Of a stretch of DNA of 64,000 nt, positions 1 through 64,000 are shown piece by piece. Within the stretch, counting starts at the first letter, position 1, and each line of letters begins with the position of its first letter. The stretch comes from Patescibacteria group bacterium. Its GTDB lineage: Bacteria > Patescibacteriota > Minisyncoccia > UBA6257 > UBA9933. The DNA lies in assembly GCA_038078555.1 (NCBI GenBank), contig JBBTYQ010000001.1:60966-124965 (forward strand), written 5' to 3'. The position numbers were made by a program, and so were the translations under genes. The notes beneath the pieces are model-generated. The model was not told the DNA's origin and did not search any database. It worked only from the letters and a program-made list of their open reading frames with translations.

Positions 1-117
1 GGTAGTTGAATTAGAATTCGTGGAAGTTGCGGTTTGTCCGAAAACAACGCCTGACACGACAAACAAACCGATCATCAAAATAATTCCTGTTGTTAAAATT
101 AAATTTGTTTTTTTCAT
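1..117 (-). CDS. N-terminal fragment of a secreted protein; the start codon is near 115-117 and the gene runs off the left edge of the window
   Basis: Reverse-complement translation reads MKKTNLILTTGIILMIGLFVVSGVVFGQTATSTNSNSTT, a signal-peptide-like N-terminus. The ORF is open to the window edge. Confidence 0.4.
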   Translation of the reverse strand, partial: MKKTNLILTTGIILMIGLFVVSGVVFGQTATSTNSNSTT

Positions 118-294
118 ATTAAATTAAACTTAATAAATCTGGTTTTTCGACCTTTGCCTGCGCCTATGTAAAATCGCGAGAGCATTAGCTTCTCCTTGTA
201 AAAGACGAGGAGGAGACTTGCGTATTACACTCTCTACTAAAACACGGCTTAGTTTATTATATGCTAAAAATCATAAAAAGTCCTGCTAATAAAC

Positions 295-1461
295 TTAAAT
301 TTCCCCGTTTTTTATGTCTTTCCTGATTTTCTCCGCAAAACTGTTAAAAAAATGAAGGTTGTGAAAAGTAAGAAGGCTTAGAGCGGTAATTTCCTTGGCT
401 CTAAATAAATGCGCAATATAATCTCTCCGATAATTATTGCAAACAAAGCAATCGCAGTTTTTATCCAAGGGGTTTTCCCCATTTTTTTTATTGACTGGAA
501 GATTTAAAAATTTTGATTTCCCCAAATCCAGTCTGCCTAAACTCGTAAAAGCAATACCGCGGCGGGCGTAATGAGTCGGCGCTATGCAGTCAAAAGTATC
601 GATTCCTGATTTAATAATTATCGGCATGTCTTCCAAATGTCCGATACCCAATAAATGCCTTGGCTTGGTCTCGGGAAGCTCGTTGATAGTCCAGTTTATT
701 ATTTTTGCCATTTCCTTTTTATCGTCTCCGAATTCTCCGCCTATGCCGAATCCTCCAAAATCCAAAGAACTGATAAATTTTGCGCTCTCTATTCTTAAGT
801 CCTTAAATTTGCCTCCTTGAACAATGCCAAAAAGAGCTTGTTTTTTTCTTTGACTAGCGGATTTTACTTCCAAACATTTTTTTGCCCAAGCATGCGTTTT
901 TATAAGAGAATTTTTTGTATATTTATAATCAGCCAGCGGCGGAGTGCACTCATCAAAAGCAAAAATAATATCCGCTCCCAGGCTTTCCTGAATTTTAATT
1001 GATTCTTTGGGACCCAAAAAAAGTTCTCTTCCGTCTATAGGAGACCGAAAAATAACTCCTTGGTCGTTAATTTTTAAAAAAGAAGGCTGAGCTCCGATGC
1101 CGATTTTTATGTTTTGCTTTTCTTTTAAAATCTTGCCCACTCCGAAATCTCTGCCAAACCCAAGGCTAAAAACTTGAAATCCTCCGGAGTCAGTCATAAG
1201 CGGACGCGGCCAATTCATAAACTTATGAAGCCCTCCGATTTTTTTAATAATGTTTTCTCCGGGTTTTAAATGCAGGTGAAAAGTATTGCAAATGAGCATC
1301 TGGCACTTGGCTTTAATCGCTTCTTCGCTGGTTAAAGTTTTAACCGTTGCCTGCGTAGCCACCGGCACAAATGCCGGCGTTTCAATTTCTCCATGAGCGG
1401 TTTTTAAAATTCCCAAACGCGCTTTACTTTTCTTTGATTTTTTTAAAATTTTAAATTCCAT
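295..1461 (-). CDS. tgt: Queuine tRNA-ribosyltransferase (tRNA-guanine transglycosylase)
   Basis: 388 aa. Motifs NTFHLHLKPG and LMTDSGGFQVFSLG are present, with a C-terminal Zn site CDCFVCNNY...H. Collinear with bacterial Tgt. Confidence 0.9.
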   Translation of the reverse strand: MEFKILKKSKKSKARLGILKTAHGEIETPAFVPVATQATVKTLTSEEAIKAKCQMLICNTFHLHLKPGENIIKKIGGLHKFMNWPRPLMTDSGGFQVFSLGFGRDFGVGKILKEKQNIKIGIGAQPSFLKINDQGVIFRSPIDGRELFLGPKESIKIQESLGADIIFAFDECTPPLADYKYTKNSLIKTHAWAKKCLEVKSASQRKKQALFGIVQGGKFKDLRIESAKFISSLDFGGFGIGGEFGDDKKEMAKIINWTINELPETKPRHLLGIGHLEDMPIIIKSGIDTFDCIAPTHYARRGIAFTSLGRLDLGKSKFLNLPVNKKNGENPLDKNCDCFVCNNYRRDYIAHLFRAKEITALSLLTFHNLHFFNSFAEKIRKDIKNGEI

Positions 1462-1495
1462 CGTTTTCCGTGATTTAGATAAATACTATCAAAAC

Positions 1496-1531
1496 AAAAA
1501 CAGCCCCGCAATGCAGAGCTGTTTTTTTTAT
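1496..1531. terminator. Bidirectional hairpin terminator between tgt and the large secreted-protein gene
   Basis: aaaacagccccgcaatgcagagctgtttttttt: a GC-containing stem flanked by an A-run and a T-run. Confidence 0.4.
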
Positions 1532-1540
1532 TGTTTATTT

Positions 1541-4500
1541 CTACTCCCCTATCTTCAACCAATTCCTATTCATAATGGAGAAGTCTATGGAATTAACTAT
1601 AGTGTCTTTGTTGATGTCAGAGATTGGGTCTGATAGAAACCATTTGGAAGATAACATGGAGTAATCAAGAGAATTGATGACATTGTCTTGATTTAAGTCT
1701 CCGGCTGGTAAGGTTGGAATAGTGATGGTTGAGTTATTGGTAAGACTGATATTAGTTTGTTTTTTGGATAAGTAATAAGGTGATGATACTTTAACGTCGT
1801 AAGTGCTTGGAGCAATGGTTATTGAAGATAAAGTTATTGAGTTAGCAGTCGGGTTTTGAGTTGCGGTGTAGATTGCGGTTGAAGAACCCGGATTGTAAAT
1901 AGAGATGGTAAAGCTGTTGGAATTAATAGTAGTGTTTCTTTCAAGAGATAGGTTGAAAGAAACATTGGAGGTAGTGGAGACTGGCGGAGCTTGAGTCGTG
2001 GCTGAGGCTGATACTGATTGAGCTGATACATTATTTGCGGCGTCATAAGCGGAAACCGTATAAGAGTATGAAGTGCTTGGAGATAAGCCGGTGTCTGAAT
2101 AACTGGTAGTATTGGAAGTTCCAATTTGCGTACCTCCCCGATATATTCTATAGCCTGTTACTCCGACGTTATCAGTCGAAGCAATCCAAGAGAGATTAAT
2201 TTGAGTTGAAGAGATTGCAGTGGCTGATAGGTTTGTGGGTACTGATGGAGCCGTGGTGTCAGAAGGCGGCGGAGGCGGGATGACTGAACCAGTATAATTA
2301 GAAACACTGGAAAGTTCTTGCAAGGAAAGAATTCTATTATAAATCATTACTTCGTCGATTTTTCCGTTAAATGCTTGAGAACCGCTTGTAAAGGCGCCGA
2401 TTATAAAATTACTGGCTGAATCGTCAGTGGGAGCGCCGCTGCCTATTGATCTTGAAGTATAAGCGGTCTCGCTTACGCTTCCACCTGAAGGCGCGGTATA
2501 AAATCTTATGCCGTCAGCGCTGGAAAATGTTATAGCCGCAAACTGCCAGGCGCCCAGCGTGATGGAATCACTGGCCGCCACGGTTGACGCAATTCCATTT
2601 GCTCTTGTAATAAACGAGGAGAAAGTATTTGGTGTTTGAAGTTTTGTTCTTTTGTATTCGGTTGTTAAAGTGGCCTTATTAAATAATCTTCCGGATGAAC
2701 TGCCTCCCAAAGTATTGGGTAAAATCCACATGGTAATGGTAAAAGGGTCTAAATTATCCATGATTGTCGGACTGCCCAAGTCAACCATGTCGTTTACTCC
2801 GTCAAAGTTTATGGCTCCATTTACTTTTCCGGTTGTCCAGGTCGGTCCATTGGTCAATGTTCCGCTGTTGTTACTTGAAGAATCATTGGCAATTAAGCCG
2901 CTTCCTTCGTCAAAATTCCAATAGCCTATTAAGTTAGAAGGTAGCTGACTTGAACCTCCTGCTAAAGCCACGGAAAAAGATATTAGATAATCATCAGGAT
3001 TAGAATTATTGGATTGGTCTTGGCATCTGATGTAATAGGAGTAAGCTGAACCGCTTGATAAACCTGTTATCAAGACTGAATGATTGGTTGAGTTGGTAGT
3101 GGAGAAAGTATTGGGTATTGAGGCGTATGAAGTATTTGCCGTAGTTGAATATTTGCAAGTGGCAGTTTCATTGGTTGATAAGGATAAGGTAGTTTGAGTG
3201 GTTGAAGAAGGCAGACTGCCTGATGGAGCTCCACTTGATCTTACAGGAGGAGTGATGTCAGCTGTCGGAGCTTGAGTTGTAGCTGAGGCTGAACTTGATT
3301 GAGCTGATACATTACCAGCCGCGTCATAAGCGGCAACTGTATAAGAGTAGGCTGTAGAAGCCGTAAGTCCGGTATTTGAATAAGTTGTATTGGCGGTGGT
3401 AGCAATTTGCGTACCTGCTCGATATATTCTATAGCCTGTTACTCCGACATTATCAGTAGAAGCAGTCCAAGAAAGATTAATTTGAGATTGGGAGATTGCA
3501 GTGGCGGATAAGCCAGTGGAAACTGAAGGAGCGGTAGTATCAGAAGGCGGTGGTGGTGGTGGCGGCAGAGTTCCCGAACAAGTTGATAAAAGACCGATAC
3601 ATTCAGTGCCTGTTTGATAAGCGCCCATTACTTGACTCGAGCGTCCATTGGCCGGATATGAAGTTCTTTTGAAATCAGCGGGTTGATTGAATGTTCCAGA
3701 AGAATTAAGAAAATTAGGATTTGTTGTTATAGAGTTTTCATCGCAATTTATTCCGGTCGTACAACCAGCCCCAGCCAAAAAAGATTTCCAAGCCGAAAGA
3801 GTGGTTCCTTTGGAAGAACCGTTTACCCACCAACTAGTATTGCCGGCTCCGCTGTAATAATCGTTGTAATCTATATAATCAAAATCAGAGATCGTCCAGT
3901 TGGAAGAATCAAAACCCAAAAAATTTCCGCCTGTAGCATGATAATGAATATTATTCCAAAAATGAGACGCCTGAGACGTGCTTTGCCAATAACCGATGTC
4001 TCTGATATTGTTGTAAAACGTATTATTCCTTACGTAAAAGTAATTAGGCGCCCCGTTAGCCACGGAAACAGCCGTGCCGTTGTTTATAAAAACATTCTGA
4101 TAAATATCCGACCAATCAATGCCTACTTGAGTGTCTCCTTCAATTCCTTGAGGCATATTATGAAAAAAATTATAGCGCGCAGTCATTTGATTACCGCGGT
4201 CTTTCCACTTTATGCCTGTATTAAGGCCATCATAGAATTCGTTATTCTCTAAAATCATGCCTTTTGTCCCGTATGTTAAAATAAGAACGTCATTTCCCGA
4301 CCCTTGGGCCATTGCAGGCAAATTGTCGTGAATTTTATTATTTCGAACAAGCAAGTTTTCCATCCAGTCTGTAGGCGTTGTATTGGGAGGATTGCCTGTG
4401 GTGCGGATAACTGCGGGAAATCCCTGATAATCGCCACCGCCAGATAAATCGTTATTCTGTATAATAGAATTATCTCCGCCAGCGCCGACGTGAATATTAC

Positions 4501-4933
4501 CCCAGACATAAAATCCATCAATCGTAACATTGGCCGCGCCGATGGAAATCGTTTTGCAAAATCCGCAAGTGTTATAAACATTGCTTGAATGATTATTTGT
4601 GCTGGAGATCCAGACTACTTCTCCTGGCGCGGCTTTCCAGGTTGTATTTGCCACCGTGGCCTGAATGGCAGCGGCTGTGGTTCCGCTGGTATAAACCGCT
4701 CCGCCGGCTCGGGCATGCACGATTACCGTATCGCCGGGAACAACTCGCGTTCCCGCGTACCAAGGAGTTTTCCAAGGAGTAGACGCTGAACCGTTGTTAG
4801 TATCGCTGCCATTGTCATAATCAACATGATAAGTGGCGGCTTGAACGCTTAAAGTACTAAATAAAATTCCGAAAAATAAAAGCAACGCGAAAAAACCGAA
4901 CCATTTTAATTTTGTTAAAATCATTGCAAGCAC
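1541..4933 (-). CDS. Large secreted multidomain surface protein: signal peptide, right-handed beta-helix region, FN3-like domain, concanavalin/LamG-like lectin domain, second FN3-like domain, Ig-like segment, C-terminal dockerin-like repeat pair
   Basis: 1130 aa with an N-terminal hydrophobic signal peptide. Parallel beta-helix style motifs (NNDLSGGG, NNKIHDN, many N/G-rich turns). Two near-identical modules of about 100 aa begin PPPPSDTTAPSV..INLSW.ASTDNVGVTGYRIYR. (FN3-like). The MVDLGSP..FTITMWI segment is typical of the LamG/ConA-like fold. The C-terminus GDLNQDNVINSLDYSMLSSKWF...SDINKDTIVNSIDFSIMNRNWL resembles a dockerin Ca-binding repeat pair. Confidence 0.75.
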   Translation of the reverse strand: MLAMILTKLKWFGFFALLLFFGILFSTLSVQAATYHVDYDNGSDTNNGSASTPWKTPWYAGTRVVPGDTVIVHARAGGAVYTSGTTAAAIQATVANTTWKAAPGEVVWISSTNNHSSNVYNTCGFCKTISIGAANVTIDGFYVWGNIHVGAGGDNSIIQNNDLSGGGDYQGFPAVIRTTGNPPNTTPTDWMENLLVRNNKIHDNLPAMAQGSGNDVLILTYGTKGMILENNEFYDGLNTGIKWKDRGNQMTARYNFFHNMPQGIEGDTQVGIDWSDIYQNVFINNGTAVSVANGAPNYFYVRNNTFYNNIRDIGYWQSTSQASHFWNNIHYHATGGNFLGFDSSNWTISDFDYIDYNDYYSGAGNTSWWVNGSSKGTTLSAWKSFLAGAGCTTGINCDENSITTNPNFLNSSGTFNQPADFKRTSYPANGRSSQVMGAYQTGTECIGLLSTCSGTLPPPPPPPSDTTAPSVSTGLSATAISQSQINLSWTASTDNVGVTGYRIYRAGTQIATTANTTYSNTGLTASTAYSYTVAAYDAAGNVSAQSSSASATTQAPTADITPPVRSSGAPSGSLPSSTTQTTLSLSTNETATCKYSTTANTSYASIPNTFSTTNSTNHSVLITGLSSGSAYSYYIRCQDQSNNSNPDDYLISFSVALAGGSSQLPSNLIGYWNFDEGSGLIANDSSSNNSGTLTNGPTWTTGKVNGAINFDGVNDMVDLGSPTIMDNLDPFTITMWILPNTLGGSSSGRLFNKATLTTEYKRTKLQTPNTFSSFITRANGIASTVAASDSITLGAWQFAAITFSSADGIRFYTAPSGGSVSETAYTSRSIGSGAPTDDSASNFIIGAFTSGSQAFNGKIDEVMIYNRILSLQELSSVSNYTGSVIPPPPPSDTTAPSVPTNLSATAISSTQINLSWIASTDNVGVTGYRIYRGGTQIGTSNTTSYSDTGLSPSTSYSYTVSAYDAANNVSAQSVSASATTQAPPVSTTSNVSFNLSLERNTTINSNSFTISIYNPGSSTAIYTATQNPTANSITLSSITIAPSTYDVKVSSPYYLSKKQTNISLTNNSTITIPTLPAGDLNQDNVINSLDYSMLSSKWFLSDPISDINKDTIVNSIDFSIMNRNWLKIGE
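1975..2290. repeat. DNA-level copy B of the intragenic FN3-module repeat; partner at about 3245-3570
   Basis: Both copies encode nearly identical protein segments (poly-Pro, SDTTAPSV...TGYRIYR...ATTQAP). The nucleotide sequences are visibly similar. Confidence 0.6.
3245..3570. repeat. DNA-level copy A of the intragenic FN3-module repeat
   Basis: See the partner copy at 1975-2290. Confidence 0.6.
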
Positions 4934-4947
4934 TTTATTTCCTTAAA

Positions 4948-6771
4948 TTACCAGATTATGCTTTTAAATGCTTTTATAAATATTGTAAGTATATTAGGCA
5001 TAATATCAGAAGGCGGCGGCGAAATAAATTTTTCTGAAGGAACCGGACTTAAAAACGGCTCTTTATAAAGTAAATTATCAACTGACTCCTGCGGTATCGG
5101 CATTAAAGGAGCAAATGGCGAAATTATCCTTTGGGGAGACATTATTTCCTGAGTTGGCATTTGTCCTTCCTCCATCATTTTCTTAATCATATCGGGGCTA
5201 GGAATTATATTCTGATAATTATTAGGCGCCTCTCCGTAAAATGGCATTTCTTTAGCCGGCATCATTTGACCTTCGAATCCTTCACGGAACATTTCGCTTG
5301 GAATTTCTCCTTGAGGCATTTCACGATAAGGTGCTTCTTTGAATCCTTCAGGAAGTCCTTTGGGCAAATTAGCTGGTTTAAATTTTTCGCATTCTTCTTT
5401 ATGTGTTTGGTCAGAACAATATCTCGTGCAATCTTCGAATCCCGAACAACCGCCCGGTCCTCTCATTCTTTCCGGACTGCCAATCATTGGCATGCCCTCT
5501 TGCAATCTTCCTTCTTGAAGTCTCGCTGATTCGCCTTGAATCATAGACTTAGGCCTAAACCCTTCAAAACATTTTCTCATAGAATCTCCTATTTGCGGTC
5601 CGGGCATCAAAACGCCGGCTTGAATTTTCTCCAAAATTTCCAGACCTAAGTTTGATTTTAAACATTCTTGAACCTCAGAAGGCGCTCCAGAAAAATCATT
5701 CTTCATATGTTCAATCCCTTCTCTCATGTTTTCAATATCTTTTTCCGGAATCAGTCCGTGCTCTTTAGCAAAACCAAAACAAACTTCTGCGTTATTTGAG
5801 TTATTACAATATGCTTCGCATTCTTCTTTGCCCCGGCAATCGCCCGGTCCTTTACCGCCGGTTTTTCTAAACATTTCAGCTTCTTCCGGTTTCATAAAAC
5901 CGGCTTTAATAGCAAAATTAGCGCATTCTTCCGAATGTGTTCCATCTTCGCAATATGCTTCGCATTCTTCTTTGCCCCGGCAATCGCCCGGCATCTCGCC
6001 CGCTATCATCAATGGCATAATTCTTCTGGCTTCTTCAACTTCTTTCTCCTCAATAAAACCGGCCGCCACGGCAAAATTAAAACATTCTTCCATGTGAATT
6101 GATTCGGAACAATACACATCGCATTCTTTTCTCCCTCGGCAGTTGCCCGGCGGATTAATACCGGACTTAATCGCTTTCATTGCTTTTTTTGCTTCTTTAA
6201 GTTCTTTCTCAGGCATAAAACCCGCTTGTTCGGCAAAAGCCAAACACTCTTCCATGTGCTCGGAGTTATCACAATATAATTCGCAGTCTTTTTTGTTTTT
6301 ACAGCCGCCAGGAAGAGTTGCTCCTTCTTTCACTGTCTTAGCAACTAGTCTAGCTTCCCTTAGCTCTTCTTCGGAAATCAAATCATTTTCCTCGGCAAAA
6401 TTCAAACAAACTTCCATATTATTGGGATTATCACAAAAAGTCTCGCATTCTTTTTTATTTTTGCAGCCAGCCGGACCTTCGCCTATTTTAATAAAAGCTT
6501 TTGCCTTTCTAGCTTCTTCCTTGGAAATTAAATTATTTTTTTCGGCAAAATTAACGCAAGCACCAATATTTTCCGGCTTATCACAATAAGTCCGGCATTG
6601 AGTTTCATTTTTACAATTGCCTAGTTCTTTTACTGGATAGCTGATATCTAATTGTTGTGTTCCGATTTCTGTTTCCTGCGCCTGAGCGATTATAAAATAG
6701 CTGGTAAAAAATCCAGTAGCAATGATAGCTGCGCCTAATATTAAATTTATATTTATTCGCATTATTTTCAT
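4948..6771 (-). CDS. Secreted Cys-rich tandem-repeat protein: eight repeats of about 42 aa of the form C-x6-C-x3-C-x7/8-C-x2-FA, followed by a Met/Pro/Gln-rich low-complexity tail
   Basis: 607 aa. Signal peptide MKIMRININLILGAAIIATGFF. Repeat units include CKNKKECETFCDNPNNMEVCLNFAEENDLISEEELREARL, CRGKEECEAYCEDGTHSEECANFAIKAGFM and similar. The tail is rich in MP..QM motifs. Confidence 0.75.
   Translation of the reverse strand: MKIMRININLILGAAIIATGFFTSYFIIAQAQETEIGTQQLDISYPVKELGNCKNETQCRTYCDKPENIGACVNFAEKNNLISKEEARKAKAFIKIGEGPAGCKNKKECETFCDNPNNMEVCLNFAEENDLISEEELREARLVAKTVKEGATLPGGCKNKKDCELYCDNSEHMEECLAFAEQAGFMPEKELKEAKKAMKAIKSGINPPGNCRGRKECDVYCSESIHMEECFNFAVAAGFIEEKEVEEARRIMPLMIAGEMPGDCRGKEECEAYCEDGTHSEECANFAIKAGFMKPEEAEMFRKTGGKGPGDCRGKEECEAYCNNSNNAEVCFGFAKEHGLIPEKDIENMREGIEHMKNDFSGAPSEVQECLKSNLGLEILEKIQAGVLMPGPQIGDSMRKCFEGFRPKSMIQGESARLQEGRLQEGMPMIGSPERMRGPGGCSGFEDCTRYCSDQTHKEECEKFKPANLPKGLPEGFKEAPYREMPQGEIPSEMFREGFEGQMMPAKEMPFYGEAPNNYQNIIPSPDMIKKMMEEGQMPTQEIMSPQRIISPFAPLMPIPQESVDNLLYKEPFLSPVPSEKFISPPPSDIMPNILTIFIKAFKSIIW
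5770..6620. repeat. Tandem repeats of about 126 bp encoding the Cys-rich modules
   Basis: Recurring nucleotide strings such as gcattcttctttgccccggcaatcgcccgg and ttcggcaaaattaa... at roughly 126-bp spacing. Confidence 0.55.
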
Positions 6772-6798
6772 TTATTAGTAGCTTATTATTATATTGTT

Positions 6799-7083
6799 CT
6801 ATTGAAAGGGGTTTTTATAAACCTCTTTAAACGGATTGATTTTGGCCTCAAAAGGGTTGGTTTTTGTCTCATACGGATTAGTTTGCGGAATTTCCGCGGC
6901 TGGATTTTTTATTTCTTCATAGATCTGGCCCCCTAAACTCTCCGTTGATTCTTTAACCGGAACAATTGGCACAATTGACTCGGTTATTTTTTGATAATAT
7001 TTTTTCCAGACATAAAATCCGGCGAAAATAGACAAGACCAAAATTATCCCTGAAATTATTAAAACAATTTTCTTCTTATTCAT
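6799..7083 (-). CDS. Small membrane-anchored protein with TNPxE/NPF repeats
   Basis: 94 aa. N-terminal TM helix. C-terminal repeats TNPYETKTNPFEAKINPFKEVYKNPF. Confidence 0.4.
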   Translation of the reverse strand: MNKKKIVLIISGIILVLSIFAGFYVWKKYYQKITESIVPIVPVKESTESLGGQIYEEIKNPAAEIPQTNPYETKTNPFEAKINPFKEVYKNPFQ

Positions 7084-7176
7084 TTCCTTTTATTATATTA
7101 GATTGCGTAATAAAAAGCACTAATAATTAATGAATTGTGGATAAGATAAGTTTAATAAAGATGCTATAATTTCAAA

Positions 7177-9504
7177 ATGAAAATCCTGCTTATTATCGAC
7201 GCCAACGCCTTAATTCATCGCTGTTTTCACGCCTTGCCCGGCTTAACTACTAAAGATGGCCAGGCTTCCGGCGCCTTGTATGGCTTATCAAGTATTTTGA
7301 TAAAAATTTTTCGGGAAGAGCCGCCGGATTTTATAACGGCTTTTTTTGACCGGCCGGAACCGACTTTTAGAAAAGAAGCTTTTAAGGAATATAAAATTCA
7401 CCGGCCCAAAGCGCCGAACGAATTAATTTCTCAGATCATTGAAGCTCATGAACTGTTCAATCAGTTTGGCGTGAAAACCTTTGAAGCGCCAGGTTTTGAA
7501 GCGGACGACCTAATCGGCACAGCTGTGGAAAAATTCAAAGATACTGCGGATTTAAAAATAATCATTTTAACCGGCGATCTTGATACGCTACAATTAATTG
7601 AAAATGAAAAAGTTGTCGTTAAAACTTTAAAAAAAGGCATCACTGAAACCATAACTTATAATGAAGCGTCGGTTAAAGAGCGCTTTAGCATATCACCAGA
7701 CCAGCTGCCCGATTACAAAGGCCTGGTTGGCGATCAATCAGATAATATCTTGGGAGTCCCGGGAATTGGTCCCAAAACCGCCGGCTCGCTGATTCAAAAA
7801 CACCAAAATTTGGAAGCTATTATTGAATTCAGCAAAAAAAACAAAGAAGAAAAAGCTTATAAGAAAATTTTTGATTTCTGGGAACAAGCTTTGCTTTCTA
7901 AAAAACTGGCTGTCATTCGCCGCGATGCTCCTCTGCTGATAAAAAATATAGCCGAGTTAAAATACCACGGCTTAAATCTTAAAACCATTTCTGATTATTT
8001 TGAAAAACTTGGCTTTAAAAGCCTTGTATCCAGAATAAATAATTTTCACGAGCCTCAAAAAAACAAATCCCAAAAAGAAGAAAAAACAGCGGAATTGATT
8101 ATTGATAAAAATATAGCCAGCCAAGAAAAAAATTTTAACCTTCTAATCGCCTTACAATTAATTGATCCCGGCTTAAAAAAATTTTCCGTTTTTAGCCTGA
8201 CTAAAAAATTCTTAAAAAAAGATTTTGTTGATTCCAAAGAAGCGATTGAAACGCTTTTTGATTTTGCTAAAGCTAAAATCAAAGAATACGGCTTAGAAAA
8301 AGTTTTTTTTGAAATTGAACTGCCTTTAATTCCCATCTTAGAAGAAATGAATGATTGGGGCATCAAAATCGATCTCGAAAAACTCGAAGAAATCAAAGAG
8401 GAATACGCAGAAAAAATAACTGTGCTGACCGAAGAAATTCATCAAGCCAGCGGTCAGCCATTTAATATCAATTCTCCTAAGCAGATGCTTGATATTTTTA
8501 CTGAAAAATTTCAAACAAAGATTTCCTCTACCGGCGCGGATAAGCTTATTTTATTAAAAACATCCGCCTCAAAAAACAATCGAAAACTTGAAGAATTTAT
8601 AGATTTAATTTTAAAATATCGCGAAGTTTTTAAGCTTCAATCAACTTACATTGAACCTCTTTTAAGAAATTCAAGCGGCCGAGTGCATACAACTTTTCTC
8701 CAGCTCGGCGCCGCTACCGGCCGAATGTCTTCGGAAAATCCTAATCTTCAAACTATTCCCGACGAAATAAAGCACGTTTTTATCCCTTCTGAAGAATTTC
8801 GACTTGTTTCTTTTGATTATTCCCAGATTGAATTGAGAATAATGGCTCATTTAAGTGATGATCCAAAAATGAATCAGGCGTTTAATCAGGGAAAAGACAT
8901 TCACACTATTACCGCCAGCCAAGTTTTTCACGTTAGGCCGGAAAACGTCACTCCCCAAATGAGAAAAATAGCTAAAACATTGAATTTCGGCGTAATTTAC
9001 GGCATGGGCTCCCGAGCTTTTTCTCAAACCAGCGGCTTATCTAAAGCCGAATCGCAAAAATTCATCCGGGAATATTTTAATGACTTTCAAAATATAAAAA
9101 TTTGGCAGGAAGAAATTTTAAAACAGGCAAAATCTTTCGGCTATGTTAGAAATATAAATGGCCGAAGACGCTGGCTTTTTGATATTGTCTCGTTTAATCC
9201 CCGGCTTGCTTCAGAAGCCGAACGAGCGGCAATAAATATGCCAGTTCAAAGTTTGGCCGCTGATATTATTAAACTGGCAATGATTAAAACAAAAGATGAG
9301 CTTGAAAAAAAGAGCTGGTGGGGAACTTCCGTCCGTTTGCTTCTTTCTATTCATGACGAATTGCTTTTTGAAATAAAAAATGATCTCTTGAAAAACGATT
9401 TGGAAAGCGAAGTTGTCGCTTTGATAAAAAACTCGATGGAAAATATTTTTCCTTTATCAGTGCCGCTAAAAGTAGAAACAAAAATAGAAAAAAATTGGAG
9501 CTAA
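7177..9504 (+). CDS. polA: DNA polymerase I: 5'-3' exonuclease domain plus polymerase domain, with a short or degenerate 3'-5' exonuclease region
   Basis: 775 aa. The N-terminus matches the 5'-nuclease family. Polymerase motif A DYSQIELRIMAHLS, motif B RKIAKTLNFGVIYGMG, motif C SIHDELLFE. Confidence 0.9.
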   Translation: MKILLIIDANALIHRCFHALPGLTTKDGQASGALYGLSSILIKIFREEPPDFITAFFDRPEPTFRKEAFKEYKIHRPKAPNELISQIIEAHELFNQFGVKTFEAPGFEADDLIGTAVEKFKDTADLKIIILTGDLDTLQLIENEKVVVKTLKKGITETITYNEASVKERFSISPDQLPDYKGLVGDQSDNILGVPGIGPKTAGSLIQKHQNLEAIIEFSKKNKEEKAYKKIFDFWEQALLSKKLAVIRRDAPLLIKNIAELKYHGLNLKTISDYFEKLGFKSLVSRINNFHEPQKNKSQKEEKTAELIIDKNIASQEKNFNLLIALQLIDPGLKKFSVFSLTKKFLKKDFVDSKEAIETLFDFAKAKIKEYGLEKVFFEIELPLIPILEEMNDWGIKIDLEKLEEIKEEYAEKITVLTEEIHQASGQPFNINSPKQMLDIFTEKFQTKISSTGADKLILLKTSASKNNRKLEEFIDLILKYREVFKLQSTYIEPLLRNSSGRVHTTFLQLGAATGRMSSENPNLQTIPDEIKHVFIPSEEFRLVSFDYSQIELRIMAHLSDDPKMNQAFNQGKDIHTITASQVFHVRPENVTPQMRKIAKTLNFGVIYGMGSRAFSQTSGLSKAESQKFIREYFNDFQNIKIWQEEILKQAKSFGYVRNINGRRRWLFDIVSFNPRLASEAERAAINMPVQSLAADIIKLAMIKTKDELEKKSWWGTSVRLLLSIHDELLFEIKNDLLKNDLESEVVALIKNSMENIFPLSVPLKVETKIEKNWS

Positions 9505-9929
9505 TTTATCGGCCTTATTATAATGTGCCTTTCTTTCCCGTCGCCCATGCTTTCGGTCTTAATATCGGGATTTGGAGCCAGCTCTAAATGAACCAAGCGC
9601 CGCTCATAGGCATTCATAGCCGGCAAAGACACTTCTTTTTTTTCTGCCAATGATTTTCTTGCCGAAGCTTTAGCTAATTCCACAATAAGACCCTCTCTCT
9701 TGCGGCGATAGTTATTCACATCAACAAATATTGTGCTGATTTCTTCCTTTTTTATCATTAATTTCACAAGATGGTCGAAGTTTTCGACAAAACCCGGTAA
9801 AAATTTTTCCACCAATTCATCATTGATAAAAACAGAAATTTTGTTTTCACCGGCATCGCAATTTACTGAAAAATCGTCAAATCCCATCAGCCCAATCATT
9901 GTTTTTATTTTCTCTTGAAGTTTATCCAT
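9501..9929 (-). CDS. R3H-domain RNA-binding protein (Jag/KhpB-like)
   Basis: 142 aa. C-terminal R3H-like segment MNAYERRLVHLELA. Lies immediately downstream of yidC, as in the canonical cluster. Confidence 0.7.
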   Translation of the reverse strand: MDKLQEKIKTMIGLMGFDDFSVNCDAGENKISVFINDELVEKFLPGFVENFDHLVKLMIKKEEISTIFVDVNNYRRKREGLIVELAKASARKSLAEKKEVSLPAMNAYERRLVHLELAPNPDIKTESMGDGKERHIIIRPIN

Positions 9930-9946
9930 GGTCTTAATTATGCTTA

Positions 9947-10699
9947 TTATTTCTTCTCGTGCAACTTTTTATCTATTTCCACCAATTTTTCTTCTCCCAC
10001 ATTTAATTGCTTATTGATGACTATTTGTTGGATAACAGAAAACACCGAGCTCGTCAACCAATAAAGTCCGATTGCCGAAGACAGATAAAACAAAAATACC
10101 AGCGTCATGCCCGGACCAATAAAGACCATTTGCCGGCTCATTTGCTCGGCCATAGTCATATCTTTAATGGGTTTCTTATTTTTAGACAAAGATAATTTCC
10201 CTTGAAAATATTGGGCTATCGCCGCCAAAACAACTATTACAGCATTGCGCTTGCTCAAATCAATTAAACCCAAAAAATAATGGTTAATCTCTTGGGGCGT
10301 TGGAACAAAATTATACAAAACAATAAAAGATTCCGTGTTTAATCCTTTTAAAAAAACCTGATAAAGCGCAAAAATTATCGGCAATTGAATTAATATTAGA
10401 GACAAAAATCCGGAAAACGGATTTACTTTGTGTTCCTTATAAAGATCCATCATTGCTTTTGCCTGCTTTGCCTTATCATTTTTATGACTCTCCTGAATTT
10501 CTTTCATTTTAGGCGCCAAGCGCTGAATAATTGACTGGTCTTTGGCGCTCTTATAAAACAAGGGCAGAAGTATCAGCCTTATTAAAATCGTTAAAATAAT
10601 TATAGCTATTCCAAAATCGCTGAAAGAAAAATAATCATATAACAAAATAAGGGCGTTAAATAGCGGCCGATAAAAAATTTCATTGAATATTGCAATCAT
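9947..10699 (-). CDS. yidC: Membrane protein insertase YidC/Oxa1, short form
   Basis: 250 aa polytopic membrane protein located between rnpA and jag. The hydrophobic profile fits YidC core helices. Confidence 0.8.
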   Translation of the reverse strand: MIAIFNEIFYRPLFNALILLYDYFSFSDFGIAIIILTILIRLILLPLFYKSAKDQSIIQRLAPKMKEIQESHKNDKAKQAKAMMDLYKEHKVNPFSGFLSLILIQLPIIFALYQVFLKGLNTESFIVLYNFVPTPQEINHYFLGLIDLSKRNAVIVVLAAIAQYFQGKLSLSKNKKPIKDMTMAEQMSRQMVFIGPGMTLVFLFYLSSAIGLYWLTSSVFSVIQQIVINKQLNVGEEKLVEIDKKLHEKK

Positions 10700-10717
10700 A
10701 AAGTTAATAGTTATCTC

Positions 10718-11056
10718 TTAGTAATTAATGGTTAATATTTTTTTTAATTCTTTCTCAATATCTTCTTTTTTTAATTTATCGGATTTTGTCAAAACTGTTA
10801 TTAAAATATCTCTTCCTGATAATTCATGATATTTATTAAGTCGAATAAAATTAAAAATGATTCTTTTTATTCTGTTCCGCCTGACTGCCGCCTTACTGAC
10901 TTGTTTGCTGATAATTAAGCCGTACCGGGAAAATGATAAATTATTGGCCGCCGTCTTTATAATAAAAAATTCGCTTTTGCGAATATTTATTTTTTTTCTC
11001 TCTTTAAGCCAGTCCTGAATTGGAATCCGGTATTTTTTTGCAAGCATATTTTTCAC
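10718..11056 (-). CDS. rnpA: RNase P protein component
   Basis: 112 aa. The basic segment SFSRYGLIISKQVSKAAVRRNRIKR matches the RnpA RNR motif region. Confidence 0.8.
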   Translation of the reverse strand: MKNMLAKKYRIPIQDWLKERKKINIRKSEFFIIKTAANNLSFSRYGLIISKQVSKAAVRRNRIKRIIFNFIRLNKYHELSGRDILITVLTKSDKLKKEDIEKELKKILTINY

Positions 11057-11159
11057 AAATAATGCAAATTTATTTATATTGCCATTACTTGCTGTTAATT
11101 CGCATTATGGTTCTGCAGGCGCATTATCCTAAGCTACTTCGAAGGATTTGCGATGACTC

Positions 11160-11294
11160 TTACGTACTGAGTTTTTTCCTTCCCTTTCTCCTTCTTCTTC
11201 GCAAAACATTTCTGCCGCCCGGCGTTCTTGAACGCTTTAAAAATCCGTGCACTCTTTTCCTTTTTTTCTTTTTCGGCTGGTAGGTTACCGACAT
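11160..11294 (-). CDS. rpmH: 50S ribosomal protein L34 (not in the supplied ORF track because it is under 60 aa)
   Basis: Reverse-complement translation gives [44 protein letters not shown], a clear L34 signature. It sits just upstream of rnpA. Confidence 0.8.
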
Positions 11295-11372
11295 AATTTA
11301 AATAATAGCAGGAATCGGAATAAAAACAAGTCTTGCTTTATTAATTAAATATGTTATCATATATAAATACCT

Positions 11373-11663
11373 ATGGATCTCAACCGGCCTATCGGAATTA
11401 AAAAAAATAATTTTGGTCTTACATCTCTTATAGGCGGAATTGTGGTTTTCTTTTTTGGCGGCAGTGGTTTATTGGCTTATATCGTTATACCACTTACTAT
11501 CACTACCGCAATCCTTTCTTTTAAAAAAGAAAGTGATGATGCGCGCAGTAAAAAAATGGCCATTGGAGGCGTTATTATCGCAATAATCGCGATTATTCTT
11601 TCCTTTATTTTCAACTGGAACGGCCTAATATACGAATTCCTGTTGGAAAATTATCTGTCTTAA
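11373..11663 (+). CDS. Small two-TM membrane protein (DUF4190-like)
   Basis: 96 aa with two hydrophobic helices flanking the KKESDDARSKK loop. Confidence 0.4.
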   Translation: MDLNRPIGIKKNNFGLTSLIGGIVVFFFGGSGLLAYIVIPLTITTAILSFKKESDDARSKKMAIGGVIIAIIAIILSFIFNWNGLIYEFLLENYLS

Positions 11664-11763
11664 TTTAGATAATTTTTAATAGCTTATGGTTGACTTGCGC
11701 TTTTTCAGGTTAAAAACTTTAAAATGCGGTCTCTCAAGGATTTTTTTGTACGCTTTGTTTATA

Positions 11764-11792
11764 TTGACAAAAAAGTAAATTTGCGATATAAT
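11764..11792 (+). promoter_or_regulatory. Consensus sigma-70-type promoter (TTGACA-17-TATAAT) for the lipoprotein gene
   Basis: ttgacaaaaaagtaaatttgcgatataat is a perfect -35/-10 pair with a 17-nt spacer. A strong SD (gagggagg) lies before the ATG at 11842. Confidence 0.5.
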
Positions 11793-11841
11793 TAATAAAG
11801 CTAAAAACTTGAAAACTTAATAACTTGTCGAGGGAGGTTAT

Positions 11842-12309
11842 ATGAAAACGCTGAAAGCAACTCTTTTTTTCCTCTTCTCCGCTTTCTTGCTTGGCTGCGC
11901 GCCTTATGATCAGTTGATTGTCCGGCCGGACATTTATGTTTCCGGCGACTTTAGAGGACCGCGCAGTCCCTACTCGAACTTTTATGACTACGGATTATAT
12001 TTCCCGTATGTCACGATTGTTCCGGTAAACGGAACGCCTTTTGAACTGGAAATATTCATCAACGGCAAACGAGCTGATATTTCGCTTGAAGGCAGCGTTA
12101 AGACAAAACGGATTCCGCCCGGAATGCCGGCTCAAATAAAGGCTTTTGTTGATTACCGCGTCAGCCGTCAGTTATCGGTAGTTGCCGTGGCTTACAAAAG
12201 CAATAAAGTTGTCGGCTCGGCAAACAGAGTGTTTTATTTTTACGGCCATGCCAACGCCGAACAAGTTGAGGACTGGCCGATACGCATCTGGGATCTCCGT
12301 GACCCGTGA
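11842..12309 (+). CDS. Lipoprotein of unknown function
   Basis: 155 aa. The signal peptide ends in lipobox LLGC. Confidence 0.55.
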   Translation: MKTLKATLFFLFSAFLLGCAPYDQLIVRPDIYVSGDFRGPRSPYSNFYDYGLYFPYVTIVPVNGTPFELEIFINGKRADISLEGSVKTKRIPPGMPAQIKAFVDYRVSRQLSVVAVAYKSNKVVGSANRVFYFYGHANAEQVEDWPIRIWDLRDP

Positions 12310-12425
12310 CCCTTGAAAATCTGCTCTTTATTCTTTGCCCGCATCGCCAAAAGGTGCGGGTTTTTATTACTCGCTAATCACTATTTACTATTCACTGATC
12401 CCTGATTACTATTTAAAATAATAAT

Positions 12426-12953
12426 ATGTCCGGACATTCCAAGTGGTCTCAAATAAAACACCAAAAAGGCACAGCTGACCAGAAGCGCGGCGCTTTATTT
12501 TCTAAATTATTAAGCGCGATTTCTGTTGCCGCAAAAACCGAATCAAATCCTCAATTTAATCCTCGCCTGCGAACCGCCATTGAAAAAGCCAAGGAGAATA
12601 ACGTGCCTCAAGACAAAATAGAATCAGCCGTAAAACGCGCCCTTCAGGCCGCTGACAATATTGAAGAATTGCTTATTGAAGCCTATGGACCTGAAGGCGT
12701 CGCTATTTTAATTGAAGCAACAACCGATAGCCGCAACCGCTCAATTGCTGAAATCAAAAAAATATTAAGCGACAGCAATGCTAAGCTCGCTGAACCCGGA
12801 AGCGTTTTGTGGACTTTTGAAAAACAAGATGGCGCTTGGCTTGCCAAATTTAATCAGGAAATATCCGAAAGCGGCAAAACACAATTACAAAAACTTATTG
12901 AAAAACTAGAAGAACATAGCGATATTCAAAAAATTATAACCAACAGCCAATAA
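12426..12953 (+). CDS. YebC/PmpR-family transcriptional regulator, short form
   Basis: The N-terminus MSGHSKWSQIKHQKGTADQKRGALFSKL matches the YebC signature. It lies upstream of ruvC, the conserved yebC-ruvC neighbourhood. Confidence 0.75.
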   Translation: MSGHSKWSQIKHQKGTADQKRGALFSKLLSAISVAAKTESNPQFNPRLRTAIEKAKENNVPQDKIESAVKRALQAADNIEELLIEAYGPEGVAILIEATTDSRNRSIAEIKKILSDSNAKLAEPGSVLWTFEKQDGAWLAKFNQEISESGKTQLQKLIEKLEEHSDIQKIITNSQ

Positions 12954-12988
12954 TCACTCAATAATCATTATTACCAGTTGTTAATTAT

Positions 12989-13471
12989 ATGTTAATCCTT
13001 GGTATTGATCCTGGCTCAACTCGCACGGGCTACGGAATTATAAAAAAAGACGGAAATAATTTAAGGCTTATCAAGAGCGGTTTATTAAAAATTTCCTCCA
13101 AAGACAAACAGCAAAGATTGGTTGAGCTGGCTCAATCTTTTTCCGGTCTAATCAAAAAACAAAAGCCCCAATTAATTGCCATAGAAAAACTTTTCTTTAT
13201 GAAAAATATTAAAACTGCCCTTGATGTGGCTCAAAGCCGGGGGGTCTTGACATTAATAGCTCTTGAGCACAAAATACCGTTATTGGAATATTCGCCGTCA
13301 GAAATAAAAGCAGCTGCCACGGGATACGGCTTGGCCGATAAAAAAGCAGTGGCAAAAATGGTTGCGATAATTTTAAAAGTTGATAAAATAAACAAAATTG
13401 ACGATGTCACCGACGCTCTGGCTACGGCAATTACTGCGGCTAATAATTTAAACAAAAATAATTTTCTTTAA
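12989..13471 (+). CDS. ruvC: Holliday junction resolvase RuvC
   Basis: 160 aa. Begins ILGIDPGSTRTGYGII, the RuvC catalytic N-terminus. Confidence 0.85.
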   Translation: MLILGIDPGSTRTGYGIIKKDGNNLRLIKSGLLKISSKDKQQRLVELAQSFSGLIKKQKPQLIAIEKLFFMKNIKTALDVAQSRGVLTLIALEHKIPLLEYSPSEIKAAATGYGLADKKAVAKMVAIILKVDKINKIDDVTDALATAITAANNLNKNNFL

Positions 13472-13504
13472 AAATTTAAAAGGTCGTTTATTATTTATAA
13501 AAAA

Positions 13505-13705
13505 ATGTCTATCACCGAATTAAAAATCACCAAACTGACCAACTACGCAGAAGACGAAGAAGAAGGAGAAAGTAAATCCAGCGAAGAGCCTTGTGAAGAA
13601 TGCGGGGAAAAATTAAATGAATACGGCGCCTGTCCCAATTGCGAACCGGAAGAAGGAATTTTGGAAGATAAGCCCGGCGAAGCAGGAGAAGAAAATATCG
13701 AATAA
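13505..13705 (+). CDS. Small acidic zinc-ribbon protein
   Basis: 66 aa, very acidic, with CEECGEKLNEYGACPNCE (CxxC-x9-CxxC). Confidence 0.4.
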   Translation: MSITELKITKLTNYAEDEEEGESKSSEEPCEECGEKLNEYGACPNCEPEEGILEDKPGEAGEENIE

Positions 13706-13709
13706 AATT

Positions 13710-13734
13710 AAAAACCCCCGCAAGGGGGTTTTTA
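13710..13734 (+). terminator. Rho-independent terminator
   Basis: aaaaacccccgcaagggggttttt. Confidence 0.65.
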
Positions 13735-13782
13735 ATTGAAATTTCGCTGTTTTTTATATTATAATTTAAACTAATTATTAAC

Positions 13783-15906
13783 ATGTCTTTATTTAATAAA
13801 AAAACCTGGCTCTGGCTGAAAATAATAGGCGTTTTTTTTCTATTTATTTTTATTTTAGCGCTTATTGGACTAGCCAAACTTGCTAAAATTACCAAAGAGC
13901 TTCCTGACCCGACTCAATTCGGCAGCCATCAAGTCGCTCAATCAAGTAAAATCTACGACCGCACCGGAGAAGTTCTTCTTTATGAAATTTTTGGAGAAGA
14001 AAAAAGAACGATTATTGCAAGCGACCAAATTCCTGATTATGTAAAAAAATCTGTTATAGCTATCGAAGACCAAGGTTTTTATACTCATCAAGCTTATGAC
14101 TTGCGCGCTATTATTCGTGCTTTTGCGGCAAATATCATAAAAGGCCGCGTTAGCCAAGGCGGCTCCACTATTACTCAACAATTAGCTAAAAACGCTTTTT
14201 TGTCTTCAGAGCAGACGGTGGAAAGAAAAATAAAGGAATTAATTTTAGCCTATTGGATGGAAAAAAATTATTCCAAAGATGAAATTTTAACTCTTTATCT
14301 TAATACTATCCCTTATGGCTCTAATGCTTATGGAATAGAAGCCGCTTCCCAGATTTTTTTCGGGCATCCAGCCAAAGAACTTTCTTTAGCTGAAGCTGCC
14401 TTACTGGTCAGCTTGCCGAAAGCTCCCACTTATTATTCTCCTTGGGGCAGCCACACGGATGAATTGCTTCACAGAAAAAATTATGTTTTAGAACAAATGT
14501 TTAAACTCGGTTTTATCGACCAAGAAGAGCTGGAACGGGCAAAAAGTTATCCGCTTGAGTTTAGCAGCCAAAACCTTGGTTCGATTAAAGCGCCGCATTT
14601 TGTAATAATGGTAAAAGATTACCTGGCTAATAAATACGGCGAAGACGCATTAAAAGCAGGTGGTTTAAAAATTATTACAACGCTTAATTGGGACTACCAA
14701 CAAATTGCGGAGCGTGTAGTTTCTGAAGGCGCCTCTCGAAACGAAAATTTATACAAAGGAAAAAATGCGGCGCTTGTTGCTCAAGACCCAAAAACCGGAG
14801 AGGTTCTTGCTTTGGTTGGATCTCGCGATTATTTTGACACAAAAAACGAAGGCAATTTTAATGTTGCAGCCAACGGCCTCAGGCAACCGGGCTCTTCTTT
14901 TAAACCGTTTGCTTATATTACCGCTTTTCAAAAAGGCTTATCTCCGGAAACAATTGTTTTTGATTTGCCGACCGAATTTGTTCCCAATAACCCGAGCTGT
15001 CCGATTGCTGTAGATTTTTTAAATGATCTTAAGGATTGTTATCATCCGGAAAATTTTGATAAAAACTTCAAGGGTCCGATTAACTTAAGAAATGCGCTGG
15101 CCCAATCAATCAATATTCCCGCTGTTAAAACTCTTTATCTCGCTGGAATTCCCGAAACCATAAAAACCGCTCAGGATTTTGGCATCACTACATTAAATAA
15201 TCCGTCGCGTTATGGTCTGTCGCTGGTTTTGGGCGGCGGAGAAGTTAAACTGCTGGATTTAGTCGGCGCTTATTCTGTTTTTTCTCAAAATGGCGTAAAG
15301 CACAATCAAAAAATAGTACTGAAAGTTGAAAATCAAAACGGAAAAATCTTAGAATCGGCTTCTAATCAGGCAACTCAAGTAATTGAATCTTATTATGCGG
15401 AACTTATAAACGATATCCTCTCCGACGAAGAAGCCAGGAGACCTCTTTATCAAAATAGCTTTTATTTAACTTCTTTTGACGACCGGCAAGTTGCTTTAAA
15501 AACCGGCACAACCAACGACTACCGGGATGCTTGGACGATTGGCTACGCGCCATACCTGGTAGTTGGCGTCTGGGCCGGCAACAACCACCAAGAACCGATG
15601 CAAAAACAAGCTGGCAGTATTTTAGCCGCTTTGCCGATTTGGAATGATTTTATGAAAAAAACTTTGTTAAATTATCCAAACGAGGTTTTTTCTAAACCCA
15701 TAGCTAAGGAGTCCCCTCTTCCCAACAAAACCATGCTTAACGGCCAATATATATCCCCAGAAGGACAAATTCACGATATTCTTTACTATATCAACAAAAA
15801 CGATTTGTTTTCCTTGTCCTTTTTTAATCCGGAAGCTGACCCTCAATTTAAAAATTGGGAAGCCCCGGTTCAATTGTGGATCGAGCAAAATGTTTTAAAA
15901 AAATAA
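13783..15906 (+). CDS. Class A penicillin-binding protein (glycosyltransferase plus transpeptidase), PBP1A-like
   Basis: 707 aa. N-terminal TM. GT51 motifs EDQGFYTH and GGSTITQQL. Transpeptidase motifs SSFKP, SIN and KTGTT. Confidence 0.9.
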   Translation: MSLFNKKTWLWLKIIGVFFLFIFILALIGLAKLAKITKELPDPTQFGSHQVAQSSKIYDRTGEVLLYEIFGEEKRTIIASDQIPDYVKKSVIAIEDQGFYTHQAYDLRAIIRAFAANIIKGRVSQGGSTITQQLAKNAFLSSEQTVERKIKELILAYWMEKNYSKDEILTLYLNTIPYGSNAYGIEAASQIFFGHPAKELSLAEAALLVSLPKAPTYYSPWGSHTDELLHRKNYVLEQMFKLGFIDQEELERAKSYPLEFSSQNLGSIKAPHFVIMVKDYLANKYGEDALKAGGLKIITTLNWDYQQIAERVVSEGASRNENLYKGKNAALVAQDPKTGEVLALVGSRDYFDTKNEGNFNVAANGLRQPGSSFKPFAYITAFQKGLSPETIVFDLPTEFVPNNPSCPIAVDFLNDLKDCYHPENFDKNFKGPINLRNALAQSINIPAVKTLYLAGIPETIKTAQDFGITTLNNPSRYGLSLVLGGGEVKLLDLVGAYSVFSQNGVKHNQKIVLKVENQNGKILESASNQATQVIESYYAELINDILSDEEARRPLYQNSFYLTSFDDRQVALKTGTTNDYRDAWTIGYAPYLVVGVWAGNNHQEPMQKQAGSILAALPIWNDFMKKTLLNYPNEVFSKPIAKESPLPNKTMLNGQYISPEGQIHDILYYINKNDLFSLSFFNPEADPQFKNWEAPVQLWIEQNVLKK

Positions 15907-15914
15907 CAGTATTA

Positions 15915-17030
15915 TTACTGGTTTTTAATTGGCATTAAAACATAAAACCAAGACTCGTCTTCGTTTGATCTAATAAGAGCTGGCTTGTTGGAACTGTTTA
16001 AGCCGAGAAAAATATTTTCTGATTTTATATTTTTTAATCCATCCAAAACAAATCGCCAATTAAAAACCGCCTCCATTGTCGCGCCGTTTATTTTTGCGGG
16101 TATTAAGTATTTATTTTCTCCAATAATTTGACTAAAAGAAAAAACCTCTATGCTTTTATTGCTTTCTTTTGTTATTATTTTTACCTCACTTAGTCTCTCC
16201 GCGAATATTCCGGCCAACTTAACCGCATTGATCAATTCTTCTTTGTTTATTATCACTTCGGTTTCGTAATTTTTTGGGATAATTTGCGTATATTCAGGAA
16301 ATTCGCCATTTATTAATCTTGAAATTATTTCTGTTTTTTCTGTTTTAAAAAGTATTTGATTTTGATCTAGGAAGATTGTTGTTTTTTCTTCGTCGTTGTT
16401 TTGCAATTCTTTTATTACCTCTTGAACTGCTTTTGATGGGATTATTATTTTGAATGGTTTATTAAAATTTGTATTGAATTGATTATTGTTGATTGTTTTT
16501 TCTGATAATCTAAAGCTGTCGGTTGTTACTATTTTTAGTGAATTTATTTGAAAATCAAATAAAACGCCGTTTAATTCTGGTTTGTTTTCAGCGGCAGTTG
16601 AATTAATAACAGAAGCCAGGGCGTCTCTTAAAATAAAATTTTTAATTTCTAAATGATTTTGCGTATTGGTAATTTGGGGAATAATCGGAAACTCTTCTTT
16701 TTTGGTGCCGTTTATTTCTGCTTGATAATTATCGGTTTTTATTAGTAATTTATTATTAATAATTTCTAGGGTTATTCTTTCGGTTTGAATATTATTAATA
16801 ATCGCTGAAAAAATATTTAAGGGAATTGTTAGTTCGCCGGTATTAATAATTTTTCCCGTTACAAAACTTGTTACTGCTAATTCCAGGTCGGTTGCTGATA
16901 ATTTTATTTTATTATCTTGAGTTTCTATTAAAAAATTTTTAAGTATCGGCAAACTAGAATTAGCCACGCTGATTCTTTCCAAAGATTTAATTCCTTCTTT
17001 TAAATTATTTTTTAAAATAATTAGATTCAT
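15915..17030 (-). CDS. dnaN: DNA polymerase III beta sliding clamp
   Basis: 371 aa, immediately downstream of dnaA. Three-domain length and the N-terminus MNLIILKNNLKEGIKSLERIS are typical of DnaN. Confidence 0.8.
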   Translation of the reverse strand: MNLIILKNNLKEGIKSLERISVANSSLPILKNFLIETQDNKIKLSATDLELAVTSFVTGKIINTGELTIPLNIFSAIINNIQTERITLEIINNKLLIKTDNYQAEINGTKKEEFPIIPQITNTQNHLEIKNFILRDALASVINSTAAENKPELNGVLFDFQINSLKIVTTDSFRLSEKTINNNQFNTNFNKPFKIIIPSKAVQEVIKELQNNDEEKTTIFLDQNQILFKTEKTEIISRLINGEFPEYTQIIPKNYETEVIINKEELINAVKLAGIFAERLSEVKIITKESNKSIEVFSFSQIIGENKYLIPAKINGATMEAVFNWRFVLDGLKNIKSENIFLGLNSSNKPALIRSNEDESWFYVLMPIKNQ

Positions 17031-17195
17031 AGCAATTTTGTTTATACTATTATTACTATTACTATTATTAATATATTAATATAGTAGCAGTAGTAGGGGG
17101 TTGTTAATTTGTGGACAAACGCATTTTCCCTTTATTTAAATAGATTTTTTAATAGAAATTATTTAATTACCTGGGGAAAAGCAGTGGATTTATTT
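17031..17195. promoter_or_regulatory. AT-rich dnaA-dnaN intergenic region with DnaA-box-like 9-mers; candidate oriC or DUE component
   Basis: tgtggacaa (1 mismatch to the reverse complement of TTATCCACA) and agtggattt, plus AT-rich tracts such as tattattactattactattattaatatattaatata. Confidence 0.3.
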
Positions 17196-18551
17196 CTAAA
17201 CACTTTCGTAAATATTTTCTTTAATTAATAAAATTTTTTGATTTAAATCGTGATTCTTGTTGATTTCCCTGGATATTTTTTCAAAAGAATGAATTGCTGT
17301 TGTGTGGTCCCTTTTCCCTATCTTATCCCCAATGTCAGGGTAAGACATCCTCAGGATATCCCGAAGCAAAAACACCGCAACTTGCCTTGGTTCAATAACT
17401 CTTTTTCTTCTTGAATGGTTGCTTATTTCTTCCGGAAGAATTTCAAAAAAAGCAGCAACCGCCTTAATTACTTGGTCAGAAGAAATTTTCTTAGTTGATT
17501 GCTGAAGAGTGTTATTAATGATTTCTTCTATCATTTTAGGCTGGAGCTCTATATTTTTAACTTCTTGGTAAAATATTATTTTATTTATAATACCCTCAAC
17601 CTCTCTGATGTTTCTTTGGACTTTTGAGGCGATGATTGAGCATAAATTATCCGGCAACACTTTTTTCATCTCCTGAAGCTTTGTTTTTATGATTGCCATG
17701 CGCATTTCATAATCAGGATAAGTAATATCAGCCGCCATGCCTCCCTCAAAGCGCGATCGGAGCCTTTCGTGGAGCGTAGGAATGGCTGACGGCGGGCGAT
17801 CCGAAGAAATAATTATTTGCTTATTGTTTTCATAAAGAACATTGAATGTGTGGAAAAATTCTTCTTCGCTTCGCTCCTTGCCGCCGATAAATTGAATATC
17901 GTCAATTATTAAAACATCAACATTACGGTAAATATTTTTTATATCATCCATTCTTTTATTACGGATCGCCGAAACTACTTCGTTGACAAATTTTTCTGAA
18001 TGAACATATTTAACTCTCACTTTATTTTTATGAGTTTTTTTTATTTCGTTGCCGATGGCCTGGATAAGATGTGTTTTACCAAGCCCTGTTCCGCCGTAAA
18101 TGAAAAAAGGATTATATTTTTTTCCGGGGTTTTTAATAATAGCCAATGACGCGGCATAGGCCAGTTCGTTTGACGAGCCGACGACAAAAGATTCTAAATT
18201 ATATTTCGGATGAAGGCCGGACTCCGGATCTATTTTAAATTCCGGAAAAACCAACTGCTTTTCTGTTTCATTTTCTTGGATAGTTTTAAACAGATCAGCT
18301 TTTTCGTTAAGAATGGCATATTCTATTTTTTTTATCGAAGGGTCGTGAGACCTAAGAGATTCAAAAATAATTTTATGGTACTTATTGGCCACCCATTCTT
18401 TGGCAAAATTATTGGATAAGCCGATAGAAACGCATCCCTCATCTGTTTTTTTGAGCAAACGGCTGTTTTTCATCCAAGTAAGGAAATTAGGCCGCGATAT
18501 TTGAATTTCTATTTCCGCTAAAGCGGTTTGCCAAAGCTGTTCAATGTCCAT
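17196..18551 (-). CDS. dnaA: Chromosomal replication initiator DnaA
   Basis: 451 aa. Walker A GGTGLGKTHL, AAA+ motifs, and a C-terminal DnaA-box-binding HTH region. Confidence 0.9.
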   Translation of the reverse strand: MDIEQLWQTALAEIEIQISRPNFLTWMKNSRLLKKTDEGCVSIGLSNNFAKEWVANKYHKIIFESLRSHDPSIKKIEYAILNEKADLFKTIQENETEKQLVFPEFKIDPESGLHPKYNLESFVVGSSNELAYAASLAIIKNPGKKYNPFFIYGGTGLGKTHLIQAIGNEIKKTHKNKVRVKYVHSEKFVNEVVSAIRNKRMDDIKNIYRNVDVLIIDDIQFIGGKERSEEEFFHTFNVLYENNKQIIISSDRPPSAIPTLHERLRSRFEGGMAADITYPDYEMRMAIIKTKLQEMKKVLPDNLCSIIASKVQRNIREVEGIINKIIFYQEVKNIELQPKMIEEIINNTLQQSTKKISSDQVIKAVAAFFEILPEEISNHSRRKRVIEPRQVAVFLLRDILRMSYPDIGDKIGKRDHTTAIHSFEKISREINKNHDLNQKILLIKENIYESV

Positions 18552-18733
18552 AAATAAAAATAATATTAAATATAAGCAAAATTAATAATTCTAATTGTTA
18601 TCCTATTTCAGTTTCCTGATTTAAGAAATAGCAAAAAAACGATAAATGTGGATTACTTGTGGAAAACTATTATTAACCGCATTTCCTCTGGACAAACCAA
18701 TCGCTTTTTTATTTTATTTTTCGTTATGCTATT
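18552..18733. promoter_or_regulatory. dnaA upstream region with degenerate DnaA boxes; dnaA promoter or oriC candidate
   Basis: ttatcctat, tgtggatta and tgtggaaaa lie within an AT-rich 180-bp spacer. Confidence 0.3.
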
Positions 18734-20428
18734 ATGTATATGCACTATAGCATGAATAATTCAAATTTTAATATTAAGGAAAAACTAAAGCAAATCTGGC
18801 AAGCCGGAAAAGAAAGAGAAGCCCAAAAACTTGCCAAAAATTTAAACCAAAACTATCTTGATTTGACAACTGCTTCAATAAACATTGAGGCTCTAGCTCT
18901 GATTCCCGAAGAAAATGCCAAAAAAGCCAAGGCTTTGGCGGTTAGTTTAAAAAATAATAATCTTGCCGTGGCGGTTGTTGATTTAAGCCTGACCGAAACT
19001 AAGGAAGAGATTAAAAATTTGGAAGCCAAAGGATTCAAGCTGAAGATTTTTATAGTTTCTTTAAAAAGTTTTGACTACGGATTTGGTTTTTATAAGTTTA
19101 TTTCCGAAAAAAAAAATCAAATTACCGGAAAAGTAGGGCTGGAAAAAGAAAAATTTTCGGAAATCAGAAAAAAAATTAATTCACTGAAAGATTTTACCGA
19201 ATTACTTTCTTCGGCATATGAAGAAAAAGGTGATGTCGCCGAAATTTTGGAAATAATTTTTGCCGGCGCTTTAATTAATCGAGCTTCCGATATTCACCTT
19301 GAGTCTGAAGAAAAAAGCGTCAATTTGAAAATTAGAGTTGACGGTTTGATGCGCAAAGTTTTTTCCGGAATAGAAAAAGAATTTTATGAACACCTGCTTT
19401 CCAGAATTAAACTGCTTTCCGGTTTAAAGATTAATATTCACGACGAGCCGCAAGACGGCCGGTTTACCATCGAATTTCCCGAAAAAAAAATTGAAACAAG
19501 AATAGCGATTGCGCCGTCAGAATTTGGAGAAGTGATTGTCATGCGCTTGCTTGATCCCGACAGCATTAATATTTCTTTAATTAGTTTAGGATTAAGAACA
19601 GACGATTTAAAAATTATAGAAAACGAGCTTAAAAAACCCAACGGTCTTATTTTAAATACCGGACCGACCGGTTCCGGAAAAACCACCACTCTTTATGCTT
19701 TTTTAAGCCACAAAAAAAATCCCGAAATTAAGCTAATCACCATAGAAGACCCGATAGAATATCACATGGAAGGCATTGAACAAACCCAGGTTGATGCAGA
19801 AAGCGGTTATACTTTTGCCACTGGGCTAAGGTCTTTAATGAGGCAAGATCCGGACGTTATTTTAGTTGGAGAAATAAGAGACAAAGAAACCGCTGAAATA
19901 GGTATTCAAGCGGCTTTAACGGGCCACCTGGTGTTTTCCACGATTCACGCCAACGCTTCAAGCGGCGCTATCCCCCGCTTGCTTGATTTGGGCGTAAAAG
20001 CAACAAGCATCGGCCCGGCTTTAAATTTAATTATCGGACAAAGGCTGGTTCGCCGGCTTTGTCCTGATTGTAAAAAAACCAAATCAATTGAGCCTGACTT
20101 AGAAAGCAAAATCCGCTCTTTTTTAAAAAAACTGCCTTCTCGAGCAAGCGCGGAACAATATAATGATATTAAAATCTATGAGGCTGTGGGCTGTGATAAG
20201 TGCGGCAATTTTGGATATAAAGGAAGAATCGCTATTTATGAGCTTTTAATAGTTGATAACTCTTTAGAAGAATTAATTGCGCAAGAAGCTGGCGAGCCTA
20301 GAATACAAGAGCTCGCCTCAAAACAAGGCATGACAACAATGCAGCAGGATGGTATATTAAAAACGATTTCAGGCATTACCACTTTTGATGAGGTTGAAAA
20401 TGTTACCGGGCCGCTCGAGTGGCAGTAA
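18734..20428 (+). CDS. Type II/IV secretion-system ATPase (GspE/PilB family)
   Basis: 564 aa. Walker A GPTGSGKTTTLYA, Walker B and His box, and a C-terminal Zn tetracysteine CPDC...CDKCG. The true start may be an internal Met. Confidence 0.85.
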   Translation: MYMHYSMNNSNFNIKEKLKQIWQAGKEREAQKLAKNLNQNYLDLTTASINIEALALIPEENAKKAKALAVSLKNNNLAVAVVDLSLTETKEEIKNLEAKGFKLKIFIVSLKSFDYGFGFYKFISEKKNQITGKVGLEKEKFSEIRKKINSLKDFTELLSSAYEEKGDVAEILEIIFAGALINRASDIHLESEEKSVNLKIRVDGLMRKVFSGIEKEFYEHLLSRIKLLSGLKINIHDEPQDGRFTIEFPEKKIETRIAIAPSEFGEVIVMRLLDPDSINISLISLGLRTDDLKIIENELKKPNGLILNTGPTGSGKTTTLYAFLSHKKNPEIKLITIEDPIEYHMEGIEQTQVDAESGYTFATGLRSLMRQDPDVILVGEIRDKETAEIGIQAALTGHLVFSTIHANASSGAIPRLLDLGVKATSIGPALNLIIGQRLVRRLCPDCKKTKSIEPDLESKIRSFLKKLPSRASAEQYNDIKIYEAVGCDKCGNFGYKGRIAIYELLIVDNSLEELIAQEAGEPRIQELASKQGMTTMQQDGILKTISGITTFDEVENVTGPLEWQ

Positions 20429-20451
20429 ATTTATAAAAAAGAAAATAAAAA

Positions 20452-20587
20452 CCGCCTAACTCTGTGGGCGTTATGAAACTCTTAATTGCAAAGAGGTTGA
20501 GAATTCCTTCGAGGAGAGGTCCAGCCAAGACCAGACCATCCAAAGTCTAAAAGAAATTCCTTTTGGTTTGCCCACAGGGTTAGGCAG
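20452..20587 (+). ncRNA. Candidate structured RNA of unknown class, closed by a long-range stem of about 15 bp; strand uncertain
   Basis: 5' cctaactctgtgggc pairs with 3' gcccacagggttagg (15 bp including G-U pairs). Internal hairpins are present, for example ctctt-aattgca-aagag. No ORF. The element sits just upstream of the ruvB extended -10 tgtataat. Confidence 0.25.
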
Positions 20588-20681
20588 TCTTTAATGTATA
20601 ATAGCACGCTTATTATAAAATGTCAATACCCCTAAAGTATATAAAGTATATTTTAGGCAAACGAATTTCCAATATAGCAAA

Positions 20682-21683
20682 ATGAAAAAAACTGTCAATA
20701 GGACTCAAGACGATAAATATATTGACTCGCTTCTGCGGCCTAATTCTTGGCAAGAGTATATTGGCCAGGAAAAAATAAAAAAAAGTTTAAAAATAATTTT
20801 AGGCGCCGCAAAAAAAAGAAAAGAATCAAGCGACCACTTATTATTTTACGGCCAGCCCGGTTTGGGAAAAACAACCTTGGCGGTTTTGGTGGCTAAAGAA
20901 ATGGGCGCTAATTTAAAAACCGTTTCCGGTCCGAACATCGAAAAAACCGGAGACTTAGCCGCCTTGCTCTCAAATTTAGAAACCCGGGATATTTTATTTA
21001 TTGATGAAGCTCATCGGTTAAGGCCGGAAATCGAAGAAATTCTTTACCCGGCAATGGAATCAAGAAAAATTTATTTAACTATTGGCAAAGGCCCGTCAAG
21101 CCGGATAGTCGCCTTAGACCTCCCTCCTTTTACTTTAATTGCCGCTACCACGAGAATTAATTTGCTTTCCTCCCCTTTGCGCTCTAGATTCGGGGCGACC
21201 TTTAAGTTTGATTATTACGGCAACGAAGATATTGAAAAAATTATTTTACATTCTGCCGAGGTGCTGGGTATAAATATTTTAGAAAGCGCAGTTGCCATGA
21301 TTGCTAAAGCTTCTCGTTTTACGCCAAGGACAGCTAACCGGCTTCTCAAGCGCAGTCGAGATGTCGCTGAAATTAAAAATAATGATTTGATAGACCAAGA
21401 AATAGTTAAAGAAACTTTTCATATGCTGGAAATCGATGAAATGGGGCTGGAATGGCATGACCGTCGCTTATTGGAGGTTATCATTAAAAAATTTAAAGGC
21501 GGCCCGGTTGGCGTTGGAGCTCTTTCCGCTATTTTAGGAGAGGAAAAAGGCGTAATAGAAGAGGTTTATGAGCCTTATTTATTAAAAACCGGCCTTATCC
21601 AAAGAACTCCGCATGGCCGGAAAGCAAGCCTAGAAGCTTATAAATGGCTGGGCGAATTAAAGCAGACAAAATTAATCCATTAA
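20682..21683 (+). CDS. ruvB: Holliday junction branch-migration helicase RuvB
   Basis: 333 aa. Walker A GQPGLGKTTLA and Walker B IDEAHRL. Confidence 0.9.
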   Translation: MKKTVNRTQDDKYIDSLLRPNSWQEYIGQEKIKKSLKIILGAAKKRKESSDHLLFYGQPGLGKTTLAVLVAKEMGANLKTVSGPNIEKTGDLAALLSNLETRDILFIDEAHRLRPEIEEILYPAMESRKIYLTIGKGPSSRIVALDLPPFTLIAATTRINLLSSPLRSRFGATFKFDYYGNEDIEKIILHSAEVLGINILESAVAMIAKASRFTPRTANRLLKRSRDVAEIKNNDLIDQEIVKETFHMLEIDEMGLEWHDRRLLEVIIKKFKGGPVGVGALSAILGEEKGVIEEVYEPYLLKTGLIQRTPHGRKASLEAYKWLGELKQTKLIH

Positions 21684-21697
21684 AAAATTAGAAATAA

Positions 21698-21720
21698 AAA
21701 GCGCCCGCCCGGCGTTTTTT
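21698..21720 (+). terminator. Rho-independent terminator after ruvB
   Basis: aaagcgcccgcccggcgtttttt. Confidence 0.55.
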
Positions 21721-21795
21721 AATAAACCGCAATAATCCCAAAAATTTAAATCAAGCAATAATTTTTCAATGATTTTTAACATTTAATAATCCTGC

Positions 21796-22263
21796 ATGCA
21801 CAAAACAAATTCTTTTAAGCAAACTCAAAAATTAGCCAAAACGATGGCAAAAAAAATTTCAACGGCAAAAATAAAGCGAAAAAACGCCTTAGTATTTGCT
21901 TTTGAAGGCGATTTAGGAAGCGGCAAAACGACTTTTGCTCAAGGATTTTTAAAAGGTTTGGGTTTGAAAAAGAAAGTCATTAGCCCGACTTTTGTCATCA
22001 TTAAAAATTATAAAATTAAAAAATCGGGAAGCTTTAGCAATATTTACCACATTGACCTTTATCGCATAAAGAAAGCGAAAGAAGCTTTAGATTTAGGATT
22101 AAAGCAAATTTTAAAAAATCCGAAAAACATAATTTTAATAGAGTGGCCGCAAATTATAAAGCGATATTTGCCAAAAAACGCAATTCGTATAAAATTTAAT
22201 CATGGAGAAAAAGAAAATAAAAGAATAATCGTTTTCAATAAAATCGACTTTCACCGGCTTTAA
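21796..22263 (+). CDS. tsaE: tRNA t6A biosynthesis ATPase TsaE (YjeE)
   Basis: 155 aa. P-loop FEGDLGSGKTTFAQG followed by SPTF, typical of TsaE. Confidence 0.75.
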   Translation: MHKTNSFKQTQKLAKTMAKKISTAKIKRKNALVFAFEGDLGSGKTTFAQGFLKGLGLKKKVISPTFVIIKNYKIKKSGSFSNIYHIDLYRIKKAKEALDLGLKQILKNPKNIILIEWPQIIKRYLPKNAIRIKFNHGEKENKRIIVFNKIDFHRL

Positions 22264-22281
22264 AAAAATAATTTAATTATT

Positions 22282-23640
22282 ATGAAACTAACTTTTTGCG
22301 GCGGCGCCAAAACAGTAACCGGCGCCAATTATTTATTAGAAGAGGATAAAACAAAAATTTTGATTGATTGCGGCCTTTTTCAAGGTTCTAATTTTTGTGA
22401 AAAATCCAATTTTGACGAATTTTTATATGACCCGAAAAGCATTGATGCCGTGCTCGTTACGCACGCTCATGTCGACCATACCGGAAGGCTTCCGCGTCTT
22501 TATAAATCAGGCTTTCGGGGCAAGATTTATTCTACGCCTCCGACTAAAGAATTCGGCAAGTATTTATTGCTTGATTCCGAGCATATTTTAGCCAAAGAAA
22601 ATGAAGGCAAAAATATTCCGCCTTTTTATACTATTGACGATATTAACGGCACTATGGAGCTTTGGGAGGGGAAAAAATACCACCAAAAATTTAAAATAAA
22701 AAATTTTGAAATAGAATTTTTTGACGCCGGCCATATTTTAGGCTCAGCTTTTATTTTAATTTCAGGGAAAAACGGCAAAAAAATAATTTTTTCCGGCGAT
22801 CTGGGCAATAAAGCTACGCCTTTGGTAAAAGACACGGAGAATATCGCCAAAGCTGATTATGTTGTGATGGAATCAACTTACGGCAACCGGCTTCATGAAG
22901 ATTTGGAAATTCGCAAAAATATTTTAGAAGATTTAATAGAAGATACGGTAAAAACTAAAGGCACTTTGCTTATCCCCGCTTTTGCCATGGAGCGGACTCA
23001 AGACCTGCTCTATGAATTAAATGATTTGGTGGAGAACGGCCGCATTCCCAAGCTTCCGGTTTTTATTGACAGTCCCTTGGCGATAAGGCTTACGGAGATT
23101 TATAAGAGACACGCCAAAGACAAAGATTATTTTGACGAAGAAACTTTGTCCTTAATGCGCCAAGGCGATTCTGTTTTTGATTTTCCCGGATTGAAATTTA
23201 CTTTAACTGTTGAACAATCAAAGGAAATTAATGATATTAAGCCTCCCAAAATAATTATTGCCGGCTCGGGCATGTCTCAAGGCGGCCGGATTCTTCATCA
23301 CGAGATGCGTTATTTGCCAGATAAGAAAAGCGCTATTTTATTTATTGGCTATCAAGCAAAAGATTCGCTTGGCCGGAAGATTTTAGATGGTCAAAAAAGC
23401 GTAAGAATTTTCGGCGAAGAAGTGGCGGTTAATTGCAAAGTGAAAAACATTTCCGGATATTCTGCGCACGCCGACCAAGCAAAATTATTGAGCTGGGTTG
23501 AGCCGGCTCATCACCAACTAAAAAAGATTTTTCTGGTTCAAGGCGAAGAGGATCAATCAGCTTCTCTAGCTCAGAAAATTGAGGATAATTTGGCTATAGA
23601 AACCGCGATTCCTTCTTTAGGCGAAGAAGTTTTGCTATAA
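22282..23640 (+). CDS. MBL-fold / beta-CASP RNA-metabolising hydrolase (CPSF/Ysh1-like)
   Basis: 452 aa. Motifs HAHVDHTG and ESTYGNR, plus beta-CASP motifs. Confidence 0.7.
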   Translation: MKLTFCGGAKTVTGANYLLEEDKTKILIDCGLFQGSNFCEKSNFDEFLYDPKSIDAVLVTHAHVDHTGRLPRLYKSGFRGKIYSTPPTKEFGKYLLLDSEHILAKENEGKNIPPFYTIDDINGTMELWEGKKYHQKFKIKNFEIEFFDAGHILGSAFILISGKNGKKIIFSGDLGNKATPLVKDTENIAKADYVVMESTYGNRLHEDLEIRKNILEDLIEDTVKTKGTLLIPAFAMERTQDLLYELNDLVENGRIPKLPVFIDSPLAIRLTEIYKRHAKDKDYFDEETLSLMRQGDSVFDFPGLKFTLTVEQSKEINDIKPPKIIIAGSGMSQGGRILHHEMRYLPDKKSAILFIGYQAKDSLGRKILDGQKSVRIFGEEVAVNCKVKNISGYSAHADQAKLLSWVEPAHHQLKKIFLVQGEEDQSASLAQKIEDNLAIETAIPSLGEEVLL

Positions 23641-23647
23641 TAATTTT

Positions 23648-24247
23648 ATGAACAACAATATGTGCCACATAGTTTATAAGTATAAAATTTGCGTTTCCGG
23701 CGCAGCGGAAACCGGCCATTGCGGGCCTGACGCTTTTAGCGCGGCCGAAGAATTAGGCCGGGAAATCGTAAAGCATGATTCCGTGCTTGTGACCGGCGCT
23801 ACAACCGGCTTTCCTTTTTGGGCGGCTAAAGGCGCTAAAGACGCCGGAGGTATTGTGGTCGGGTTTTCTCCGGCTGCTACCGAGCGCGAGCATATTCAGG
23901 ATTTTCAACTGCCTCTTGATTACCATGACCTTATAGTTTATACGGGCTTTAATTATTCCGGCCGAAACTTGATTTTAGTAAGAGCGGCTGACGCGGTGAT
24001 TTTCGGTTGCGGACGCATGGGCACTCTGAATGAATTTACTATAACTTTTGAAGATAAAAAACCTATTGGCATTTTACAAGGCAAATGGGAAACTGATGAA
24101 ATGTTTCAAACTTTGATTGAAAAATCCCATCGCGCCGAAGAGATGAAGGGCAAAATAGTTTATGACACTGACCCCAAAGCGCTTTTAGATAAATTAGTTG
24201 AGGTGATAAAAAAAGATAAAGAAAGCAATCAACATCACGCAAAGTAA
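23648..24247 (+). CDS. LOG-family / TIGR00725-like Rossmann-fold protein
   Basis: 199 aa. Motifs VSGAAETG...VTGATTGFPFWAAKGAKDAGG and GCGRMGTLNEF are LOG-like (GGxGTxxE). Confidence 0.5.
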   Translation: MNNNMCHIVYKYKICVSGAAETGHCGPDAFSAAEELGREIVKHDSVLVTGATTGFPFWAAKGAKDAGGIVVGFSPAATEREHIQDFQLPLDYHDLIVYTGFNYSGRNLILVRAADAVIFGCGRMGTLNEFTITFEDKKPIGILQGKWETDEMFQTLIEKSHRAEEMKGKIVYDTDPKALLDKLVEVIKKDKESNQHHAK

Positions 24248-24274
24248 TTTTTTAGCGCGTTTTAGTTTAATTTA

Positions 24275-25399
24275 ATGTACAAAAATTTCATTCTGCCAAT
24301 CGGTTTGCTGGCTGGTACAATTATCGGGGCGGGAATATTCGCCTTGCCTTATGCATTTAATCAATCCGGTCTTCTGCTTGGATTTTTTTATTTAATTTTT
24401 TTGACCATTGTTATGATTTTGATGCATTTAATGTACGCTGACATTATTGCCAGGACGCCTAAAAATCACCGCTTTGCCGGTTACGCAAAAACTTACCTCG
24501 GGAATGCAGGTTTTTATTTCGGAATTTTAATGACAATCATTGGAGCGATTTTTTCCTTGGTTGCCTATCTGGTGCTTTCAGTGAGTTTTATAAATTTAAT
24601 CACACCTGATGCTTTAGACAATTATAGAGTTTTAATCTTCTGGTTTTTAGGTTCAATCACTTTTTTTCTCAATATCAGCAAAATAAGCGCTTTCGAATTG
24701 TTTACCGAAATGCCTCTTTTTTTGGTTATTTTACTGATGTTATTTTGGGGCTTAACTGATTTTAATATAACAACTCAGTCTATTTTTGGAGAATCAGGTA
24801 AAATTTTTTTCCCTTTTGGCATAATTTTGTTTTCTTTGGCTGGTCGGGTGGCCATTCCCGCGGTCTTGGGATATTTCCGAAATAACGGCCAATCCGCGGC
24901 TCTGGCAAAAAAACCTATTATTTTAGGCACGATTTTACCGGCAATTATTTATGCTTTGTTTATTGTGGCAGCTTTGTCTCTTGTTGATGATATTTCTCCG
25001 GATGTTGTTTCTAGTTTGAAGGGAATTTTTCCGACTTGGGCGTTATTTGCTTTGGTGTTGGCGGGCGCATTTTCTTTATGGAGTACTTATATTGTTGTTG
25101 GCCGCGATGTAAAAAAAAGCTTGGAGCACGACTTGAATATAAATAGTTTCTTGTCAACGCTGATAGTTTCAATTTCTGCGCTGCTGCTTTATTTCGCCGG
25201 ATTTAATAATTTTATAAGTTTAATTGAGTTAGTGGGCGGAGTTTTTATAGGCTTAGAAGGGATTTTTATAATTTTAATGTGGAAAAAAGCCTCAAAAATT
25301 GAAAGCTCGGAGCATATTTTAACAAAAATCCATCCGATAATAATTTATTTAATGGCTCTTGTTTTTGCCTCGGGGATTATCTATGCTGTGATATATTAA
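24275..25399 (+). CDS. Amino-acid permease-like polytopic membrane transporter
   Basis: 374 aa with about 11 TM helices. N-terminal GAGIFALPYAF is typical of amino-acid transporters. Confidence 0.5.
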   Translation: MYKNFILPIGLLAGTIIGAGIFALPYAFNQSGLLLGFFYLIFLTIVMILMHLMYADIIARTPKNHRFAGYAKTYLGNAGFYFGILMTIIGAIFSLVAYLVLSVSFINLITPDALDNYRVLIFWFLGSITFFLNISKISAFELFTEMPLFLVILLMLFWGLTDFNITTQSIFGESGKIFFPFGIILFSLAGRVAIPAVLGYFRNNGQSAALAKKPIILGTILPAIIYALFIVAALSLVDDISPDVVSSLKGIFPTWALFALVLAGAFSLWSTYIVVGRDVKKSLEHDLNINSFLSTLIVSISALLLYFAGFNNFISLIELVGGVFIGLEGIFIILMWKKASKIESSEHILTKIHPIIIYLMALVFASGIIYAVIY

Positions 25400-25416
25400 A
25401 TGATATATTAATATCT

Positions 25417-25926
25417 ATGGAAAAGAGAAAACAATACGACAATAAAATAATTTTACCCAGAAGGGAAGAGCATGAATTGCCCAAAGGCAAAGCCGGGCTT
25501 GTTTTGTGCCGAGATTGCGGCGCTTCTTATTATAAAAAATATTGGCATCATAATTTGAGAAACTATAAAAATCCCAAAGAAGACGCCTTGGTCAGATTTT
25601 CTGTTTGCCCAGCTTGCAAAATGATTGAAAATCGGCAGTTTGAAGGAAAAATTGTTGTGGAAAATATACCAGCAAAAATTTTGAGCGACCTAACAAATTT
25701 AGCAGAAAATTTTTGCCGCAAAGCTTATTTAAGCGACCCCTTAGACCGGCTTATTAAAATAAAAAAAATCAAAGAAGGAGTTTTGGAAATTACGACAACT
25801 GAAAATCAGCTTGCCGTAAGACTGGCAAAAAAAATAAAAGAAACTTTTAAAAAAGATAAAAACGAGATATCTTATTCTCCCAGGCCCAGCGATGTAGTTT
25901 ATGTAAAAATATCATTCAAGCTGTAA
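25417..25926 (+). CDS. Hypothetical zinc-ribbon protein
   Basis: 169 aa. CRDCGASYY...CPACK (CxxC-x39-CxxC), basic. Confidence 0.4.
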   Translation: MEKRKQYDNKIILPRREEHELPKGKAGLVLCRDCGASYYKKYWHHNLRNYKNPKEDALVRFSVCPACKMIENRQFEGKIVVENIPAKILSDLTNLAENFCRKAYLSDPLDRLIKIKKIKEGVLEITTTENQLAVRLAKKIKETFKKDKNEISYSPRPSDVVYVKISFKL

Positions 25927-25946
25927 TTTCTTTTGGCTTGTTATTT

Positions 25947-26018
25947 GCGCCTATAGTTCAACGGACAGAGCGCAGGCTTCCGAAGCCTGAGGTCGAGGTT
26001 CGATTCCTCGTAGGCGCA
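25947..26018 (+). tRNA. tRNA-Arg (anticodon CCG)
   Basis: Cloverleaf folded by hand. Acceptor gcgccta/taggcgc, D stem gttc/gagc, anticodon stem caggc/gcctg with loop ttCCGaa, T arm cgagg-ttcgatt-cctcg. No encoded CCA. Confidence 0.8.
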
Positions 26019-26050
26019 CTATTCATAGTAAACTGCGATAATATACGACC

Positions 26051-26317
26051 ATGTATTATTATTTAATTCTTTATTTCTTAGCTGGTATTCTTCAGGATTT
26101 TCTACTCACTCTTAATTGGCGTTTTATTGCGAAAGAAAAAGCAATTCCTGCTGCCGTTTTTTCAGTTATAGTGACCGTTGTCTCAATGTTGGTGTTATAT
26201 AACATTATTACCCAACTTGATAAAGAAAGAAGCATTATTGCAATTATAATTTATGCGCTAGGCATAGGCGTGGGTACGATTTTGGGAATGAAAATGAAAA
26301 TCAGCTCAAAAAATTAA
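26051..26317 (+). CDS. Small membrane protein
   Basis: 88 aa with two to three hydrophobic helices. Confidence 0.35.
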   Translation: MYYYLILYFLAGILQDFLLTLNWRFIAKEKAIPAAVFSVIVTVVSMLVLYNIITQLDKERSIIAIIIYALGIGVGTILGMKMKISSKN

Positions 26318-26566
26318 AGAGTCGTATTAGCGGATTCCTAAAATTTTAAGGTTTTAATAATTTAGTTAGAAGACGTTCTTAAAAAGAAGAAAAATCTTCA
26401 GTTAAAATTGGTTTATTTGGAAAATTTTATGATGAGCCGATTTCTAATCAGTAATAGTGCGGATTTTCGAAAAATCGCCTGCCTGCCGGCAGGCAGGGCT
26501 CATTGCCAAACAGGTGGCTGAGCCGATTTTTTTATGCTAAAATTATTCAAATAAATTATCTAAGCT

Positions 26567-27541
26567 ATGGAATCATTAAAAAATTTTCCAACTCAATTTG
26601 AATTTGAGCCAAAGATTGAAAATTACAATAATTTAAAACATGCTGAAAAAATTATTGTAATTGGTATGGGCGGGTCTCATTTGGCTGCCGGGCTCTTACA
26701 GTCAGCCTTGCCGGAACTTGATTTAATAATTCATAAAAATTACGGCCTGCCGAAACTGTCTCAAGAAATTTTAGCTAAAAGTTTGATTATCGCCAGCTCT
26801 TACTCCGGCAATACTGAAGAAGTTATCGATGCTTTTAAAGATGCTTTAGGCAAAAAATTAAATTTAGCGGTAATTTCAGTCGGCGGAGAACTTTTGAATT
26901 TAGCCAAAGAAAACAATATCCCCTATGTTCAAATGCCTGATACCGGCATTCAGCCCAGAATGGCTTTAGGGTTGAACTTGATGGCTCTGGCAAAGCTTAT
27001 TAACCGAGATGATTTAATTAATGAATTTAAAGATTTAAAAGATTATTTAAATGGCCTTTCCGTGGACGAGATGAATGAAAAAGGCAAAGAATTAGCGGAA
27101 AAAATAAAGAACAAGATTCCTGTTATTTATTCTTCTGCGGAAAATTCCGCTTTGTCTTGCAACTGGAAAATAAAATTTAATGAATCAGCGAAGATTCCGG
27201 CTTTTTATAATGTTTTTTCCGAACTTAATCACAATGAAATGGCTGGCTTTAGCAGGACGCAAAAAACCAGCAGTCTTTCCGATGGTTTTTGCTTTATTTT
27301 CTTAAAAGATCCAAGCGACCACCCAAGAATCATAAAAAGAATGGCAGTTTGCCAAAAGCTTTTTGAGAGTTATGGCTTTGAAGTTGAGCTAATCGAGCTT
27401 AAAGGCGAGTCTTTTTGGCAAAAAGCGTTTTCTAATTTATTATTGGCTGATTGGACAGTTTATAATTTAGCTGATATTTATGATGTTGAATTTGAGCGCG
27501 TGCCAATCGTGGAAGAATTTAAAAAATTAATAAACGAATAA
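26567..27541 (+). CDS. Bifunctional phosphoglucose/phosphomannose isomerase (SIS-domain, archaeal-type PGI/PMI)
   Basis: 324 aa. SIS motifs IIVIGMGGSHLAAGLL and IIASSYSGNTEE. Confidence 0.65.
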   Translation: MESLKNFPTQFEFEPKIENYNNLKHAEKIIVIGMGGSHLAAGLLQSALPELDLIIHKNYGLPKLSQEILAKSLIIASSYSGNTEEVIDAFKDALGKKLNLAVISVGGELLNLAKENNIPYVQMPDTGIQPRMALGLNLMALAKLINRDDLINEFKDLKDYLNGLSVDEMNEKGKELAEKIKNKIPVIYSSAENSALSCNWKIKFNESAKIPAFYNVFSELNHNEMAGFSRTQKTSSLSDGFCFIFLKDPSDHPRIIKRMAVCQKLFESYGFEVELIELKGESFWQKAFSNLLLADWTVYNLADIYDVEFERVPIVEEFKKLINE

Positions 27542-27550
27542 AATAAATCA

Positions 27551-27576
27551 AAAAACCCCCGCATTCGGGGGTTTTT
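27551..27576. terminator. Bidirectional terminator between convergent genes
   Basis: aaaaacccccgcattcgggggttttt. Confidence 0.65.
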
Positions 27577-27596
27577 GATATCTAAGCTAAAAGTCC

Positions 27597-28271
27597 TTAT
27601 TCTGTGTGTTCTCTTAGCCGATTAATAAGAGAAGCGGCGTAATCTTTGCCGCCAAGGCCAATGGCGATGCCGCCGCCTAGTGCAATCATTGCGACAATGC
27701 CGGTAATGATTGTATTAAGCAAAACCGGAGCAATGCCAAGCTGCATTAAAGCTGCAACAAAGCCGAAAATGATGGTTAGCCACCAGACTAAAGTCCCCAA
27801 GAATTTTGAGGCATGAAGCCGGGCACTCATTACAGAAGCTCTGATGAGCGATCTTAGGAAATTTGCCACTACTATCGTGGCCAATAATATCAAAGCCGCG
27901 ATAATAACATTGGGAGCGTAGCTTACGACTTCGCGCAAAAATTGCGAAAGTCCAAAGAGTCCCAAAACATCAGAAATAGCCAAAATAATTACGATTATAA
28001 AAAACCAGTAAACCAAGGCTCCGACAAATCTTCCGGAATTGACTTGGAGACCAGCTCTTTCAATATAAGAGGCTAATCCTGATCGGCGGATAAGATTATC
28101 AATTTTAACCATACTGATAATTCTTTCCACTAATGACCCTAAGCCCGCAGCGATGATTAATCCAACGATTAGAATAACCAAAGAGCCTATTAAAGCCGGG
28201 ATAAAATTAATTATTCCGCCCCAGACATTAAGAAGCGAACCCATAGTAGCATCCACTAATTGATTCAACAT
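27597..28271 (-). CDS. Polytopic membrane protein with two conserved-TM-helix repeats; function unknown
   Basis: 224 aa. Repeated hydrophobic modules ...IPALIGSLVILIVGLIIAAGLGSLVERII... and ...VIIAALILLATIVVANFLRSLIRA... Confidence 0.45.
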   Translation of the reverse strand: MLNQLVDATMGSLLNVWGGIINFIPALIGSLVILIVGLIIAAGLGSLVERIISMVKIDNLIRRSGLASYIERAGLQVNSGRFVGALVYWFFIIVIILAISDVLGLFGLSQFLREVVSYAPNVIIAALILLATIVVANFLRSLIRASVMSARLHASKFLGTLVWWLTIIFGFVAALMQLGIAPVLLNTIITGIVAMIALGGGIAIGLGGKDYAASLINRLREHTE

Positions 28272-28366
28272 GTTGAAATATTTTGTTTATAATCGACCTT
28301 TTAAATGTGATTTGATTATATTATAATATAAATAAGTTATCAAGCCAATAGTTCTTGTGGATAAGT

Positions 28367-28738
28367 ATGACCTTAATTTATCGGATAATCTTCTTCTTTT
28401 TTTTAAACGTAATAGCGCTTTGGACCGCAGCTTATTTTGTCAAAGATTTTGAAATTTCCTCTGATTTTTTGAATTTTGCCACAGCCGCGGCTATTTTCGC
28501 GCTTATTAATATTTTTATCAAACCGGTTCTTAAGCTTGTTTTAGGCCCGATAATTATCATTACCTTCGGTTTGGGTATAATTTTGGTAAATGCTTTAGCG
28601 CTTTATATTCTTGACATTTTTTCCAGTGGCATTAATATTAAAGGATTATTGCCCTTGATTTATGCCACGCTTATTATAGGCGCGATAAACGTGCTTATAA
28701 GTTTTTCCGCTAAGCGACTTTATAAGAACAACGATTGA
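28367..28738 (+). CDS. Small four-TM membrane protein (DUF360 / phage-holin-4-like family); start taken at ATG 28367 rather than the track's TTG at 28355
   Basis: About 123 aa. Four hydrophobic helices with a YvlD-like pattern. Confidence 0.4.
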   Translation: MTLIYRIIFFFFLNVIALWTAAYFVKDFEISSDFLNFATAAAIFALINIFIKPVLKLVLGPIIIITFGLGIILVNALALYILDIFSSGINIKGLLPLIYATLIIGAINVLISFSAKRLYKNND

Positions 28739-28789
28739 TTATTTTTGATTCAATCAATTTTAAGTTCAGCGAGTCGTTAGCTTAACAAT

Positions 28790-29008
28790 ATGCTTATATC
28801 AATTATTCAAATTATTGTTTCCGTTATTTTAATCATTTTGATTCTTCTTCAGGAAAGATCTTCCGGATTGTCGGGAATTTTTGGCGGCAGTGAGGGGGGC
28901 GTTTATTCTGTTCGCCGGGGAATGGAAAAAATTATTTTCAGCGCAACTATTGTTTTAATAATTATCCTTATAATTTTATCTTTAATCAGCCTTTTTGGGG
29001 TTAAATAA
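28790..29008 (+). CDS. secG: Preprotein translocase subunit SecG
   Basis: 72 aa. TM1 followed by LLQERSSGLSGIFGG, matching the SecG LLQxGKG..G..FG motif, then TM2. Confidence 0.55.
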   Translation: MLISIIQIIVSVILIILILLQERSSGLSGIFGGSEGGVYSVRRGMEKIIFSATIVLIIILIILSLISLFGVK

Positions 29009-30664
29009 ATGATTTTCGGACTTATCAAACTTTTTAAGTCTTTCTCGCGGAAAGAAATTATTGTTTTTGTTGTACTTTTTTTGGCATTTTTAGTTTCTGC
29101 TTCCTTGTTGCTTGCAAAATTTATCAGCGTTAATACTAAAATTTTGGCGGTTAGCGGAGGAAAATACGCGGAAGGAGCGGTAGGGCAACCGGCTTTTGTT
29201 AATCCGGTTTTGGCTTCAACTGATGTTGACAGAGATTTAGTTGAGCTTATTTTTAGCGACCTGGAGCGCATGGCGGAAAATTATAAGTCAGATGAAACCG
29301 GGAAAATTTGGCGCTATCGGCTTAAAGAAAACCTGTTTTGGCACGATAATAGGCCGATTACCAGCGATGATATAATTTTCACTATTGAGGCGATTAAGAA
29401 TCCCGATTCTTATTCCCCTCTTTTTATAAGCTGGCAGGGCGTTTCTGTTAATCGAATCAGCGAGCGCGAGATTGAGTTTAAATTGCCCGGATCTTATGTT
29501 TTTTTTAAAGATGCTTTGCGTGGCTTAAAGCCGATTCCTAAGCATATTTTTGCTGATATTCCAGCGGCTAATTTTCGGCTTTCCAATTATAATCTTGAGC
29601 CCATTGGAAGCGGGCCGTTTAAATTCGCCGGGTTTAAGAAAAAATCAGACGGCTATATTGTTTCTTATGATTTGGCTAAAAATGAAAATTATTTCGGAGA
29701 CAAAGCTTACTTGGACGGATTTAGTTTTGTTTTTTATACCGATGAATCTAGCTTGGTAAAGGCTTTTAATATGGGCATTATTGACGGCTTGGGCAATGTC
29801 AGCAAAGAAAGTCTTGGCAAAATTAATTTTCCAAGCAAAATTTTTTCTTTCAGAATGCTTAAATACTATGCGATTTTTTTAAATCCTTATGCCCAGCAGG
29901 GTCTAAAGGATAAAAATGTGAAAATGGCCTTAAGTTTAGCGATAGATAAAAATAAAATCATCGAAAAATCTTTTGGTCGTTATGCAGTGCCTGTTGCCGG
30001 GCCGTTAGTTGATGGAGCTGATGGATTTTCTAGCCTTGTTTATCCGGAAGAGATTTTTTCTTTGGAAAAATCCGTTCAAGTTTTTGAAGCCTCTGGTTGG
30101 ACTCTAGGCGAAGATAATATCAGGCAAAAGCAGTTTGGCAATGAGCTTGTCAGGTTGGATTTTAATTTGGTGGTGCCCAATAATCAGTTTCTGGTTGAAA
30201 CCGCTAATTTGATAAAAGAAGACTGGTTTAAAGCGGGCGTAAAATTAAATCTTTCTATCCTCCCGCTTTCGAGCATCAACGGCGATATTATTAAAAACAG
30301 AGATTATCAAATGATTCTGTTTGGAAATATAATAGGAGAAAGCCCGGATTTATTTTCCTTTTGGCATTCTTCGGAAAGATTTTATCCGGGTTATAACTTG
30401 GCGCTTTATGAAAATAAGTCGGCGGATAATCTAATAGAATTAATAAGAAAAAATTTTAACGATGAGAAAAGATATTCCGATTTGGCAAGTTTGCAGTCGC
30501 TGATTATCGGCGACCAACCCGCGTTTTTTCTTTATTCCCCTAATTATGTTTATGTCAGCAAGAAAAAACTTGGCGGCTTGGAGGAATATGCCATTTCTCT
30601 GCCCAGCGATCGGTTTAAGAACGCTGAAAAATTGTTTGTGAAAACAGCAAGAGCGCTGAAATAA
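29009..30664 (+). CDS. Membrane-anchored extracellular solute-binding protein, family 5 (peptide/nickel OppA/DppA-like); orphan
   Basis: 551 aa. N-terminal TM anchor. The length and motif pattern are typical of the SBP_bac_5 fold. Confidence 0.65.
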   Translation: MIFGLIKLFKSFSRKEIIVFVVLFLAFLVSASLLLAKFISVNTKILAVSGGKYAEGAVGQPAFVNPVLASTDVDRDLVELIFSDLERMAENYKSDETGKIWRYRLKENLFWHDNRPITSDDIIFTIEAIKNPDSYSPLFISWQGVSVNRISEREIEFKLPGSYVFFKDALRGLKPIPKHIFADIPAANFRLSNYNLEPIGSGPFKFAGFKKKSDGYIVSYDLAKNENYFGDKAYLDGFSFVFYTDESSLVKAFNMGIIDGLGNVSKESLGKINFPSKIFSFRMLKYYAIFLNPYAQQGLKDKNVKMALSLAIDKNKIIEKSFGRYAVPVAGPLVDGADGFSSLVYPEEIFSLEKSVQVFEASGWTLGEDNIRQKQFGNELVRLDFNLVVPNNQFLVETANLIKEDWFKAGVKLNLSILPLSSINGDIIKNRDYQMILFGNIIGESPDLFSFWHSSERFYPGYNLALYENKSADNLIELIRKNFNDEKRYSDLASLQSLIIGDQPAFFLYSPNYVYVSKKKLGGLEEYAISLPSDRFKNAEKLFVKTARALK

Positions 30665-30689
30665 TTTTTATTTGTAAATAATAATATTT

Positions 30690-30775
30690 GCCCCCGTGGC
30701 GGAACTGGCAGACGCGTACGCTTCAGGAGCGTATAGCCTATGGCTGTAGAGGTTCAAGTCCTCTCGGGGGCACCA
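30690..30775 (+). tRNA. tRNA-Leu (anticodon CAG), type II with long variable arm, CCA encoded
   Basis: Acceptor gcccccg/cgggggc, 3-bp D stem gcg/cgc, anticodon stem tacgc/gcgta with loop ttCAGga, variable hairpin agcc-tat-ggct, T arm agagg-ttcaagt-cctct, 3' end acca. Confidence 0.85.
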
Positions 30776-30937
30776 AACTGGATATAGAGAAATACTTTTG
30801 GGCCAAGTATTTTACGCTGGCAAAAAAACATTAAATTAAAAAATAAAATATAATAAAAAAAACGAAACATTGATTTTGCGAGAACGACAAAATTAATCTG
30901 TCATCCTCGTAATCAATTAATGATTTCGCATTATTAA

Positions 30938-32659
30938 ATGATTAAGCAAAAAATAATTAAACCGATTCGTAAAGCTGTCACAGTACCAGTAAAAGAAAAT
31001 GAAGCAGTGCGTTTTGTCGCTTTGGGCGGATTGGAAGAAATCGGCCGCAATATGATGTTTTTCGAGCATAAAGATGAGATTGTTATTATTGATGCCGGCT
31101 TGCAATTTCCTGAAGAAACTACTCCGGGCATCGATTTTATTATCCCCAATGTTTCTTATTTGGAGGCAAAAAAGAAAAACATAAAAGCCTTGGTTATTAC
31201 TCACGGGCATTACGATCACATTGGTGCCATTCCTTATATTATGGAAAAAATCGGCAACCCCACTATTTATACTACGGCTTTAAATAAAGCTATTATCAGC
31301 CGGCGTCAGGAAGAATTTACAAATGCGCCGAAGATTGATTTTGAATTGATAAAAGCCGGAGAAACCCGTCAATTATCGGAGCATTTCAAAGCGATATTTT
31401 TCGGCGTTGCTCATACTATTCCCGACAGCATCGGCGTTATTCTGGATACGCCCGCCGGAAATATGGTTTATCCCGGAGATTTTAGGCTTGATTATGATAT
31501 TGATGGAAAGCCGAAAGATATGGAAGTTTGGAAATTCATAAGCGAACATAAAATTCACTCGTTATTTTTAGATTCCACTGGAGCGGATAAAGAAGGTTAT
31601 TCTATTTCGGAAAGAGTTGTGGAGGCGGAAATCGAAAAAATTTTCAAAAAATCAGACGGCCGCATTATCATCGGAACATTTGCTTCGTTGCTGGAACGAT
31701 TGGCGGAAATTATAAAAATCTCGGAACGCCACAACCGGAAAGTATTTATCAGCGGTTTTTCAATGAAAGCCAATATTCAAATCGCCCAAAGTCTGGGCTA
31801 TATGAAAATTAAAAAAGAAACAATTATTCCTTTGGAGGAGATTAATAAATATCGGGACGATAAAATCGTGGTGTTATGCACCGGCGCTCAAGGAGAGCCA
31901 AATGCAAGCTTAATGCGCATTGCCAATGGCGAACACAAGCAAATTCAAATTAAAAAAGGCGACACCATTATTCTGTCGTCTTCAATTGTGCCCGGTAATG
32001 AGCGCAGTGTTCAGATTTTAATGGACGACATTTCCCGTCAAGGCGGCATTATTTATCATTCCAAAATGGTTGATATCCACTCCAGCGGCCATGCGCCTCA
32101 AGAAGAATTGAAAATAGTGATGAAAACAATAAAGCCAAGATTTTTTATTCCCGTGCACGGTTATTATTTCATGCGCTGGAGAAGTACTCAGCTCGCTCAA
32201 GAAACTTTAAAGCTTAAAGAAGAAGAAACTGTTTTGGTTGATAACGGCCAAGTTGTTTCTTTAACAAAAAATTCAGCTACTATTACCGAAGAAACAGTGC
32301 CGATTTATTATGTGATGGTTGATGGACTAGGAGTGGGCGATGTTGGCGAGGTGGTTTTAAGAGACCGAAGAGTATTGGCTCAAGAAGGCATGGTGGTGAT
32401 TATTACCACATTAGACCGGAAAACCGGACGATTTTTGAAAAATCCGGATATTATTTCCCGCGGATTTATTTATCTTAAAGAAAATAAAGAATTAGTGGAA
32501 GAATTAAGAAAACGCATTCGCGGACTTATTAGCCGCGTTCCTTATCAGCAAATTGAAGCTGATTATCTTAAGGCGATGATGCGCGATCAATTAGGCCAAT
32601 TTCTTTATACTAAGACCAAACGCCGGCCGATGATTTTGCCGGTAGTTATTGAAGTATAG
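30938..32659 (+). CDS. rnj: Ribonuclease J
   Basis: 573 aa. N-terminus ALGGLEEIGRNMMFFEHKDEIVIIDAGLQFPEE and ITHGHYDHIGAIPY are RNase J MBL motifs. Beta-CASP and C-terminal domain are present. Confidence 0.85.
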   Translation: MIKQKIIKPIRKAVTVPVKENEAVRFVALGGLEEIGRNMMFFEHKDEIVIIDAGLQFPEETTPGIDFIIPNVSYLEAKKKNIKALVITHGHYDHIGAIPYIMEKIGNPTIYTTALNKAIISRRQEEFTNAPKIDFELIKAGETRQLSEHFKAIFFGVAHTIPDSIGVILDTPAGNMVYPGDFRLDYDIDGKPKDMEVWKFISEHKIHSLFLDSTGADKEGYSISERVVEAEIEKIFKKSDGRIIIGTFASLLERLAEIIKISERHNRKVFISGFSMKANIQIAQSLGYMKIKKETIIPLEEINKYRDDKIVVLCTGAQGEPNASLMRIANGEHKQIQIKKGDTIILSSSIVPGNERSVQILMDDISRQGGIIYHSKMVDIHSSGHAPQEELKIVMKTIKPRFFIPVHGYYFMRWRSTQLAQETLKLKEEETVLVDNGQVVSLTKNSATITEETVPIYYVMVDGLGVGDVGEVVLRDRRVLAQEGMVVIITTLDRKTGRFLKNPDIISRGFIYLKENKELVEELRKRIRGLISRVPYQQIEADYLKAMMRDQLGQFLYTKTKRRPMILPVVIEV

Positions 32660-32710
32660 TTCGTTAGCTTGATAGATCGTTAGCTTGGCAGCCTATTAAA
32701 ATAAGTTAAT

Positions 32711-34003
32711 TTATTTCCCCTCTCCTCTCTTCTTTTTATTCTCTTTTTGTTCGAAAATTTTAATCACGCCGTATTCGCCGTCATAGCCAGGACGGATTTT
32801 TACTCTGCCTTCTCTTACGCGTTTTATGCCTTCGGCAATACGGCCGTCAGTTGACGACTTAAGTTCGTTTTCATTTACGTTTAGTAGGATATTCAATTCA
32901 TTATTAAAATTTTTAATGAGCTTATCGTATTCTTTCTTTACTGCTTTGGTTTTGACGCCCGCATCAAATACTTCGGCAATGATTTCATCAAGCTTAATGA
33001 GATTGTAATATGGGATACGATTGTTATGTTGGTGAAAATTAGTGCCGGAAGAAATTTTTATCTCCGGCCGGTCGGCTAATTGTTTTATGCGATTCATTAC
33101 TCCGATAGTCAAAGGTTTGCCGCATACAGGGCAAAGACCGCCATGTTTTTTTGTTTCTTCCGGATTAAAAACAATTCCGCATGCGCGATGGCCGTCAAAA
33201 TGGTATTTACCCTCCTCTGGAAAAAATTCTATAGTGGCGATGAATTTTTTAGGGTCTCGGGATTTGATTGCTTTGATTATTCCCGCATAAGAAAGTTCTG
33301 TATCAAAAATATTCGCTTCTCGGCCAATGCGTTCCAAGCTATGGGAATCGGAATTGGAGATAAAAGAGATATTGTCTAGCTTTGATAAGCGCCAGTTCAT
33401 AGCCGGGTCGCTGGATAGCCCCGTTTCAATAGCAAAAATATTTTTTGAGTATTTTCCGAAACATTCCTTAATAGAATCAAAACCGCTCATTGAGCCGAAA
33501 ACAGAAAACCATGGAGTCCATGCATGAGCCGGAATAATTACCGCCTCGGGATTAACGGTAAAAACAATTCTTGCCAATTTTTCGCTATCAAGCCCTAAAA
33601 TCGGCCGGCCGTCGGATTTCAAATTGCCGATATAGGAAAGCTGAGCGTTGATTTTTTCTGCCGTTTCAATATCAGGCGCAAAAACCAAGTTATGAACTCT
33701 CCGCGTTTTTCCTGCTCTGGAATAAATGCCGGATATTTCCACGCTTAACAAAAATCTAGTATTGCTGAAAGTTCCTTTAATCGTTTCTTTCTTATATTGA
33801 TTTTTTAATTTAAAAAGACCCGGTTCGGCTGGCTCAAGTTTTTCTTTTATTTCTCCTAGCCATTTTGGATGAGTAAAGTCCCCTGTTCCCATCACAAGAA
33901 TTCCCTTGTCGTCAGCCCAAGCGTCAAGACTTTCTAAATTCATTGATTTGCTGGTGGCGCGGGAGTATTTGGAATGGATATGAAGGTCCGCGATAAATTT
34001 CAT
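32711..34003 (-). CDS. PHP-domain protein of the endonuclease-Q-like (TIGR00375) family
   Basis: 430 aa. N-terminal PHP motif DLHIHSKYS. C-terminal Zn finger GGLCPVCGK. Confidence 0.5.
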   Translation of the reverse strand: MKFIADLHIHSKYSRATSKSMNLESLDAWADDKGILVMGTGDFTHPKWLGEIKEKLEPAEPGLFKLKNQYKKETIKGTFSNTRFLLSVEISGIYSRAGKTRRVHNLVFAPDIETAEKINAQLSYIGNLKSDGRPILGLDSEKLARIVFTVNPEAVIIPAHAWTPWFSVFGSMSGFDSIKECFGKYSKNIFAIETGLSSDPAMNWRLSKLDNISFISNSDSHSLERIGREANIFDTELSYAGIIKAIKSRDPKKFIATIEFFPEEGKYHFDGHRACGIVFNPEETKKHGGLCPVCGKPLTIGVMNRIKQLADRPEIKISSGTNFHQHNNRIPYYNLIKLDEIIAEVFDAGVKTKAVKKEYDKLIKNFNNELNILLNVNENELKSSTDGRIAEGIKRVREGRVKIRPGYDGEYGVIKIFEQKENKKKRGEGK

Positions 34004-34115
34004 TTTTAAATTTTATCACAAAAAACGTTAAAGAGCGTTAAAAGGCTAAAAGGCAAAGGCACCGAGCCATTTTTTGATTCTCTGATTATAGGTTTTGCTC
34101 GAACAAGTTAGTTCT

Positions 34116-34185
34116 GGTGCCGAGGGCGGGACTTGAACCCGCATGCCTTACGGCGCTAGCTCCTAAAGCTAGTGCGCCCCGCACT
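34116..34185 (-). tRNA. 3' portion of a tRNA-Leu(TAG)-like gene (D-stem 3' strand, anticodon arm, long variable arm, T arm, acceptor 3' strand, encoded CCA). It has no adjacent 5' acceptor strand
   Basis: Minus-sense sequence gtgcggggcgc a ctagc-tttagga-gctag cgccgtaaggcat gcggg-ttcaagt-cccgc cctcggc a cca. The anticodon loop ttTAGga gives anticodon TAG. The matching 5' strand gccgagg is found about 180 nt upstream. Confidence 0.4.
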
Positions 34186-34187
34186 AA
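34177..34187. repeat. Left arm of an 11-bp inverted repeat (TTAGTGCGGGG/CCCCGCACTAA) flanking the embedded tRNA
   Basis: The plus strand reads ccccgcactaa here. Its reverse complement ttagtgcgggg recurs at 34297-34307. Confidence 0.6.
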
Positions 34188-34209
34188 ATTTTTAAACTTT
34201 GCTTACTTG

Positions 34210-34292
34210 TGCCGGAGGAGAGATTTGAACTCTCACGAGCTTACGCTCACAGCGCCCTAAACGCTGCGTGTCTGCCATTTCACCACTCCGGC
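34210..34292 (-). tRNA. tRNA-Leu (anticodon TAG), type II, complete cloverleaf, no encoded CCA
   Basis: Minus sense: gccggag tg gtg-aaatggcaga-cac g cagcg-ttTAGgg-cgctg tgagcgtaagctcgtg gagag-ttcaaat-ctctc ctccggc a. Confidence 0.8.
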
Positions 34293-34296
34293 AAAA

Positions 34297-34307
34297 TTAG
34301 TGCGGGG
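34297..34307. repeat. Right arm of the 11-bp inverted repeat
   Basis: ttagtgcgggg on the plus strand. Confidence 0.6.
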
Positions 34308-34344
34308 TAAATCTGCCAGCCTGCCCCGTATACAGCTTTGCTGT

Positions 34345-34368
34345 TCTGCGGGGTTTCGCCACCTCGGC
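34345..34368 (-). other. Orphan tRNA 5' segment (acceptor 5' strand gccgagg, nt 8-9 tg, D-stem 5' strand gcg) that matches the 3' portion at 34116-34185
   Basis: The minus-sense start gccgaggtggcgaaaccccgcag is collinear with the 5' end of type-II Leu tRNAs (compare gcccccgtggcggaa in the Leu-CAG gene). A -10-like tatact lies about 12 nt upstream. Confidence 0.35.
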
Positions 34369-34442
34369 TTTATTGACTTCAGTATAAATAGATGTTTTGT
34401 TTAATCAAGCACCTTAACTTTAACAAAAATGGAGAGCCTAAG

Positions 34443-34811
34443 ATGGAAGAGATAAAAGAGACGAAAGGAGGAATTGAGGTCAGAGAAACGGCAAGATCGC
34501 TTAAAAATAAATTTATAGCCCTTGTTCAGAAATATTGTCCCAATTTTCAAGTAGACGACGGCATAGAAAACCTCGCTTTTTTTAAAAAAGAAAGTTTATT
34601 TTCAAAAATTTTTATCGGCAAAGAAAAATCAGTTATGTATGTGTTTCGTTTGGACGGAAATATTGGAGGTTTGGATCTTTTCGAAGCCGGAGAATGGTCG
34701 GATATAAAAATTGTGGCTGAAGAGGAAAAATATCTTGTTGGTGTTATAAAGATTGCCGGTGAGTATGGAAAAATCAGCGGGAAAAGAGTGGTTATTGATA
34801 GAAGTTTTTAA
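34443..34811 (+). CDS. Hypothetical protein; start taken at the internal Met with SD ggagag
   Basis: About 123 aa with no recognisable motifs. The track ORF begins at 34392, which would overlap the tRNA promoter region. Confidence 0.4.
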   Translation: MEEIKETKGGIEVRETARSLKNKFIALVQKYCPNFQVDDGIENLAFFKKESLFSKIFIGKEKSVMYVFRLDGNIGGLDLFEAGEWSDIKIVAEEEKYLVGVIKIAGEYGKISGKRVVIDRSF

Positions 34812-34962
34812 TTTTCGGAAATTTATTTAAATATGCCAGGCATTGCTTGGCATATTTTATTTATTGACTTTTGCAAAGAAGTATGGTATATTTAAAACTT
34901 AAATAAGCTCTTTAACACTAAGTCAATAAGGAAGAAATGATATAAAAACAACTTAAAGGAGG

Positions 34963-36174
34963 ATGTTTATGAATGGCGAGAAAATAAAGAGTTTTGGCAA
35001 AGTTTTTTGGGGACCAGTGGTGATTGTTTGCGGAGTTTCTTTTTTTCTTGATCTTGTTTGGTTATCAAGATACTCAATGTCAGGAGAAGCGTTTGGTTTA
35101 GATATAAAGTGGAACTGGGGTTTGGCCGCGTTTCTTGCTCAATTGTTTTATCTTATAGCCAGTCTTCGGATGGTTGGACCTACGGAACTCGGGGCAAGGC
35201 TTTTTTTCGGAAAGCCTTTAAGCGAAATTTCATCTGGCTTGGTTTTTATTCCATTCGGGATTTGTGAGCTTAAGACAGAAACTCGGCTTACAATTCAGGA
35301 TGAAATTCCTGGTCCGCCCGAGCGCATCTGGAGAGAAAAGAAAGGGGAAGAAGGAGGAGAAGTTCCTTTAGGATATGTCCCTCCCATTAGGATTCCCTTC
35401 GGGTTTCCAAGAAGCGCAAAAGATCTCAAGGATTTAAGCATCAAGACTCCGGGGGGAGATGGGAAGCATTTAGATGCTCCGCCTGAAAATGATGCGCTCA
35501 ATATCAGAATTACAGCTGAAGTTGTTCCGGTAATACGTTGGCGAATTTCGGACTATCTTAAATTTTTAACCACAATCGGAAGCAGAGAAGAGGCGCGCAG
35601 GCAATTAGAAGACTGCGCTGTCGGCTCTCTTATAAGAGAATTTGCTAAGATTGCGCCTGCAGTTGCCTTGGCGAATCTCGGGACATACAGCTTTAATCTA
35701 GGAAAAGAAATAGAAGAACGGATTAAAGGATGGGGCATCGAGTTGGTGAGCTCTCAGATCAAAATGATTCAGTTTCATCGCGACTTGAATGAAGCCATAA
35801 GTAAGGTGTCGCAGGCAAAACTTGAAGCCGAAGCTCTTATTGCTTCGGCTGAAGCAAGAAAAAAAGAAGAACATCTTTTAGGTGAAGGAAAAGGAGCTGC
35901 GGAAAAAGCTGTACTTGACGGAAGAACGGAAGGTTTAAGAAATATGATAAAAGCGCTTGAAGTGCCGGCGCAGGTTATAATCGGCGCAGAAACAGCCAGG
36001 AAGATTACAGAAAATCCGGGTCAGAAAACAATAGTTGCCGGATCAGCTGGATTTGCTGATCTTATGGCAATAGGTTCTGTTTTAGGAGAGTCTCTCAAGG
36101 GAGAATCTCCAAAAAAAGAGTCTCTTAAGAAAGATTTTAAGAAAGAAGAGAATAAAAAGGAGGAGAAAAAATGA
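34963..36174 (+). CDS. SPFH/band-7 (stomatin/flotillin/HflKC-like) membrane protein
   Basis: 403 aa. N-terminal TM. SPFH core GLVFIPFGICELKTETRLTIQDE ... NIRITAEVVPVIRWRISDYLKF ... REEARRQLEDCAVGSLIREF. Ala/Glu-rich coiled coil AKLEAEALIASAEARKKEE. Strong SD aaaggagg. Local GC is visibly higher than in neighbouring genes. Confidence 0.65.
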   Translation: MFMNGEKIKSFGKVFWGPVVIVCGVSFFLDLVWLSRYSMSGEAFGLDIKWNWGLAAFLAQLFYLIASLRMVGPTELGARLFFGKPLSEISSGLVFIPFGICELKTETRLTIQDEIPGPPERIWREKKGEEGGEVPLGYVPPIRIPFGFPRSAKDLKDLSIKTPGGDGKHLDAPPENDALNIRITAEVVPVIRWRISDYLKFLTTIGSREEARRQLEDCAVGSLIREFAKIAPAVALANLGTYSFNLGKEIEERIKGWGIELVSSQIKMIQFHRDLNEAISKVSQAKLEAEALIASAEARKKEEHLLGEGKGAAEKAVLDGRTEGLRNMIKALEVPAQVIIGAETARKITENPGQKTIVAGSAGFADLMAIGSVLGESLKGESPKKESLKKDFKKEENKKEEKK

Positions 36175-36716
36175 GATTGGAGATGATTGTCTTCTTTGGT
36201 GCATTAGCGGCGATGATTTTTTATATGCTTCGCCGTCAAAGAATCAGAACTAAAGAAGCTAAAACAAATGGGCAGATAGGACCTGAAAAGCCAGCTAAGG
36301 ATGTTGTTAAAAAAGAAAAGAAAAAAAGCAGCATTTTTGGCACGGTGATAGTTCTTCTGATACTCGTACCTATCGGTTATTTGGGGTATGAGAAGTTAAG
36401 AGAAACTCAGCCGAGAACGCAGGCGATGGAATACGCGCTTTGCGCCGGAGGCGTTTATGACTTTGCCAATAACAAAATTCCTGGTAAAGTGCGAGTTGTT
36501 TTTAGGAATGATTGCTGGACTCAAGTAACTCTTCCTGCCACGGTAAGAGCCAGGACCGATTTCGACACAGATGCCGAGCTTGTTTTCATCGACGGAGCGC
36601 GGTATGTCGACGGTCCGGGCCGTCAGATATGGTACGGGAAATTCAGTCGCGAACTTTTTAAAGTTCGCGGAATAACTTCAAATGGGATTTTAAAAATCTC
36701 GTTTGAAGTAAGGTAG
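36171..36716 (+). CDS. Membrane protein translationally coupled to the SPFH gene (ATGA overlap); possible NfeD-like partner, function unknown
   Basis: 181 aa. Two TM helices, then a Cys-containing soluble C-terminal domain. Confidence 0.45.
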   Translation: MRLEMIVFFGALAAMIFYMLRRQRIRTKEAKTNGQIGPEKPAKDVVKKEKKKSSIFGTVIVLLILVPIGYLGYEKLRETQPRTQAMEYALCAGGVYDFANNKIPGKVRVVFRNDCWTQVTLPATVRARTDFDTDAELVFIDGARYVDGPGRQIWYGKFSRELFKVRGITSNGILKISFEVR

Positions 36717-36751
36717 TAAGAAAAAAAGAAAGGAGAGTGATAAAAATCAAA

Positions 36752-36786
36752 AGCCCCCGCATTTTATTGCGAGGGCTTTTTTATTT
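36752..36786. terminator. Bidirectional terminator
   Basis: aaaagcccccgcattttattgcgagggctttttt. Confidence 0.55.
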
Positions 36787-36809
36787 AACTGTAAAAACTA
36801 AAAACTAAT

Positions 36810-37166
36810 TTATCCTAAGAAGTTTGCCACAATTCTGTCTAAGGCAAATGCCAGAAGCGCAACAACTATTGCTATTGCGGCGTAAATAATTTGGTTTTTT
36901 GCATTGCCGACTTTTTCCGGATCGCCTCCGGATGTCAAATAAGTGAATGCCGCAAAAAGAATAAAGAACGCGGCAACCACAAAGAAAAGCGTATAAACCC
37001 AGCCTAAAATTCTCGTTACCACCGCATATAATCCCTGAATGTCGCTTATATTAGAAGGATTCGGCGCTCCGCCTCCGGGAAGAGGTGGTATTGTCAAAGC
37101 TAATGATGAGCTTGCGAATATCGATAAGCCGATAAGGACAGTTAATAAAATTAGGGAAATTTTCAT
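36810..37166 (-). CDS. Pilin-like small secreted two-TM protein, paralog 4 (VirB2/TrbC-like topology; putative T4SS-type pilin)
   Basis: 118 aa. Signal peptide, then TM1 LFFVVAAFFILFAAFTYL, loop TSGGDPEKVGNAKNQ, TM2 IIYAAIAIVVALLAFAL. Confidence 0.55.
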   Translation of the reverse strand: MKISLILLTVLIGLSIFASSSLALTIPPLPGGGAPNPSNISDIQGLYAVVTRILGWVYTLFFVVAAFFILFAAFTYLTSGGDPEKVGNAKNQIIYAAIAIVVALLAFALDRIVANFLG

Positions 37167-37237
37167 TGAAATTTTTATAACTTTTATAATTACGAGCCTG
37201 ATATGTTCTCGACCTTTTTAATCTATAAATTATAGCA

Positions 37238-37585
37238 TCATTGCAGGAATTTACTAATAATTACGTCAAAACTGAACGCTAATAAAGCTACTATAATGGC
37301 AATCACCGCATAAAGAATCCGCTTATTGGATTCTGTGATTTTTGTCGGGTCGCCTTGGGCGGTTAAATAAGAGAAAGCGGCTATAATAATAAAAAAAGCC
37401 GCAACAATGAAAAATAGCGTATAAGCCCAACCGAGAATTTTTTCAAAAATGCGGAATATGTCATTAAAACTTTTTATCGGCGAATCAGAAGGCGCGCCAG
37501 CCGCATTGATAAAAAAGATAGGGATAAAAATCAATAAGGCAGATAGCGAGAGTTTTTTAAAATATTTCTTGGATAATATTGTCAT
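37238..37585 (-). CDS. Pilin-like small secreted two-TM protein, paralog 3
   Basis: 115 aa. ...ILGWAYTLFFIVAAFFIIIAAFSYLTAQGDPTKITESNKRILYAVIAIIVALLAFSF.. is about 70% identical to paralog 4 over the core. Confidence 0.55.
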   Translation of the reverse strand: MTILSKKYFKKLSLSALLIFIPIFFINAAGAPSDSPIKSFNDIFRIFEKILGWAYTLFFIVAAFFIIIAAFSYLTAQGDPTKITESNKRILYAVIAIIVALLAFSFDVIISKFLQ

Positions 37586-37592
37586 AAAAAGT

Positions 37593-37955
37593 TTAAATTA
37601 ATTTTGCTCCTAAGGCTTCTTGAATAATGTAAATTACGCCCCACGAACAGATGATAACGGCATAACCTATTGCGGCCCACATAATTGTCTTCCTTCCGCT
37701 TATTACTTGATCCGGCTTGTCGCCGGCGGTAAGTATCAAAAATCCGCCGTAAAGCACCATTAAAGCGACAATTGGGGCGCCGAGCTTGATTAAATAGCCG
37801 ATAATTCTTTGAACTAATTGAAGAAAAGTTTGGTCTTGCAAAGGATCTCTTAATCCTCCTGTTTCAAGAACTCCGGCAGCCAAAGCTGTTTGAAGCGAAA
37901 AGAAATAAGCAGAAACAAAAAACGATAAAATGTATTTTTTTGAGAAATTACCCAT
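37593..37955 (-). CDS. Pilin-like small secreted two-TM protein, paralog 2
   Basis: 120 aa. Signal peptide. ...LMVLYGGFLILTAGDKPDQVISGRKTIMWAAIGYAVII.. Same topology and the same LT(A/S)xGD motif. Confidence 0.5.
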   Translation of the reverse strand: MGNFSKKYILSFFVSAYFFSLQTALAAGVLETGGLRDPLQDQTFLQLVQRIIGYLIKLGAPIVALMVLYGGFLILTAGDKPDQVISGRKTIMWAAIGYAVIICSWGVIYIIQEALGAKLI

Positions 37956-38025
37956 TTATTTTATTATTTGATAATTGATATTTAAAGTCAATCCCGCGCG
38001 ATTTATGATTTTGTGGCACAGATAT

Positions 38026-38436
38026 TTAACAGTGGATTGCCGTTCTTATTTCCAATGGATTAAACGGCTGGCCGGTTAAAAGCATAAGCAATTCTTTGAT
38101 TATCAGCCAGGCGGCTAGCGCTATTAAGAGCCCGATTACCGCGGCTTTAATAACATCTCCCCCTCTTTTGAGTTCGCTGGCAGAGTCTCGGCTTATCATA
38201 ATTACAAAACCGCCGTAAATTATGAAAATAACTGTTAAAGGAATAGCAACGCTATAAAGCGCAAAATTTATAATATTTTCTCCGAGAGTCAGTAAATCGC
38301 AAAACTTGCAACTTGCTCCTTCGCAAGGAATAAGCCCGGCGGCGCTTGCCATAAAAGGAGAATTTAAAATCGTAAACAAAAAAATAACAGCATAAAAAGC
38401 AAAAATTTTAAATTTTAAATAATTTTGACTTTTCAT
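38026..38436 (-). CDS. Pilin-like small secreted two-TM protein, paralog 1 (more divergent, Cys-containing)
   Basis: 136 aa. Signal peptide. ...FIIYGGFVIMISRDSASELKRGGDVIKAAVIGLLIALAAWLI... Confidence 0.45.
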   Translation of the reverse strand: MKSQNYLKFKIFAFYAVIFLFTILNSPFMASAAGLIPCEGASCKFCDLLTLGENIINFALYSVAIPLTVIFIIYGGFVIMISRDSASELKRGGDVIKAAVIGLLIALAAWLIIKELLMLLTGQPFNPLEIRTAIHC

Positions 38437-38438
38437 TT

Positions 38439-39746
38439 TTATTTTAGCGAATTTATTTTACTTTCCGCTTCTTCGAGCGCTTTTTGAGGCGATAATCGGC
38501 CGGCTAAAACCGCTTCAATCGCATCAGAAAAAATTTTTCTTGATTCATTGGCATCCGGCTGGGGCCAGGATTCTGCGGTTAAGGCTTGAGCGGCAAAAAT
38601 TCCCAAATTATCATCAGCTTGGTATTTTGTGATTAGAGACCTCAAAGCCGGAGGCCGTTTGCTGGCTTCTAAATATTTTTCAGCGATCTCGGGATTGCCA
38701 AAGCTTGAGACAATAAAATTCCATGCCCAAGCATTATTTTTGCTTTGCTTGGAAACTGCCAATCCCCAATAATCAGGATAATTTTTTTTATCAGTAGCTT
38801 CAATATTTTCCATTTGCAGCATTGGCGCAATTGCAATGTTTAAAAAGGGATTTTTTGATTTAATTATTGAAATAGCCGAGCTGTAATCAAAGATTGCGGC
38901 TGTTTGGCCTTGACTGAAGCTATCCAAAGAATTTCGCAGATTATCGCTCCATGTGTAATAAATATTTTGCGGATTGCTAAAACTCAAATAAAAATTGAAA
39001 GCTTCCAGTCCTTCGTCGTGGCTGAAAATAGGTTTGTCTCGCTCGTCGATTATACTTGATCCGAATTGCATCATTATCAAATTTAATAAGTCCGAAGCAT
39101 TGGCAATGCTTTTTCCCGAGCCGCCGATAGCTGCCGCTGATTTGATAATTCTGTTACTAGGGTCAACTTCTGTTAATCGCGGAATAATATATTTAAATTG
39201 AGTCCAATTATTTGGAGCAATTGCTATGCCTTTGGCATCGAAAATGCCTTTATTGTAAATAAAAGCCAAAGTGTCGATATAAATTGGTAAAGCGTAAATT
39301 TTTTCTGATTCTTCAGGCGTTTGTTTAAGGACAAAATCCTGTTTTACGACACTCGGAAAACTTTCGCTGAAACTTTTTAAAGTTAATTGTTCGGAATTTA
39401 TCGGAGAAATAATTTCCGAGTATTTCGGCAGCCAGCTGTTATGAATCATGAAAATATCCGGTCCTTTTCCGCCGGCTAGCGAAGAAATAAGCTGGCTCTC
39501 ATAATTCTTTTCGCTTAATTGGAGATAATTTATCTGTACGCTCTGATAAATTTGATTATAGGCTTCAATTAAAGGGCGCATATTGTTTTCTTCCTCAATG
39601 CCCCAGATGTTTATTGTCACTCCTTCTCCGCTTCCGTTATTTGACGACCTTAATCCCGGAATAACGCCGATAATTACCAAAATAAAAAATAAAATAATTC
39701 CGCCGGCAGCGGCAATAATGATAATTTGGTTACGGGAAAAATTCAT
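38439..39746 (-). CDS. Membrane-anchored extracellular solute-binding protein, family 1 (sugar-binding MalE-like); orphan
   Basis: 435 aa. N-terminal TM anchor. The SBP_bac_1-like pattern includes PDIFMIHNSWLPKY and the C-terminal helix AIEAVLAGRLSPQKALEEAESKIN. Confidence 0.6.
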   Translation of the reverse strand: MNFSRNQIIIIAAAGGIILFFILVIIGVIPGLRSSNNGSGEGVTINIWGIEEENNMRPLIEAYNQIYQSVQINYLQLSEKNYESQLISSLAGGKGPDIFMIHNSWLPKYSEIISPINSEQLTLKSFSESFPSVVKQDFVLKQTPEESEKIYALPIYIDTLAFIYNKGIFDAKGIAIAPNNWTQFKYIIPRLTEVDPSNRIIKSAAAIGGSGKSIANASDLLNLIMMQFGSSIIDERDKPIFSHDEGLEAFNFYLSFSNPQNIYYTWSDNLRNSLDSFSQGQTAAIFDYSSAISIIKSKNPFLNIAIAPMLQMENIEATDKKNYPDYWGLAVSKQSKNNAWAWNFIVSSFGNPEIAEKYLEASKRPPALRSLITKYQADDNLGIFAAQALTAESWPQPDANESRKIFSDAIEAVLAGRLSPQKALEEAESKINSLK

Positions 39747-39765
39747 AAAATTTACGCCTTTATTT

Positions 39766-42210
39766 TTATAATATAACCACGCCTGCCACCTTATCCCCTG
39801 CTTTTAATTTCATTATTCTCACTCCGGAAGTGGCGCGGCCGGCAGTTCTGATATCAGCGATTTTTGTTTTAATGATTTGGCCTTTGCTTGAGAGCGCTAA
39901 AAGCTCTTCTTCATCGCTGATAATTTGAGCTGAAATAATCAAACCGGTTTTAGCCGAGATTTTTGCGGTTTTGATTCCACTGCCTCCCCGGCTTTGGATT
40001 TTGTATTCTTTGAGATTGGTTTGCTTGGCAAATCCGTTCTCGGTTACTATCAACAATTTCTCGTTTTTTCCCAATCCTTTTTCGCTTGTTTTCATTATAT
40101 CAAGTCCAGCCACAAAATCACCTTTTTTTAATCTGATTGATTTCACGCCGGAGGCGTTTCGTCCCATTGGCCGCAGTTGAGATTCTTTAAATCTTATTGC
40201 CTGGCCTTGAGCTGTCGGAGTTATTACTTCGTCTTTTCCCGAAGACAGCTTCACCCATTTTAATTCGTCGCCCTTGGAAAGATTTATAGCGATTATTCCA
40301 GTTTTTCTGATATTAAAAAAATCTTCTAAGGGCGTTTTCTTAATAACTCCTTCCTTGGTGGCCATTACCAAAAAGTTATCGATTAATTTTTCCGGATAAC
40401 TTACAATTGCGCTTACTTTTTCTTCAGACGGAATTTCCAAAAAATTTTGGATTAATTTGCCTTTGGAAATTCGGCTGGCGGCGGGAATTTCATAAACTTT
40501 GGTTTGATAAACTCTGCCTCGGTCGGTAAAAAATAAAATATTGTCGTGAGTGTCGGCCGCAAGAAAATGGCTGATAAAATCTTCTTCCCCGACTTCCGAA
40601 CCAATCAGGCCTTTGCCGCCTCGGCGCTGGATTTTAAATGTCGTCGGCGGCACTCTTTTGATATAACCGCTTGAAGACAGCGTGATAACCGCCTCTTCCT
40701 GAGGAATCAAATCTTCTTCTTTGAATTCTTTGAGTACTCCGCTTGCCACCTTTGTTCTGCGTTCATCGCCGTATTTTTCCTTGATTTCTAAAAGCTCGTC
40801 TTTGACAACTTTAAGTATTTTGGCCGGGCTTTTAAGAAGCGCTTCCAGTTCAGCGATTAATTTTTTCTTTTCCTTGAGCTCATCTTCTATTTTTTGTCTC
40901 TCTAAAGCCGCTAACGCTCTTAGCTTCATTTCCAAAATCGCCTGAGCCTGAATATCGGTAAGCTTGAATTCTTTTATCAGCTTTTGCCGGGCTTCTTCCG
41001 TGTCTTTTGATTTTTTAATTGTGGCAATTATTTTATCAATTACCGAAAGAGCCTTTGCCAAGCCTTCCAATATATGAGCTCTTTCTTTGGCTTTTTTAAG
41101 GTCAAATTGGACTCGGTGTTCAATAACTTTTTTGCGGTGTTCCGAATAGGCCGCCAAAATGTCCTTTAATGACATTAGTTGCGGCTGAATTCCATTTGCC
41201 AGCGCAATCAAATTAAGATGAAAATCTTTTTGAAGGTCAGTGTGCTTATAAAGAGAATTTAAAATCTTCTGGGCCGAGGCGCTGCCTTTGACTTCAATTA
41301 CTATTCGTATGCCTTCGCGGTCGCTTTCGTCCCGAACGTCTTTAATGCCTTCAATTCTTTTATCCTGAACCAGCTCTGCTATTTTTATTATTAACTCCGA
41401 TTTATTTACCTGATAAGGAATTTCGGTGATTACTATATTAAATTGGCCTTCTTTGCCGCGTTCTATTATTTCTGCTTTGGCTCTGGTGGTAATCGGCCCT
41501 TTGCCGGAGCTATAAGTTTCCACCATGGATTTTTTGTCATAAATAATTCCGCCGGTGGGAAAATCAGGGCCTTGGACGAATTGCAATAAATCTTCAGTTG
41601 ATGACTTGGGGTTATCAATAAGATGAACAGTCGCATCGACAATTTCTGATAAGTTATGGGGAGGAACATTGGTAGTCATGCCGACCGCAATGCCGGAAGT
41701 TCCATTAAGGAGAAAATTAGGCAATTTTGAAGGAAGTACTTTTGGCTCTAATTTTGTGGCATCGTAATTTTGCTGCCAATCAACAGTTTCTTTTTCTATA
41801 TCAACAAGCATTTCTTCCGCAATTTTTGATAATCGGCACTCTGTGTATCTCATCGCCGCTTGATTATCGCCGTCGATTGATCCCCAGTTGCCTTGGCCTT
41901 CTATTAAAGGATAACGCAGAGAAAAATCCTGAGTCATTCTGGCTAAGGCGTCGTAAACCGCAATATCGCCGTGCGGGTGGTATTTACCGAGTACTTCTCC
42001 GACCACATTAGCCGACTTTCTGAATTTAACAGAATGTGTTAATCCGCTTTCCCACATTGCCCAAAGGATTCTTCGGTGAACCGGTTTTAAGCCGTCTCGG
42101 ACATCCGGCAAGGCGCGGGAAACAATTACGGACATTGCATAATCAAGATAAGATTCCTGAAGTTCTTTGGTTATATCCTTTTTTTCAATTTTTTGTGAAC
42201 TATTATCCAT
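39766..42210 (-). CDS. gyrA: DNA gyrase subunit A
   Basis: 814 aa. Motifs [29 protein letters not shown] and the active-site region are present. C-terminal beta-pinwheel repeats. Confidence 0.95.
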
Positions 42211-42214
42211 AAAA

Positions 42215-42505
42215 TTAATTTTCTATAATGATTGTCCTTTGCCCGATAATTTTAGAAATAATTTCTTGGCTATTGTCTTTTATTGACGAGCTGGTAATTT
42301 TTATCCCAGCGCTAAAAATTTGCCAAAAACCAATCTCGGTTTTTTCAGTTTTTTTTGAAACAGTCCTGTCAAAAAAATAATTAAGGTAGACAAGCCAAAA
42401 TGCAATTATTAAAACTGCCGATATTGAGCTTAAGGCGATCAGCCAGATTTTTTTGGCGCTTTCGCTGGAATTTTGAATTTTTTCTAAATGCGTTCTTAGA
42501 GACAT
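42215..42505 (-). CDS. Small membrane protein
   Basis: 96 aa with one TM helix. Confidence 0.35.
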
Positions 42506-42509
42506 ATTT

Positions 42510-43139
42510 TTATATTTTCAAAACAACAACCTGAGCTGATTTGATATCTGCTAAATCTTTCTTTTTAACGGAAAATTTTTCTTGAGGCTCTATTTTTTGA
42601 TGATTTGCTTCTTCTAAAAATTCTTTTAAATCATCGGACGGTCTTTTTAATCCGGAGACTTTATAAAAAGAAGGAATGACTATTTTGGGCTCGATTTGTT
42701 TTATCAGTTTGGCAGCCAAGGCTTGATTCAAAAACGGCTTGCCGCCAGCCGGAATAAATAATACATCAACCTCTTCAAGGAATTCGGAAATTTCCGGGCT
42801 GGGCATTTCTGAAATATGGCCGAGCAGACAAAGTTTCAACCCCTCAGCTTTTAATAAGTAAACGGTTTTAAGAAATTTTTCAGAAGATTCTTTTATCAAG
42901 CCAAAACCTTGGATGTCTATATTTTTTGCGTTGTATTGGCCAGGCCCGAAAATTTCCGTAACCTCCGTATCCAAAAGGTCGGTTTTTTTCAGCGGATAAG
43001 GTGCGAGCGTTTTAATTAATAAGTCAAATTTAAATCTAGGCACGGAAAGGCCGCTTTGAGATTCAAATGGATCAATTAAAACAGTTGCTTCTCCAACTTG
43101 CATTTTGAAACAACCTTCTCCGTAATAAGATATAACCAT
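42510..43139 (-). CDS. MBL-fold metal-dependent hydrolase (UPF0173-like)
   Basis: 209 aa. GEATVLIDPF ... LCLLGHISEMP pattern. Confidence 0.45.
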   Translation of the reverse strand: MVISYYGEGCFKMQVGEATVLIDPFESQSGLSVPRFKFDLLIKTLAPYPLKKTDLLDTEVTEIFGPGQYNAKNIDIQGFGLIKESSEKFLKTVYLLKAEGLKLCLLGHISEMPSPEISEFLEEVDVLFIPAGGKPFLNQALAAKLIKQIEPKIVIPSFYKVSGLKRPSDDLKEFLEEANHQKIEPQEKFSVKKKDLADIKSAQVVVLKI

Positions 43140-43254
43140 AATTTTATTCTCGAGCTCTTTTAACTATTATTAAAAAACGCTTTGCGATTAATGCTAAGCG
43201 GTTTATTCATTATATCACTGCCCCTCTTGATTTTCAACAGCTAGTATTCTATTA

Positions 43255-44370
43255 TTGGCATTACTATTTATATATATGAGCGTTCAAGAAGCAGTCAAAA
43301 AAATATCTTCTTTATCTCAGCTTATTAAGAATTCACCCGAGCTGGCTTCTTTTCTTAGGGCTGGCGATTTAATTGAGGCTAAATTTTTGGGTAAGCGTAA
43401 AGGTGCGGCTTATTTCGATTTAAATAAATTCGGCACTGGTATCGTTTTTGGTTTTGAATTGGTTAATGCAAAGGAAATTGTTAAAAATCTTAAGGTTGGG
43501 GACGTCGTTAGCGCTAAAGTTGTTTCCTTAGAAAACGAAGAGGGTTATGCCGAACTTTCTTTAGCCGGAGCCTCTAAACAGCAAGGCTGGCAAAATCTTA
43601 AAGAGATTATGGAAACTAACGAGATTTTAACTATTAAAGTAATCGGCGCCAATAGCGGCGGATTAATCAGCGAAATTAATGATATTAAAGCGTTTCTTCC
43701 GGTTTCTCATCTTTCTTCCGAGCATTATCCCCGGATGGAAAGCAATGAAAAAGAAAAAATTTTGGCTGAGCTCAGAAAATTTGTCGGTCAAGATTTAAAA
43801 GTAAAAATCCTGGATCTTAATTCCCGCGTTGGCAAGCTAATTATTTCCGAAAGAGGCGCAATTGAGGAAGATATTAAAAAATTACTGGAAAAATATAAAG
43901 TCGGAGATATTGTCGAAGGCATTATTTCCGGCGTGACTAATTTTGGCGCCTTTGTCCGGTTTGTCGATGAGCCGGCTATTGAAGGGCTTATTCACCTTTC
44001 AGAGCTTGAGCATAGAATAATTGAAAGCCCCAAAGAAGTGGTTAAAGTTGATGAAGCGGTAAAAGTAAAAATAATAGAAATTAAAGACAGCCAAGTTTTT
44101 CTTTCGTTGAAAGCCATCAAATTAGACCCTTGGGATAAAATCGAAGAAAAATTCAAGGAAAAGCAAGAAGTTAAAGGAATTGTTTGTAAATTTTATCCGT
44201 TCGGCGCTCTGATTAATCTGGAGCATGGTCTTCAGGGACTTATTAATGTTGCAGAATTTGGCGGAGTTGAAGAAATGAAAAGCAACTTGGAGCCGGGCAA
44301 GGAATACCAATTCATTATTGATTTGATAAAACCTCAGGAGAAAAGAATTATCCTAAAAATAAAAAAATAA
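43255..44370 (+). CDS. rpsA: Ribosomal protein S1-like protein with four S1 domains
   Basis: 371 aa. Repeated S1-domain segments such as GDIVEGIISGVTNFGAFVRF and GDVVSAKVVSLENEEGYAELS. Confidence 0.7.
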   Translation: MALLFIYMSVQEAVKKISSLSQLIKNSPELASFLRAGDLIEAKFLGKRKGAAYFDLNKFGTGIVFGFELVNAKEIVKNLKVGDVVSAKVVSLENEEGYAELSLAGASKQQGWQNLKEIMETNEILTIKVIGANSGGLISEINDIKAFLPVSHLSSEHYPRMESNEKEKILAELRKFVGQDLKVKILDLNSRVGKLIISERGAIEEDIKKLLEKYKVGDIVEGIISGVTNFGAFVRFVDEPAIEGLIHLSELEHRIIESPKEVVKVDEAVKVKIIEIKDSQVFLSLKAIKLDPWDKIEEKFKEKQEVKGIVCKFYPFGALINLEHGLQGLINVAEFGGVEEMKSNLEPGKEYQFIIDLIKPQEKRIILKIKK

Positions 44371-44376
44371 ATTTTT

Positions 44377-44405
44377 AAAACCCCGAAAAATTCGGGGATT
44401 TTTAT
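44377..44405 (+). terminator. Rho-independent terminator
   Basis: aaaaccccgaaaaattcggggattttt. Confidence 0.6.
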
Positions 44406-44492
44406 TGACAAATTTAATTTCTCAGGCAATACTATTCTTTCGTGCGTAAATCGTGCATGGATGTTCTTTGAAAATTTCTAAGGGGGATTGTA

Positions 44493-45281
44493 ATGAAAGA
44501 GATGCTGATAAATCTGTTAGTAGGCGGATCAGGTATTTTAGTTGTGATAGGCATGTATTTTTTTGTCGCCACTCACGGCTCTTTATGGGTTCAAAGATGC
44601 TGGCATTGTAAATATAAAGACATTTATTGGCTTTATAAAAATCCATACTTGATTTGGTTTACCGATCGGCAGCCACTCATCTCCACGATTCTTTTGGGCA
44701 AGTACTTTAAAATGACGAGCGATATAATAAAAGCGATAAATCAGCAAAGCGTTGCCAATAAAAGAATTTTGCAGATAGGCTGTGCTTTCGGCCAGTTTTC
44801 TCAAAAAATAGCGGAGAATTGTCGGGCAGAGTCAGTTTCAGTTGTTGATTTAATTAAATCCGAAATAATCAATAGCCGAAGCAAGATTGGGATGATCAGC
44901 GCAAAATCGGATTTTAATTTTATTGTGGCTAGCGGCGCGCCGCTTCCATATAAAGATGAAACATTTAATTGCGTGATTCTTTTCTTTCTTTTTCACGAGC
45001 TGCCAATAGAAGAAAAAGCTAAGGTTCTTAAAGAAGCGTCTCGGGTTTTAAAAGTTGGTGGCGAAATTGTTTTTGCTGAATTTCACCGGCCTTTTTCCAG
45101 ATTACTAAGGGTTTCCGGGCGCTGTTTTTTCTGGGTTTTTGAGCCTTATGCCAAAGAAATGTGGAATAAGTTTGAACCTATAAAAGTTTTGAACCAGGAA
45201 ACGCCTAATAAATGGCGAGACAAAAGGATAACTTACCTGATGGGAAATTATCAGGTATTAAGAATAAAAAAAATAAATTAA
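44493..45281 (+). CDS. Class I SAM-dependent methyltransferase with N-terminal TM anchor
   Basis: 262 aa. Motif I ILQIGCAFGQFS. Post-I acidic residue and motif II/III pattern are present. Confidence 0.6.
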   Translation: MKEMLINLLVGGSGILVVIGMYFFVATHGSLWVQRCWHCKYKDIYWLYKNPYLIWFTDRQPLISTILLGKYFKMTSDIIKAINQQSVANKRILQIGCAFGQFSQKIAENCRAESVSVVDLIKSEIINSRSKIGMISAKSDFNFIVASGAPLPYKDETFNCVILFFLFHELPIEEKAKVLKEASRVLKVGGEIVFAEFHRPFSRLLRVSGRCFFWVFEPYAKEMWNKFEPIKVLNQETPNKWRDKRITYLMGNYQVLRIKKIN

Positions 45282-45291
45282 TTATGTTTTA

Positions 45292-45318
45292 TAGGCTCCG
45301 CTTGCGGAGCCTATTTTA
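45292..45318 (+). terminator. Hairpin terminator
   Basis: ataggctccgcttgcggagcctatttt. Confidence 0.5.
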
Positions 45319-45357
45319 TTTGACAATTTTTTATTATTATGCTAAGTTAAGGAACAA

Positions 45358-46383
45358 ATGACTAATCTAAAAAATATAATTAATAATTTTGTATCAGTTT
45401 TTTCGCCCCGGCAAAAAGACATTATTGAAAAAAGATTTGGCTTGGCTGGAGAAGTGCAGACTTTGGCGGCCGTTGGAAAAAAATATAACCTAACTCGAGA
45501 AAGAGTAAGGCAGATTGAAGCTATGGCGCTAAAATCAATCGGCGAGAAGCTCAAAAACAGCGCGGCAGAAGAATTTATGAATGCCGCCCTGGCTTATCTT
45601 GAAAAAACTGGCGGAGTAAGAAAAGAAGAGGACTTTTTAAGCGACCTTAAAAATTTGTTCGGCGATCAAACCATTAGCCGCTCGCAGTTGAAATTCATTT
45701 GTGAAATCAACGGCCGGCCGTATTATCATCCAGGCGATAAAGATTTTTATGATTTTTGGTATTCAAGTAAAGAAGTTTTTGAGAATGTCCGCGCTATAAT
45801 AAATAAATTAGAAAAATTCTTGTCAGACAAGAAAGATAAAATAATTTTAGAAAAAAAGTTTAACGAGTTTTTTAGCCAATTTATCAAATCAAATAATTTG
45901 GAAAAATCAACTGTTCAAAATTACCTGCTTATTTCCAAAAAATTTGCCATTAATCCTTACGGTGATTTCGGGCTTTCCTCTTGGGATGAAATAAGCCCCA
46001 AAACAATCAGGGCCAAAATTTTGCTGATTTTAAAAAAGCAAGGCAAGCCTTTGCATTTCCGCGAAATTACCAAGCAGATAAATGATATTAAATTAAATAA
46101 GCGGGCGGCTTTGCCGCAGACGGTTCACAATGAATTAATTCGTGACCCGAATTTTGTTTTAGTCGGCCGCGGCATGTATGGCCTTTCGGAATTCGGGCTT
46201 ATGCCGGGCACAGCCAAAGAAGTTATTGCAAGAATTTTAAAAAGCAAAGGCCCGATGGCGGCTAATCGCATTGTTGATTTGGTGCTTCAGGAAAGATTTC
46301 TTAAGCAAAATACTATTTTATTGAATCTTCAAAATAAAAAGCATTTTAAAAAAATGCCCGACGGAAAATATCAGCTTGCTTAA
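45358..46383 (+). CDS. Protein with an N-terminal sigma-70 region-4-like HTH and an uncharacterised C-terminal domain
   Basis: 341 aa. KDIIEKRFGLAGEVQTLAAVGKKYNLTRERVRQIEAMALKSIG closely matches sigma-70 region 4.2. The remaining roughly 270 aa are not recognised. Confidence 0.5.
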   Translation: MTNLKNIINNFVSVFSPRQKDIIEKRFGLAGEVQTLAAVGKKYNLTRERVRQIEAMALKSIGEKLKNSAAEEFMNAALAYLEKTGGVRKEEDFLSDLKNLFGDQTISRSQLKFICEINGRPYYHPGDKDFYDFWYSSKEVFENVRAIINKLEKFLSDKKDKIILEKKFNEFFSQFIKSNNLEKSTVQNYLLISKKFAINPYGDFGLSSWDEISPKTIRAKILLILKKQGKPLHFREITKQINDIKLNKRAALPQTVHNELIRDPNFVLVGRGMYGLSEFGLMPGTAKEVIARILKSKGPMAANRIVDLVLQERFLKQNTILLNLQNKKHFKKMPDGKYQLA

Positions 46384-46468
46384 TTTTAAGCCGTCGATCA
46401 TTGACATTAGTCATTTTCAATTAAGTTTTGTAAAATATTAAGAATTAAAGATTGGCCGCGTTCAATTT

Positions 46469-47770
46469 ATGGTTGAAATTTATAAAGGCATTCTTCAGAG
46501 TATTTTTCAGGCGTTTTCTTACAGCTGGTGGATTGTTTTGCCGATTTTTTTGTTTTCGATTTTTTGGAAAGTTTGGATAATTTATATTCGGACAAGGACT
46601 ATCAGCAAAATCAAATGGAAGCTTTTTGAAATTAAAGTTACCACGGAAGTTTTGAAAACTCCTAAATCAATGGAGCAAGTGATTGCCGGTCTTTATGCTT
46701 CTTATTCTTACGGCCTTAATTGGCTAAAGAAATACGTTGATGGTGAAGTTGAAAAACGGTTTTCTTTGGAAATGGTCGGCACTTCCAGCGGCGTTTATTT
46801 TTATATTTATGCTCCGGCTGACAGCCAGAATTTGGTGGAATCGGCTGTTTACGGTCAGTATCCTGAAGCGGAAATAAATGAAGTTGAAGATTATGCCGAT
46901 TTTGTTTCTTCGGTTTTGCCCAATGAAGTTTATGATGTTTTTGGCATGGAACTGGGACTGGCTAGAGATAGTTTTTATCCGATTAAAAGATATTATTATT
47001 TTGAGGCAATGGTTGAAGAACAGCGCATTGACCCTATAGCTGCCATTTCCGAAGTAATGTCAAAATTAAAAGAAGACGAAAAAATCTGGATTCAGATTTT
47101 AATCAGTCCGACCGGATCAGCTACCGGCAACGACTGGAAAAAAGAAGGTGAGAAAAAAATAGACGAAATTATCGGCCGGAAAAAAGACAAGAAATCCGGA
47201 GGATTTTTTAGCGACATCAATGTTTTTATCAATAATTTTTTATGGGCGCCGGTGGAGCCTCCGATTTGGCCGGGCGAAAAAAAACCCGATGCGCCGACTA
47301 ATAGAACTCTTTCTCCGGATGAACAGGACTTAGTTAAAGAAATTTACAATAAAATTTCTTATTTGGGTTTTGAGTTTTTAATCCGGTTCGTTTATATTGA
47401 CCGGCAAGATAGTTTTTCGCCCGCCAATGTTTCGGCGATAATGGGCGCTTTGCATCAGTTTAACACCCAAAATCTTAATGCTTTTAAGCCCAATACCATG
47501 ACTATAACTAATTACGATTCTTTATTAGCCAGAATTTTTCCCTCGTATAAAAAAATGATAGTGCTTTACAAAAAAAGAAGATTATTCAATTATTATAAAC
47601 AAAGAAGATTCGGGCAATTTAATAAAATCAGAGAAGAGAAGTTTTCCGTATTAAATACGGAAGAATTGGCAACTATTTTTCACTTCCCGACCGTTATTGT
47701 GAAAGCGCCTTCGCTTAAGAGGGTTGAAGCCAAAAAAGGAAGTCCGCCTTCTGGGTTGCCCACAGAATAA
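46469..47770 (+). CDS. Hypothetical membrane-anchored protein (N-terminal TM, large soluble domain)
   Basis: 433 aa with no recognisable motifs. Located immediately upstream of the VirD4-like ATPase. Confidence 0.45.
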   Translation: MVEIYKGILQSIFQAFSYSWWIVLPIFLFSIFWKVWIIYIRTRTISKIKWKLFEIKVTTEVLKTPKSMEQVIAGLYASYSYGLNWLKKYVDGEVEKRFSLEMVGTSSGVYFYIYAPADSQNLVESAVYGQYPEAEINEVEDYADFVSSVLPNEVYDVFGMELGLARDSFYPIKRYYYFEAMVEEQRIDPIAAISEVMSKLKEDEKIWIQILISPTGSATGNDWKKEGEKKIDEIIGRKKDKKSGGFFSDINVFINNFLWAPVEPPIWPGEKKPDAPTNRTLSPDEQDLVKEIYNKISYLGFEFLIRFVYIDRQDSFSPANVSAIMGALHQFNTQNLNAFKPNTMTITNYDSLLARIFPSYKKMIVLYKKRRLFNYYKQRRFGQFNKIREEKFSVLNTEELATIFHFPTVIVKAPSLKRVEAKKGSPPSGLPTE

Positions 47771-47797
47771 TTTAATGAATAATTAATCAATCTTCAG

Positions 47798-49264
47798 ATG
47801 GATAATAACAGCGAAACAACTTTATTCGGAAAAACTACTTTTAGAAATCAAATGGTTCGTTTTGGCATCAAAACCGACGATCGTCGCCGGCATGTTTATA
47901 TTGTTGGTAAAACCGGTGTCGGCAAAACAACGCTTTTGGAGAGTTTGACTATAGCTGACATTAGAGCTGGCCGCGGTTTGGCTGTGGTTGACCCTCACGG
48001 CGAGTATGCTGAACGAATGTTGGAATTTATTCCGGAAAATAGAATTGACGATGTTATTTATTTTAACCCGGCTGACCTTAGTAATCCGATTGCTTTTAAT
48101 CCCCTGGAGTCAATTGACCCGGAATATCGCCATTTAGTTGCCTCAGGCATTATGGGCGTGTTTAAAAAAATTTGGCCCGATGTTTGGTCAGCCAGAATGG
48201 AATATATATTAAACAACGCTCTTGTGTCGCTTTTGGAATATCCCGGCGCAACTTTGCTTGGCATCATGAGAATGCTTTCGGAAAAAGATTATCGAGCTAA
48301 GGTGGTGGAAAATTTGAAAGACCCGGTTGTAAAAGCTTTCTGGGTTAATGAGTTCGCCCGTTATACTCAAAGACTTGAAACCGAAGCAGTAGCGGCTATT
48401 CAAAACAAAGTCGGCCAATTCGTGACTAATCCTATGGTGAGAAATATTATAGGCCAGCCTCATTCCACTATCGATATGAGAAAAATAATGGATGAAGGAA
48501 AAATTTTAATTGTTAATCTTTCTAAGGGAAGAATCGGCGAAGATAATTCAGCTCTTTTGGGAGCAATGATGATTACCAAGCTTCAGTTGGCGGCTATGTC
48601 GAGAGTTGACACGCCGATGGAAAAGCGCCGTGATTTTTATCTTTACGTTGACGAATTTCAGAATTTTGCCACCGAATCTTTCGCTGATATTTTATCGGAA
48701 GCGAGGAAATACCGCCTTAATTTAATCTTGGCCCATCAATATATTGAACAGCTTTCCGAAGAAGTTCAGGCTGCTGTTTTCGGCAATGTCGGCACCTTGG
48801 TTTGTTTTAGAGTCGGCGCCACAGATGCTGAATTCCTGGAAAAAGAATTAATGCCGGAATTTAATGCTCAAGACTTAGTCAATTTGTCAAAATATAATAT
48901 TTATTTGAAGCTGATGATTGACGGCATGGCTTCCAAGGCTTTTTCCGCTCAGACTCTTGACCCGTTTGAGCCGGCCATAGAATCTTTTAAAGACGTTATT
49001 ATTCAAAACAGCCAAAACAAATACGGCGTCCCCCGTTCTATTATTGAAGAAAAAATCGCTGAAGAGTGGAAATCTGAAGCGAAAATTTTTGAAGATAAAA
49101 CTTTGCGCCGCAGCGAACAGCCTCTTTCCAAAATTCTTACTCCTCAAGGCGTACCTTTTAAAAAAGAAGCTGCACCTTCAAGAGAAAGAGAAAAAAAAGA
49201 AGTTGATGTTGATGAATTAAGGAGAGCGATAGAGGAATCGTTAAGAAAAAGAGAAGATAAATAA
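47798..49264 (+). CDS. Soluble P-loop ATPase of the VirD4/TraD/TrwB (FtsK-HerA superfamily) coupling-protein type
   Basis: 488 aa. Walker A GKTGVGKTTLLE followed by VVDPHGEY. Walker B FYLYVDEFQNF. ARKYRLNLILAHQYIEQL matches the RK(F/Y)G...Q...QL signature of TraD/TrwB/VirD4. No TM segments. Confidence 0.5.
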   Translation: MDNNSETTLFGKTTFRNQMVRFGIKTDDRRRHVYIVGKTGVGKTTLLESLTIADIRAGRGLAVVDPHGEYAERMLEFIPENRIDDVIYFNPADLSNPIAFNPLESIDPEYRHLVASGIMGVFKKIWPDVWSARMEYILNNALVSLLEYPGATLLGIMRMLSEKDYRAKVVENLKDPVVKAFWVNEFARYTQRLETEAVAAIQNKVGQFVTNPMVRNIIGQPHSTIDMRKIMDEGKILIVNLSKGRIGEDNSALLGAMMITKLQLAAMSRVDTPMEKRRDFYLYVDEFQNFATESFADILSEARKYRLNLILAHQYIEQLSEEVQAAVFGNVGTLVCFRVGATDAEFLEKELMPEFNAQDLVNLSKYNIYLKLMIDGMASKAFSAQTLDPFEPAIESFKDVIIQNSQNKYGVPRSIIEEKIAEEWKSEAKIFEDKTLRRSEQPLSKILTPQGVPFKKEAAPSREREKKEVDVDELRRAIEESLRKREDK

Positions 49265-49426
49265 TCTCGAATTTTTGAGGGCAAACTTGACACATAGCAA
49301 CGACATTGATTTAATTGACGAATGCGAAAATAAAGTAAAAAATTTTCAGCGAATTTAAAAAGAATTTCAAATCGAAATTCGATAAACTAAAAAGCTAACG
49401 AGCTGGCAAGCTAATTGGCTAAAATC

Positions 49427-49501
49427 GCTCCTATCGTCTAGTCTGGTCTAGGACATCGGCTTTTCAAGCCGGTAACCCGGGTTCGAATCCCGGTGGGAGC
49501 A
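49427..49501 (+). tRNA. tRNA-Glu (anticodon TTC)
   Basis: Acceptor gctccta/tgggagc with one G-U pair, D arm gtctagtctggtctaggac, anticodon stem cggc/gccg with loop ttTTCaa, T arm ccggg-ttcgaat-cccgg. No encoded CCA. Confidence 0.75.
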
Positions 49502-49528
49502 CAGAATAAATAAACACAGAATAAATAA

Positions 49529-49557
49529 AAAAGCGCAAACTTAGTTTGCGCTTTTTT
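49529..49557. terminator. Bidirectional terminator
   Basis: aaaaagcgcaaacttagtttgcgctttttt. Confidence 0.55.
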
Positions 49558-49918
49558 GACACTGCCTGATTCGCTCGCCGTTTATAATAACATTTACTGT
49601 AATATCAGAGGAAAGAATCTCTATTTTTTGAAGAAAGATAATGCAATCTTTATCATTGCCGGTGTTATTGGCATTAGATCGATAAATGCCAATAATCAAT
49701 ATTTTCCCGCTGATATTATTTCTTTCCATTACTACCGCGTCTCCCGGATATAAAACAAATAGTCTATCTTCGTAGTCGCCATTCCCTATCACTTCTTTCC
49801 AGATGGTGATTTGTCCGATATATCGGTCCACCGGTAAAGCAAACGCTTTTTCGCTTAGGATAATCATTGCGCACATCATTACTGCCAGCATCATGACCAG
49901 TTTTTTCATATCAGCCAT
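49541..49918 (-). CDS. Small secreted protein of unknown function
   Basis: 125 aa. Signal peptide MADMKKLVMMLAVMMCAMIILSEKAFA. Confidence 0.45.
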   Translation of the reverse strand: MADMKKLVMMLAVMMCAMIILSEKAFALPVDRYIGQITIWKEVIGNGDYEDRLFVLYPGDAVVMERNNISGKILIIGIYRSNANNTGNDKDCIIFLQKIEILSSDITVNVIINGERIRQCQKSAN

Positions 49919-50051
49919 CCTTATTTAAATTGTCAAATAAGCTGTTTATTCTTTTATATATTATACATTATTTTTTATAATTATGCAAGTTGCGTATTTT
50001 TTTGTAGCAATGCTTCTTCTTTTTGTTTGCCGACCATTAATTTTATTAAGA

Positions 50052-50088
50052 AACGGCTCATCTAAAAAAAACGGATGAGCCGTTTTTT
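50052..50088 (+). terminator. Hairpin terminator following a 27-codon hydrophobic mini-ORF upstream of tsaD
   Basis: aacggctcatc-taaaaaaaac-ggatgagccgtttttt, a 10-bp perfect stem. Confidence 0.5.
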
Positions 50089-50176
50089 ATTCAGCAGCTA
50101 TGCTGGTTTTTAGAGAATCGGCTCATCGCTATTTTGCCATTTTCATTAAATTTTTTGTTTGCTATGATGAATTTAT

Positions 50177-51289
50177 ATGAAAATTTTAGCTGTTGAAACT
50201 TCTTGCGATGAAACAGCCATTGCCCTGCTTGAAGTAAGTAGGGGGCTTAAAAACCCAAAATTTAAAATTATCGAGAATCTAGTCGCTTCGCAAATTAAAA
50301 TCCATCAACCTTATGGCGGCGTGGTGCCTAATTTGGCAAAAAGAGAGCATTTAAGAAATCTGCCACTGCTATGGCAGAAAATTATGAATAGTGAAATAGG
50401 AATTAAGGGGAAGATCAAAAATAAAAAAACAATAACTCATAATTCCAAATCCATAATTCCTGATATTATCGCCGTTACTGTTGGTCCGGGTTTGGAGCCG
50501 GCTTTATGGACCGGCATTAATTTTGCCAAAGATCTGGCTAAAAAACTAAAAAAACCGATTATCGGCGTAAGTCATTTGGAAGGGCATTTATACAGCTTTT
50601 TGCTTCAGCAAAAAGATACAAAAAAAAATACAAAAAAAAATAAAAGCGGAAAACAAAAAATAAAGGTCAAAAAAATATTTCCGGCCATTGCTTTAATTGT
50701 GAGCGGCGGACACACGATTTTATTATTGATGAAGGATGAATCTCATTATAAGAAGCTGGGAGAGACTAGAGATGACGCGATTGGCGAAGCGTTTGATAAA
50801 GTTGCAAGATTGTTAAAGCTGAGCTATCCGGGTGGTCCGGAAATAGAGAGACTTGCTAAATTAGGCGACTCGAAAGCGATTGATTTTCCCCGGCCGATGA
50901 TAAATCAAAAAAATTACGATTTCAGCTTTTCCGGACTTAAAACCGCTGTTTTGTATTATTTAAGAGACCAAAAAAATACGAAGCTCAATGACGTGGCAGC
51001 GAGTTTTCAGGCATCAGCTTTTGATGTTGTAATCGCCAAAGCTATTCGTGCGGCAAAAGAATTTAAAGCAGAATCAATTATGGTCTCCGGCGGCGTGGCC
51101 GCAAATCAGGAATTAAAAAAAGAATTCAAACTGGCAATAAAAGATAAATTTTCAAAAAAAGAAGCGCCTGAATTAATAATAACAAAATTTCCCACTGACA
51201 ATGCCGCTATGATTGCCGCGGCCGCGTATTTTAATCATTTAAACAAAAAAAAGCGCCGTTTGGTTGCTCAGGGCAGTCTTTCTTTATAA
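50177..51289 (+). CDS. tsaD: tRNA N6-adenosine threonylcarbamoyltransferase TsaD (Kae1/Gcp family), with a Lys-rich insertion
   Basis: 370 aa. N-terminus MKILAVETSCDETAIALLEV, GGGVAAN-like motif SGGVAANQELKK, insertion KKNTKKNKSGKQKIKVKK. Confidence 0.85.
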   Translation: MKILAVETSCDETAIALLEVSRGLKNPKFKIIENLVASQIKIHQPYGGVVPNLAKREHLRNLPLLWQKIMNSEIGIKGKIKNKKTITHNSKSIIPDIIAVTVGPGLEPALWTGINFAKDLAKKLKKPIIGVSHLEGHLYSFLLQQKDTKKNTKKNKSGKQKIKVKKIFPAIALIVSGGHTILLLMKDESHYKKLGETRDDAIGEAFDKVARLLKLSYPGGPEIERLAKLGDSKAIDFPRPMINQKNYDFSFSGLKTAVLYYLRDQKNTKLNDVAASFQASAFDVVIAKAIRAAKEFKAESIMVSGGVAANQELKKEFKLAIKDKFSKKEAPELIITKFPTDNAAMIAAAAYFNHLNKKKRRLVAQGSLSL

Positions 51290-51365
51290 GATTAGTTAAT
51301 TGAATATCAATTTCTAATAATATTTTAATCTGATTAAAAGCAGTTCAACGTTAAAAGTTTGAAAT

Positions 51366-52442
51366 ATGATTTCCTTTATCAAGCAATTAAATTGGAAGCT
51401 TATCTTGCCTGTTTTATTTTTGGCTCTAATGGGATTTTTGAGTTTTTTAAGCACCAAGCCGGATTTATTTTATAAGCAATTTTTTTGGTATCTTGCGGGA
51501 TTTGTCGCAATTTTTTTTATTATTCGGTTTGATTGGCGGCCGTATATCAATTATCGCGGCGCTATTTTTGGAATTTATTTTTTCAGTATTTTTCTTTTGG
51601 TTTTGACTTATTTTGTTGCGCCGTCCATAAGAGGCGTCAGAAGCTGGCTGCCTTTGGGTCCGATTCAGTTTCAGAGTTCTGAATTGCTGAAACTAGCTTT
51701 GATTATTTTGTATGCTTATTTTTTTAGCCGCAAGCATTTGGCTATTGCCCGGGTTTCTAATTTAATCGCTTCTTTTATTTATTTTTTTCTGCCGGTAGTT
51801 TTAATCGCGCTTCAGCCCGATTTAGGTTCGGCTTTAGTGGTTTTCTTTTTATGGTTCGGCTTTCTTCTGGTTTCCGGTATTCGCTGGCGGCATCTTGTGG
51901 GAGCTTTCCTTATTTTTATTGTTTTAGGCGCTTTTCTTTGGACTAGTGTTTTACGGGATTATCAAAAAGAAAGGATCCTGGGAGTTTTTTTTCCGGAACG
52001 GGATCCTCTAGGAATCAGTTATAATGTAATCCAGTCAAAAATTACTATTGGTTCGGCTGGATTTTTCGGCAAAGGGTTTAATCAAGGCACTCAATTGCAA
52101 TTAGGATTTTTACCCGAGGCTCAGACGGACTTTGTTTTTGCCGCTATTATCGAGGAATGGGGGTTGATTGCCGGATTTTTAATAATTACTGCTTTTACGC
52201 TGATGGTTTTTGAAATAACAAAGATCGGACTTTATTCAGAAAATAATTTCAATCGTTTTATTTGTTTGGGTTCGGTTATGCTTTTTTCCAGTCAGTTTAT
52301 TTTAAATGTCGGTTCCAATCTTGGGCTTACGCCGGTAATCGGCGTCACTTTTCCTTTTTTAAGTTATGGCGGTTCGAGTTTGTTGATTAACCTTGCTTTA
52401 ATAGGTATTATTCAGTCAATTGATTTGAGGCGCTCGGCTTAA
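51366..52442 (+). CDS. SEDS-family peptidoglycan polymerase (FtsW/RodA)
   Basis: 358 aa with about 10 TM helices. Conserved GISYNVIQSKITIGSAGFFGKG and PEAQTDFVFAAI motifs. Confidence 0.8.
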   Translation: MISFIKQLNWKLILPVLFLALMGFLSFLSTKPDLFYKQFFWYLAGFVAIFFIIRFDWRPYINYRGAIFGIYFFSIFLLVLTYFVAPSIRGVRSWLPLGPIQFQSSELLKLALIILYAYFFSRKHLAIARVSNLIASFIYFFLPVVLIALQPDLGSALVVFFLWFGFLLVSGIRWRHLVGAFLIFIVLGAFLWTSVLRDYQKERILGVFFPERDPLGISYNVIQSKITIGSAGFFGKGFNQGTQLQLGFLPEAQTDFVFAAIIEEWGLIAGFLIITAFTLMVFEITKIGLYSENNFNRFICLGSVMLFSSQFILNVGSNLGLTPVIGVTFPFLSYGGSSLLINLALIGIIQSIDLRRSA

Positions 52443-52468
52443 TATTCTCGTCAAATTTAATTTTAGTA

Positions 52469-53479
52469 ATGAATAAAAAAAATAATTTTTTTATTATTCC
52501 GGCTATTGTTCTCGCGATTTTTTTATTTATTTTTATAGAAATTCAAGCGCCTGATTTTAATAGCCAGGAGGTGCCGGTAATTATAGATATTTCTTCCGGC
52601 CAGGGACTTTCTGAAATTGCCGGAATGGTTCACGATAAAAACCTTGCTAAGTCTGAAATTTTTTTTAAAGTATATGCGATTTTAAGGGGTCGGGCTCATC
52701 GCTTTCAAGCCGGCCGTTATATTTTTAGCGAGCCGGTTTCTGTTTCCGGGCTCGTCGAAATATTTTCTCAAGGACCAAAAGAAATTTCAGTTACTATCGT
52801 TCCCGGCATGACTATCGGGGAAATCGACCATCAATTGGCCTTGGCGGGTGTGATTAAAAAAAATGAGCTGATAAATTTTAAAGAAGAGTCGCCAAAATTA
52901 GCAAAATTAGAAAGATTAGAAAAAATATCAGGATCAAATATTAAAAATCTTGAAGGATTTCTTTTGCCGGATACTTATAGATTTTACCAAAATTCAAAGG
53001 TTGATTTTGTCGTGGATAAGGTTTTAAGCAACTTTGAAGATAAGGCCTTGACTTTTTTAAGAGGTAATGATAATATTTATCAAATTTTGATTCTCGCCTC
53101 TTTGTTGGAAAAAGAAGTGCCTGATTATGGCGAGCGTCAAATAGCCGCGGCAATTTTTAAGCGAAGGCTGAAAGTTGGAATGGCTTTGCAAGTTGATGCT
53201 ACGATTATTTACGCTAAATGCCAAGAGGCTTATTTAATAAATTGTCCGGAGCTGAAAAAAGAAGACTATAAAATCGATTCGCCTTATAATACCTATCTTT
53301 ATCCCGGCTTGCCCCCTGCGCCAATAAGTAACCCATCTCTGGAGTCAATTCAAGCAGTTATTAATTCAAAAGATTTAGGATATTGGTATTATCTCTCTGA
53401 TCCCAAAACTAAAAAAACAATTTTTTCCAAGACCCTAGATGAGCACAACCAAAACCGCGCCATATATCTATTAAATTGA
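52469..53479 (+). CDS. mltG: Endolytic murein transglycosylase MltG (YceG-like)
   Basis: 336 aa. N-terminal TM. YceG-like domain with LLPDTYRF and LASLLEKE motifs. Confidence 0.8.
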   Translation: MNKKNNFFIIPAIVLAIFLFIFIEIQAPDFNSQEVPVIIDISSGQGLSEIAGMVHDKNLAKSEIFFKVYAILRGRAHRFQAGRYIFSEPVSVSGLVEIFSQGPKEISVTIVPGMTIGEIDHQLALAGVIKKNELINFKEESPKLAKLERLEKISGSNIKNLEGFLLPDTYRFYQNSKVDFVVDKVLSNFEDKALTFLRGNDNIYQILILASLLEKEVPDYGERQIAAAIFKRRLKVGMALQVDATIIYAKCQEAYLINCPELKKEDYKIDSPYNTYLYPGLPPAPISNPSLESIQAVINSKDLGYWYYLSDPKTKKTIFSKTLDEHNQNRAIYLLN

Positions 53480-53543
53480 TTTTACCCTTGGGGAGGGGCG
53501 TTTTTTGTTTTAAAAATAACAATAAAAAAATTTTAATAATATT

Positions 53544-56500
53544 ATGTCTAAATTAACGACTAAAGTTTTTTCGTCTCGCCCGGGAACATTCATTAATCAG
53601 CCCGCTTTGTCCGAGGTTCAGTCTGTTTCCTGGAATTGGTTTGTAAAAAAAGGATTGCGCGAACTTTTCGATGAAATTTCTCCGATTAAAGATGCTACTG
53701 GAAAAGAAATCGAAATCTATTTTTTAGATTATTATTTTGACGAACCTAAATACGACGAAGAAACAACTTGGCTTAAGGATTTAACTTACGAGGCGCCTTT
53801 GCGGGCAAAAGTCCGATTGGTTAATCATAGGACAAAAGAAACCAAAGACCAGGAAATTTATCTTGGTGATTTTCCTATAATGACCTCTCGGAGCACATTT
53901 ATTATTAACGGCGTAGAGCGCGTGGTTGTTTCCCAGATTATTCGTTCTTCCGGAGTTTATTTTATAGCCGACCTTTATCGCGGCAGAAAACTTTTTGGCG
54001 CCAAAATAATTCCAGATCGAGGCGCTTGGCTGGAGTTTTCCACTGACCCTGACGGTTTTTTGGGCGTTAAAATTGACCGGCATCGCAAAGCTCCGGTAAC
54101 GGATTTATTAAGAGTTTTCGCGAGTATCTCGGGCCGTAAAGATTTGGAAACGAATGAAGGAATTCTTAAATTTTTTTCCGATGTCGATACCGGATCTATT
54201 AAGTTTATAGAAGCAACGCTTAAAAAAAGCGAGACCAAGACCTCTCTTGAGTCTTATACGGAAATTTATAAGAGATTAAGGCCGGGAGATTTAGCTACTC
54301 CGGAAAATGCCAAAAGTTTGATTGATGCCATGTTTGAAAGAACTGACCGTTATAGTCTTTCCGCAGTCGGCCGGTTCAAGCTTAATCAAAGATTGGAAAT
54401 CGACCGGAAGAAAAGCAGTACTCTTATAGATATTGAAGATATCATCGCAATAATAAAAGAAATAATTAGGCTTAACGATAATCCGTCGGCTGAAATAGAC
54501 GATATTGACCATTTAGGCAATCGTCGAATCAGGGCGGTTGGCGAGCTTCTCCAAAGCCGTTTAAGAATCGGTTTTGCCCGGTTGCGTCGTATTGCTCAAG
54601 ACCGGATGTCGACGCTTGAAACCAATCTTTTAACTCCGATTCAAATTGTTAATGCTCGTCCGCTTACCGCTATTGTAAAGGAATTTTTTACTTCGTCTCA
54701 GCTTTCTCAATTCATGGACCAGGTTAATCCTTTAGCGGAATTGGAGCACAAAAGACTTTTTTCTTCGCTTGGTCCCGGAGGCTTAACCAGAGAAAGAGCG
54801 GGTTTTGAAGTAAGAGATGTCCATATATCTCACTATGGCCGCATTTGTCCGATTCAAACTCCTGAAGGCCAGAACATCGGCTTAATTAATCGTTTGGCTA
54901 ATTACGCCCGAGTTAATGAATTGGGATTTTTAGAAACTCCTTATGCCAAAGTAAAAAAAGGAAAAGTTATTAATGAAATAATTTGGCTTAATGCCTTAGA
55001 TGAAGAAAAATATAAAATCGCTCAAGGCAGCACGAGATTGGACAACGATGGAAAAATTATCGATGAAATTGTCGGCATTAGAATTAACGGCGAGCCGGCA
55101 ACTTGTTCTAAAGATGAAATTGATCTTATTGATGTTGCGCCTAATCAGATGACCAGCGTGGCTACGGCTTTGATTCCTTTTCTTGAGCACGATGACGCTA
55201 ACAGAGCTTTGATGGGATCAAACATGCAGCGCCAAGCCGTGCCCTCAATTATAGCCTCAGCGCCTTTTGTTTCTACTGGTATGGAAGAAAAAGCCGCTCA
55301 TGATTCCGGCCGACTTATTATTTCTGATATGAACGGAGAAGTTGTGTCTGTTGACGCTAATCATATTGTTATTCAGGAAGATAAAAATAAAAATAGAAAA
55401 ACTTATAATCTCCACAAATTTAAGCGGTCAAACTATTACACTGCTATTTCCCAAAAACCGCTTGTTGAAATCGGGCAGAAAGTGAAAAAAGGCGATGTTT
55501 TGGCTGACGCTTCTTCGACTGACAATGGAGTCCTGGCTTTAGGTCAGAATCTTCTTGTGGCTTTCTCATCGTGGGAAGGCGCTAATTTTGAAGATGCTAT
55601 TATTCTTTCGGAAAAAGTTGTTAAAGATGATTTATTCACCTCCATTCATATAGAAGATTTTTATTGCGATATCAGAGATACTAAGCTTGGTCCGGAAATG
55701 ACTACTCCTGATATTCCGAATGTTTCCGAAGAAAAATTAAAAAATCTTGATGAAGAAGGAATTATAAGAATCGGAGCCGAAGTAAGAGCTGGCGATATTT
55801 TGGTTGGAAAAATTTCTCCTAAGGGAGAAACAGAATTTTCCGCTGAAGAAAAATTGCTTAAAGCTATTTTCGGGGAAAAAGCCAGAGAAATCAAAGACAC
55901 TTCTTTGGTTTTACCTCACGGAAAATCCGGCCGAGTCACCAGTATTAAAATTTTTTCCCGCGATCGAGGCGATAAGCTTGACCCTGGAGTTATTAAAAGA
56001 ATTCAGGTTGAAGTGGCTCAATTAAGACGCGTAAGAGCCGGCGATAAATTGGCTGGCCGCCACGGCAACAAAGGTGTAATTTCTCAAATTCGTCCGGTTG
56101 AGGATATGCCTTATCTTGAAGACGGTACGCCGGTTGATATTATTTTAAATCCTTTAGGCGTTGCTTCGCGTATGAATTTAGGCCAGATTTTGGAAACCCA
56201 TTTAGGTCTGGCTGCTAATAAATTGGGCTATCGGGCGGTTTCCCCTATTTTTGTCGGCGCTACTGAAGAAGATATTAAAGGAGAGCTTAAAAAAGCCGGT
56301 TTGCCGGAGAGCGGAAAAATTCAGCTTTTCGACGGACGAACCGGTAAGGTTTTTTCCCGGCCAATTACTGTTGGCTATATATATATGTTAAAGCTTAACC
56401 ATTTAGTTGAAGACAAAATTCACATGAGGTCTATCGGCCCTTATTCCCTGATTACTCAGCAGCCTTTAGGCGGCAAGGCTCAATTCGGCGGACAAAGATT

Positions 56501-56774
56501 TGGAGAAATGGAAGTATGGGCTTTGGAGGGTTACGGCTCCGCCTACACTTTACAGGAAATGTTGACCATTAAATCTGACGATGTCTTGGGAAGAGCGGCC
56601 GCTTTTGAAGCAATTATCAAAGACGAGCCGATTAAAAGTCCGCACATTCCTTCTGCGTTTAATGTTTTGGTCAATGAAATTAAAGCTTTGGGTCTTGATG
56701 TTGAAATTATGACTAACTTGGAAGAAGTAAGAGAACCAAATAAAAATTCAAATAAAAAAGAAAATAACGATTAA
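53544..56774 (+). CDS. rpoB: DNA-directed RNA polymerase beta subunit
   Basis: 1076 aa. Hallmark motifs GRHGNKGVIS and NMQRQAVP, plus rifampicin-cluster regions. Confidence 0.95.
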   Translation: MSKLTTKVFSSRPGTFINQPALSEVQSVSWNWFVKKGLRELFDEISPIKDATGKEIEIYFLDYYFDEPKYDEETTWLKDLTYEAPLRAKVRLVNHRTKETKDQEIYLGDFPIMTSRSTFIINGVERVVVSQIIRSSGVYFIADLYRGRKLFGAKIIPDRGAWLEFSTDPDGFLGVKIDRHRKAPVTDLLRVFASISGRKDLETNEGILKFFSDVDTGSIKFIEATLKKSETKTSLESYTEIYKRLRPGDLATPENAKSLIDAMFERTDRYSLSAVGRFKLNQRLEIDRKKSSTLIDIEDIIAIIKEIIRLNDNPSAEIDDIDHLGNRRIRAVGELLQSRLRIGFARLRRIAQDRMSTLETNLLTPIQIVNARPLTAIVKEFFTSSQLSQFMDQVNPLAELEHKRLFSSLGPGGLTRERAGFEVRDVHISHYGRICPIQTPEGQNIGLINRLANYARVNELGFLETPYAKVKKGKVINEIIWLNALDEEKYKIAQGSTRLDNDGKIIDEIVGIRINGEPATCSKDEIDLIDVAPNQMTSVATALIPFLEHDDANRALMGSNMQRQAVPSIIASAPFVSTGMEEKAAHDSGRLIISDMNGEVVSVDANHIVIQEDKNKNRKTYNLHKFKRSNYYTAISQKPLVEIGQKVKKGDVLADASSTDNGVLALGQNLLVAFSSWEGANFEDAIILSEKVVKDDLFTSIHIEDFYCDIRDTKLGPEMTTPDIPNVSEEKLKNLDEEGIIRIGAEVRAGDILVGKISPKGETEFSAEEKLLKAIFGEKAREIKDTSLVLPHGKSGRVTSIKIFSRDRGDKLDPGVIKRIQVEVAQLRRVRAGDKLAGRHGNKGVISQIRPVEDMPYLEDGTPVDIILNPLGVASRMNLGQILETHLGLAANKLGYRAVSPIFVGATEEDIKGELKKAGLPESGKIQLFDGRTGKVFSRPITVGYIYMLKLNHLVEDKIHMRSIGPYSLITQQPLGGKAQFGGQRFGEMEVWALEGYGSAYTLQEMLTIKSDDVLGRAAAFEAIIKDEPIKSPHIPSAFNVLVNEIKALGLDVEIMTNLEEVREPNKNSNKKENND

Positions 56775-56775
56775 T

Positions 56776-59700
56776 ATGGACATCAAATCTTTAAAATTAA
56801 AAGTTGCTTCGCCGGAAAAAATTTTGTCTTGGTCTTTTGGAGAAGTAATAAAGCCAGAAACTATAAATTATAGGACTCAGCGTCCGGAGCGCGACGGGCT
56901 TTTTTCTGAGCGAATTTTCGGTCCAACTAAAGATTACGAATGTTATTGCGGAAAATACCGCAGGATTCGCTATAAGGGCGTTGTTTGCGACAAATGCAAT
57001 GTTGAAGTTACCCGCTCTGCAGTGCGCCGGGAGAGGATGGGCCATATTAAATTAGCTTCGCCGGTTTCCCATATTTGGTTTTTAAGGAACATTCCTTCAA
57101 AGATCGCCTTATTTGTTGACGCTCCGATTCAAAAGCTGGTTAAAGTTATTTATTATGCCGCTTATATCGTCATATCGGTAAATGATGAGAATAAAAAGAA
57201 ATTTTTGGAAGAAATAGACCGGGAATTTCAAACAAGAAAAAAAACTATTTCCAAAGATAGCCAAAAAGATTTTGAAGCCGCTACAGCTCAAGCCAAGGAA
57301 GATTTAAAGTCTTTGGTCCCGGGAAAAATATTAACCGAGCTTGAATATCATAATCTGGCTAAGCGTTTTGCCGGAGCTTTTGAAGCTGGTAGCGGAGCGG
57401 AAGCCATAAGGAAAATTTTAGAAAATATTAATTTAGAAAAAGAAGCGGCTAGAATAGAAAATGAATTAAAAGGGACAAAGGAAGGAATCAGAGAAAAAAA
57501 GCTTCTTTATAAATTAAAAATAATCCGTTCTTTTATTAAAAATCAAATGCGTCCGGAATGGATGATTTTTACGGTTATTCCGGTTATTCCTCCGGATCTT
57601 CGGCCGATGGTGGCGCTTGATGGCGGCCGTTTTGCCACTTCTGATCTTAATGACCTTTATAGAAGAGTGATAAATCGTAATAACCGTTTAAGGAAGCTCA
57701 TGGAAATTAAAGCTCCGGAAGTGATTATTACTAACGAAAAAAGAATGTTACAGGAAGCAGTTGACGCTTTGATTGATAATTCCGCCCGATTCGGCACTCA
57801 GCAGCAGCTTTCCAGCCAAAGAAGGCCGCTTAAATCTTTAGCTGATATTTTGAAAGGCAAACAGGGCCGGTTCCGGCAGAATTTACTTGGCAAGCGCGTT
57901 GATTATTCCGGCCGTTCGGTTATCGTGGTCGGTCCTGAGCTTAAACTTAATGAATGCGGTTTACCTAAAAAAATGGCGCTTGAACTTTTCCGGCCTTTTG
58001 TGATTAGTAAAATAATTCAAAGAGGCTTGGCTTACAATATTAGGAATGCCAATCGCTTGATTGAACAAGCTACGCCTGAAATTTGGGGCATTTTAGAAGA
58101 AGTGATTGAAAAAAAGAAGGTTTTGCTTAACCGAGCGCCGACTTTACACCGTTTAGGCATCCAGGCTTTTAAGCCTATTCTTATTGAAGATTTGGCGATT
58201 AGAATTCCGCCTATGGTTTGCGCCGCTTTTAACGCTGATTTCGACGGCGACCAAATGGCCGTACATTTGCCTTTGTCAGATGAAGCTCAACATGAGGCAA
58301 CTGAGCGAATGCTTGCGTCTAATAATATTTTAAAGCCGTCTACCGGCGATCCTATTGCCCAGCCAACGCAGGACATTGTTTTGGGCTGCTATTATCTTAC
58401 AAAAATAAAGGAGTCGTCAGAACCAATTAAAAAATATTTTGCTAATGCCGAAGAAGCTATTTTGGCTTATAATTTCGGTTCGACAAAAATCAACGAGCCG
58501 GTCAAGGTCAGCCTTAACGGAGAACTTGTTGAAACCAGTATCGGCCGGATAATTTTCAACCAAGCTCTTCCTGAAAGTTTTGAATTTACCAATAAAACAA
58601 TGAGCAAAAAAGAGTTAGGCAAGCTCCTATCAATTTTTATTGATAAATACGGCATAGAAGAAATTTGGAAAATTTTGGATCAAATTAAAAGATTGGGATT
58701 TGAATATGCCACGGTTTCCGGCGTAAGCTGGGGCATGGATGATTTAACGATTCCGGTAGAGAAGAAAGAAATTTTTATTGAAGCGGAAAAAGAGGAAAAT
58801 TTAGTTCGCGAACAATACGAGCAGGGACTTTTAACAAATCTTGAACGCAAAGCCAGAATTATCAATGTTTGGGATAAAGCCAAGGATCAGATTGCTAAAG
58901 TTATTCCTAAGGCGCTTGATCCTTTTGGATCGGTCTACACTATTATTGATTCCGGAGCGCGCGGTTCTTGGTCTCAGCCCTTGCAAATGATGGGTATGAA
59001 AGGTTTGGTGCAAAATCCTAAAGGCGAAACGATTGAATTGCCGATTAAATCTTCTTATAAAGAAGGTCTTGATGTGCTTGAGTTTTTTATTAATACTCAC
59101 GGCGCTAGAAAAGGCTTAACTGACACAGCTTTAAAAACTGCTTCTGCCGGATATTTGACGCGGCGCTTGGTTGATGTAGTTCAAGATATCACTATTAAAG
59201 AAAAAGATTGTCGCACTGCTGAAGGTTTGCATATTATTAGGGCCGAGGGCGATGAATACGGCCATCCTTTCAGCCAAAGGATTTTAGGTCGTACTGTGTT
59301 AGAAGACGTTAAATTAAGCAATAAAATTTTGATCAGAGAAGGAGAAATAATCAGCCGAGAAGTTTCGGAAATTATCAATAATTCCAAGGTTGAATCGGTT
59401 AAAGTTAGATCCCCTATTTCGTGCAAAACTCTTGGCGGGATTTGTTCCAAATGTTACGGATATGATTTATCAAAAATTAAGCCGATTGAAATCGGGGAAG
59501 CGATTGGCGTAGTAGCCGCTCAATCAATTGGCGAGCCGGGCACTCAATTAACGCTAAGGACGTTTCATACCGGCGGCGTGGCTGGAGCTGATATCACTCA
59601 CGGATTGCCGAGAGTTCAGGAGCTTTTTGAGGTTAGAATTCCAAAAGGCAAGGCTCATTTAGCCGAAGAAGACGGCACAGTGGAAGATATTGAGGACAGA

Positions 59701-60348
59701 AAACAGCTTAAAATAATAAAATTGAAAATTTCCAAAGCTTTGGCTTCAGGCAAAGGTAAAAAAACTAAAATTATTGAGTATCCAGTTTCTCGATCAACCG
59801 TTATATTTGTTAAATCAGGCGATAAAGTGTCTAAAGGCGAGCAATTGTGCGAAGGCAGTCTTGATTTGCAGGAGCTTTTCAAATTCCGGGATCGTGAAGC
59901 AGTAGAGCGTTATATTATAAATGAAGTTCAGAAAATTTATGCTTCTGAAGGCAGCGCAATCAGCGATAAACACATTGAGATTATCGTCAGAGCAATGTTT
60001 TCCAGAGTGATGATTAAAGATGCCGGAGGTACGGATTTTGTTGTGGGAGAAGTTATTGAAAAGTCTAAATTTTTAGCTGCTAATCGCGAAACAAAAGAAA
60101 AAGGCAAGTCTCCGGCTAAGGCAAAGCAAATGCTTATGGGTATTACCAAGGTATCATTATCAACCGAGAGCTTCCTTTCATCCGCTTCTTTCCAGGAGAC
60201 TGCTAGAGTCTTGGTAATGGCAGCCAGCGAAGGCAGAGAGGACAAGCTTAAGGGTCTTAAAGAAAACGTAATTATTGGAAAGCTTATCCCCGCTGGCACT
60301 GGTCTCAGGCAAAGGCAGGTTGAAAATAAAGCCAGCGAAGAAAAATAG
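56776..60348 (+). CDS. rpoC: DNA-directed RNA polymerase beta' subunit
   Basis: 1190 aa. Zn-finger [19 protein letters not shown], catalytic NADFDGD, G-loop and trigger-loop regions. Confidence 0.95.
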
Positions 60349-60353
60349 TAAAA

Positions 60354-60386
60354 ATACGGTTCCGCGTTGCGGAGCCGTATTTTTAT
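60354..60386 (+). terminator. Terminator after rpoC
   Basis: aaaatacggttccgcgttgcggagccgtattttt. Confidence 0.6.
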
Positions 60387-60440
60387 TAGTCTATATTGAG
60401 ATAAGTTGACAAATATTTTAAATGGCTTTATTATGCTTCC

Positions 60441-60875
60441 ATGACAGAAGATAAGAAAAATTATGAAATCAGTTTTCTTACCGTTGCTGACGAAGATATA
60501 AATGAAGTTGCTAAGATTATTTCTAAGCACGGAGCCTCAATTATTGACGAGGTGAAAACTTCCAAAATAAAATTGGCTTATCCTATAAAACGCGAGAATT
60601 TCGCCAATTTCAGCTATCTTTGTTTTTCCGCTGCCACTGATGTTATTAAAAAAATAAACAATGATTTAAAGTTGAATTCTAAGGTTTTGCGATTTTTAAT
60701 TATCACTCCTCCGGTCGTCAAATCGGTTATTTCTCAAAAAGAAAGAAGAAGAATCACTGAGCCAATGATTACCGGCAAAGAAGAAAAAAGCGAGCATCGA
60801 AAGAGCGAATCAAAACCAGCGCCAGCATTAAGCAATGAAGAATTGGAAAAGAAATTAGAGGAGATATTAAAGTAA
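60441..60875 (+). CDS. rpsF: 30S ribosomal protein S6 with a charged C-terminal extension
   Basis: 144 aa. Position in the rpsF-ssb-rpsR operon. The N-terminal roughly 95 aa fit the S6 fold length. Confidence 0.7.
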   Translation: MTEDKKNYEISFLTVADEDINEVAKIISKHGASIIDEVKTSKIKLAYPIKRENFANFSYLCFSAATDVIKKINNDLKLNSKVLRFLIITPPVVKSVISQKERRRITEPMITGKEEKSEHRKSESKPAPALSNEELEKKLEEILK

Positions 60876-60889
60876 TCGCTAATAACGCG

Positions 60890-60922
60890 AATTTGCATTA
60901 TTTGCTATAAATTTGCATTATT
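60890..60922 (+). promoter_or_regulatory. Direct repeat AATTTGCATTATT (two copies, 20-bp period) in the rpsF-ssb spacer
   Basis: gcgaatttgcattatttgctataaatttgcattattcgtgaacg. Confidence 0.3.
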
Positions 60923-60934
60923 CGTGAACGCTTC

Positions 60935-61402
60935 ATGAATTTAAATAAAGTTTTTATAATAGGAAATTTAACAAGAAATCCTGAGCTTAGAATGTTGCCT
61001 TCGGGTGCGCCGGTGGCTTCTTTCGGAGTGGCTACTAATCGGGTTTGGAAAAATCAGCAAGGAGAGAAACAAGAAGAAGTGGAATTTCACAATGTAGTTG
61101 TTTTTGGAAGACAAGCGGAGATTGCTAATCAATACTTGGCCAAAGGACGCTCGGTTTTTGTGGAAGGCAGGCTTCAGACAAGAAGCTGGGATGCGCCTGA
61201 CGGCGCCAAGCGCAATCGAACGGAAATTATTGCGGAGCGCATTCAATTCGGTCCGAGAGCTTCCGGAGGATTTTCCAAGTCAGAGTATGAGCCAAAAAAT
61301 GATTCAGCTGGCACAGAAAGCGTGGACGCGGCTTCTAAAAACGAGCTTCCGGAAATTGATATTAATGAAGGAGAAATTAAGCCAGAAGATTTACCGTTTT
61401 AA
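60935..61402 (+). CDS. ssb: Single-stranded DNA-binding protein
   Basis: 155 aa. OB-fold N-terminus MNLNKVFIIGNLTRNPELR...FHNVVVFGRQAE. Acidic tail ending DLPF. Confidence 0.85.
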   Translation: MNLNKVFIIGNLTRNPELRMLPSGAPVASFGVATNRVWKNQQGEKQEEVEFHNVVVFGRQAEIANQYLAKGRSVFVEGRLQTRSWDAPDGAKRNRTEIIAERIQFGPRASGGFSKSEYEPKNDSAGTESVDAASKNELPEIDINEGEIKPEDLPF

Positions 61403-61438
61403 TTAACCATTATCACTAATCACTAACCACTAATTACT

Positions 61439-61636
61439 ATGCAATGTTTCTTTTGTTCGCAAAATTTAAAAGAGATTGATTATAAGGAATCTGACATGCT
61501 CAGGCGTTTTATTTCCTCACAAGGCAAAATTATTGACCCTAAATATACCGGCGCATGTTCCAAGCATCAGCGGATGATTGGCCGCGCTGTTAAAAGAGCA
61601 AGATTTTTAGGATTGCTTTCTCCGATTAGAAAGTAA
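61439..61636 (+). CDS. rpsR: 30S ribosomal protein S18
   Basis: 65 aa. CFFC...IDYK..D.LRRFIS..GKI....[21 protein letters not shown]. Confidence 0.85.
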
Positions 61637-61688
61637 ATTTAATTAAAATAATTTCAATTACAAAACTTATTTTAGCTTTGTAATTTTC

Positions 61689-62279
61689 TTGGCAATTTTC
61701 TTGATGGATACTTTAATTTTTCAAGCTATTTACGGGTTGAGCCATCGTTTTTGGTTTTTAGACTATTTGGGCATTTTCCTTGCCCAGTATCTGCCTTATT
61801 TTTTGATTTTAATTACTTTATTTTTAATTTTAAATCTAAAAAAATGGCAAGAAAAAATTTATTTTATCTCCTTAATTGCATTTTCAGTGATTATTTCAAG
61901 AGGCCTAATTACCGAAATTATCAGATTTGTTTATGATAAACCAAGGCCTTTTGCCGTTTTAGATATCGAAACCTTAGTTAGTCATATTAGTTCGCCGGCT
62001 TTTCCTTCGGGGCACGCCGCCGCTTATTTTGCCCTAGCATCTGCCATTTTTTTTCTAAATAAAAAATGGGGCATCAGATTTTTAATTGCAGCAGCTTTAA
62101 TGGCTTTAGGCAGGATTTTTGTAGGCGTTCATTGGCCGGCTGATGTTTTTGTTGGCGCGCTTATCGGAATTTTAAGCGCTGTTGCATCTTATAAATTATT
62201 AGTAAAATATGACGATCATCACCAAGTGAATTCTTTAGTTGATGATAATATCGGAATTTCTCCTGAAAAAAATGCCTAA
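61689..62279 (+). CDS. PAP2-family membrane phosphatase (undecaprenyl-diphosphatase / PgpB-like)
   Basis: 196 aa. PAP2 motifs KPRPF, PSGH and SRIFVGVHWPADV. Confidence 0.75.
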   Translation: MAIFLMDTLIFQAIYGLSHRFWFLDYLGIFLAQYLPYFLILITLFLILNLKKWQEKIYFISLIAFSVIISRGLITEIIRFVYDKPRPFAVLDIETLVSHISSPAFPSGHAAAYFALASAIFFLNKKWGIRFLIAAALMALGRIFVGVHWPADVFVGALIGILSAVASYKLLVKYDDHHQVNSLVDDNIGISPEKNA

Positions 62280-63135
62280 TATCAAACGCTCGGCTCCGGT
62301 TTTAATTATTTTAGCGGTTTTAAATTTATTTATTTGGCAGCAGATTGTTTTTAAAGCTCCAGCTGGCGCGCTGGAGCTTTATTTTTTTGATGTCGGTCAA
62401 GGCGACAGCGGGCTTATTATTTTGCCCGGTAATGTCAAAATTTTAGTTGACGGCGGTCCGAGTAATAAAGTAATTGGTCAATTAGAGGAAGTCATGTCGC
62501 CTTCTGACCGGTATATTGATTTAGTTATGCTTTCTCATCCTCAGCTTGACCATTTTTCCGGATTGATTGATGTTTTGAAGAGATATGAGATTGGAGCCTT
62601 TATTTTTAACGGTCAGGCTGGAAGCACATTGGCTTTTAATGATTTGGAAAAAATTATTGAAGAAAATAAAATTAAAACTTTGGTTTTGTCCGGCGGAGAC
62701 AAAATCAGCCATCAAGACAGCGAGATAGAGTTTTTATTCCCCAACAAAGAATTTTTATCAGGCAAGGACTTGAATGATACTTCGCTGACTTTTATTTTAA
62801 GAAGCCAAGAAGCAAAAGCTTTTTTTGGCGGAGATATCGGATTCAAGGCGGAAAAATATTTAATGAAAAATTTTGATATTAATGTCGATATTTTAAAAGT
62901 ATCCCATCACGGCTCTAAATATTCTTCGTCTGAAGAATTTTTAGAGCATGCCAGTCCGCTCGTTTCGGTTATTGATGTTGGCAAAAACAGCTACGGACAC
63001 CCAACCAACGAAACATTGAGCCGATTAGCCAAAATTGGTTCCTTGATTTTTCGCACTGATAAAGACAACCTGGTTAAATTGACGGTAAAAGACGGCGCTC
63101 TTAACATTTTTAAAAATAAGATTTATAATCAATAA
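62272..63135 (+). CDS. Membrane-anchored ComEC/Rec2-type metallo-beta-lactamase domain protein (the MBL domain only, no competence channel domain). The start is ambiguous: track TTG at 62239, ATG at 62242 or ATG at 62272
   Basis: DVGQGDSGLIILPGNVKILVDGG, HPQLDHFSGL and ILKVSHHGSKYSS are ComEC C-terminal MBL motifs. N-terminal TM anchor. Confidence 0.6.
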   Translation: MPNIKRSAPVLIILAVLNLFIWQQIVFKAPAGALELYFFDVGQGDSGLIILPGNVKILVDGGPSNKVIGQLEEVMSPSDRYIDLVMLSHPQLDHFSGLIDVLKRYEIGAFIFNGQAGSTLAFNDLEKIIEENKIKTLVLSGGDKISHQDSEIEFLFPNKEFLSGKDLNDTSLTFILRSQEAKAFFGGDIGFKAEKYLMKNFDINVDILKVSHHGSKYSSSEEFLEHASPLVSVIDVGKNSYGHPTNETLSRLAKIGSLIFRTDKDNLVKLTVKDGALNIFKNKIYNQ

Positions 63136-63185
63136 TTAAAAATAAGCCGTTTTTTAAGAGAATAATAAAATTTATTTTAACTAAA

Positions 63186-63746
63186 ATGCCTGATTTCAAA
63201 GAAGAAAAAACTTTAGTGGTAATAAAGCCCGATGGAGTTAAAAGAGGCTTAGTGGGCGAAATTATCAGCCGGCTGGAAAAAGTCGGTTTGAAAATTATCG
63301 CTATGAAAGCCGTAAGAATCGAAGAGGGAGTGGCTTTAAAACATTACGGCTATAATGAAGAGTGGTTTGAGAAAGTCGGCGCCAAGGTAAAAGATTTTTA
63401 CGTTCGCGTTGGTTTTGATCCAGGCGAAGATTTTAACAAGCTTTCCCATAAAGAAATTGGAAAATTAATTCAAAAATGGAACGTTGATTTTTTAACTGAA
63501 GGAATTGTTGTAGCTGTTATTTTAAAAGGCTTTAATGCGGTTGAAGTGGTAAGAAAAATTGTGGGTTCGACTTATCCCAATGAAGCATCGCCCGGTACTA
63601 TCCGGGGTGATTATTCGGCTGAATCGCCTTTAGTTGCCAATTTAGCCCAAAAAGCCGTGAGGAATTTAATTCACGCTTCTGGTTCAAGTGATGAGGCGAA
63701 AACCGAAATTGAACTTTGGTTTAAAGAATCGGAAATTTACGAATAG
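63186..63746 (+). CDS. ndk: Nucleoside diphosphate kinase, long form with an insertion
   Basis: 186 aa. TLVVIKPDGVKRGLVGEIISRLE. Active-site region NLIHASGSSDEAKTEIELWF. Confidence 0.85.
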   Translation: MPDFKEEKTLVVIKPDGVKRGLVGEIISRLEKVGLKIIAMKAVRIEEGVALKHYGYNEEWFEKVGAKVKDFYVRVGFDPGEDFNKLSHKEIGKLIQKWNVDFLTEGIVVAVILKGFNAVEVVRKIVGSTYPNEASPGTIRGDYSAESPLVANLAQKAVRNLIHASGSSDEAKTEIELWFKESEIYE

Positions 63747-63823
63747 TTTATTCGTGATTCTTCGCATTGTTGCTGTATTTTTTAGGCCTTGATTTTTTCA
63801 TTTTTTTCGTTTTATAATAACAA

Positions 63824-63997
63824 TGAGTCCTGACCGCGATTTCTCGGATCAAGGATTTATAAAGGGAAGGGCAAAGTATTTCATTCTTCGGATTGAAATT
63901 GAGCCTATCCACCTGGTGAAAGCCGGGATAAATCCAACAGTCAGGGCTCTTGCAAGAGCCCCGCAAAGCGGGGTTTTCACATTTTTATATTGACTTT
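63824..63997 (+). CDS. Possible unannotated 57-codon ORF followed by a double-hairpin terminator; speculative
   Basis: Translates to MSPDRDFSDQGFIKGRAKYFILRIEIEPIHLVKAGINPTVRALARAPQSGVFTFLY. It is followed by gggctcttgcaagagccc, then ccccgcaaagcgggg and a T-run. No SD was seen. Confidence 0.2.
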
Positions 63998-64000
63998 CAA

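Follow-up and report, generated by a model that had tools for sequence, protein, structure and literature searches.

Is the DNA beside a tRNA-Leu gene of a Patescibacteria genome a recently acquired island, or does it hold a native membrane module whose composition happens to be unusual? The locus lies in a stretch of 64,000 nucleotides (hereafter the window) and contains a gene of the SPFH family. SPFH proteins are universal membrane organisers and, to our knowledge, most of their clients are unknown beyond the HflK/C-FtsH and stomatin-NfeD systems. The Patescibacteria are an uncultivated and probably episymbiotic clade in which pilin genes are thought to be important to cell-surface biology, and a search of the literature on SPFH proteins in Patescibacteria returned nothing relevant. 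A preliminary description of the window had read three genes at this site as a GC-rich, tRNA-linked island of horizontal origin, and had doubted that the gene following the SPFH gene encodes a typical NfeD. Here, we consider both points and describe the protein that accompanies the SPFH protein.

Gene layout and transcription signals

Three plus-strand ORFs are present at the locus, namely ORF1, the SPFH gene and the gene of a partner protein, and they meet a group of convergent genes.

34443..34811, plus strand: the orphan ORF1, 122 aa (139 aa if the start is at 34392)
34829-34857: terminator-like hairpin of ORF1, from a hairpin scan
34864..34892, plus strand: TTGACT-17-TATATT, a promoter-like site that precedes the SPFH gene and carries a TG extension (a consensus match only, at 10 of 12 positions; such sites are no commoner in this region than in shuffled sequence)
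34969..36174, plus strand: SPFH gene, encoding a stomatin-like Band 7 membrane scaffold protein of 401 aa
34963 (ATG), plus strand: start of a longer form of the SPFH gene, 403 aa
36171..36716, plus strand: partner membrane protein, 181 aa
36749..36780: terminator-like hairpin with a 13-bp stem and 7 G-C pairs, which the scan put on the minus strand
36810..38436, minus strand: four small, convergent T4SS-type pilin-like genes (118, 115, 120 and 136 aa)

A GGAGG box abuts the ATG at 34963 and stands 6 nt 5' of the ATG at 34969. The stop codon of the SPFH gene and the ATG of the partner gene overlap as ATGA, and the partner gene has a GGAGG box of its own. The 52-mer quoted earlier as an example of GC-rich sequence corresponds to about 35311-35362, within the SPFH gene, and its product is GPPERIWREKKGEEGGE. 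Pfam T4SS_pilin matched the first two pilin-like genes (E = 1.5e-10 and 1.5e-7), and precomputed Pfam matches exist for all four, the fourth being weak.

ORF prediction, the hairpin and consensus scans and direct reading of the sequence bore out the gene calls, the promoter, the terminator and the ATGA overlap of the preliminary description. Its module of three genes, however, held only in that three ORFs are present, because ORF1 forms a separate unit and the promoter lies 3' of it. Since this promoter falls between ORF1 and the SPFH gene, and since ORF1 has a terminator-like hairpin of its own, the transcription unit would comprise two genes and not three. The hairpin at 36749-36780 is flanked by T runs on both sides, as read from the sequence, and could therefore terminate transcription in both directions; it would serve the SPFH-partner operon as well as the pilin genes that converge on it.

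A word-index homologue search for ORF1 among 5.8 billion proteins returned only ORF1 itself, and no credible match was found in Pfam, NCBIfam, PADLOC, PHROGs or the PDB. None of the related contigs carries ORF1 at the equivalent position. The gene upstream of the SPFH gene in relative L016 was considered as a counterpart and rejected, as it is unrelated and encodes TGT. ORF1 is, by these comparisons, a lineage-specific orphan that lies outside the conserved module, and it is predicted not to be co-transcribed with the SPFH and partner genes.

Composition and synteny

The reported GC richness applies to two of the three genes. Against a window GC of 0.379 and a mean of 0.377 for 57 window ORFs (sd 0.037, range 0.285-0.481), the SPFH gene has a GC of 0.428 (z about 1.4) and the partner gene one of 0.436 (z about 1.6), and the 1-kb GC peak of the window (0.444) is found at 35001-36000, a value of 0.436 being reached twice elsewhere. 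The deviation is nevertheless modest, at about 1.5 sd, and ORF1 is below the window average (0.343). Moreover, GC3 of the SPFH gene equals the mean (0.351 vs 0.355), and its GC excess sits in codon positions 1 and 2, where it reflects the choice of amino acids (Gly, Ala, Glu, Arg, and Pro). The unusual codon choice was likewise upheld for the same two genes: in atypical synonymous codon use among the 57 genes the SPFH gene ranks first (z = -3.05) and the partner gene third (z = -2.90; score distribution with mean -0.24 and sd 1.37), while ORF1 is typical at rank 24.

Codon ranks of this kind could, when taken alone, suggest foreign origin, and the idea of a recently acquired mini-island of three foreign genes, integrated beside tRNA-Leu, draws further on the tRNA that does adjoin the locus (tRNA-Leu(TAG) at 34209-34292, minus strand, as the preliminary description had placed it), on the GC maximum of the window and on the clearly rearranged state of the neighbouring tRNA locus. 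The orthologues argue otherwise. The SPFH gene is GC-richer than the remainder of its own locus in all nine other loci, and SPFH orthologues avoid GGC and ACC (each in seven of eight) and are enriched in AAG (eight of eight). Because the GC excess recurs in 9/9 loci and most of the eight loci compared for codon use share the bias, both are probably properties of this gene family: higher GC and odd codon use would be intrinsic to it in the lineages examined, in the case of codon bias mostly. The core genes of the window themselves range in GC from 0.285 to 0.44, with dnaN at 0.286 and rnpA at 0.285.

Gene order is conserved as well. The SPFH gene is followed by a partner gene and convergent T4SS_pilin genes in L005, L006, L008, L010, L011, L012, the strain pair L015/L016 and L018, across which SPFH identity is 41-66% and most loci share the 4-nt overlap of SPFH and partner; in L012 the pilin-type cluster consists of five small ORFs of the same kind, as judged from the sequences only. 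Where contigs reach further, SBP_bac_1 comes next in three to four relatives (L008, L010, and L012 among them) and gyrA next in two (L010 and L012). Upstream, tRNA-Leu(TAG) is found in five independent related contigs (L004, L005, L006, L008, and L010), and the protein-coding or other upstream neighbours differ by locus: ORF1, a XerC-like recombinase, TGT, a tRNA array or a response regulator. Every related contig examined carries the SPFH-partner pair in the syntenic position, provided that it reaches far enough.

No integrase or other mobility gene and no phage or defence family was detected among ORF1, SPFH and partner in Pfam, NCBIfam, PADLOC and PHROGs, the last three of which gave nothing meaningful for any of these proteins. 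Att-like direct repeats flanking the genes were also not found, the region 34000-37300 holding low-complexity A-rich repeats only. Horizontal acquisition as a tRNA-linked island is contradicted by synteny in diverged relatives, and the GC and codon signature of the orthologues and the lack of integrase or att sites also speak against it, to which can be added that ORF1 is GC-poor and outside the predicted two-gene transcription unit. The locus resembles known tRNA-linked genomic islands in lying directly beside a tRNA gene and in the disruption of that tRNA locus, but it lacks an integrase, the 3' end of the tRNA is not repeated at its far border, it is present in relatives, and the disruption is a 181-nt D-loop insert on the other side of the SPFH and partner genes. 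We consider an island to be extremely improbable here, and the explanation that we regard as probable is a native, vertically inherited two-gene CPR operon. As such, a deviation in GC or codon use next to a tRNA gene is insufficient to call an island in Patescibacteria genomes.

The SPFH protein

The earlier assignment to the SPFH family is well founded, as Pfam Band_7 (PF01145) matches residues 190-299 (E = 4e-11; 43.7 bits vs a cut-off of 23.6) and the family profile matches stomatin sequences in the PDB at 2e-9 (3BK6). The AF2 model (pLDDT 81) contains helices at residues 11-36 and 52-67, an α/β domain at 68-266 and a long helix at 273-332, the last being the coiled coil that had been described. 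The Band 7 architecture is present in this order, from N-terminal membrane anchor to α/β SPFH domain to long coiled-coil helix. Foldseek aligned the model with full-length HflK/HflC, stomatin, prohibitin and QmcA chains (E = 1e-11 to 1e-7), and erlin and flotillin chains were matched as well. The hflK and hflC equivalogs (TIGR01933 and TIGR01932) were not reached, with 18.1 and 16.7 bits vs 159.4 and 134.4. Within the SPFH domain, some 70 residues (about 115-183) form an insertion that is specific to the family.

More than 150 homologues were found, and those with names come almost entirely from uncultivated Patescibacteria-type MAGs; the few named from elsewhere are probable mis-binnings. A scan of a genome collection with 10 SPFH sequences returned three loci. 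Two hydrophobic segments precede the SPFH domain in 19 of 27 homologues, the N-terminus is rich in Lys/Arg (mean 5.3) and the loop poor in them (0.9), and the SPFH domain is most likely on the cytoplasmic side. Should the second hydrophobic helix, of about 17 residues, fail to cross the membrane, the domain would instead lie on the outer side, as it does in HflK/C.

The partner protein and the NfeD question

The partner consists of a first transmembrane helix with a conserved MRxELIxFF motif, a Lys/Arg-rich loop, a second transmembrane helix and a C-terminal β-domain of about 95 aa. Its AF2 model has a pLDDT of 84, rising to 95-98 over most of the β-domain, and places membrane helices at residues 3-32 and 54-77, in line with the two-TM protein starting at the SPFH stop that had been noted earlier. 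The β-domain is modelled as a β-sandwich of eight strands across about 92 residues, and the nearest PDB structures found by Foldseek are weak cupin-like β-barrels. A word-index search with the partner returned the query alone, and it was exhaustive HMMER searching that found the family, which comprises 47 cluster representatives (as sequence matches) and is undescribed. Adjacency to SPFH was counted in the window and eight other independent loci, where the ORF directly 3' of the SPFH gene matches the partner HMM with E = 1e-15 to 1e-45; two of these eight are partial or broken, that of L004 ending at the contig end and that of L013 being split over two frames. In L008 and L011, the overlapping downstream membrane proteins are longer and have no significant similarity to the partner HMM, so the pairing of SPFH may concern a class of small membrane proteins and not one family.

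One might take the 181-aa protein for a short-form NfeD that has diverged strongly, and the locus for a classical stomatin-NfeD operon. Like NfeD, the partner combines N-terminal membrane helices with a small C-terminal β-domain, and its gene is predicted to share an operon with that of an SPFH protein. The operon and the helices are not specific to NfeD. Known NfeD2 proteins such as YuaF were recognised by structure only (PMC2636767). However, NfeD profiles did not match the 181-aa protein, which is not a recognisable short form. Neither NfeD nor any other Pfam family matched the 31 partner members, NfeD (PF01957) being absent at E <= 1 from the 25 of 69 families listed, nine isolated C-terminal domains likewise had no Pfam match, with no NfeD at E <= 10, and the family profile found no NfeD chain at E <= 10 and no credible sequence match in the PDB. 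The best 50 Foldseek matches of the partner model also contain no NfeD entry. The NfeD C-terminal domain is defined by a five-strand OB-fold (PMC4208085), with structures PDB 2EXD and 2K12 as cited in PMC2636767, whereas the partner model confidently has eight strands. Furthermore, the partner gene lies downstream of the SPFH gene and not upstream, and its β-domain is predicted to be outside the cell, while the OB-fold of NfeD is cytoplasmic. NfeD and SPFH trees are reported to be correlated (0.26-0.91; PMC2636767), and the partner C-terminal domain is uncoupled from SPFH (see below). An NfeD identity is very unlikely on this evidence, and the doubt voiced in the preliminary description was justified by the profile searches and the fold alike.

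Topology and strain variability of the partner

The inter-helix loop of most two-helix members of the partner family contains 4-11 Lys/Arg residues. Copies of the β-domain also occur five to six times in tandem in two long proteins, P0147 and P0151, of which the first exceeds the Pfam threshold for the type IX secretion tail Por_Secre_tail (32.7 vs 27 bits) and the second falls just under it (26.9). Because of the positive-inside rule and these tandem copies, the C-terminal β-domain of the partner is most likely outward-facing.

The strains L015 and L016, one pair known from metagenome assemblies, have 100% identical DNA throughout the SPFH gene and on to roughly nucleotide 200 of the partner gene. 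Past this point, identity is mostly 32-60% with short conserved islands, and it recovers at the terminator; in the C-terminal domain it is about 40-55%, and the onset of divergence is abrupt. The N-terminal anchor of the partner, conserved in the family, is nearly unchanged between the two strains, and a hairpin equivalent to that at 36749-36780 is kept in both although the flanking coding DNA diverges. When 28 pairs of loci are compared, SPFH averages 0.58 in identity and the partner C-terminal domain 0.27, the two being uncoupled (Pearson r of 0.19). Such variation between strains in the probably outward domain of the partner is a new observation. In its pattern of change, the β-domain resembles a diversifying module that is exposed at the surface and retained within an SPFH microdomain.

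Overlaps of 4 nt are frequent in the compact genomes of CPR bacteria. It is conceivable, then, that the SPFH gene and partner are merely packed together, the overlap being a matter of compaction and the partner an independent protein, for instance a stand-alone surface protein, the more so as its C-terminal domain evolves independently of the SPFH gene. However, adjacency and overlap are kept in loci with as little as 41% SPFH identity and with different upstream neighbours, the partner anchor is conserved and nearly constant in L015/L016, and in L008 and L011 the slot is still filled by a small overlapping membrane protein, there of another family. We therefore consider mere packing unlikely.

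A possible SPFH-client pair and its relation to known systems

In the proposed native operon, the stomatin-like SPFH protein, with its two N-terminal hydrophobic helices, an SPFH domain with insertion and a long coiled-coil helix, would most likely oligomerise on the cytoplasmic side of the membrane, as a ring or cage that encloses a membrane patch, by analogy with HflK/C, stomatin and QmcA-YbbJ. The partner would be translationally coupled to it via the ATGA overlap and its own GGAGG box. Its anchor (TM1, the Lys/Arg-rich cytoplasmic loop, and TM2) would be the likely contact with the scaffold, and its β-domain, likely outward, may be exchanged by recombination among closely related strains that keep an identical SPFH gene.

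The nearest known systems are the stomatin-NfeD operons, such as PH1511/PH1510 of P. horikoshii and QmcA-YbbJ of E. coli (PDB 8Z5G). Stomatin is nearest to this SPFH protein in sequence, the full-length fold matches QmcA, and in both cases the SPFH gene is co-transcribed (here as a prediction) with that of a small membrane protein having N-terminal helices and a C-terminal β-domain. In contrast to these operons, the partner is encoded downstream and has no NfeD signature or OB-fold, its β-domain is hypervariable and predicted to be extracellular, and the SPFH protein carries two hydrophobic helices at its N-terminus, besides the insertion of about 70 residues. The SPFH model finds its best structural matches in HflK/HflC chains of the HflK/HflC-FtsH cage (PDB 7VHQ, 7WI3, and 9CZ2; E = 7e-12), and the principle of an SPFH cage around a membrane client is similar. 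However, a single SPFH gene is present here and no K/C pair, the equivalog scores are far below the cut-offs, ftsH is not adjacent, and the predicted orientation is cytoplasmic and not periplasmic. Only SPFH1, 2 and 5 pair with NfeD, according to a survey that is older than the CPR genomes (Hinderhofer et al. 2009, PMC2636767). SPFH3, 4 and 6-12 of that survey likewise have non-NfeD neighbours, but here there is a specific conserved partner family that is predicted to be translationally coupled.

Throughout a whole clade of these uncultivated bacteria, an SPFH gene is found coupled to an undescribed partner family, beside pilin genes, and the two proteins provide a concrete, testable SPFH-client pair in CPR. 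A wider reading, in which the SPFH scaffold, the partner and the T4SS-type pilins form one conserved cell-surface module of Patescibacteria, is a tentative one that we hold to be possible but doubtful. If it were true, the SPFH ring would organise a patch that anchors the fast-diversifying partner ectodomain beside the pilins, with a role in host-cell contact or in escape from phages that use the module as a receptor. Recombination would then swap ectodomain alleles among lineages while the scaffold is retained, and the partner would represent a new type of SPFH client, a hypervariable surface protein and not a protease or NfeD.

A nested tRNA-Leu(TAG) gene

At the tRNA locus next to ORF1, the D-loop of one tRNA-Leu(TAG) gene is interrupted by another, intact tRNA-Leu(TAG) gene. 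The insert of 181 nt consists of the inner tRNA and its flanks.

34118..34186, minus strand: 3' piece of the outer tRNA-Leu(TAG), Rfam tRNA 22.2 bits, model positions 8-63
34177-34191 and 34293-34307: 15-nt inverted repeat around the inner tRNA, 93% complementary
34209..34292, minus strand: inner tRNA-Leu(TAG), intact (ARAGORN; Rfam tRNA 51.6 bits)
34354..34369, minus strand: 5' piece of the outer tRNA-Leu(TAG), GCCGAGGTGGCGAAAC, with the acceptor 5' strand and the start of the D-arm, as read from the sequence
34408-34381, minus strand: promoter-like site just upstream of the outer 5' piece

The outer 3' piece holds the D-stem 3' strand, the anticodon arm, the long variable arm, the T-arm, the acceptor 3' strand and CCA, and aligns with the syntenic tRNA of L004 and L006. 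The 5' piece forms a perfect 7-nt complement to the 3' acceptor strand and has exactly the sequence with which the L006 tRNA begins. The predicted fold of 34115-34372 (minus strand) is one cloverleaf enclosed in another (z = -4.9). No G+C-rich repeat comparable to that around the inner tRNA occurs at the other three tRNAs of the window or at the orthologous tRNAs of L004, L005, L006, and L010. An assembly artefact was rejected, as the window sequence is identical in three assemblies, one of them an independent Logan assembly. A BLAST search of the tRNA/ORF1 region against phages gave only a 49-nt match inside the outer 3' piece, and nothing relevant was found in the literature on nested or split bacterial tRNAs.

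A first pattern for nested tRNAs in metagenomes (gap 165-195) gave no match; eight of ten matches to a second pattern were rejected as chance occurrences in coding DNA, as were all four matches in viral contigs. The nested architecture is also present in two unrelated metagenomic lineages, one type of which (L019) is identical in five contigs from different runs, which likewise speaks against an artefact of assembly. If general, such tRNA-in-tRNA genes would be a new form of disruption and replacement of bacterial tRNA genes.

Results

The locus is an SPFH operon, in which the gene for an SPFH protein is coupled to that of a partner protein. ORF calling recovered all three plus-strand ORFs of the preliminary description, spanning 34392-36716, and the ATG of the partner does overlap the SPFH stop codon as ATGA. 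The features are as follows.

34443-34811 (+), ORF1, 122 aa (139 aa if read from 34392)
34829-34857, terminator-like hairpin belonging to ORF1, on its 3' side
34864-34892 (+), promoter-like TTGACT-17-TATATT with a TG extension, between ORF1 and the SPFH gene
34969-36174 (+), SPFH gene, 401 aa
36171-36716 (+), partner gene, 181 aa
36749-36780, terminator-like hairpin of 13 bp with T runs on both sides, closing the SPFH-partner operon

For the SPFH gene, 34969 is a better start than 34963 (403 aa, as first proposed), as GGAGG is spaced 6 nt from the former and abuts the latter. GGAGG also lies 8 nt upstream of the partner start at 36171, and this spacing, together with an N-terminal MRxELIxFF that is kept in homologues, makes 36171 preferable to the start at 36183 (177 aa) in one public annotation (NCBI record). 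The promoter and terminator previously assigned to a three-gene module are both present, but the promoter lies between ORF1 and the SPFH gene and ORF1 has its own hairpin; the transcription unit therefore comprises two genes and not three. The hairpin at 36749-36780 could also be shared by the convergent downstream genes.

Assignment of the 401-aa protein to the SPFH proteins was confirmed by Pfam Band_7 (E = 4e-11). The family profile is nearest in sequence to stomatins (3BK6, 2e-9), followed by QmcA, prohibitins, and HflK/C, and an identity as hflK or hflC was rejected, the equivalog models failing by a wide margin. The AF2 model (pLDDT 81) contains helices at 11-36 and 52-67, an α/β domain at 68-266, and then a 60-residue helix and further helices, and it matches full-length HflK, HflC, stomatin, prohibitin, erlin, flotillin, and QmcA chains. 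A family-specific insertion in the α/β domain (approximately 115-183) holds an invariant PPxR..F motif. Among homologues, Lys/Arg residues are frequent at the N-terminus (mean 5.3) and scarce (0.9) in the roughly 13-residue loop that separates the two hydrophobic segments. This suggests an N-in, loop-out topology that would place the SPFH domain in the cytoplasm if the short second helix does cross the membrane. Pairing with NfeD is known only for subfamilies SPFH1, 2, and 5 (PMC2636767), and an SPFH gene without NfeD is therefore unsurprising in itself. Our literature search found no paper on SPFH proteins of Patescibacteria.

What is new here is a specific partner family and its behaviour, which carries further the earlier suspicion that the partner is not a typical NfeD and may be novel. 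Exhaustive HMMER searching gave 47 cluster representatives, including 24 with E <= 1e-10, in which conservation is confined to some 95 C-terminal residues. Pfam searches with 31 members and with nine isolated C-terminal domains gave no match to NfeD or to another family among the hits listed, and a PDB sequence search with the family returned no match. The AF2 model of the partner (pLDDT 84, and 95-98 over most of the β-domain) shows two helices (3-32 and 54-77) followed by eight strands (90-180); Foldseek retrieved only weak cupin-like barrels and the vitamin K-dependent carboxylase C-terminal domain (E >= 5e-3), and the NfeD OB-fold was absent from its matches. Most two-helix members have nothing before TM1 and 4-11 Lys/Arg in the loop that joins the helices. 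Two long proteins (P0147 and P0151) carry 5-6 tandem copies of the domain; a type IX secretion tail scores above the Pfam threshold in P0147 and just below it in P0151. These features argue for a β-domain that faces outward.

Homologues of the SPFH protein number more than 150 (39-66% identity), and those with names are nearly all from MAGs of Patescibacteria, Parcubacteria, Wolfebacteria, or Pacebacteria. Gene order is shared among relatives, whose loci or contigs are designated here by L numbers.

Gene order at related loci (SPFH identity; downstream protein; junction; following genes)
L005: 63%; partner, 180 aa; 4-nt overlap; pilins
L006 / L007: 57%; partner, 172-174 aa; short gap; pilin
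L008: 53%; downstream protein, 336 aa; overlap; four pilins, SBP_bac_1
L010: 48%; partner, 171 aa; overlap; four pilins, SBP_bac_1, gyrA
L011: 41%; downstream protein, 257 aa; overlap; four pilins
L012: 56%; partner, 177 aa; adjacent; five pilin-like ORFs (by sequence), SBP-like ORF, gyrA-like ORF
L015 / L016: 66%; partner, 248 / 252 aa; overlap; pilins
L018: 62%; partner, 171 aa; overlap; pilins

The downstream gene that overlaps the SPFH gene in L008 and L011 codes for a small membrane protein that is either different from the partner or too diverged to be recognised as one. The contigs of L006 (protein P0010) and L013 are labelled Spirochaetota and Ignavibacteriaceae in their MAG records despite typical Patescibacteria synteny, and are probably mis-binned.

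The three genes had been suggested to be a tRNA-linked island acquired horizontally. However, tRNA-Leu(TAG) lies just upstream in L004, L005, L006, L008, and L010 as well, while the upstream protein-coding neighbours differ by locus (a XerC-like recombinase, TGT, a tRNA array, or a response regulator, and ORF1 in the window). Given this shared synteny, and since the window has neither an att-like repeat nor a mobility gene, the evidence does not support horizontal acquisition of the pair beside the tRNA. The lineage-specific part, if there is any, is ORF1 (region 34392-34860), a putative orphan gene that has no homologue among 5.8 billion proteins and fills a gap of about 150-380 bp between tRNA-Leu and the SPFH gene that is intergenic in relatives.

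The unusual composition ascribed to all three genes holds for two of them, with a modest excess. Window GC is 0.379 and its 57 ORFs average 0.377 (sd 0.037, range 0.285-0.481); the SPFH gene (0.428) and the partner (0.436) lie about 1.5 sd above this mean, and ORF1 (0.343) lies under it. Core genes cover the whole range (rnpA 0.285, dnaN 0.286, tsaE 0.299, gyrA 0.409), and the 1-kb peak of 0.444 is the highest in the window, with 0.436 seen twice elsewhere. The SPFH excess sits in GC1 (0.527 versus a mean of 0.441) and GC2 (0.406 versus 0.333) and not in GC3 (0.351 versus 0.355), because the protein is rich in Gly, Ala, Glu, Arg, and Pro. In a likelihood test of synonymous codon choice over the 57 genes, the SPFH gene (z = -3.05, rank 1) and the partner (-2.90, rank 3) are atypical and ORF1 is typical (-0.59, rank 24). 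GGC, ACC, TCC, and CAA are rarer in the pair, and GGA/GGG, ACA, CAG, AAG, and CTT commoner. The same signature recurs in orthologues: the SPFH gene is richer in G+C than the rest of its locus in all nine other loci, and in eight other pairs GGC and ACC are each lower in seven and AAG is higher in every one. The deviation of the pair is real and most likely a property of the gene family, not a mark of recent arrival; the genes, signals, and non-NfeD partner of the preliminary description stand, and its island is not supported.

The partner is also strikingly variable. L015 and L016, from different studies, have SPFH genes that are 100% identical, and their DNA remains identical through approximately the first 200 nt of the partner gene; in the rest of that gene identity is mostly 32-60%, with short conserved islands, and it rises again at the terminator. 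The adjacent pilin gene is also a mosaic (identity 0.43-0.98) with a diverged N-terminal half. The region (L015 1700-2710, L016 2250-3260) marks a strain-level variability hot spot, with abrupt divergence in the distal two-thirds of the partner and a conserved intervening terminator. Over 28 locus pairs, mean identity is 0.58 for SPFH but 0.30 for the whole partner, and the C-terminal domain of the latter averages 0.27. The identity of this domain correlates with SPFH identity at r = 0.19, whereas NfeD and SPFH trees are reported to correlate at 0.26-0.91 (PMC2636767).

Discussion

The locus encodes a conserved, coupled gene pair: a protein of SPFH fold and a non-NfeD partner with a variable C-terminal domain. 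This is the pattern of a putative surface-exposed module that would be exchanged through recombination while its anchor and the scaffold are conserved. The SPFH protein may form a ring at the inner membrane face, with the conserved TM1, basic loop, and TM2 of the partner in or at this ring, and the variable β-domain would be displayed outside, near the products of the adjacent pilin genes.

A VirD4/TraG-type coupling protein (47798-49264; TrwB_AAD_bind, T4SS-DNA_transf) is encoded 11 kb from the four T4SS-type pilin genes (36810-38436), which suggests a dispersed system resembling type IV secretion or DNA uptake.

Upstream of the operon, at 34118-34369 (-), an intact tRNA-Leu(TAG) gene is nested inside the D-loop of a second tRNA-Leu(TAG) gene, in the following minus-strand order.

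34369-34354 (-), outer tRNA 5' piece, GCCGAGGTGGCGAAAC
60-nt spacer (-), between the outer 5' piece and the inner tRNA
34292-34209 (-), inner complete tRNA-Leu(TAG)
spacer of about 25 nt (-), between the inner tRNA and the outer 3' remainder
34186-34118 (-), outer tRNA-Leu(TAG) remainder: D-stem 3' strand, anticodon arm, variable arm, T-arm, and acceptor CCTCGGC-A-CCA

The inner tRNA thus carries about 85 nt of flanks within the outer one and is bracketed by a 15-nt inverted repeat. The outer pieces, otherwise perfect, match the intact syntenic tRNA of L004 and L006, to which they are orthologous; their 5' end is closely preceded by a promoter-like site. Folding of the full locus gives one cloverleaf inside another (z = -4.9). 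Three assemblies carry this identical sequence, and a metagenome pattern scan found the architecture in two unrelated lineages: beside IF-2 and CCA-adding enzyme genes in five identical contigs from several runs (L019 622-856 (-), and L029-L032), and next to a bacterial 23S rRNA that contains a group I intron (L024 378-712 (+), the same sequence as L033 4550-4884). The latter lineage shows three levels of nesting and duplicated 5' pieces (fold z = -6.6). The insertion position varies: it is on the 5' side of the D-loop in one case, on the 3' side of the D-loop in another, and from D-arm to variable arm in the remaining one. Our literature search found no description of such an arrangement; our best guess is that a promoter-less tRNA cassette entered its resident counterpart and has taken over the function of the latter. 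This is a separate lead that merits its own study.

Compared with L004 and L006, the block SBP_bac_5 - tRNA-Leu(CAG) - RNase J (29009-34003) is inverted. Both of these loci have a XerC-like tyrosine recombinase gene that ends only 3-28 nt from the tRNA-Leu(TAG) 3' end; in the window, it is missing and a PHP/MJ0043_C-like gene (32711-34003) occupies the same place. This rearrangement may be linked to the disrupted tRNA.

Two further ORFs are compositionally unusual. The ORF at 11842-12309 (+), without a Pfam match, is the G+C-richest of the window (GC 0.481, GC3 0.519) with the second most atypical codon use (z = -2.96), and makes a stronger case for foreign or non-coding DNA than do ORF1, the SPFH gene, or the partner. 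The gene at 1541-4924 (-) has an unusually high GC2 (0.522) and atypical codon use (z = -2.59), and encodes an 1127-aa protein with fn3, Laminin_G_3, and dockerin domains that is probably a surface protein.

Follow-up and report, generated by a model that had tools for sequence, protein, structure and literature searches.

What might a tandem array of pilin-like genes build when no T4SS genes adjoin it? The question is raised by four small genes within the 64-kb stretch of DNA analysed here (the window), which belongs to the MAG of an uncultured, Wolfebacteria-like member of Paceibacteria in Hainich groundwater whose closest named relatives are Ca. Wolfebacteria. The array lies about 19 kb from dnaA, a chromosomal site near the origin. 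The reading preferred here, to which we assign a probability of roughly 80%, is that the four genes encode hairpin proteins belonging to T4SS_pilin (PF18895), a family found throughout Patescibacteria, and that these proteins are distantly related to VirB2/TrbC, comprise at least three ancient types, are tied to a solute-binding protein (SBP) and are assembled in trans by a T4SS.

Gene array and predicted topology

As the initial annotation had claimed, four consecutive small-protein genes occupy the minus strand: paralog 1 (type A, 38026..38436, 136 aa; named hypothetical protein AAB596_00500 by NCBI), paralog 2 (type B, 37593..37955, 120 aa), paralog 3 (type C, 37238..37585, 115 aa) and paralog 4 (type C, 36810..37166, 118 aa). 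Identical copies of the array genes were found on at least five independent contigs. Paralogs 3 and 4, previously put at about 70% identity, proved less similar than that: BLAST gave 53% identity across 87 aa, full-length identity is 47% and, by count, the hairpin core is about 62% identical. The remaining paralog pairs share 20-30% identity.

Three hydrophobic segments were seen in the hydropathy profile of each protein, an N-terminal signal-like segment and two helices of TM length. In AlphaFold2 models of paralogs 4 and 1 a disordered linker connects the signal helix to a helical hairpin, formed by residues 43-78 and 83-117 around a loop at 79-82 in paralog 4 (pLDDT 77) and by residues 42-81 and 86-121 in paralog 1 (pLDDT 74). 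Hydropathy and modelling agree with the common architecture proposed at first, in which two TM helices come after a signal peptide; cleavage is predicted, as judged by the -3/-1 rule alone, at A-x-A-type sites across the four proteins (SLA↓L, AGA↓P, ALA↓A and ASA↓A). The loop motif LT(A/S)xGD(P/K)..K attributed to the whole array is present in three genes, the 136-aa paralog 1 having only a loose match. W56, Y58, AAFTYLT and GDPEK are invariant across 15 aligned sequences. In paralog 1 the mature N-terminus, GLIPCEGASCKFCDLL, contains three Cys, and the C-terminal tail ends in Cys. Type IV (PilA-type) pilins resemble the array proteins as small secreted filament subunits, but differ in having a class III signal peptide, a G↓F-x-x-x-E motif and one TM helix. 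The G↓FTLIE prepilin motif is absent from all four array proteins, each of which has a pair of TM helices in addition to its signal peptide, and the earlier statement that they are not PilA-type pilins holds.

Relationship to T4SS pilins

Assignment to the T4SS-pilin family, also suggested in the initial annotation, was borne out by Pfam searches. PF18895 scores were 41.5 bits for paralog 4 (the best of the four), 31.8 for paralog 3, 35.8 for paralog 2 and 26.0 for paralog 1; three of the four pass the gathering threshold (GA) of 26.6 bits and paralog 1 misses it by 0.6 bit. Since all four match at E-values from 1e-5 to 1.5e-10, the matches are not due to chance. They cover 76-90% of the 71-position model, and the PF18895-type topology of signal peptide, two TM helices and short polar loop is seen in the hydropathy profiles and AF2 models. 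The profile of paralog 1 aligned with those of the other types (hhalign 99.4%), and its 10 homologues all match PF18895 (best 1.3e-10). In the type-A homologue set PF18895 was matched by 11/11. Among the collected homologues PF18895 was found in 54/54, and TrbC, the next most frequent family, in 9/54. Paralog 4 has 9207 relatives at E<=1e-3 among 1.84e9 representatives.

Similarity to VirB2/TrbC/TraA (PF04956; T-pilus PDB 8cue/8exh) is more remote. PF04956 was matched by paralog 1 alone, at 23.6 bits against a gathering threshold of 27.9 bits that none of the four array proteins reached. Besides these weak TrbC-model matches, the two sets of proteins are alike in that both are small, carry a long signal peptide and have two hydrophobic helices connected by a short charged loop, the termini being outside. 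VirB2/TrbC/TraA, however, belong to diderm T4SSs with one major pilin, whereas the array has several non-redundant paralogs in a monoderm host and, unlike the usual VirB2/TrbC/TraA setting, no adjacent VirB3-B11 genes. TrbC and VirB2 are cyclised head-to-tail; type A instead has N- and C-terminal cysteines, which might, speculatively, be an analogous way of tying the termini. Comparison of Agrobacterium VirB2 (sequence from PDB 8cue) with the family profiles gave hhalign probabilities of 4% and 0.5%, a weak test with a single-sequence target, and a search of the family profile against all PDB sequences returned designed TM hairpins only, nothing relevant. Foldseek with the paralog 4 model found no PDB entry at E<=0.001 and its top matches were generic channels and coiled coils, since so simple a fold as a helical hairpin has little discriminating power. 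No match to paralogs 4 and 1 was obtained by tblastn against PLSDB (72,556 plasmids), probably because of low-complexity masking and divergence.

Mbov_0395 / ICE_MMCAP2_0565 of Mycoplasma ICE (NF045849) is likewise a two-helix pilin-like protein, in this case from an MPF-FATA-type conjugation system in a monoderm. Paralogs 3 and 4 align over nearly the whole NF045849 model, at 38.1 and 36.9 bits, and the other two proteins score 21.0 and 16.1 bits, all short of the 40-bit equivalog cut-off. The Mycoplasma protein is encoded by a single gene inside an ICE beside VirB4, whereas here the genes form a chromosomal array.

Such arrays have been described in Patescibacteria by Quinonero-Coronel et al. 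(2025; PMC12102498), who reported 441 VirB2-like arrays of 2-11 genes in 383 assemblies, an array being at least two genes that match PF18895/PF04956 (i-E<0.001, >50% HMM coverage) and lie in tandem or one gene apart. The four adjacent matches in this Patescibacteria genome form an array by that definition. They also resemble the published arrays in carrying PF18895 with or without PF04956, in tandem arrangement and gene number, in low paralog identity (mean 25% and maximum 54% within the published arrays), in a chromosomal location near the origin and in having no relaxase. Arrays are most abundant in Microgenomatia and Saccharimonadia (PMC12102498). According to reviews no pilus of PF18895 proteins has ever been visualised, and the function of the Patescibacteria T4SS-like system has been called 'completely unknown', with nutrient or DNA uptake as speculation (PMC11665869).

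Secretion machinery

Pfam searches of the window and 10 kb past each end (84 kb of the 243-kb contig) identified no VirB4, VirB6 or VirB11, confirming that these genes are not adjacent, and no PrgI or TrsD was found over the same range with small ORFs included. Within about 26-36 kb either side of the array there was neither VirB3 nor VirB4, and about 95 related loci yielded no VirB4 candidate within 6-10 kb of the array. Large ORFs with a Walker A motif near related arrays were considered as VirB4 and proved to be FtsK, FtsH, ChlI-like, PNPase, RNase J and H+-PPase. With VirB4 missing from the 84 kb searched, its presence in the source genome is inferred only from relatives: Table S1 of PMC12102498 gives 'VirB4: Yes' for five genomes (those of L016, L021, L030, L032 and L033) that carry the same syntenic block. 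A lack of adjacent machinery, which the initial annotation singled out as worth examining, turns out not to be unusual: beside the hundreds of arrays already published, virB4 is near pilin genes in only 1135/1948 assemblies, and about 40% of the genomes with pilin genes do not have them near virB4 (PMC12102498).

The only T4SS-type ATPase in the window is, as first noted, a VirD4-like protein, located 9.4 kb from the array (47798..49264, plus strand). This VirD4/TraG-like coupling-protein ATPase matches PF10412, PF02534 and PF12696, is without the N-terminal TM region and matches the VirD4-like model NF045973 at 4.8e-17, far below its cut-off. It is a possible trans-acting component; coupling proteins (T4CPs) are rarely near virB4 (148/5713; PMC12102498). 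A T2SSE ATPase encoded at 18734..20428 has an MshEN domain and is PilB-type, not VirB11-type.

A different arrangement is found in S. epibionticum (Saccharimonadia), in which six PF18895 genes, SEML1_0014-0019, were each scored essential (Wang et al. 2023, PMC10633639); since they are individually essential, these paralogs are not redundant. The S. epibionticum array stands beside VirB4/PrgI/VirB6, inside that cluster, and has no adjacent SBP, whereas the array described here and those of about 95 Paceibacteria loci are detached from virB4 and preceded by SBP_bac_1.

Association with a solute-binding protein

The SBP_bac_1 gene (38439..39746, minus strand; PF01547, 2e-22) encodes a membrane-anchored, family-1 MalE-like, carbohydrate-type SBP whose profile aligns along its entire length with sugar SBPs of solved structure (5ci5, 7e-25), and its stop codon is 2 bases ahead of the paralog 1 start. 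The upstream neighbour is gyrA (39766..42210, minus strand), at a 19-bp gap from the SBP gene. Co-orientation of the array with gyrA and the SBP gene had been reported correctly, but the SBP is no 'orphan', being the most constant partner of the array: it directly precedes the type-A, Cys-motif pilin gene in 93/94 informative related loci, often with a 4-bp overlap, a count inflated by shared ancestry because a single SBP orthologue group accounts for every locus sampled. The order LactB3-u96-gyrA-SBP-(3-7 pilins) was observed in 19 genome loci and 75 metagenome loci. The SBP-pilin pairing is kept even where gyrA or the remaining array is rearranged, including inversions; gyrA is syntenic in most relatives and its linkage is lost in L090, L091 and L082, while the pair persists. 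Since gyrA is overlapped and co-oriented in many loci and probably has no functional link to the array, in streamlined genomes closely packed genes count for little as evidence by themselves. A disulfide link between SBP and type A was considered and dropped, because the SBP sequence has no cysteine.

PMC12102498 makes no mention of arrays being associated with an SBP or gyrA, and neither word occurs in its text. The array itself is of a kind already published and its pairing with an SBP is a fresh lead; the SBP-first-pilin pair, which recurs in about 95 loci within a deep clade of Paceibacteria, offers a testable handle on VirB2-like function in the largest Patescibacteria class.

The persistence of this pair through inversions also favours an alternative in which the hairpins and the SBP are a self-contained module for capturing and conducting host-derived carbohydrates, a hetero-oligomeric membrane ring that is T4SS-independent or loosely connected to a T4SS. 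The full length of the MalE-like SBP, the lack of any ABC permease or ATPase gene by Pfam in the 64-kb window, the lack of VirB4 near the related loci and the occurrence within arrays of 6-8-hairpin fusions with a single signal peptide all point the same way. In other Patescibacteria classes, however, the PF18895 family is found inside virB4 clusters (1135 assemblies; PMC12102498), and in S. epibionticum the PF18895 genes are essential together with the virB4 cluster, with no SBP adjacent. Moreover, overlap and co-orientation extend to gyrA in many loci, and kinship of the loci inflates their count. Such a module is considered unlikely.

Paralog types and proposed assembly

Positional orthologues of every paralog, at 32-71% identity, were identified in about 20 other genomes; between paralogs within the array identity is 20-53%, and the gyrA genes of these genomes are only 61-76% identical. 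Since orthologues are more similar than within-array paralogs, the types pre-date the clade; judged from these sequence comparisons the paralogs are ancient, positionally conserved types, not products of recent diversification, and they look functionally distinct. Type A orthologues invariably follow the SBP gene as the first pilin of the array and have a 4-Cys signature consisting of the motif A↓GLVPCG..C.(F/W)C and a terminal GPWN..C; in some relatives type A is fused to a large ectodomain. Type B orthologues (33-71% identity) take array position 2, or the last. The number of pilin genes per array among relatives ranges from 3 to 7.

These comparisons do not support the earlier suggestion that a surface filament subunit has diversified here. 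Recently diversifying, interchangeable filament subunits that provide antigenic or host-range variation, an idea also raised by analogy with Bartonella and Anaplasma (PMC12102498), would agree with the low paralog identity, the variable copy number and the duplicated appearance of the type-C genes. Yet same-position orthologues are closer than paralogs across genomes as far apart as the gyrA values indicate, type A keeps its conserved 4-Cys signature and the six S. epibionticum paralogs are individually essential, making this explanation very improbable.

Covalently fused family members of 2-8 hairpins exist, and the 6-8-hairpin fusions within arrays are easier to reconcile with a fixed membrane complex than with a classical extruded homopolymer. 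A gene-calling artefact was rejected as the origin of one such protein (P0068), whose reading frame is open throughout under code 11, with no signal peptide inside it.

The genes, their family, the topology features, the orthology pattern and the synteny are observed; for the preferred reading, T4SS_pilin proteins assembled in trans, we infer Sec cleavage, T4SS assembly, what each subunit type does and whatever part the SBP plays. Each hairpin protein would undergo Sec export followed by signal-peptide cleavage and would insert into the membrane with its N- and C-termini outside and the short charged GDPEK-type loop inside. A monoderm-type T4SS (VirB4/PrgI/VirB6-like), presumably encoded elsewhere on the chromosome, would take up the hairpins and assemble them at the cell surface into a hetero-oligomeric structure, either in the envelope or extracellular. 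The array would supply at least three ancient subunit types in fixed order rather than interchangeable variants: type A, which is Cys-rich and TrbC-like, may be a specialised or minor subunit, type B would be a second distinct subunit type, and type C, copy-number variable and encoded here by the last two genes, is likely the bulk subunit, with paralog 4 as the candidate major subunit. In the Wolfebacteria-like lineage the array would be transcribed with, and evolutionarily tied to, the membrane-anchored MalE-like SBP and not virB4.

The SBP-first-pilin pairing, the fixed order of ancient types and the multi-hairpin fusions together speak for a heteromeric structure and tentatively suggest a connection with solute capture. 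Taken together with the near-universal SBP-pilin pair and the non-redundancy of the types, fusions of 2-8 hairpins point towards a more specific proposal, which we offer tentatively and consider rather unlikely, that the Wolfebacteria-like 'pilins' form a hairpin hetero-oligomer of fixed stoichiometry, an envelope ring or conduit whose founding subunit, type A, is coupled to the surface-anchored MalE-like SBP. If true, this would link the essential T4SS-like apparatus of Patescibacteria to capture or import of host carbohydrate, not to export of DNA or effectors.

It is hardly conceivable, and already largely refuted, that the ORFs are unrelated small hydrophobic proteins (holin-like or c-subunit-like) matching the pilin family through compositional bias: weak secondary Pfam matches to TerC, MrpF and cation-ATPase TM regions and an uninformative fold search would suit that idea, but the specific loop and helix motifs (W56, Y58, AAFTYLT and GDPEK) are invariant in all 15 aligned sequences, every collected homologue matches PF18895 whereas those other matches are sporadic, and the PF18895 family recurs in T4SS clusters.

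Transcription signals

Tight gene spacing and a terminator-like hairpin after the last gene support a transcription unit. The hairpin (36749..36780, minus strand) resembles an intrinsic terminator, with a 13-bp stem followed by a T-run, lies 30 bases past the paralog 4 stop and is the likely end of the unit. A sigma-70-like promoter match, TTGACT-17-AATAAT (37963..37991, minus strand), lies between paralogs 1 and 2, which are 70 bp apart, and is by its sequence a possible internal promoter; since sigma-70-like matches in the region are not above shuffled expectation, it is only a candidate. A putative extended -10-like element read by eye, TGcTATAAT (37229..37237, minus strand), is located directly past the paralog 3 stop and 63 bases upstream of paralog 4.

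Results and Discussion

Four consecutive genes for small membrane proteins lie on the minus strand at 36810-38436, as the initial annotation had reported. In order of transcription they are P4 (136 aa, 38026-38436), P3 (120 aa, 37593-37955), P2 (115 aa, 37238-37585) and P1 (118 aa, 36810-37166), and all were found unchanged in several independent assemblies. They follow, on the same strand, gyrA (39766-42210) and SBP (38439-39746), a gene for an SBP_bac_1 (PF01547) solute-binding protein, in a tightly spaced unit with gaps of 19 bp from gyrA to SBP, 2 bp to P4, 70 bp to P3, 7 bp to P2 and 71 bp to P1. A terminator hairpin with a 13-bp stem lies 3′ of P1, and promoter-like elements in both ∼70-bp gaps are weak candidates only. 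Each product begins with a hydrophobic, signal-like segment that ends in a small-x-small site, followed by two further hydrophobic stretches, both helices of transmembrane (TM) length. AlphaFold2 models built with homologue alignments as input gave, for P1 (mean pLDDT 77), a signal helix at 4-20 and, beyond a linker of low confidence, a hairpin (helices 43-78 and 83-117, loop 79-82), and for P4 (pLDDT 74) helices at 4-25, 42-81 and 86-121 with a poorly predicted C-terminal tail. The loop motif LT(A/S)xGD(P/K)..K, initially ascribed to all four proteins, is present in P1-P3 (LTSGGDPEK, LTAQGDPTK and LTAGDKPDQ), with only a loose match in P4. Identity between the closest paralogs, put earlier at ∼70%, is lower here: 53% over 87 aa by BLAST and 47% over the full length for P1 and P2, and 20-30% for all other pairs.

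Profile comparisons place P1-P4 in the Pfam family T4SS_pilin (PF18895), in agreement with the original T4SS-pilin-like assignment. P1, P2 and P3 scored 41.5, 31.8 and 35.8 bits against a cut-off of 26.6, and P4, at 26.0 bits, fell 0.6 bit short; P4-type proteins nevertheless carried PF18895 in 11 of 11 cases (TrbC in 4 of 11), and the P4-type and P1-type profiles aligned with an hhalign probability of 99.4%. PF18895 was carried by all 56 word-index homologues of P1 and, on rescanning, by 54/54 aligned members, with TrbC the second commonest family (9/54). TrbC/VirB2 (PF04956) itself was matched by P4 alone among the four (23.6 bits, cut-off 27.9, 91 of 98 model positions), and near-threshold scores of 38.1 and 36.9 bits (cut-off 40) were obtained with the NCBIfam model for the Mycoplasma ICE 'Mbov_0395 pilin-like conjugal transfer protein'. 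An exhaustive phmmer search returned 9207 cluster representatives at E≤1e-3, so the family is very large. Links to solved pilins failed: neither a PDB profile search with the pilin family nor hhalign of family profiles against Agrobacterium VirB2 gave a relevant or significant match, tblastn against plasmids gave no match, and Foldseek, with a bare hairpin as query, was uninformative. Membership of PF18895 is thus shown; homology to VirB2/TrbC is plausible, but its scores stay under the formal thresholds.

Arrays of this class are already published. Quinonero-Coronel et al. (Microb Genom 2025; PMC12102498) applied a set of profiles that included PF18895 and PF04956 to 3,035 Patescibacteria genomes. 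VirB2-like pilins were found in 1,948 VirB4-positive assemblies, of which only 1,135 had them close to virB4. In 383 assemblies the authors described 441 'VirB2 arrays', each 2-11 genes long (identity mean 25%, maximum 54%), among them the array that is essential in Ca. Southlakia epibionticum. In that species SEML1_0014-0019 encode six PF18895 proteins, each essential by Tn-seq, and adjoin VirB4, PrgI and VirB6-like genes (Wang et al. 2023, PMC10633639). A 2025 review singles out the Patescibacteria systems as the sole monoderm T4SSs that potentially have pili. No genes for VirB4, VirB6, VirB3/PrgI or TrsD were found in the window, among its small ORFs or within 10 kb past either end, and a VirD4-like protein (47798-49264) is the sole T4SS-type ATPase in the window, the latter as first described. 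Separation from the machinery is, however, less noteworthy than had been proposed: since published VirB2-like pilin genes lie both near virB4 and away from it, the four-gene array fits the described category, its position away from virB4 included.

The S. epibionticum pilins have no SBP beside them, whereas in the window an SBP gene lies directly upstream, and neither SBP nor gyrA is mentioned in PMC12102498. This pairing was followed in 20 genome loci found by pilin alignment, 80 metagenome loci found by SBP alignment and three found by exact look-up, all annotated by family HMM and BLAST. A block of Lactamase_B_3, a small TM protein, gyrA (61-76% identical to that of the window), SBP_bac_1 and 3-7 pilin genes recurs throughout the fetched loci. 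A same-strand pilin gene lies directly 3′ of SBP in 93 of the 94 loci with enough downstream sequence, the sole exception having a broken SBP ORF, and the two genes overlap by 4 bp in 22 loci; these counts overstate independent support, because the loci represent one orthologous neighbourhood and include some near-duplicate metagenome contigs. The pair is kept where the gyrA block is inverted (loci L090 and L091) or absent (L082), and where the other array genes are inverted or have been moved away by inserted genes (L021, L035, L010, L012, L023 and L040). gyrA is spaced as tightly in the unit as SBP and the pilin genes, without a plausible functional tie. No VirB4 candidate was found within 6-10 kb in any related locus; the genomes of five of them are VirB4-positive in the published table (PMC12102498). 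The gyrA ORF, 814 aa in the window, is 1210-1700 aa long in several relatives (L031:1148-4780, L051:2259-5996, L056:1800-5876, L084:523-5628, L086:2346-5984 and L093:2166-5855), which suggests intein-like insertions in some Paceibacteria.

Best hits among the pilin genes of the relatives are positional. The P4-type (type A) is invariably the first gene after SBP, the P3-type (type B) is second, or last in one subclade, and P1 and P2 represent a core type (type C) of variable copy number. Positional orthologues are 32-71% identical, closer than paralogs inside one genome. Type A carries conserved motifs at both ends (mature N-terminus, A|GLVPCG..C.(F/W)C(D/H)L; C-terminus, ...GPWN..C), and this signature is matched by 67 of the 93 first genes. 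About nine loci of greater distance encode a longer first 'pilin' (278-456 aa), in which a large N-terminal ectodomain precedes the hairpin; in L030:1396-2760, L083:6692-8062, L092:7325-8446, L110:6773-7924 and L112:7322-8677 (370-456 aa) the hairpin is C-terminal only, and PF18895 matches the L030 protein at residues 369-437. The initial annotation had suggested diversification of a filament subunit; this positional orthology, together with the individual essentiality of the S. epibionticum paralogs, makes recent diversification or antigenic variation unlikely.

Fused forms also occur, with 2-8 matched stretches in 47 of the best 150 of the 9207 representatives. Representatives P0068, P0069 and P0152 contain six, seven and eight hairpins, joined in each case by short linkers behind one signal peptide; the P0068 ORF (L115:1777-3435) has no interruption and belongs to an otherwise ordinary array of single-unit pilin genes. 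Two-hairpin fusions occur in the SBP-linked clade as well (L054:6412-7254, which is P0071, and L112:8870-9472). Such proteins are topologically compatible with hairpins whose two ends face outward, and suggest that several hairpins make up a defined unit, as opposed to a simple homopolymer.

The main rival to a T4SS-related role is that SBP and the hairpin proteins form an uptake module independent of any T4SS, a reading supported only by the SBP-pilin neighbourhood and by the fused family members. SBP encodes a MalE-like binding protein of family 1, complete in length, which lacks cysteine and carries an N-terminal TM anchor; the 64-kb window contained no gene for an ABC permease or ATPase. 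Both SBPs of the window, SBP_bac_5 (29009-30664, plus strand) and SBP_bac_1 (38439-39746, minus strand), are orphans. The preferred reading is a T4SS-built surface structure. Sequence rules and family membership suggest that Sec exports the array products and that, once cleaved, they insert as hairpins with N-out/C-out topology; relatives and the literature suggest that these then join a heteromeric structure assembled by a T4SS encoded elsewhere. Its subunits would be distinct and non-redundant, with type C as the bulk subunit and type A as a specialised one, possibly a tip, base or adaptor, whose termini may be tied by disulfides. SBP coupling across the clade, ancient subunit types and fused forms offer modest new leads on the role of the Patescibacteria T4SS-like apparatus.

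The DNA of the window lies within ENA contig Hain_H41_01um_R2_16 (243,117 bp) from Hainich groundwater, and P4 is listed in NCBI as 'hypothetical protein AAB596_00500 [Patescibacteria group bacterium]'. Among named organisms, Ca. Wolfebacteria, Jorgensenbacteria and Harrisonbacteria, all from class Paceibacteria, are the nearest relatives. The window is core chromosome, with rnpA-yidC, dnaN-dnaA, a PilB-type ATPase, ruvB, RNase J, gyrA, rpoB and rpoC. Within 14000-20500 the cumulative GC-skew minimum falls at dnaN-dnaA (15915-18551), which marks the likely replication origin; the PilB-type T2SSE ATPase (18734-20428) immediately adjoins dnaA, and the pilin array, ∼19 kb from dnaN-dnaA, is transcribed head-on to replication. 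In the VirD4/TraG-like ATPase (plus strand) the Pfam matches begin near residue 20 and an N-terminal TM region is lacking. N-terminal TM helices do occur in the DUF8128 protein (433 aa; 46469-47770, plus strand) encoded upstream of it, and the pair may represent a coupling protein that is split or has two components. Convergent with the array, an SPFH/Band-7 gene and a 181-aa two-TM protein, possibly an NfeD-like partner, occupy 34963-36716 (plus strand), and this pair is found beside the array in several of the relatives too (L016, L019, L020, L022 and L067). A 607-aa secreted protein (4948-6771, minus strand) with about eight Cys-rich repeats, C(K/R)xxxEC..YC.......C..FA, and no family match adjoins a 1130-aa fn3/LamG/dockerin surface protein (1541-4933, minus strand), and both are candidate adhesins.

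Follow-up and report, generated by a model that had tools for sequence, protein, structure and literature searches.

Three co-directional genes, here called P1, P2 and P3, lie close together on a contig of a Patescibacteria group bacterium, within the 64,000-nt stretch of DNA that was analysed (the window). Do they form a functional module, and if so, what does it do? A first-pass annotation had left three options: a translocation module, a defence system of the HerA/FtsK type, or part of a dispersed T4SS together with a nearby pilin array. The trio is a candidate machine for handling DNA or another substrate, and belongs to a phylum with a still-unexplained secretion biology.

Locus organization

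The three genes (45358-49264, plus strand) are separated by 85 nt (P1-P2) and 27 nt (P2-P3), and the coordinates, lengths and strand of the ORFs are exactly those given by the first-pass annotation (Table 1). Upstream, an intrinsic-terminator-like hairpin is predicted to end a methyltransferase gene and to form the 5' boundary of the unit. It is followed by a candidate promoter with a perfect -35 element TTGACA (45320-45325), a 17-nt spacer and an extended -10-like element TGc-TAAGTT (45340-45348), and by AAGGAA 3 nt ahead of the P1 ATG (both read directly from the sequence). The promoter scan did not list this site because its -10 matches just 3 of 6 positions.

The downstream hairpin has an A-run on one side and a T-run on the other and is therefore bidirectional. 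Given that tRNA-Glu lies between P3 and this hairpin, it ends the tRNA and not simply the trio: it is predicted to terminate the tRNA-Glu transcript and a convergent minus-strand ORF (49541-49918), and possibly the trio transcript as well. In the stretch from P3 to tRNA-Glu no terminator was detected; the tRNA gene may share the transcript of the trio or start from a promoter of its own (TTGACG-17-AAAAAT at 49315-49343, listed by the promoter scan). Both hairpins that had been proposed as bounds of the trio (at 45292-45318 and 49529-49557) thus exist, but the tRNA gene intervenes downstream.

Table 1. Positions of the features of the three-gene locus within the window.
Feature	Position	Strand	Details
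Upstream intrinsic-terminator-like hairpin	45291-45314	+	10-bp stem, 6 GC pairs, T-run after; sequence read directly
Candidate promoter upstream of P1	45320-45348	+	direct sequence reading
P1 ORF	45358-46383	+	341 aa
P2 ORF	46469-47770	+	433 aa
P3 ORF	47798-49264	+	488 aa
tRNA-Glu(UUC)	49427-49502	+	ARAGORN; between P3 stop codon and downstream hairpin
Downstream bidirectional terminator-like hairpin	49527-49557	both	A6-stem-T6; 15-nt arms, 100% complementary

Conservation among Patescibacteria

GTDB species genomes hold at least 590 relatives of P2, and 80 species-level loci were examined, all from Patescibacteria. In 77 of the 80 genomes P2 is immediately preceded by P1, and in 73 it is immediately followed by P3; the intergenic gaps have medians of 72 nt (P1-P2) and 30 nt (P2-P3). 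Median identities are 39% for P1, 40% for P2 and 64% for P3 (range 53-73% over 72 species). The flanking genes vary between loci (the same trio has other flanks in loci L003 and L093), and since 73-77 of 80 other species share the arrangement, it is far beyond chance. The trio is single-copy and sits among housekeeping genes phylum-wide. Co-conservation, by which the first-pass annotation had proposed to judge the module, is thus observed: the three-gene operon is real and conserved across the ultrasmall Patescibacteria. Against a three-gene functional unit counts that P1-P2 occur without an adjacent P3 in 7 of the 80 species. A search for pilin homologues up to 6 kb from the trio retrieved none in the 80 genomes; since pilins are short and divergent, this test has little power. 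The suggested link to the pilin array at 36.8-38.4 kb finds no support here.

Domain content of the three proteins

P3 exceeds the Pfam cut-offs of TrwB_AAD_bind (53.2 bits, cut-off 20.5), DUF87 (45.3 bits), T4SS-DNA_transf (35.4 bits) and TraG-D_C (27.8 bits). Its top NCBIfam match is the VirD4-like conju_CD1115, although NCBIfam equivalog cut-offs are not reached (62 bits against 250). Among PDB sequences TrwB and DotL match it best, and HerA much less well. It carries a Walker A motif GKTGVGKT and a Walker B motif YLYVDEF, then ARKYRLNLILAHQYIEQL; both Walker motifs and the RKY...AHQ...QL stretch can be aligned with TrwB. The C-terminus consists of a variable charged tail and a conserved terminal helix. 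VirB4-type models remain below their cut-offs (AAA_10 12.5 bits against 27.5; TIGR00929 24.6 against 643), and hydropathy detects no TM segment, in agreement with the soluble protein described before. By its sequence P3 is a VirD4/TrwB-type P-loop ATPase, presumably the motor half of a split coupling protein; the earlier VirD4/TraD/TrwB assignment agrees with the best Pfam, NCBIfam and PDB sequence matches, and P3 does not profile as a plain DUF87/HerA helicase.

P2 had been described as membrane-anchored and without recognisable domains. Hydropathy shows a single N-terminal TM region (about residues 20-44), as expected from this description, but the protein does belong to a family: the recently defined DUF8128 (Pfam PF26449; 3349 clusters at 50% identity), an assignment taken from precomputed annotation that a separate Pfam search here did not report. 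Towards its C-terminus P2 has a conserved junction motif with the invariant columns NTEELATIFHFP...AP.L.R...KKG.PP. When the AF2 model (pLDDT 84.3, pTM 0.79) is compared to the PDB with Foldseek, the 13 best matches are all TrwK/VirB4 (E 1.3e-5 to 2e-3; 12 at E <= 0.001) and the significant ones are VirB4 chains only, at low TM-scores (0.28-0.37); at the sequence level no similarity to VirB4 was found. The model therefore suggests a TM helix followed by an alpha/beta domain with a fold like that of the VirB4 N-terminal domain.

P1 combines a complete sigma-70 region 4 (about residues 1-65; Pfam Sigma70_r4 at 16-60, 43 bits, cut-off 24.1) with a winged-helix and helical middle part, a HARE-HTH domain (221-279; 39 bits, cut-off 25.9) and a C-terminal winged helix (286-340). 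The region 4 HTH and the absence of a Pfam match to region 2 are as first annotated; the supposedly unknown 270-aa C-terminal domain resolves into the HARE-HTH and further winged-helix modules. NCBIfam RpoD/RpoS models align to P1 over their last ~60 positions only (E 1e-12), and the RNAP delta model TIGR04567 reaches only 28 bits on the HARE-HTH (cut-off 42). Foldseek searches with the AF2 model (pLDDT 91.3) retrieve sigma region 4 chains, including sigma-A (33-45% identity, rmsd 1.3-1.5 A), and also tandem winged-helix proteins. The TRERVRQIE helix is invariant throughout the family, and hydropathy detects no TM segment. Sequence and model together indicate a cytoplasmic multi-winged-helix DNA-binding protein, which cannot act as a sigma factor since regions 2 and 3 are missing.

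Fused counterparts

Outside Patescibacteria, the counterparts of P2 and P3 are found as one protein. The 824-position profile phrog_5156 matches P2 on positions 54-213 (E 2e-12) and P3 on 396-807 (E 1e-61), the latter with 210 bits, the highest profile score obtained for P3. Phage G gp156 (825 aa), from a Bacillus phage, is the best BFVD match of the P2 model (E 2e-17) and matches P3 as well (E 5e-41); the VirB4-type phage G gp155 is also matched by the P2 model. On plasmids, an 883-aa 'DUF87' protein of Shouchella clausii (NZ_CP012476) matches the DUF8128 profile (hhalign probability 98.8%, E 1e-16) and, with its C-terminal part, P3 over 99% of the P3 length. An 812-aa T4CP of Embleya (NZ_CP108778) matches P2 and then P3 in collinear order; the matches of this fusion and of gp156 are weaker than those of the Shouchella protein. 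The junction motif is common to P2 and the fused Shouchella, Embleya and phage forms.

The Embleya protein adjoins PrgI, a VirB4-type ATPase (P-loop_TraG, AAA_10), Replic_Relax and NlpC/P60, and downstream of the Shouchella protein come Replic_Relax, genes with a conjugal transfer annotation and an 'ATP-binding protein'. In both plasmids the fused protein thus stands beside a VirB4-like ATPase and Replic_Relax, which is the position of a T4CP, and we therefore read P2 and P3 as a split 'long' T4CP of which P2 would correspond to the N-terminal half. These fusions also back the earlier idea that P2 supplies the membrane anchor in trans. No P1-like gene was found beside the fused forms outside Patescibacteria.

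Within the phylum, Southlakia epibionticum (Saccharimonadia) carries SEML1_0294 (Sigma70_r4 and HARE-HTH) directly upstream of SEML1_0293 on the same strand (Wang et al. 2023, PMC10633639). SEML1_0293 is a single protein of 921 aa with TrwB_AAD_bind at 402-719, TraG-D_C and DUF87 (PMC10633639), which suggests that P2 and P3 are fused here too, the DUF8128 N-terminus being presumed. Both families are core and enriched in Patescibacteria (PMC10633639 Tables S1/S2), and the pair was not treated as a module in that paper. According to Tn-seq the P1 orthologue SEML1_0294 is essential and the ATPase SEML1_0293 dispensable (PMC10633639).

Function of the module

Taken together, the translocation module is favoured among the three original options; defence is disfavoured and the pilin link unsupported. 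P2 and P3 probably constitute a split 'long-form' type IV coupling protein, with P1 as its DNA-recognition and regulatory partner. Domain identities, the split-versus-fused relationship, operon conservation and a TM-less P3 are directly supported, and from there the module might work as follows. P2 would provide the sole membrane anchor and the VirB4-N-terminal-domain-like module, ending in the ELAT-x2-HxP junction motif, and would bind P3, which by analogy with TrwB could form a hexameric ring. Fuelled by ATP, P3 would pass its substrate (probably DNA, alone or in complex with protein) to a membrane channel, which could be that of the dispersed Patescibacterial T4SS or a different one. P1 would contact this motor and fill the slot taken by the Replic_Relax DNA-processing protein beside the fused T4CPs of Bacillota and Actinomycetota plasmids; against this analogy counts that no homology of P1 to Replic_Relax is detectable. 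Given that its orthologue is essential and the adjacent ATPase is not, P1 must do more than serve the motor; it must also act independently of it, with transcription as the most plausible role.

Some observations count against this coupling-protein reading. Genes for VirB4, VirB6 or a relaxase were not found in the window, in line with the earlier remark that relaxase and VirB4 are missing. In Patescibacteria, virB4 is nearby for just 148 of 5,713 T4CP homologues (PMC12102498), so that we can only infer a coupling of the trio to a T4SS. The T4SS of S. epibionticum is essential although SEML1_0293 is not, which argues against such coupling; the true T4SS partner may be SEML1_0142, another T4CP-like protein, which is essential (PMC10633639).

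The same Tn-seq result would suit an essential Patescibacteria-specific transcription factor or RNAP accessory, with region 4 binding -35-type DNA and/or the beta-flap and the HARE-HTH acting as in RNAP delta; P1 would then owe its operon place to shared regulation, and the split ATPase would work without it. The RpoD/RpoS matches, the superposition on sigma-A region 4, the invariant helix, the sub-cut-off delta match and the perfect TTGACA just upstream of P1 all agree with this. Nonetheless, the linkage of P1 and P2 in 77 of 80 species despite changing flanks, and in Saccharimonadia as well, a class different from the Paceibacteria examined here, exceeds the expectation for a general factor, and the two remain together even without an adjacent P3; we regard this explanation as possible but rather unlikely.

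It seems improbable that P2-P3 is instead a cytoplasmic DNA-uptake ATPase that works with ComEC in the place of ComFA, outside a T4SS, with P1 handling incoming or genomic DNA. T4CPs such as TrwB are DNA-dependent translocases, which speaks in its favour, but no competence system is known to use a T4CP. SEML1_0293 is dispensable for co-culture growth, like ComEC and DprA, and DprA lies ~5 kb from SEML1_0294. In 15 of 80 loci, and also in L003, the ComEC gene follows the trio at a distance of up to 6 kb, but this synteny is shared by secDF, efp and mnmA, may be mere lineage synteny and is absent from the window. The S. epibionticum tables name no ComFA, only a ComFC-like protein, though a missing name is not a missing gene.

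It is very doubtful that the trio serves anti-phage defence with a HerA/FtsK-type ATPase, akin to Mad8 of MADS or to the sigma-containing MZA: PADLOC mad8 matches P3 (75.8 bits; HerA profiles are weak) and MzaA matches P1 region 4 (38 bits), but these matches are limited to sigma region 4 and the generic core of the ATPase, and other defence components are absent. The trio is single-copy with housekeeping flanks in hundreds of species, its P3 is conserved at 53-73%, unlike patchy, fast-evolving defence islands, and both families are core in Patescibacteria (PMC10633639). Equally hard to credit is a replacement of the FtsK/SpoIIIE chromosome-segregation pump with the P1 winged helices in the role of FtsK gamma, since, although the P3 ATPase belongs to the FtsK/HerA superfamily and the split into anchor, motor and winged-helix DNA reader parallels FtsK domain logic, FtsK_SpoIIIE scores 13.6 bits on P3 (Pfam cut-off 24) and S. 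epibionticum carries a canonical essential FtsK (SEML1_0096; 4TM, alpha, motor, gamma) beside the non-essential T4CP-like protein, which largely refutes this for Saccharimonadia.

Comparison with known systems

P1 shares with sigma-70 factors a full region 4 and the TRER.RQ recognition helix, but has no regions 2 and 3. Its HARE-HTH resembles the N-terminal domain of the RNAP delta subunit (RpoE), though TIGR04567 stays below cut-off and a delta-like acidic tail is not seen in the sequence.

Canonical T4CPs (TrwB of R388, TraD of F, VirD4, DotL) have the nucleotide-binding core, the Walker motifs and the RK...Q..QL region in common with P3; they carry their own short N-terminal TM domain without a DUF8128 module, whereas P3 is TM-less and the trio has no nearby relaxase or mating-pair-formation genes. 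VirB4 (TrwK) and VirB3-VirB4 fusions are similar to P2-P3 in layout (TM helix, N-terminal domain, ATPase), but the P3 ATPase is VirD4-like in sequence and not VirB4-like. The Bacillus phage proteins of phrog_5156 (phage G gp156, SPO1 gp27.4, and the CP-51 and JL homologues) are fused DUF8128-like and T4CP-like proteins; they are phage-encoded and without a P1-like partner, and the phage G copy is paired with the VirB4-like gp155.

The S. epibionticum pair has the same sigma-like/ATPase adjacency, with one ATPase protein where P2 and P3 are separate here. The 'long' T4CPs of monoderm conjugative plasmids (Shouchella, Embleya) reside on plasmids with VirB4, PrgI, Replic_Relax and a cell-wall hydrolase, and without a sigma-like partner. 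They are one polypeptide where the trio has two, with 26-32% identity to P3, and in Embleya the Pfam families of the ATPase half are identical to those of P3; the order of their parts is the same as in the trio: TM segment, DUF8128-like domain, ELA..H.P motif and VirD4-type ATPase.

Locus organization

The window is part of a 243-kb contig belonging to a Patescibacteria MAG recovered from groundwater. Three co-directional genes lie here exactly where the first-pass annotation had placed them, separated by 85 nt (P1-P2) and 27 nt (P2-P3): P1 encodes a sigma region 4 protein, P2 a membrane protein and P3 a coupling-type ATPase. Genes for an S1 protein and a methyltransferase are found upstream, with tsaD, ftsW, yceG, rpoB and rpoC downstream.

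Features of the P1-P2-P3 locus, in window coordinates
Feature	Position	Strand	Size or remark
Intrinsic-terminator-like hairpin	45291-45314		closes the upstream methyltransferase gene
Candidate promoter (-35 TTGACA, 17 nt, TGc-TAAGTT)	45320-45348	+	perfect -35 at 45320-45325; read from sequence
P1	45358-46383	+	341 aa
P2	46469-47770	+	433 aa
P3	47798-49264	+	488 aa
Promoter-like TTGACG-17-AAAAAT	49315-49343		5' of the tRNA gene
tRNA-Glu(UUC)	49427-49502	+	between P3 and the 3' hairpin
Perfect hairpin	49527-49557		15-nt arms, A-run on one side and T-run on the other

Both hairpins that were described as bounding the unit are present, but the tRNA-Glu(UUC) gene ahead of the downstream one had been missed. 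As no terminator was found between P3 and this tRNA gene, the downstream boundary is less clean than originally described. Directly 3' of the upstream hairpin sits a perfect TTGACA, and the TTGACA-17-TGc-TAAGTT element, with a Shine-Dalgarno-like AAGGAA downstream, forms a plausible candidate promoter, judging from the sequence. Apart from the two hairpins, no repeats or oriT-like structures were found in 45200-49700. A convergent 125-aa ORF (49541-49918, minus strand; called as 122 aa) with a hydrophobic N-terminus and no Pfam match has its stop codon overlapping the bidirectional downstream hairpin.

Conservation and synteny

Together the three genes make up an operon-like unit that is conserved. 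Scanning the alignment of DUF8128, the family of P2, against one genome per GTDB species yielded at least 590 relatives. We examined 80 loci, all of them from Patescibacteria and drawn from many candidate phyla within the Parcubacteria (Paceibacteria) lineage. P1 lies directly upstream of P2 in 77 of these (in one of the other three the upstream sequence is too short to judge) and P3 directly downstream in 73, so that the proposed three-gene module is indeed co-conserved. Median gaps across the loci are 72 nt (P1-P2) and 30 nt (P2-P3). Median identities to the window proteins amount to 39% for P1, 40% for P2 and 64% for P3, the last value pointing to unusually strong constraint on the motor. 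In seven loci P3 is not adjacent; these form two groups, P1-P2-nusA (L018, L027, L034 and L094) and P1-P2-yceG-like (L082, L083 and L086), and no ATPase gene was found downstream of P1-P2 in the up to 6-10 kb of sequence covered; the bond between P1 and P2 is therefore at least as tight as that between P2 and P3.

The flanks differ between lineages: secD-secF is found upstream in 47 of the 80 loci, and efp (32), mnmA (24) and comEC (15, within 6 kb) downstream. The order secD-secF-(P1-P2-P3)-efp-...-mnmA-comEC recurs in many Paceibacteria (L007-L086, L003, L093) and is absent from the window. A mobile-element origin of the Patescibacterial form was considered and rejected: the DUF8128 alignment found just one truncated match among 2.9 million viral contigs, from which we conclude that this form is chromosomal.

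The ATPase

P3 is an ATPase core of the VirD4/TrwB family and has no membrane anchor of its own, as the first-pass annotation had proposed. It contains a TrwB-type nucleotide-binding domain with Walker A/B motifs and the all-alpha-domain region (TrwB_AAD_bind, PF10412; 53.2 bits, cut-off 20.5; residues 25-339) and also passes the cut-offs of T4SS-DNA_transf (PF02534; 35.4 bits, cut-off 20.1) and of the TraM-recognition region TraG-D_C (PF12696; 27.8 bits, cut-off 22; residues 281-348). The match to DUF87 (PF01935; 45.3 bits, cut-off 23.2) denotes HerA/FtsK membership at the superfamily level only, and FtsK_SpoIIIE does not reach its cut-off (13.6 against 24 bits). The top NCBIfam match is the VirD4-like conju_CD1115 (62 against a cut-off of 250), with SXT_TraD at 56 against 366. 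TrwB (1e9r/1gl6 aligned) and DotL are the closest PDB sequences, well before HerA. Models of the VirB4 clade are not reached either (AAA_10, 12.5 against 27.5; TIGR00929, 24.6 against 643); AAA_10 and P-loop_TraG-type models do match the genuine VirB4-like neighbours of the fused relatives described below. Transmembrane segments are lacking, since no 19-residue window exceeds a Kyte-Doolittle hydropathy of 1.6 (maximum 1.31). A Sulfitobacter plasmid match (42% to P3) turned out to be an isolated shorter ATPase amid transposases and was set aside as uninformative.

The membrane protein and its fused relatives

P2 has one transmembrane region (about residues 20-44, from hydropathy), in agreement with the membrane anchoring noted before; it is not devoid of recognisable domains as was then stated, because the precomputed annotation of the identical window protein (P0001) assigns it to Pfam DUF8128 (PF26449). 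The same family is assigned to nearly all of the 120 P2 homologues listed. Our local Pfam-A scan gave no DUF8128 match on P2 (46469-47770), though PF26449.1 is precomputed for this protein; the local Pfam copy seems to be without the family. At 50% identity DUF8128 is divided into 3349 clusters; all of the best 150 are stand-alone proteins of 270-550 aa. A literature search for 'DUF8128' returned no paper.

The predicted structure of P2 (pLDDT 84.3, pTM 0.79) consists of a long N-terminal helix followed by alpha/beta domains. Among its Foldseek matches in the PDB, the first 13 places are all taken by TrwK/VirB4 chains of plasmid R388, at E 1.3e-5 to 2e-3 and probability 0.96-1.0, though TMq is low (0.28-0.37); the DUF8128 profile gave no meaningful match to PDB sequences. 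P2 probably shares ancestry with the VirB4 N-terminal domain.

The relation between P2 and P3 becomes apparent from relatives in which both are covalently joined, P2 corresponding to the membrane-anchored module in front of a VirD4/TrwB-type core. The phage family phrog_5156 (824 positions) matches P2 in its N-terminal part (54-213, E 2e-12) and P3 in its C-terminal part (396-807, E 1e-61); its members include Bacillus phage G gp156 (825 aa) and SPO1 gp27.4 (906 aa). In the viral structure library, the P2 model has gp156 as its top match (E 2e-17, TMq 0.50) and also matches gp155, the adjoining VirB4-type ATPase of phage G (P-loop_TraG, AAA_10). An 883-aa protein of a Shouchella clausii plasmid aligns with the DUF8128 profile over residues 34-313 (hhalign probability 98.8%, E 1e-16), its remainder matching P3 across 99% of the P3 length, and an 812-aa coupling protein of an Embleya plasmid is similar to P2 and then P3, collinearly. 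The junction motif, which in the fused proteins lies immediately ahead of the ATPase, reads NTEELATIFHFP...APSLKR in the window, SVPELAALAHLP...APGLTR in Embleya, TAVELAGFAHLP...TPGLKK in a Pontibacillus megaplasmid and NVQEMSQFIHLP in gp156; the C-terminal end of P2 is the most conserved stretch of its family.

Next to the Embleya protein are encoded PrgI (VirB3-like), an ATPase of the VirB4 type, a Replic_Relax protein and an NlpC/P60 hydrolase; after the Shouchella protein come Replic_Relax, genes with conjugal-transfer annotations and an 'ATP-binding protein'. This places the fused protein in the coupling-protein position of a monoderm-type conjugation system. P2 and P3 together are best described as a split "long" coupling protein, that is, one with a DUF8128-like N-terminal half and an ATPase half, and the fused forms lend good support to the earlier suggestion of an anchor provided in trans by the membrane protein.

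Two points on these relatives may be added. In the jumbo phage G (89194-93336, L005) the VirB4-like gp155 stands next to gp156 as a conjugation-type ATPase pair, whereas SPO1-like phages (L006, gp27.4) carry the fused protein without a gp155-like partner; all of these are lytic Bacillus phages. In the Pontibacillus megaplasmid (NZ_CP062975, 6992-10300, L088) a DUF8128-like ORF runs into the Walker A motif and the ATPase continues in other frames or pieces, indicating a fused gene broken by frameshifts or insertions; an Mbov_0395-family pilin-like conjugal transfer gene is nearby.

The sigma-like protein

The N-terminus of P1 is a complete sigma-70 region 4 (Pfam Sigma70_r4, 43 bits), which superposes on sigma-A region 4 of several bacteria (33-45% identity, rmsd 1.3-1.5 A, Foldseek) and whose recognition helix TRERVRQIE is invariant in 36 homologues. 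Against RpoD, RpoS and ECF models only the C-terminal ~60 positions align, with scores far under the cut-offs. Sigma70_r4 was the sole sigma domain found; because region 2 is absent, P1 is not a sigma factor, and here the Pfam and NCBIfam-type models bear out the first reading. The C-terminal part had been called unknown, which no longer applies: it contains a HARE-HTH domain (39 bits) and winged helices. TIGR04567 (RNA polymerase delta subunit) scores 28 bits, under its cut-off of 42. In the AlphaFold model (pLDDT 91.3) region 4 is followed by a chain of winged-helix-like modules, resembling tandem winged-helix proteins such as UFL1/DDRGK1 and RPC62 (Foldseek). A diverged Replic_Relax origin was rejected (hhalign E 0.66). 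No P1-like genes were found beside fused coupling proteins outside Patescibacteria, and the neighbour of the Pontibacillus fused gene appears to be a full-length sigma factor, not P1-like.

Census and transposon data

Quinonero-Coronel et al. (PMC12102498) counted 5,713 VirD4-type homologues in 2,918 Patescibacteria genomes, of which 148 are near virB4, and considered the gene possibly "exapted for other functions"; a sigma-like neighbour is unmentioned there. The searchable literature describes nothing of the gene context of Patescibacterial VirD4-like genes.

The tables of Wang et al. (PMC10633639) contain the same pairing in Southlakia epibionticum ML1, of a different class (Saccharimonadia). 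SEML1_0294 (349 aa; Sigma70_r4 27-72, HARE-HTH 225-283, three winged domains) immediately precedes SEML1_0293 on the same strand, and both are flagged as core, Patescibacteria-enriched families. SEML1_0293 (921 aa) has TrwB_AAD_bind at 402-719, TraG-D_C and DUF87, with no domain assigned to its first ~360 residues; length and layout suggest a fused P2-P3. In the Tn-seq data, SEML1_0294 is called essential at each of the three time points (1-2 insertions survive, the input DNA having 24), whereas SEML1_0293 is non-essential (87-120 insertions), its normalised reads dropping from 5817 to 1372 over passages while those of neighbours stay flat (PMC10633639). An essential P1 orthologue beside a dispensable motor implies a role of P1 beyond the motor. 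A second long coupling-protein-like gene, SEML1_0142 (1019 aa, 'TraM recognition domain', P-loop 381-800), is essential and is preceded by SEML1_0141, an essential 139-aa hypothetical protein (PMC10633639); it is possibly SEML1_0142 that serves the essential S. epibionticum type IV secretion system (T4SS) as its coupling protein.

Possible secretion partners

No VirB4 or relaxase was found among the large ORFs of the window or the called genes within 10 kb, confirming the initial view, nor in the loci L003, L093 and L094. A position beside mating-pair-formation genes or a relaxase, as expected of a coupling protein, is seen for the Embleya and Shouchella fused relatives and not for P3. It had also been suggested that the unit might belong to a dispersed T4SS together with the pilin genes of the window. 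When the flanks of the 80 loci were searched by tblastn with these four pilins there was no match, a weak test as pilins are short and divergent, and this link is left unsupported.

The pilin array itself (36810-38436, minus strand; 7 kb from the three genes) comprises four tandem small genes of 115-136 aa (PF18895 T4SS_pilin, VirB2-like), followed by an SBP_bac_1 solute-binding protein gene and gyrA, with no VirB4 in the whole window. Other genes of the window include one for a PilB-type T2SSE ATPase with an MshEN domain (18734-20428, plus strand), pointing to a type IV pilus gene cluster at 17-26 kb, and a 1130-aa protein (1541-4933, minus strand) with fibronectin-III, laminin-G-like and dockerin domains, probably a surface adhesin, adjoined by a 607-aa ORF without Pfam match (4948-6771, minus strand).

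Proposed function and alternatives

A large part of bacterial diversity falls within the host-dependent Patescibacteria, whose T4SS is essential in the one species tested. To our knowledge, no coupling protein is encoded in the Patescibacterial T4SS gene cluster. We propose that P2 would dock P3 at the membrane, where P3 would act as a TrwB-like hexamer driving ATP-dependent substrate movement. The substrate would be DNA or nucleoprotein; DNA is suggested by the coupling-protein family, the DNA-processing partner of the plasmid fused forms and the DNA-binding P1. P1 would hold the place expected of a substrate-recognition or regulatory partner. Most economically, it would bind -35-type DNA and/or RNA polymerase and control transcription, including that of its own operon; given the primary-sigma-like region 4, we infer, purely by reasoning, that the TTGACA at 45320 could be a P1 binding site (autoregulation). 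The strongest rival for the P1 part is that it acts as a pure transcription factor, with a regulatory linkage to P2-P3 only, whereas the tight P1-P2 linkage argues for a direct functional tie.

The motor might serve ComEC, the dispersed T4SS or no channel at all. Among the concrete alternatives, the most interesting is a P2-P3 motor that would act as a DNA-uptake ATPase together with ComEC. This reading is weakly indicated by the dispensability shared by ComEC and SEML1_0293, by the partial synteny with comEC, and by the lack of any protein named ComFA in the S. epibionticum tables, in which ComEC and DprA are dispensable and a ComFC-like protein is present (PMC10633639).

A defence system, the HerA/FtsK-like option of the first-pass annotation, is unlikely: PADLOC matches cover generic domains only (mad8, 75.8 bits; MzaA region 4, 38 bits), the full component sets and defence-island context of MADS, MZA or HerA-based systems are absent, and the genes are single-copy, phylum-wide, strongly conserved and surrounded by housekeeping genes. 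The MADS preprint holds no description of Mad8. That the three genes replace FtsK is contradicted for Saccharimonadia at least, since S. epibionticum has a canonical FtsK that is essential (PMC10633639).

The boldest reading is a self-contained, T4SS-independent, phylum-wide machine for handling nucleic acids, in which the essential P1, sitting on promoter-like DNA or RNA polymerase, would be physically tethered through DUF8128 to the motor. We hold this to be improbable; if true, the genome or its transcription would be coupled to a membrane translocase, and in one version the motor would drive ComEC-dependent import of DNA in organisms unable to synthesise nucleotides.

Comparison with known systems

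Summarizing, an orphan conserved ATPase gains an architecture (membrane half, DUF8128; motor half, soluble), DUF8128 gains a role and a probable VirB4-like ancestry, and the near-universal partner is an unusual DNA-binding, sigma-like protein with an essential orthologue in a species amenable to genetics. The function of the ATPase becomes directly testable in an existing genetic system. T4SS and CPR specialists should find the results useful and somewhat surprising. The kinds of components (coupling ATPase, sigma region 4, HARE-HTH) are already known, and VirD4-like genes in Patescibacteria have been published. What appears to be undescribed in the searchable literature is the split architecture, the near-universal pairing with an essential sigma-like protein, and the recognition that DUF8128 makes up the N-terminal half of long coupling proteins and probably has a VirB4-like fold. 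In contrast to the delta subunit (RpoE), where HARE-HTH is N-terminal and an acidic tail forms the C-terminus, the domain in P1 is internal (residues 221-279) and followed by another winged helix, and no such acidic tail was seen. Likewise, canonical coupling proteins have their N-terminal transmembrane domain in the same polypeptide, whereas the anchor of P3 resides on the separate P2.
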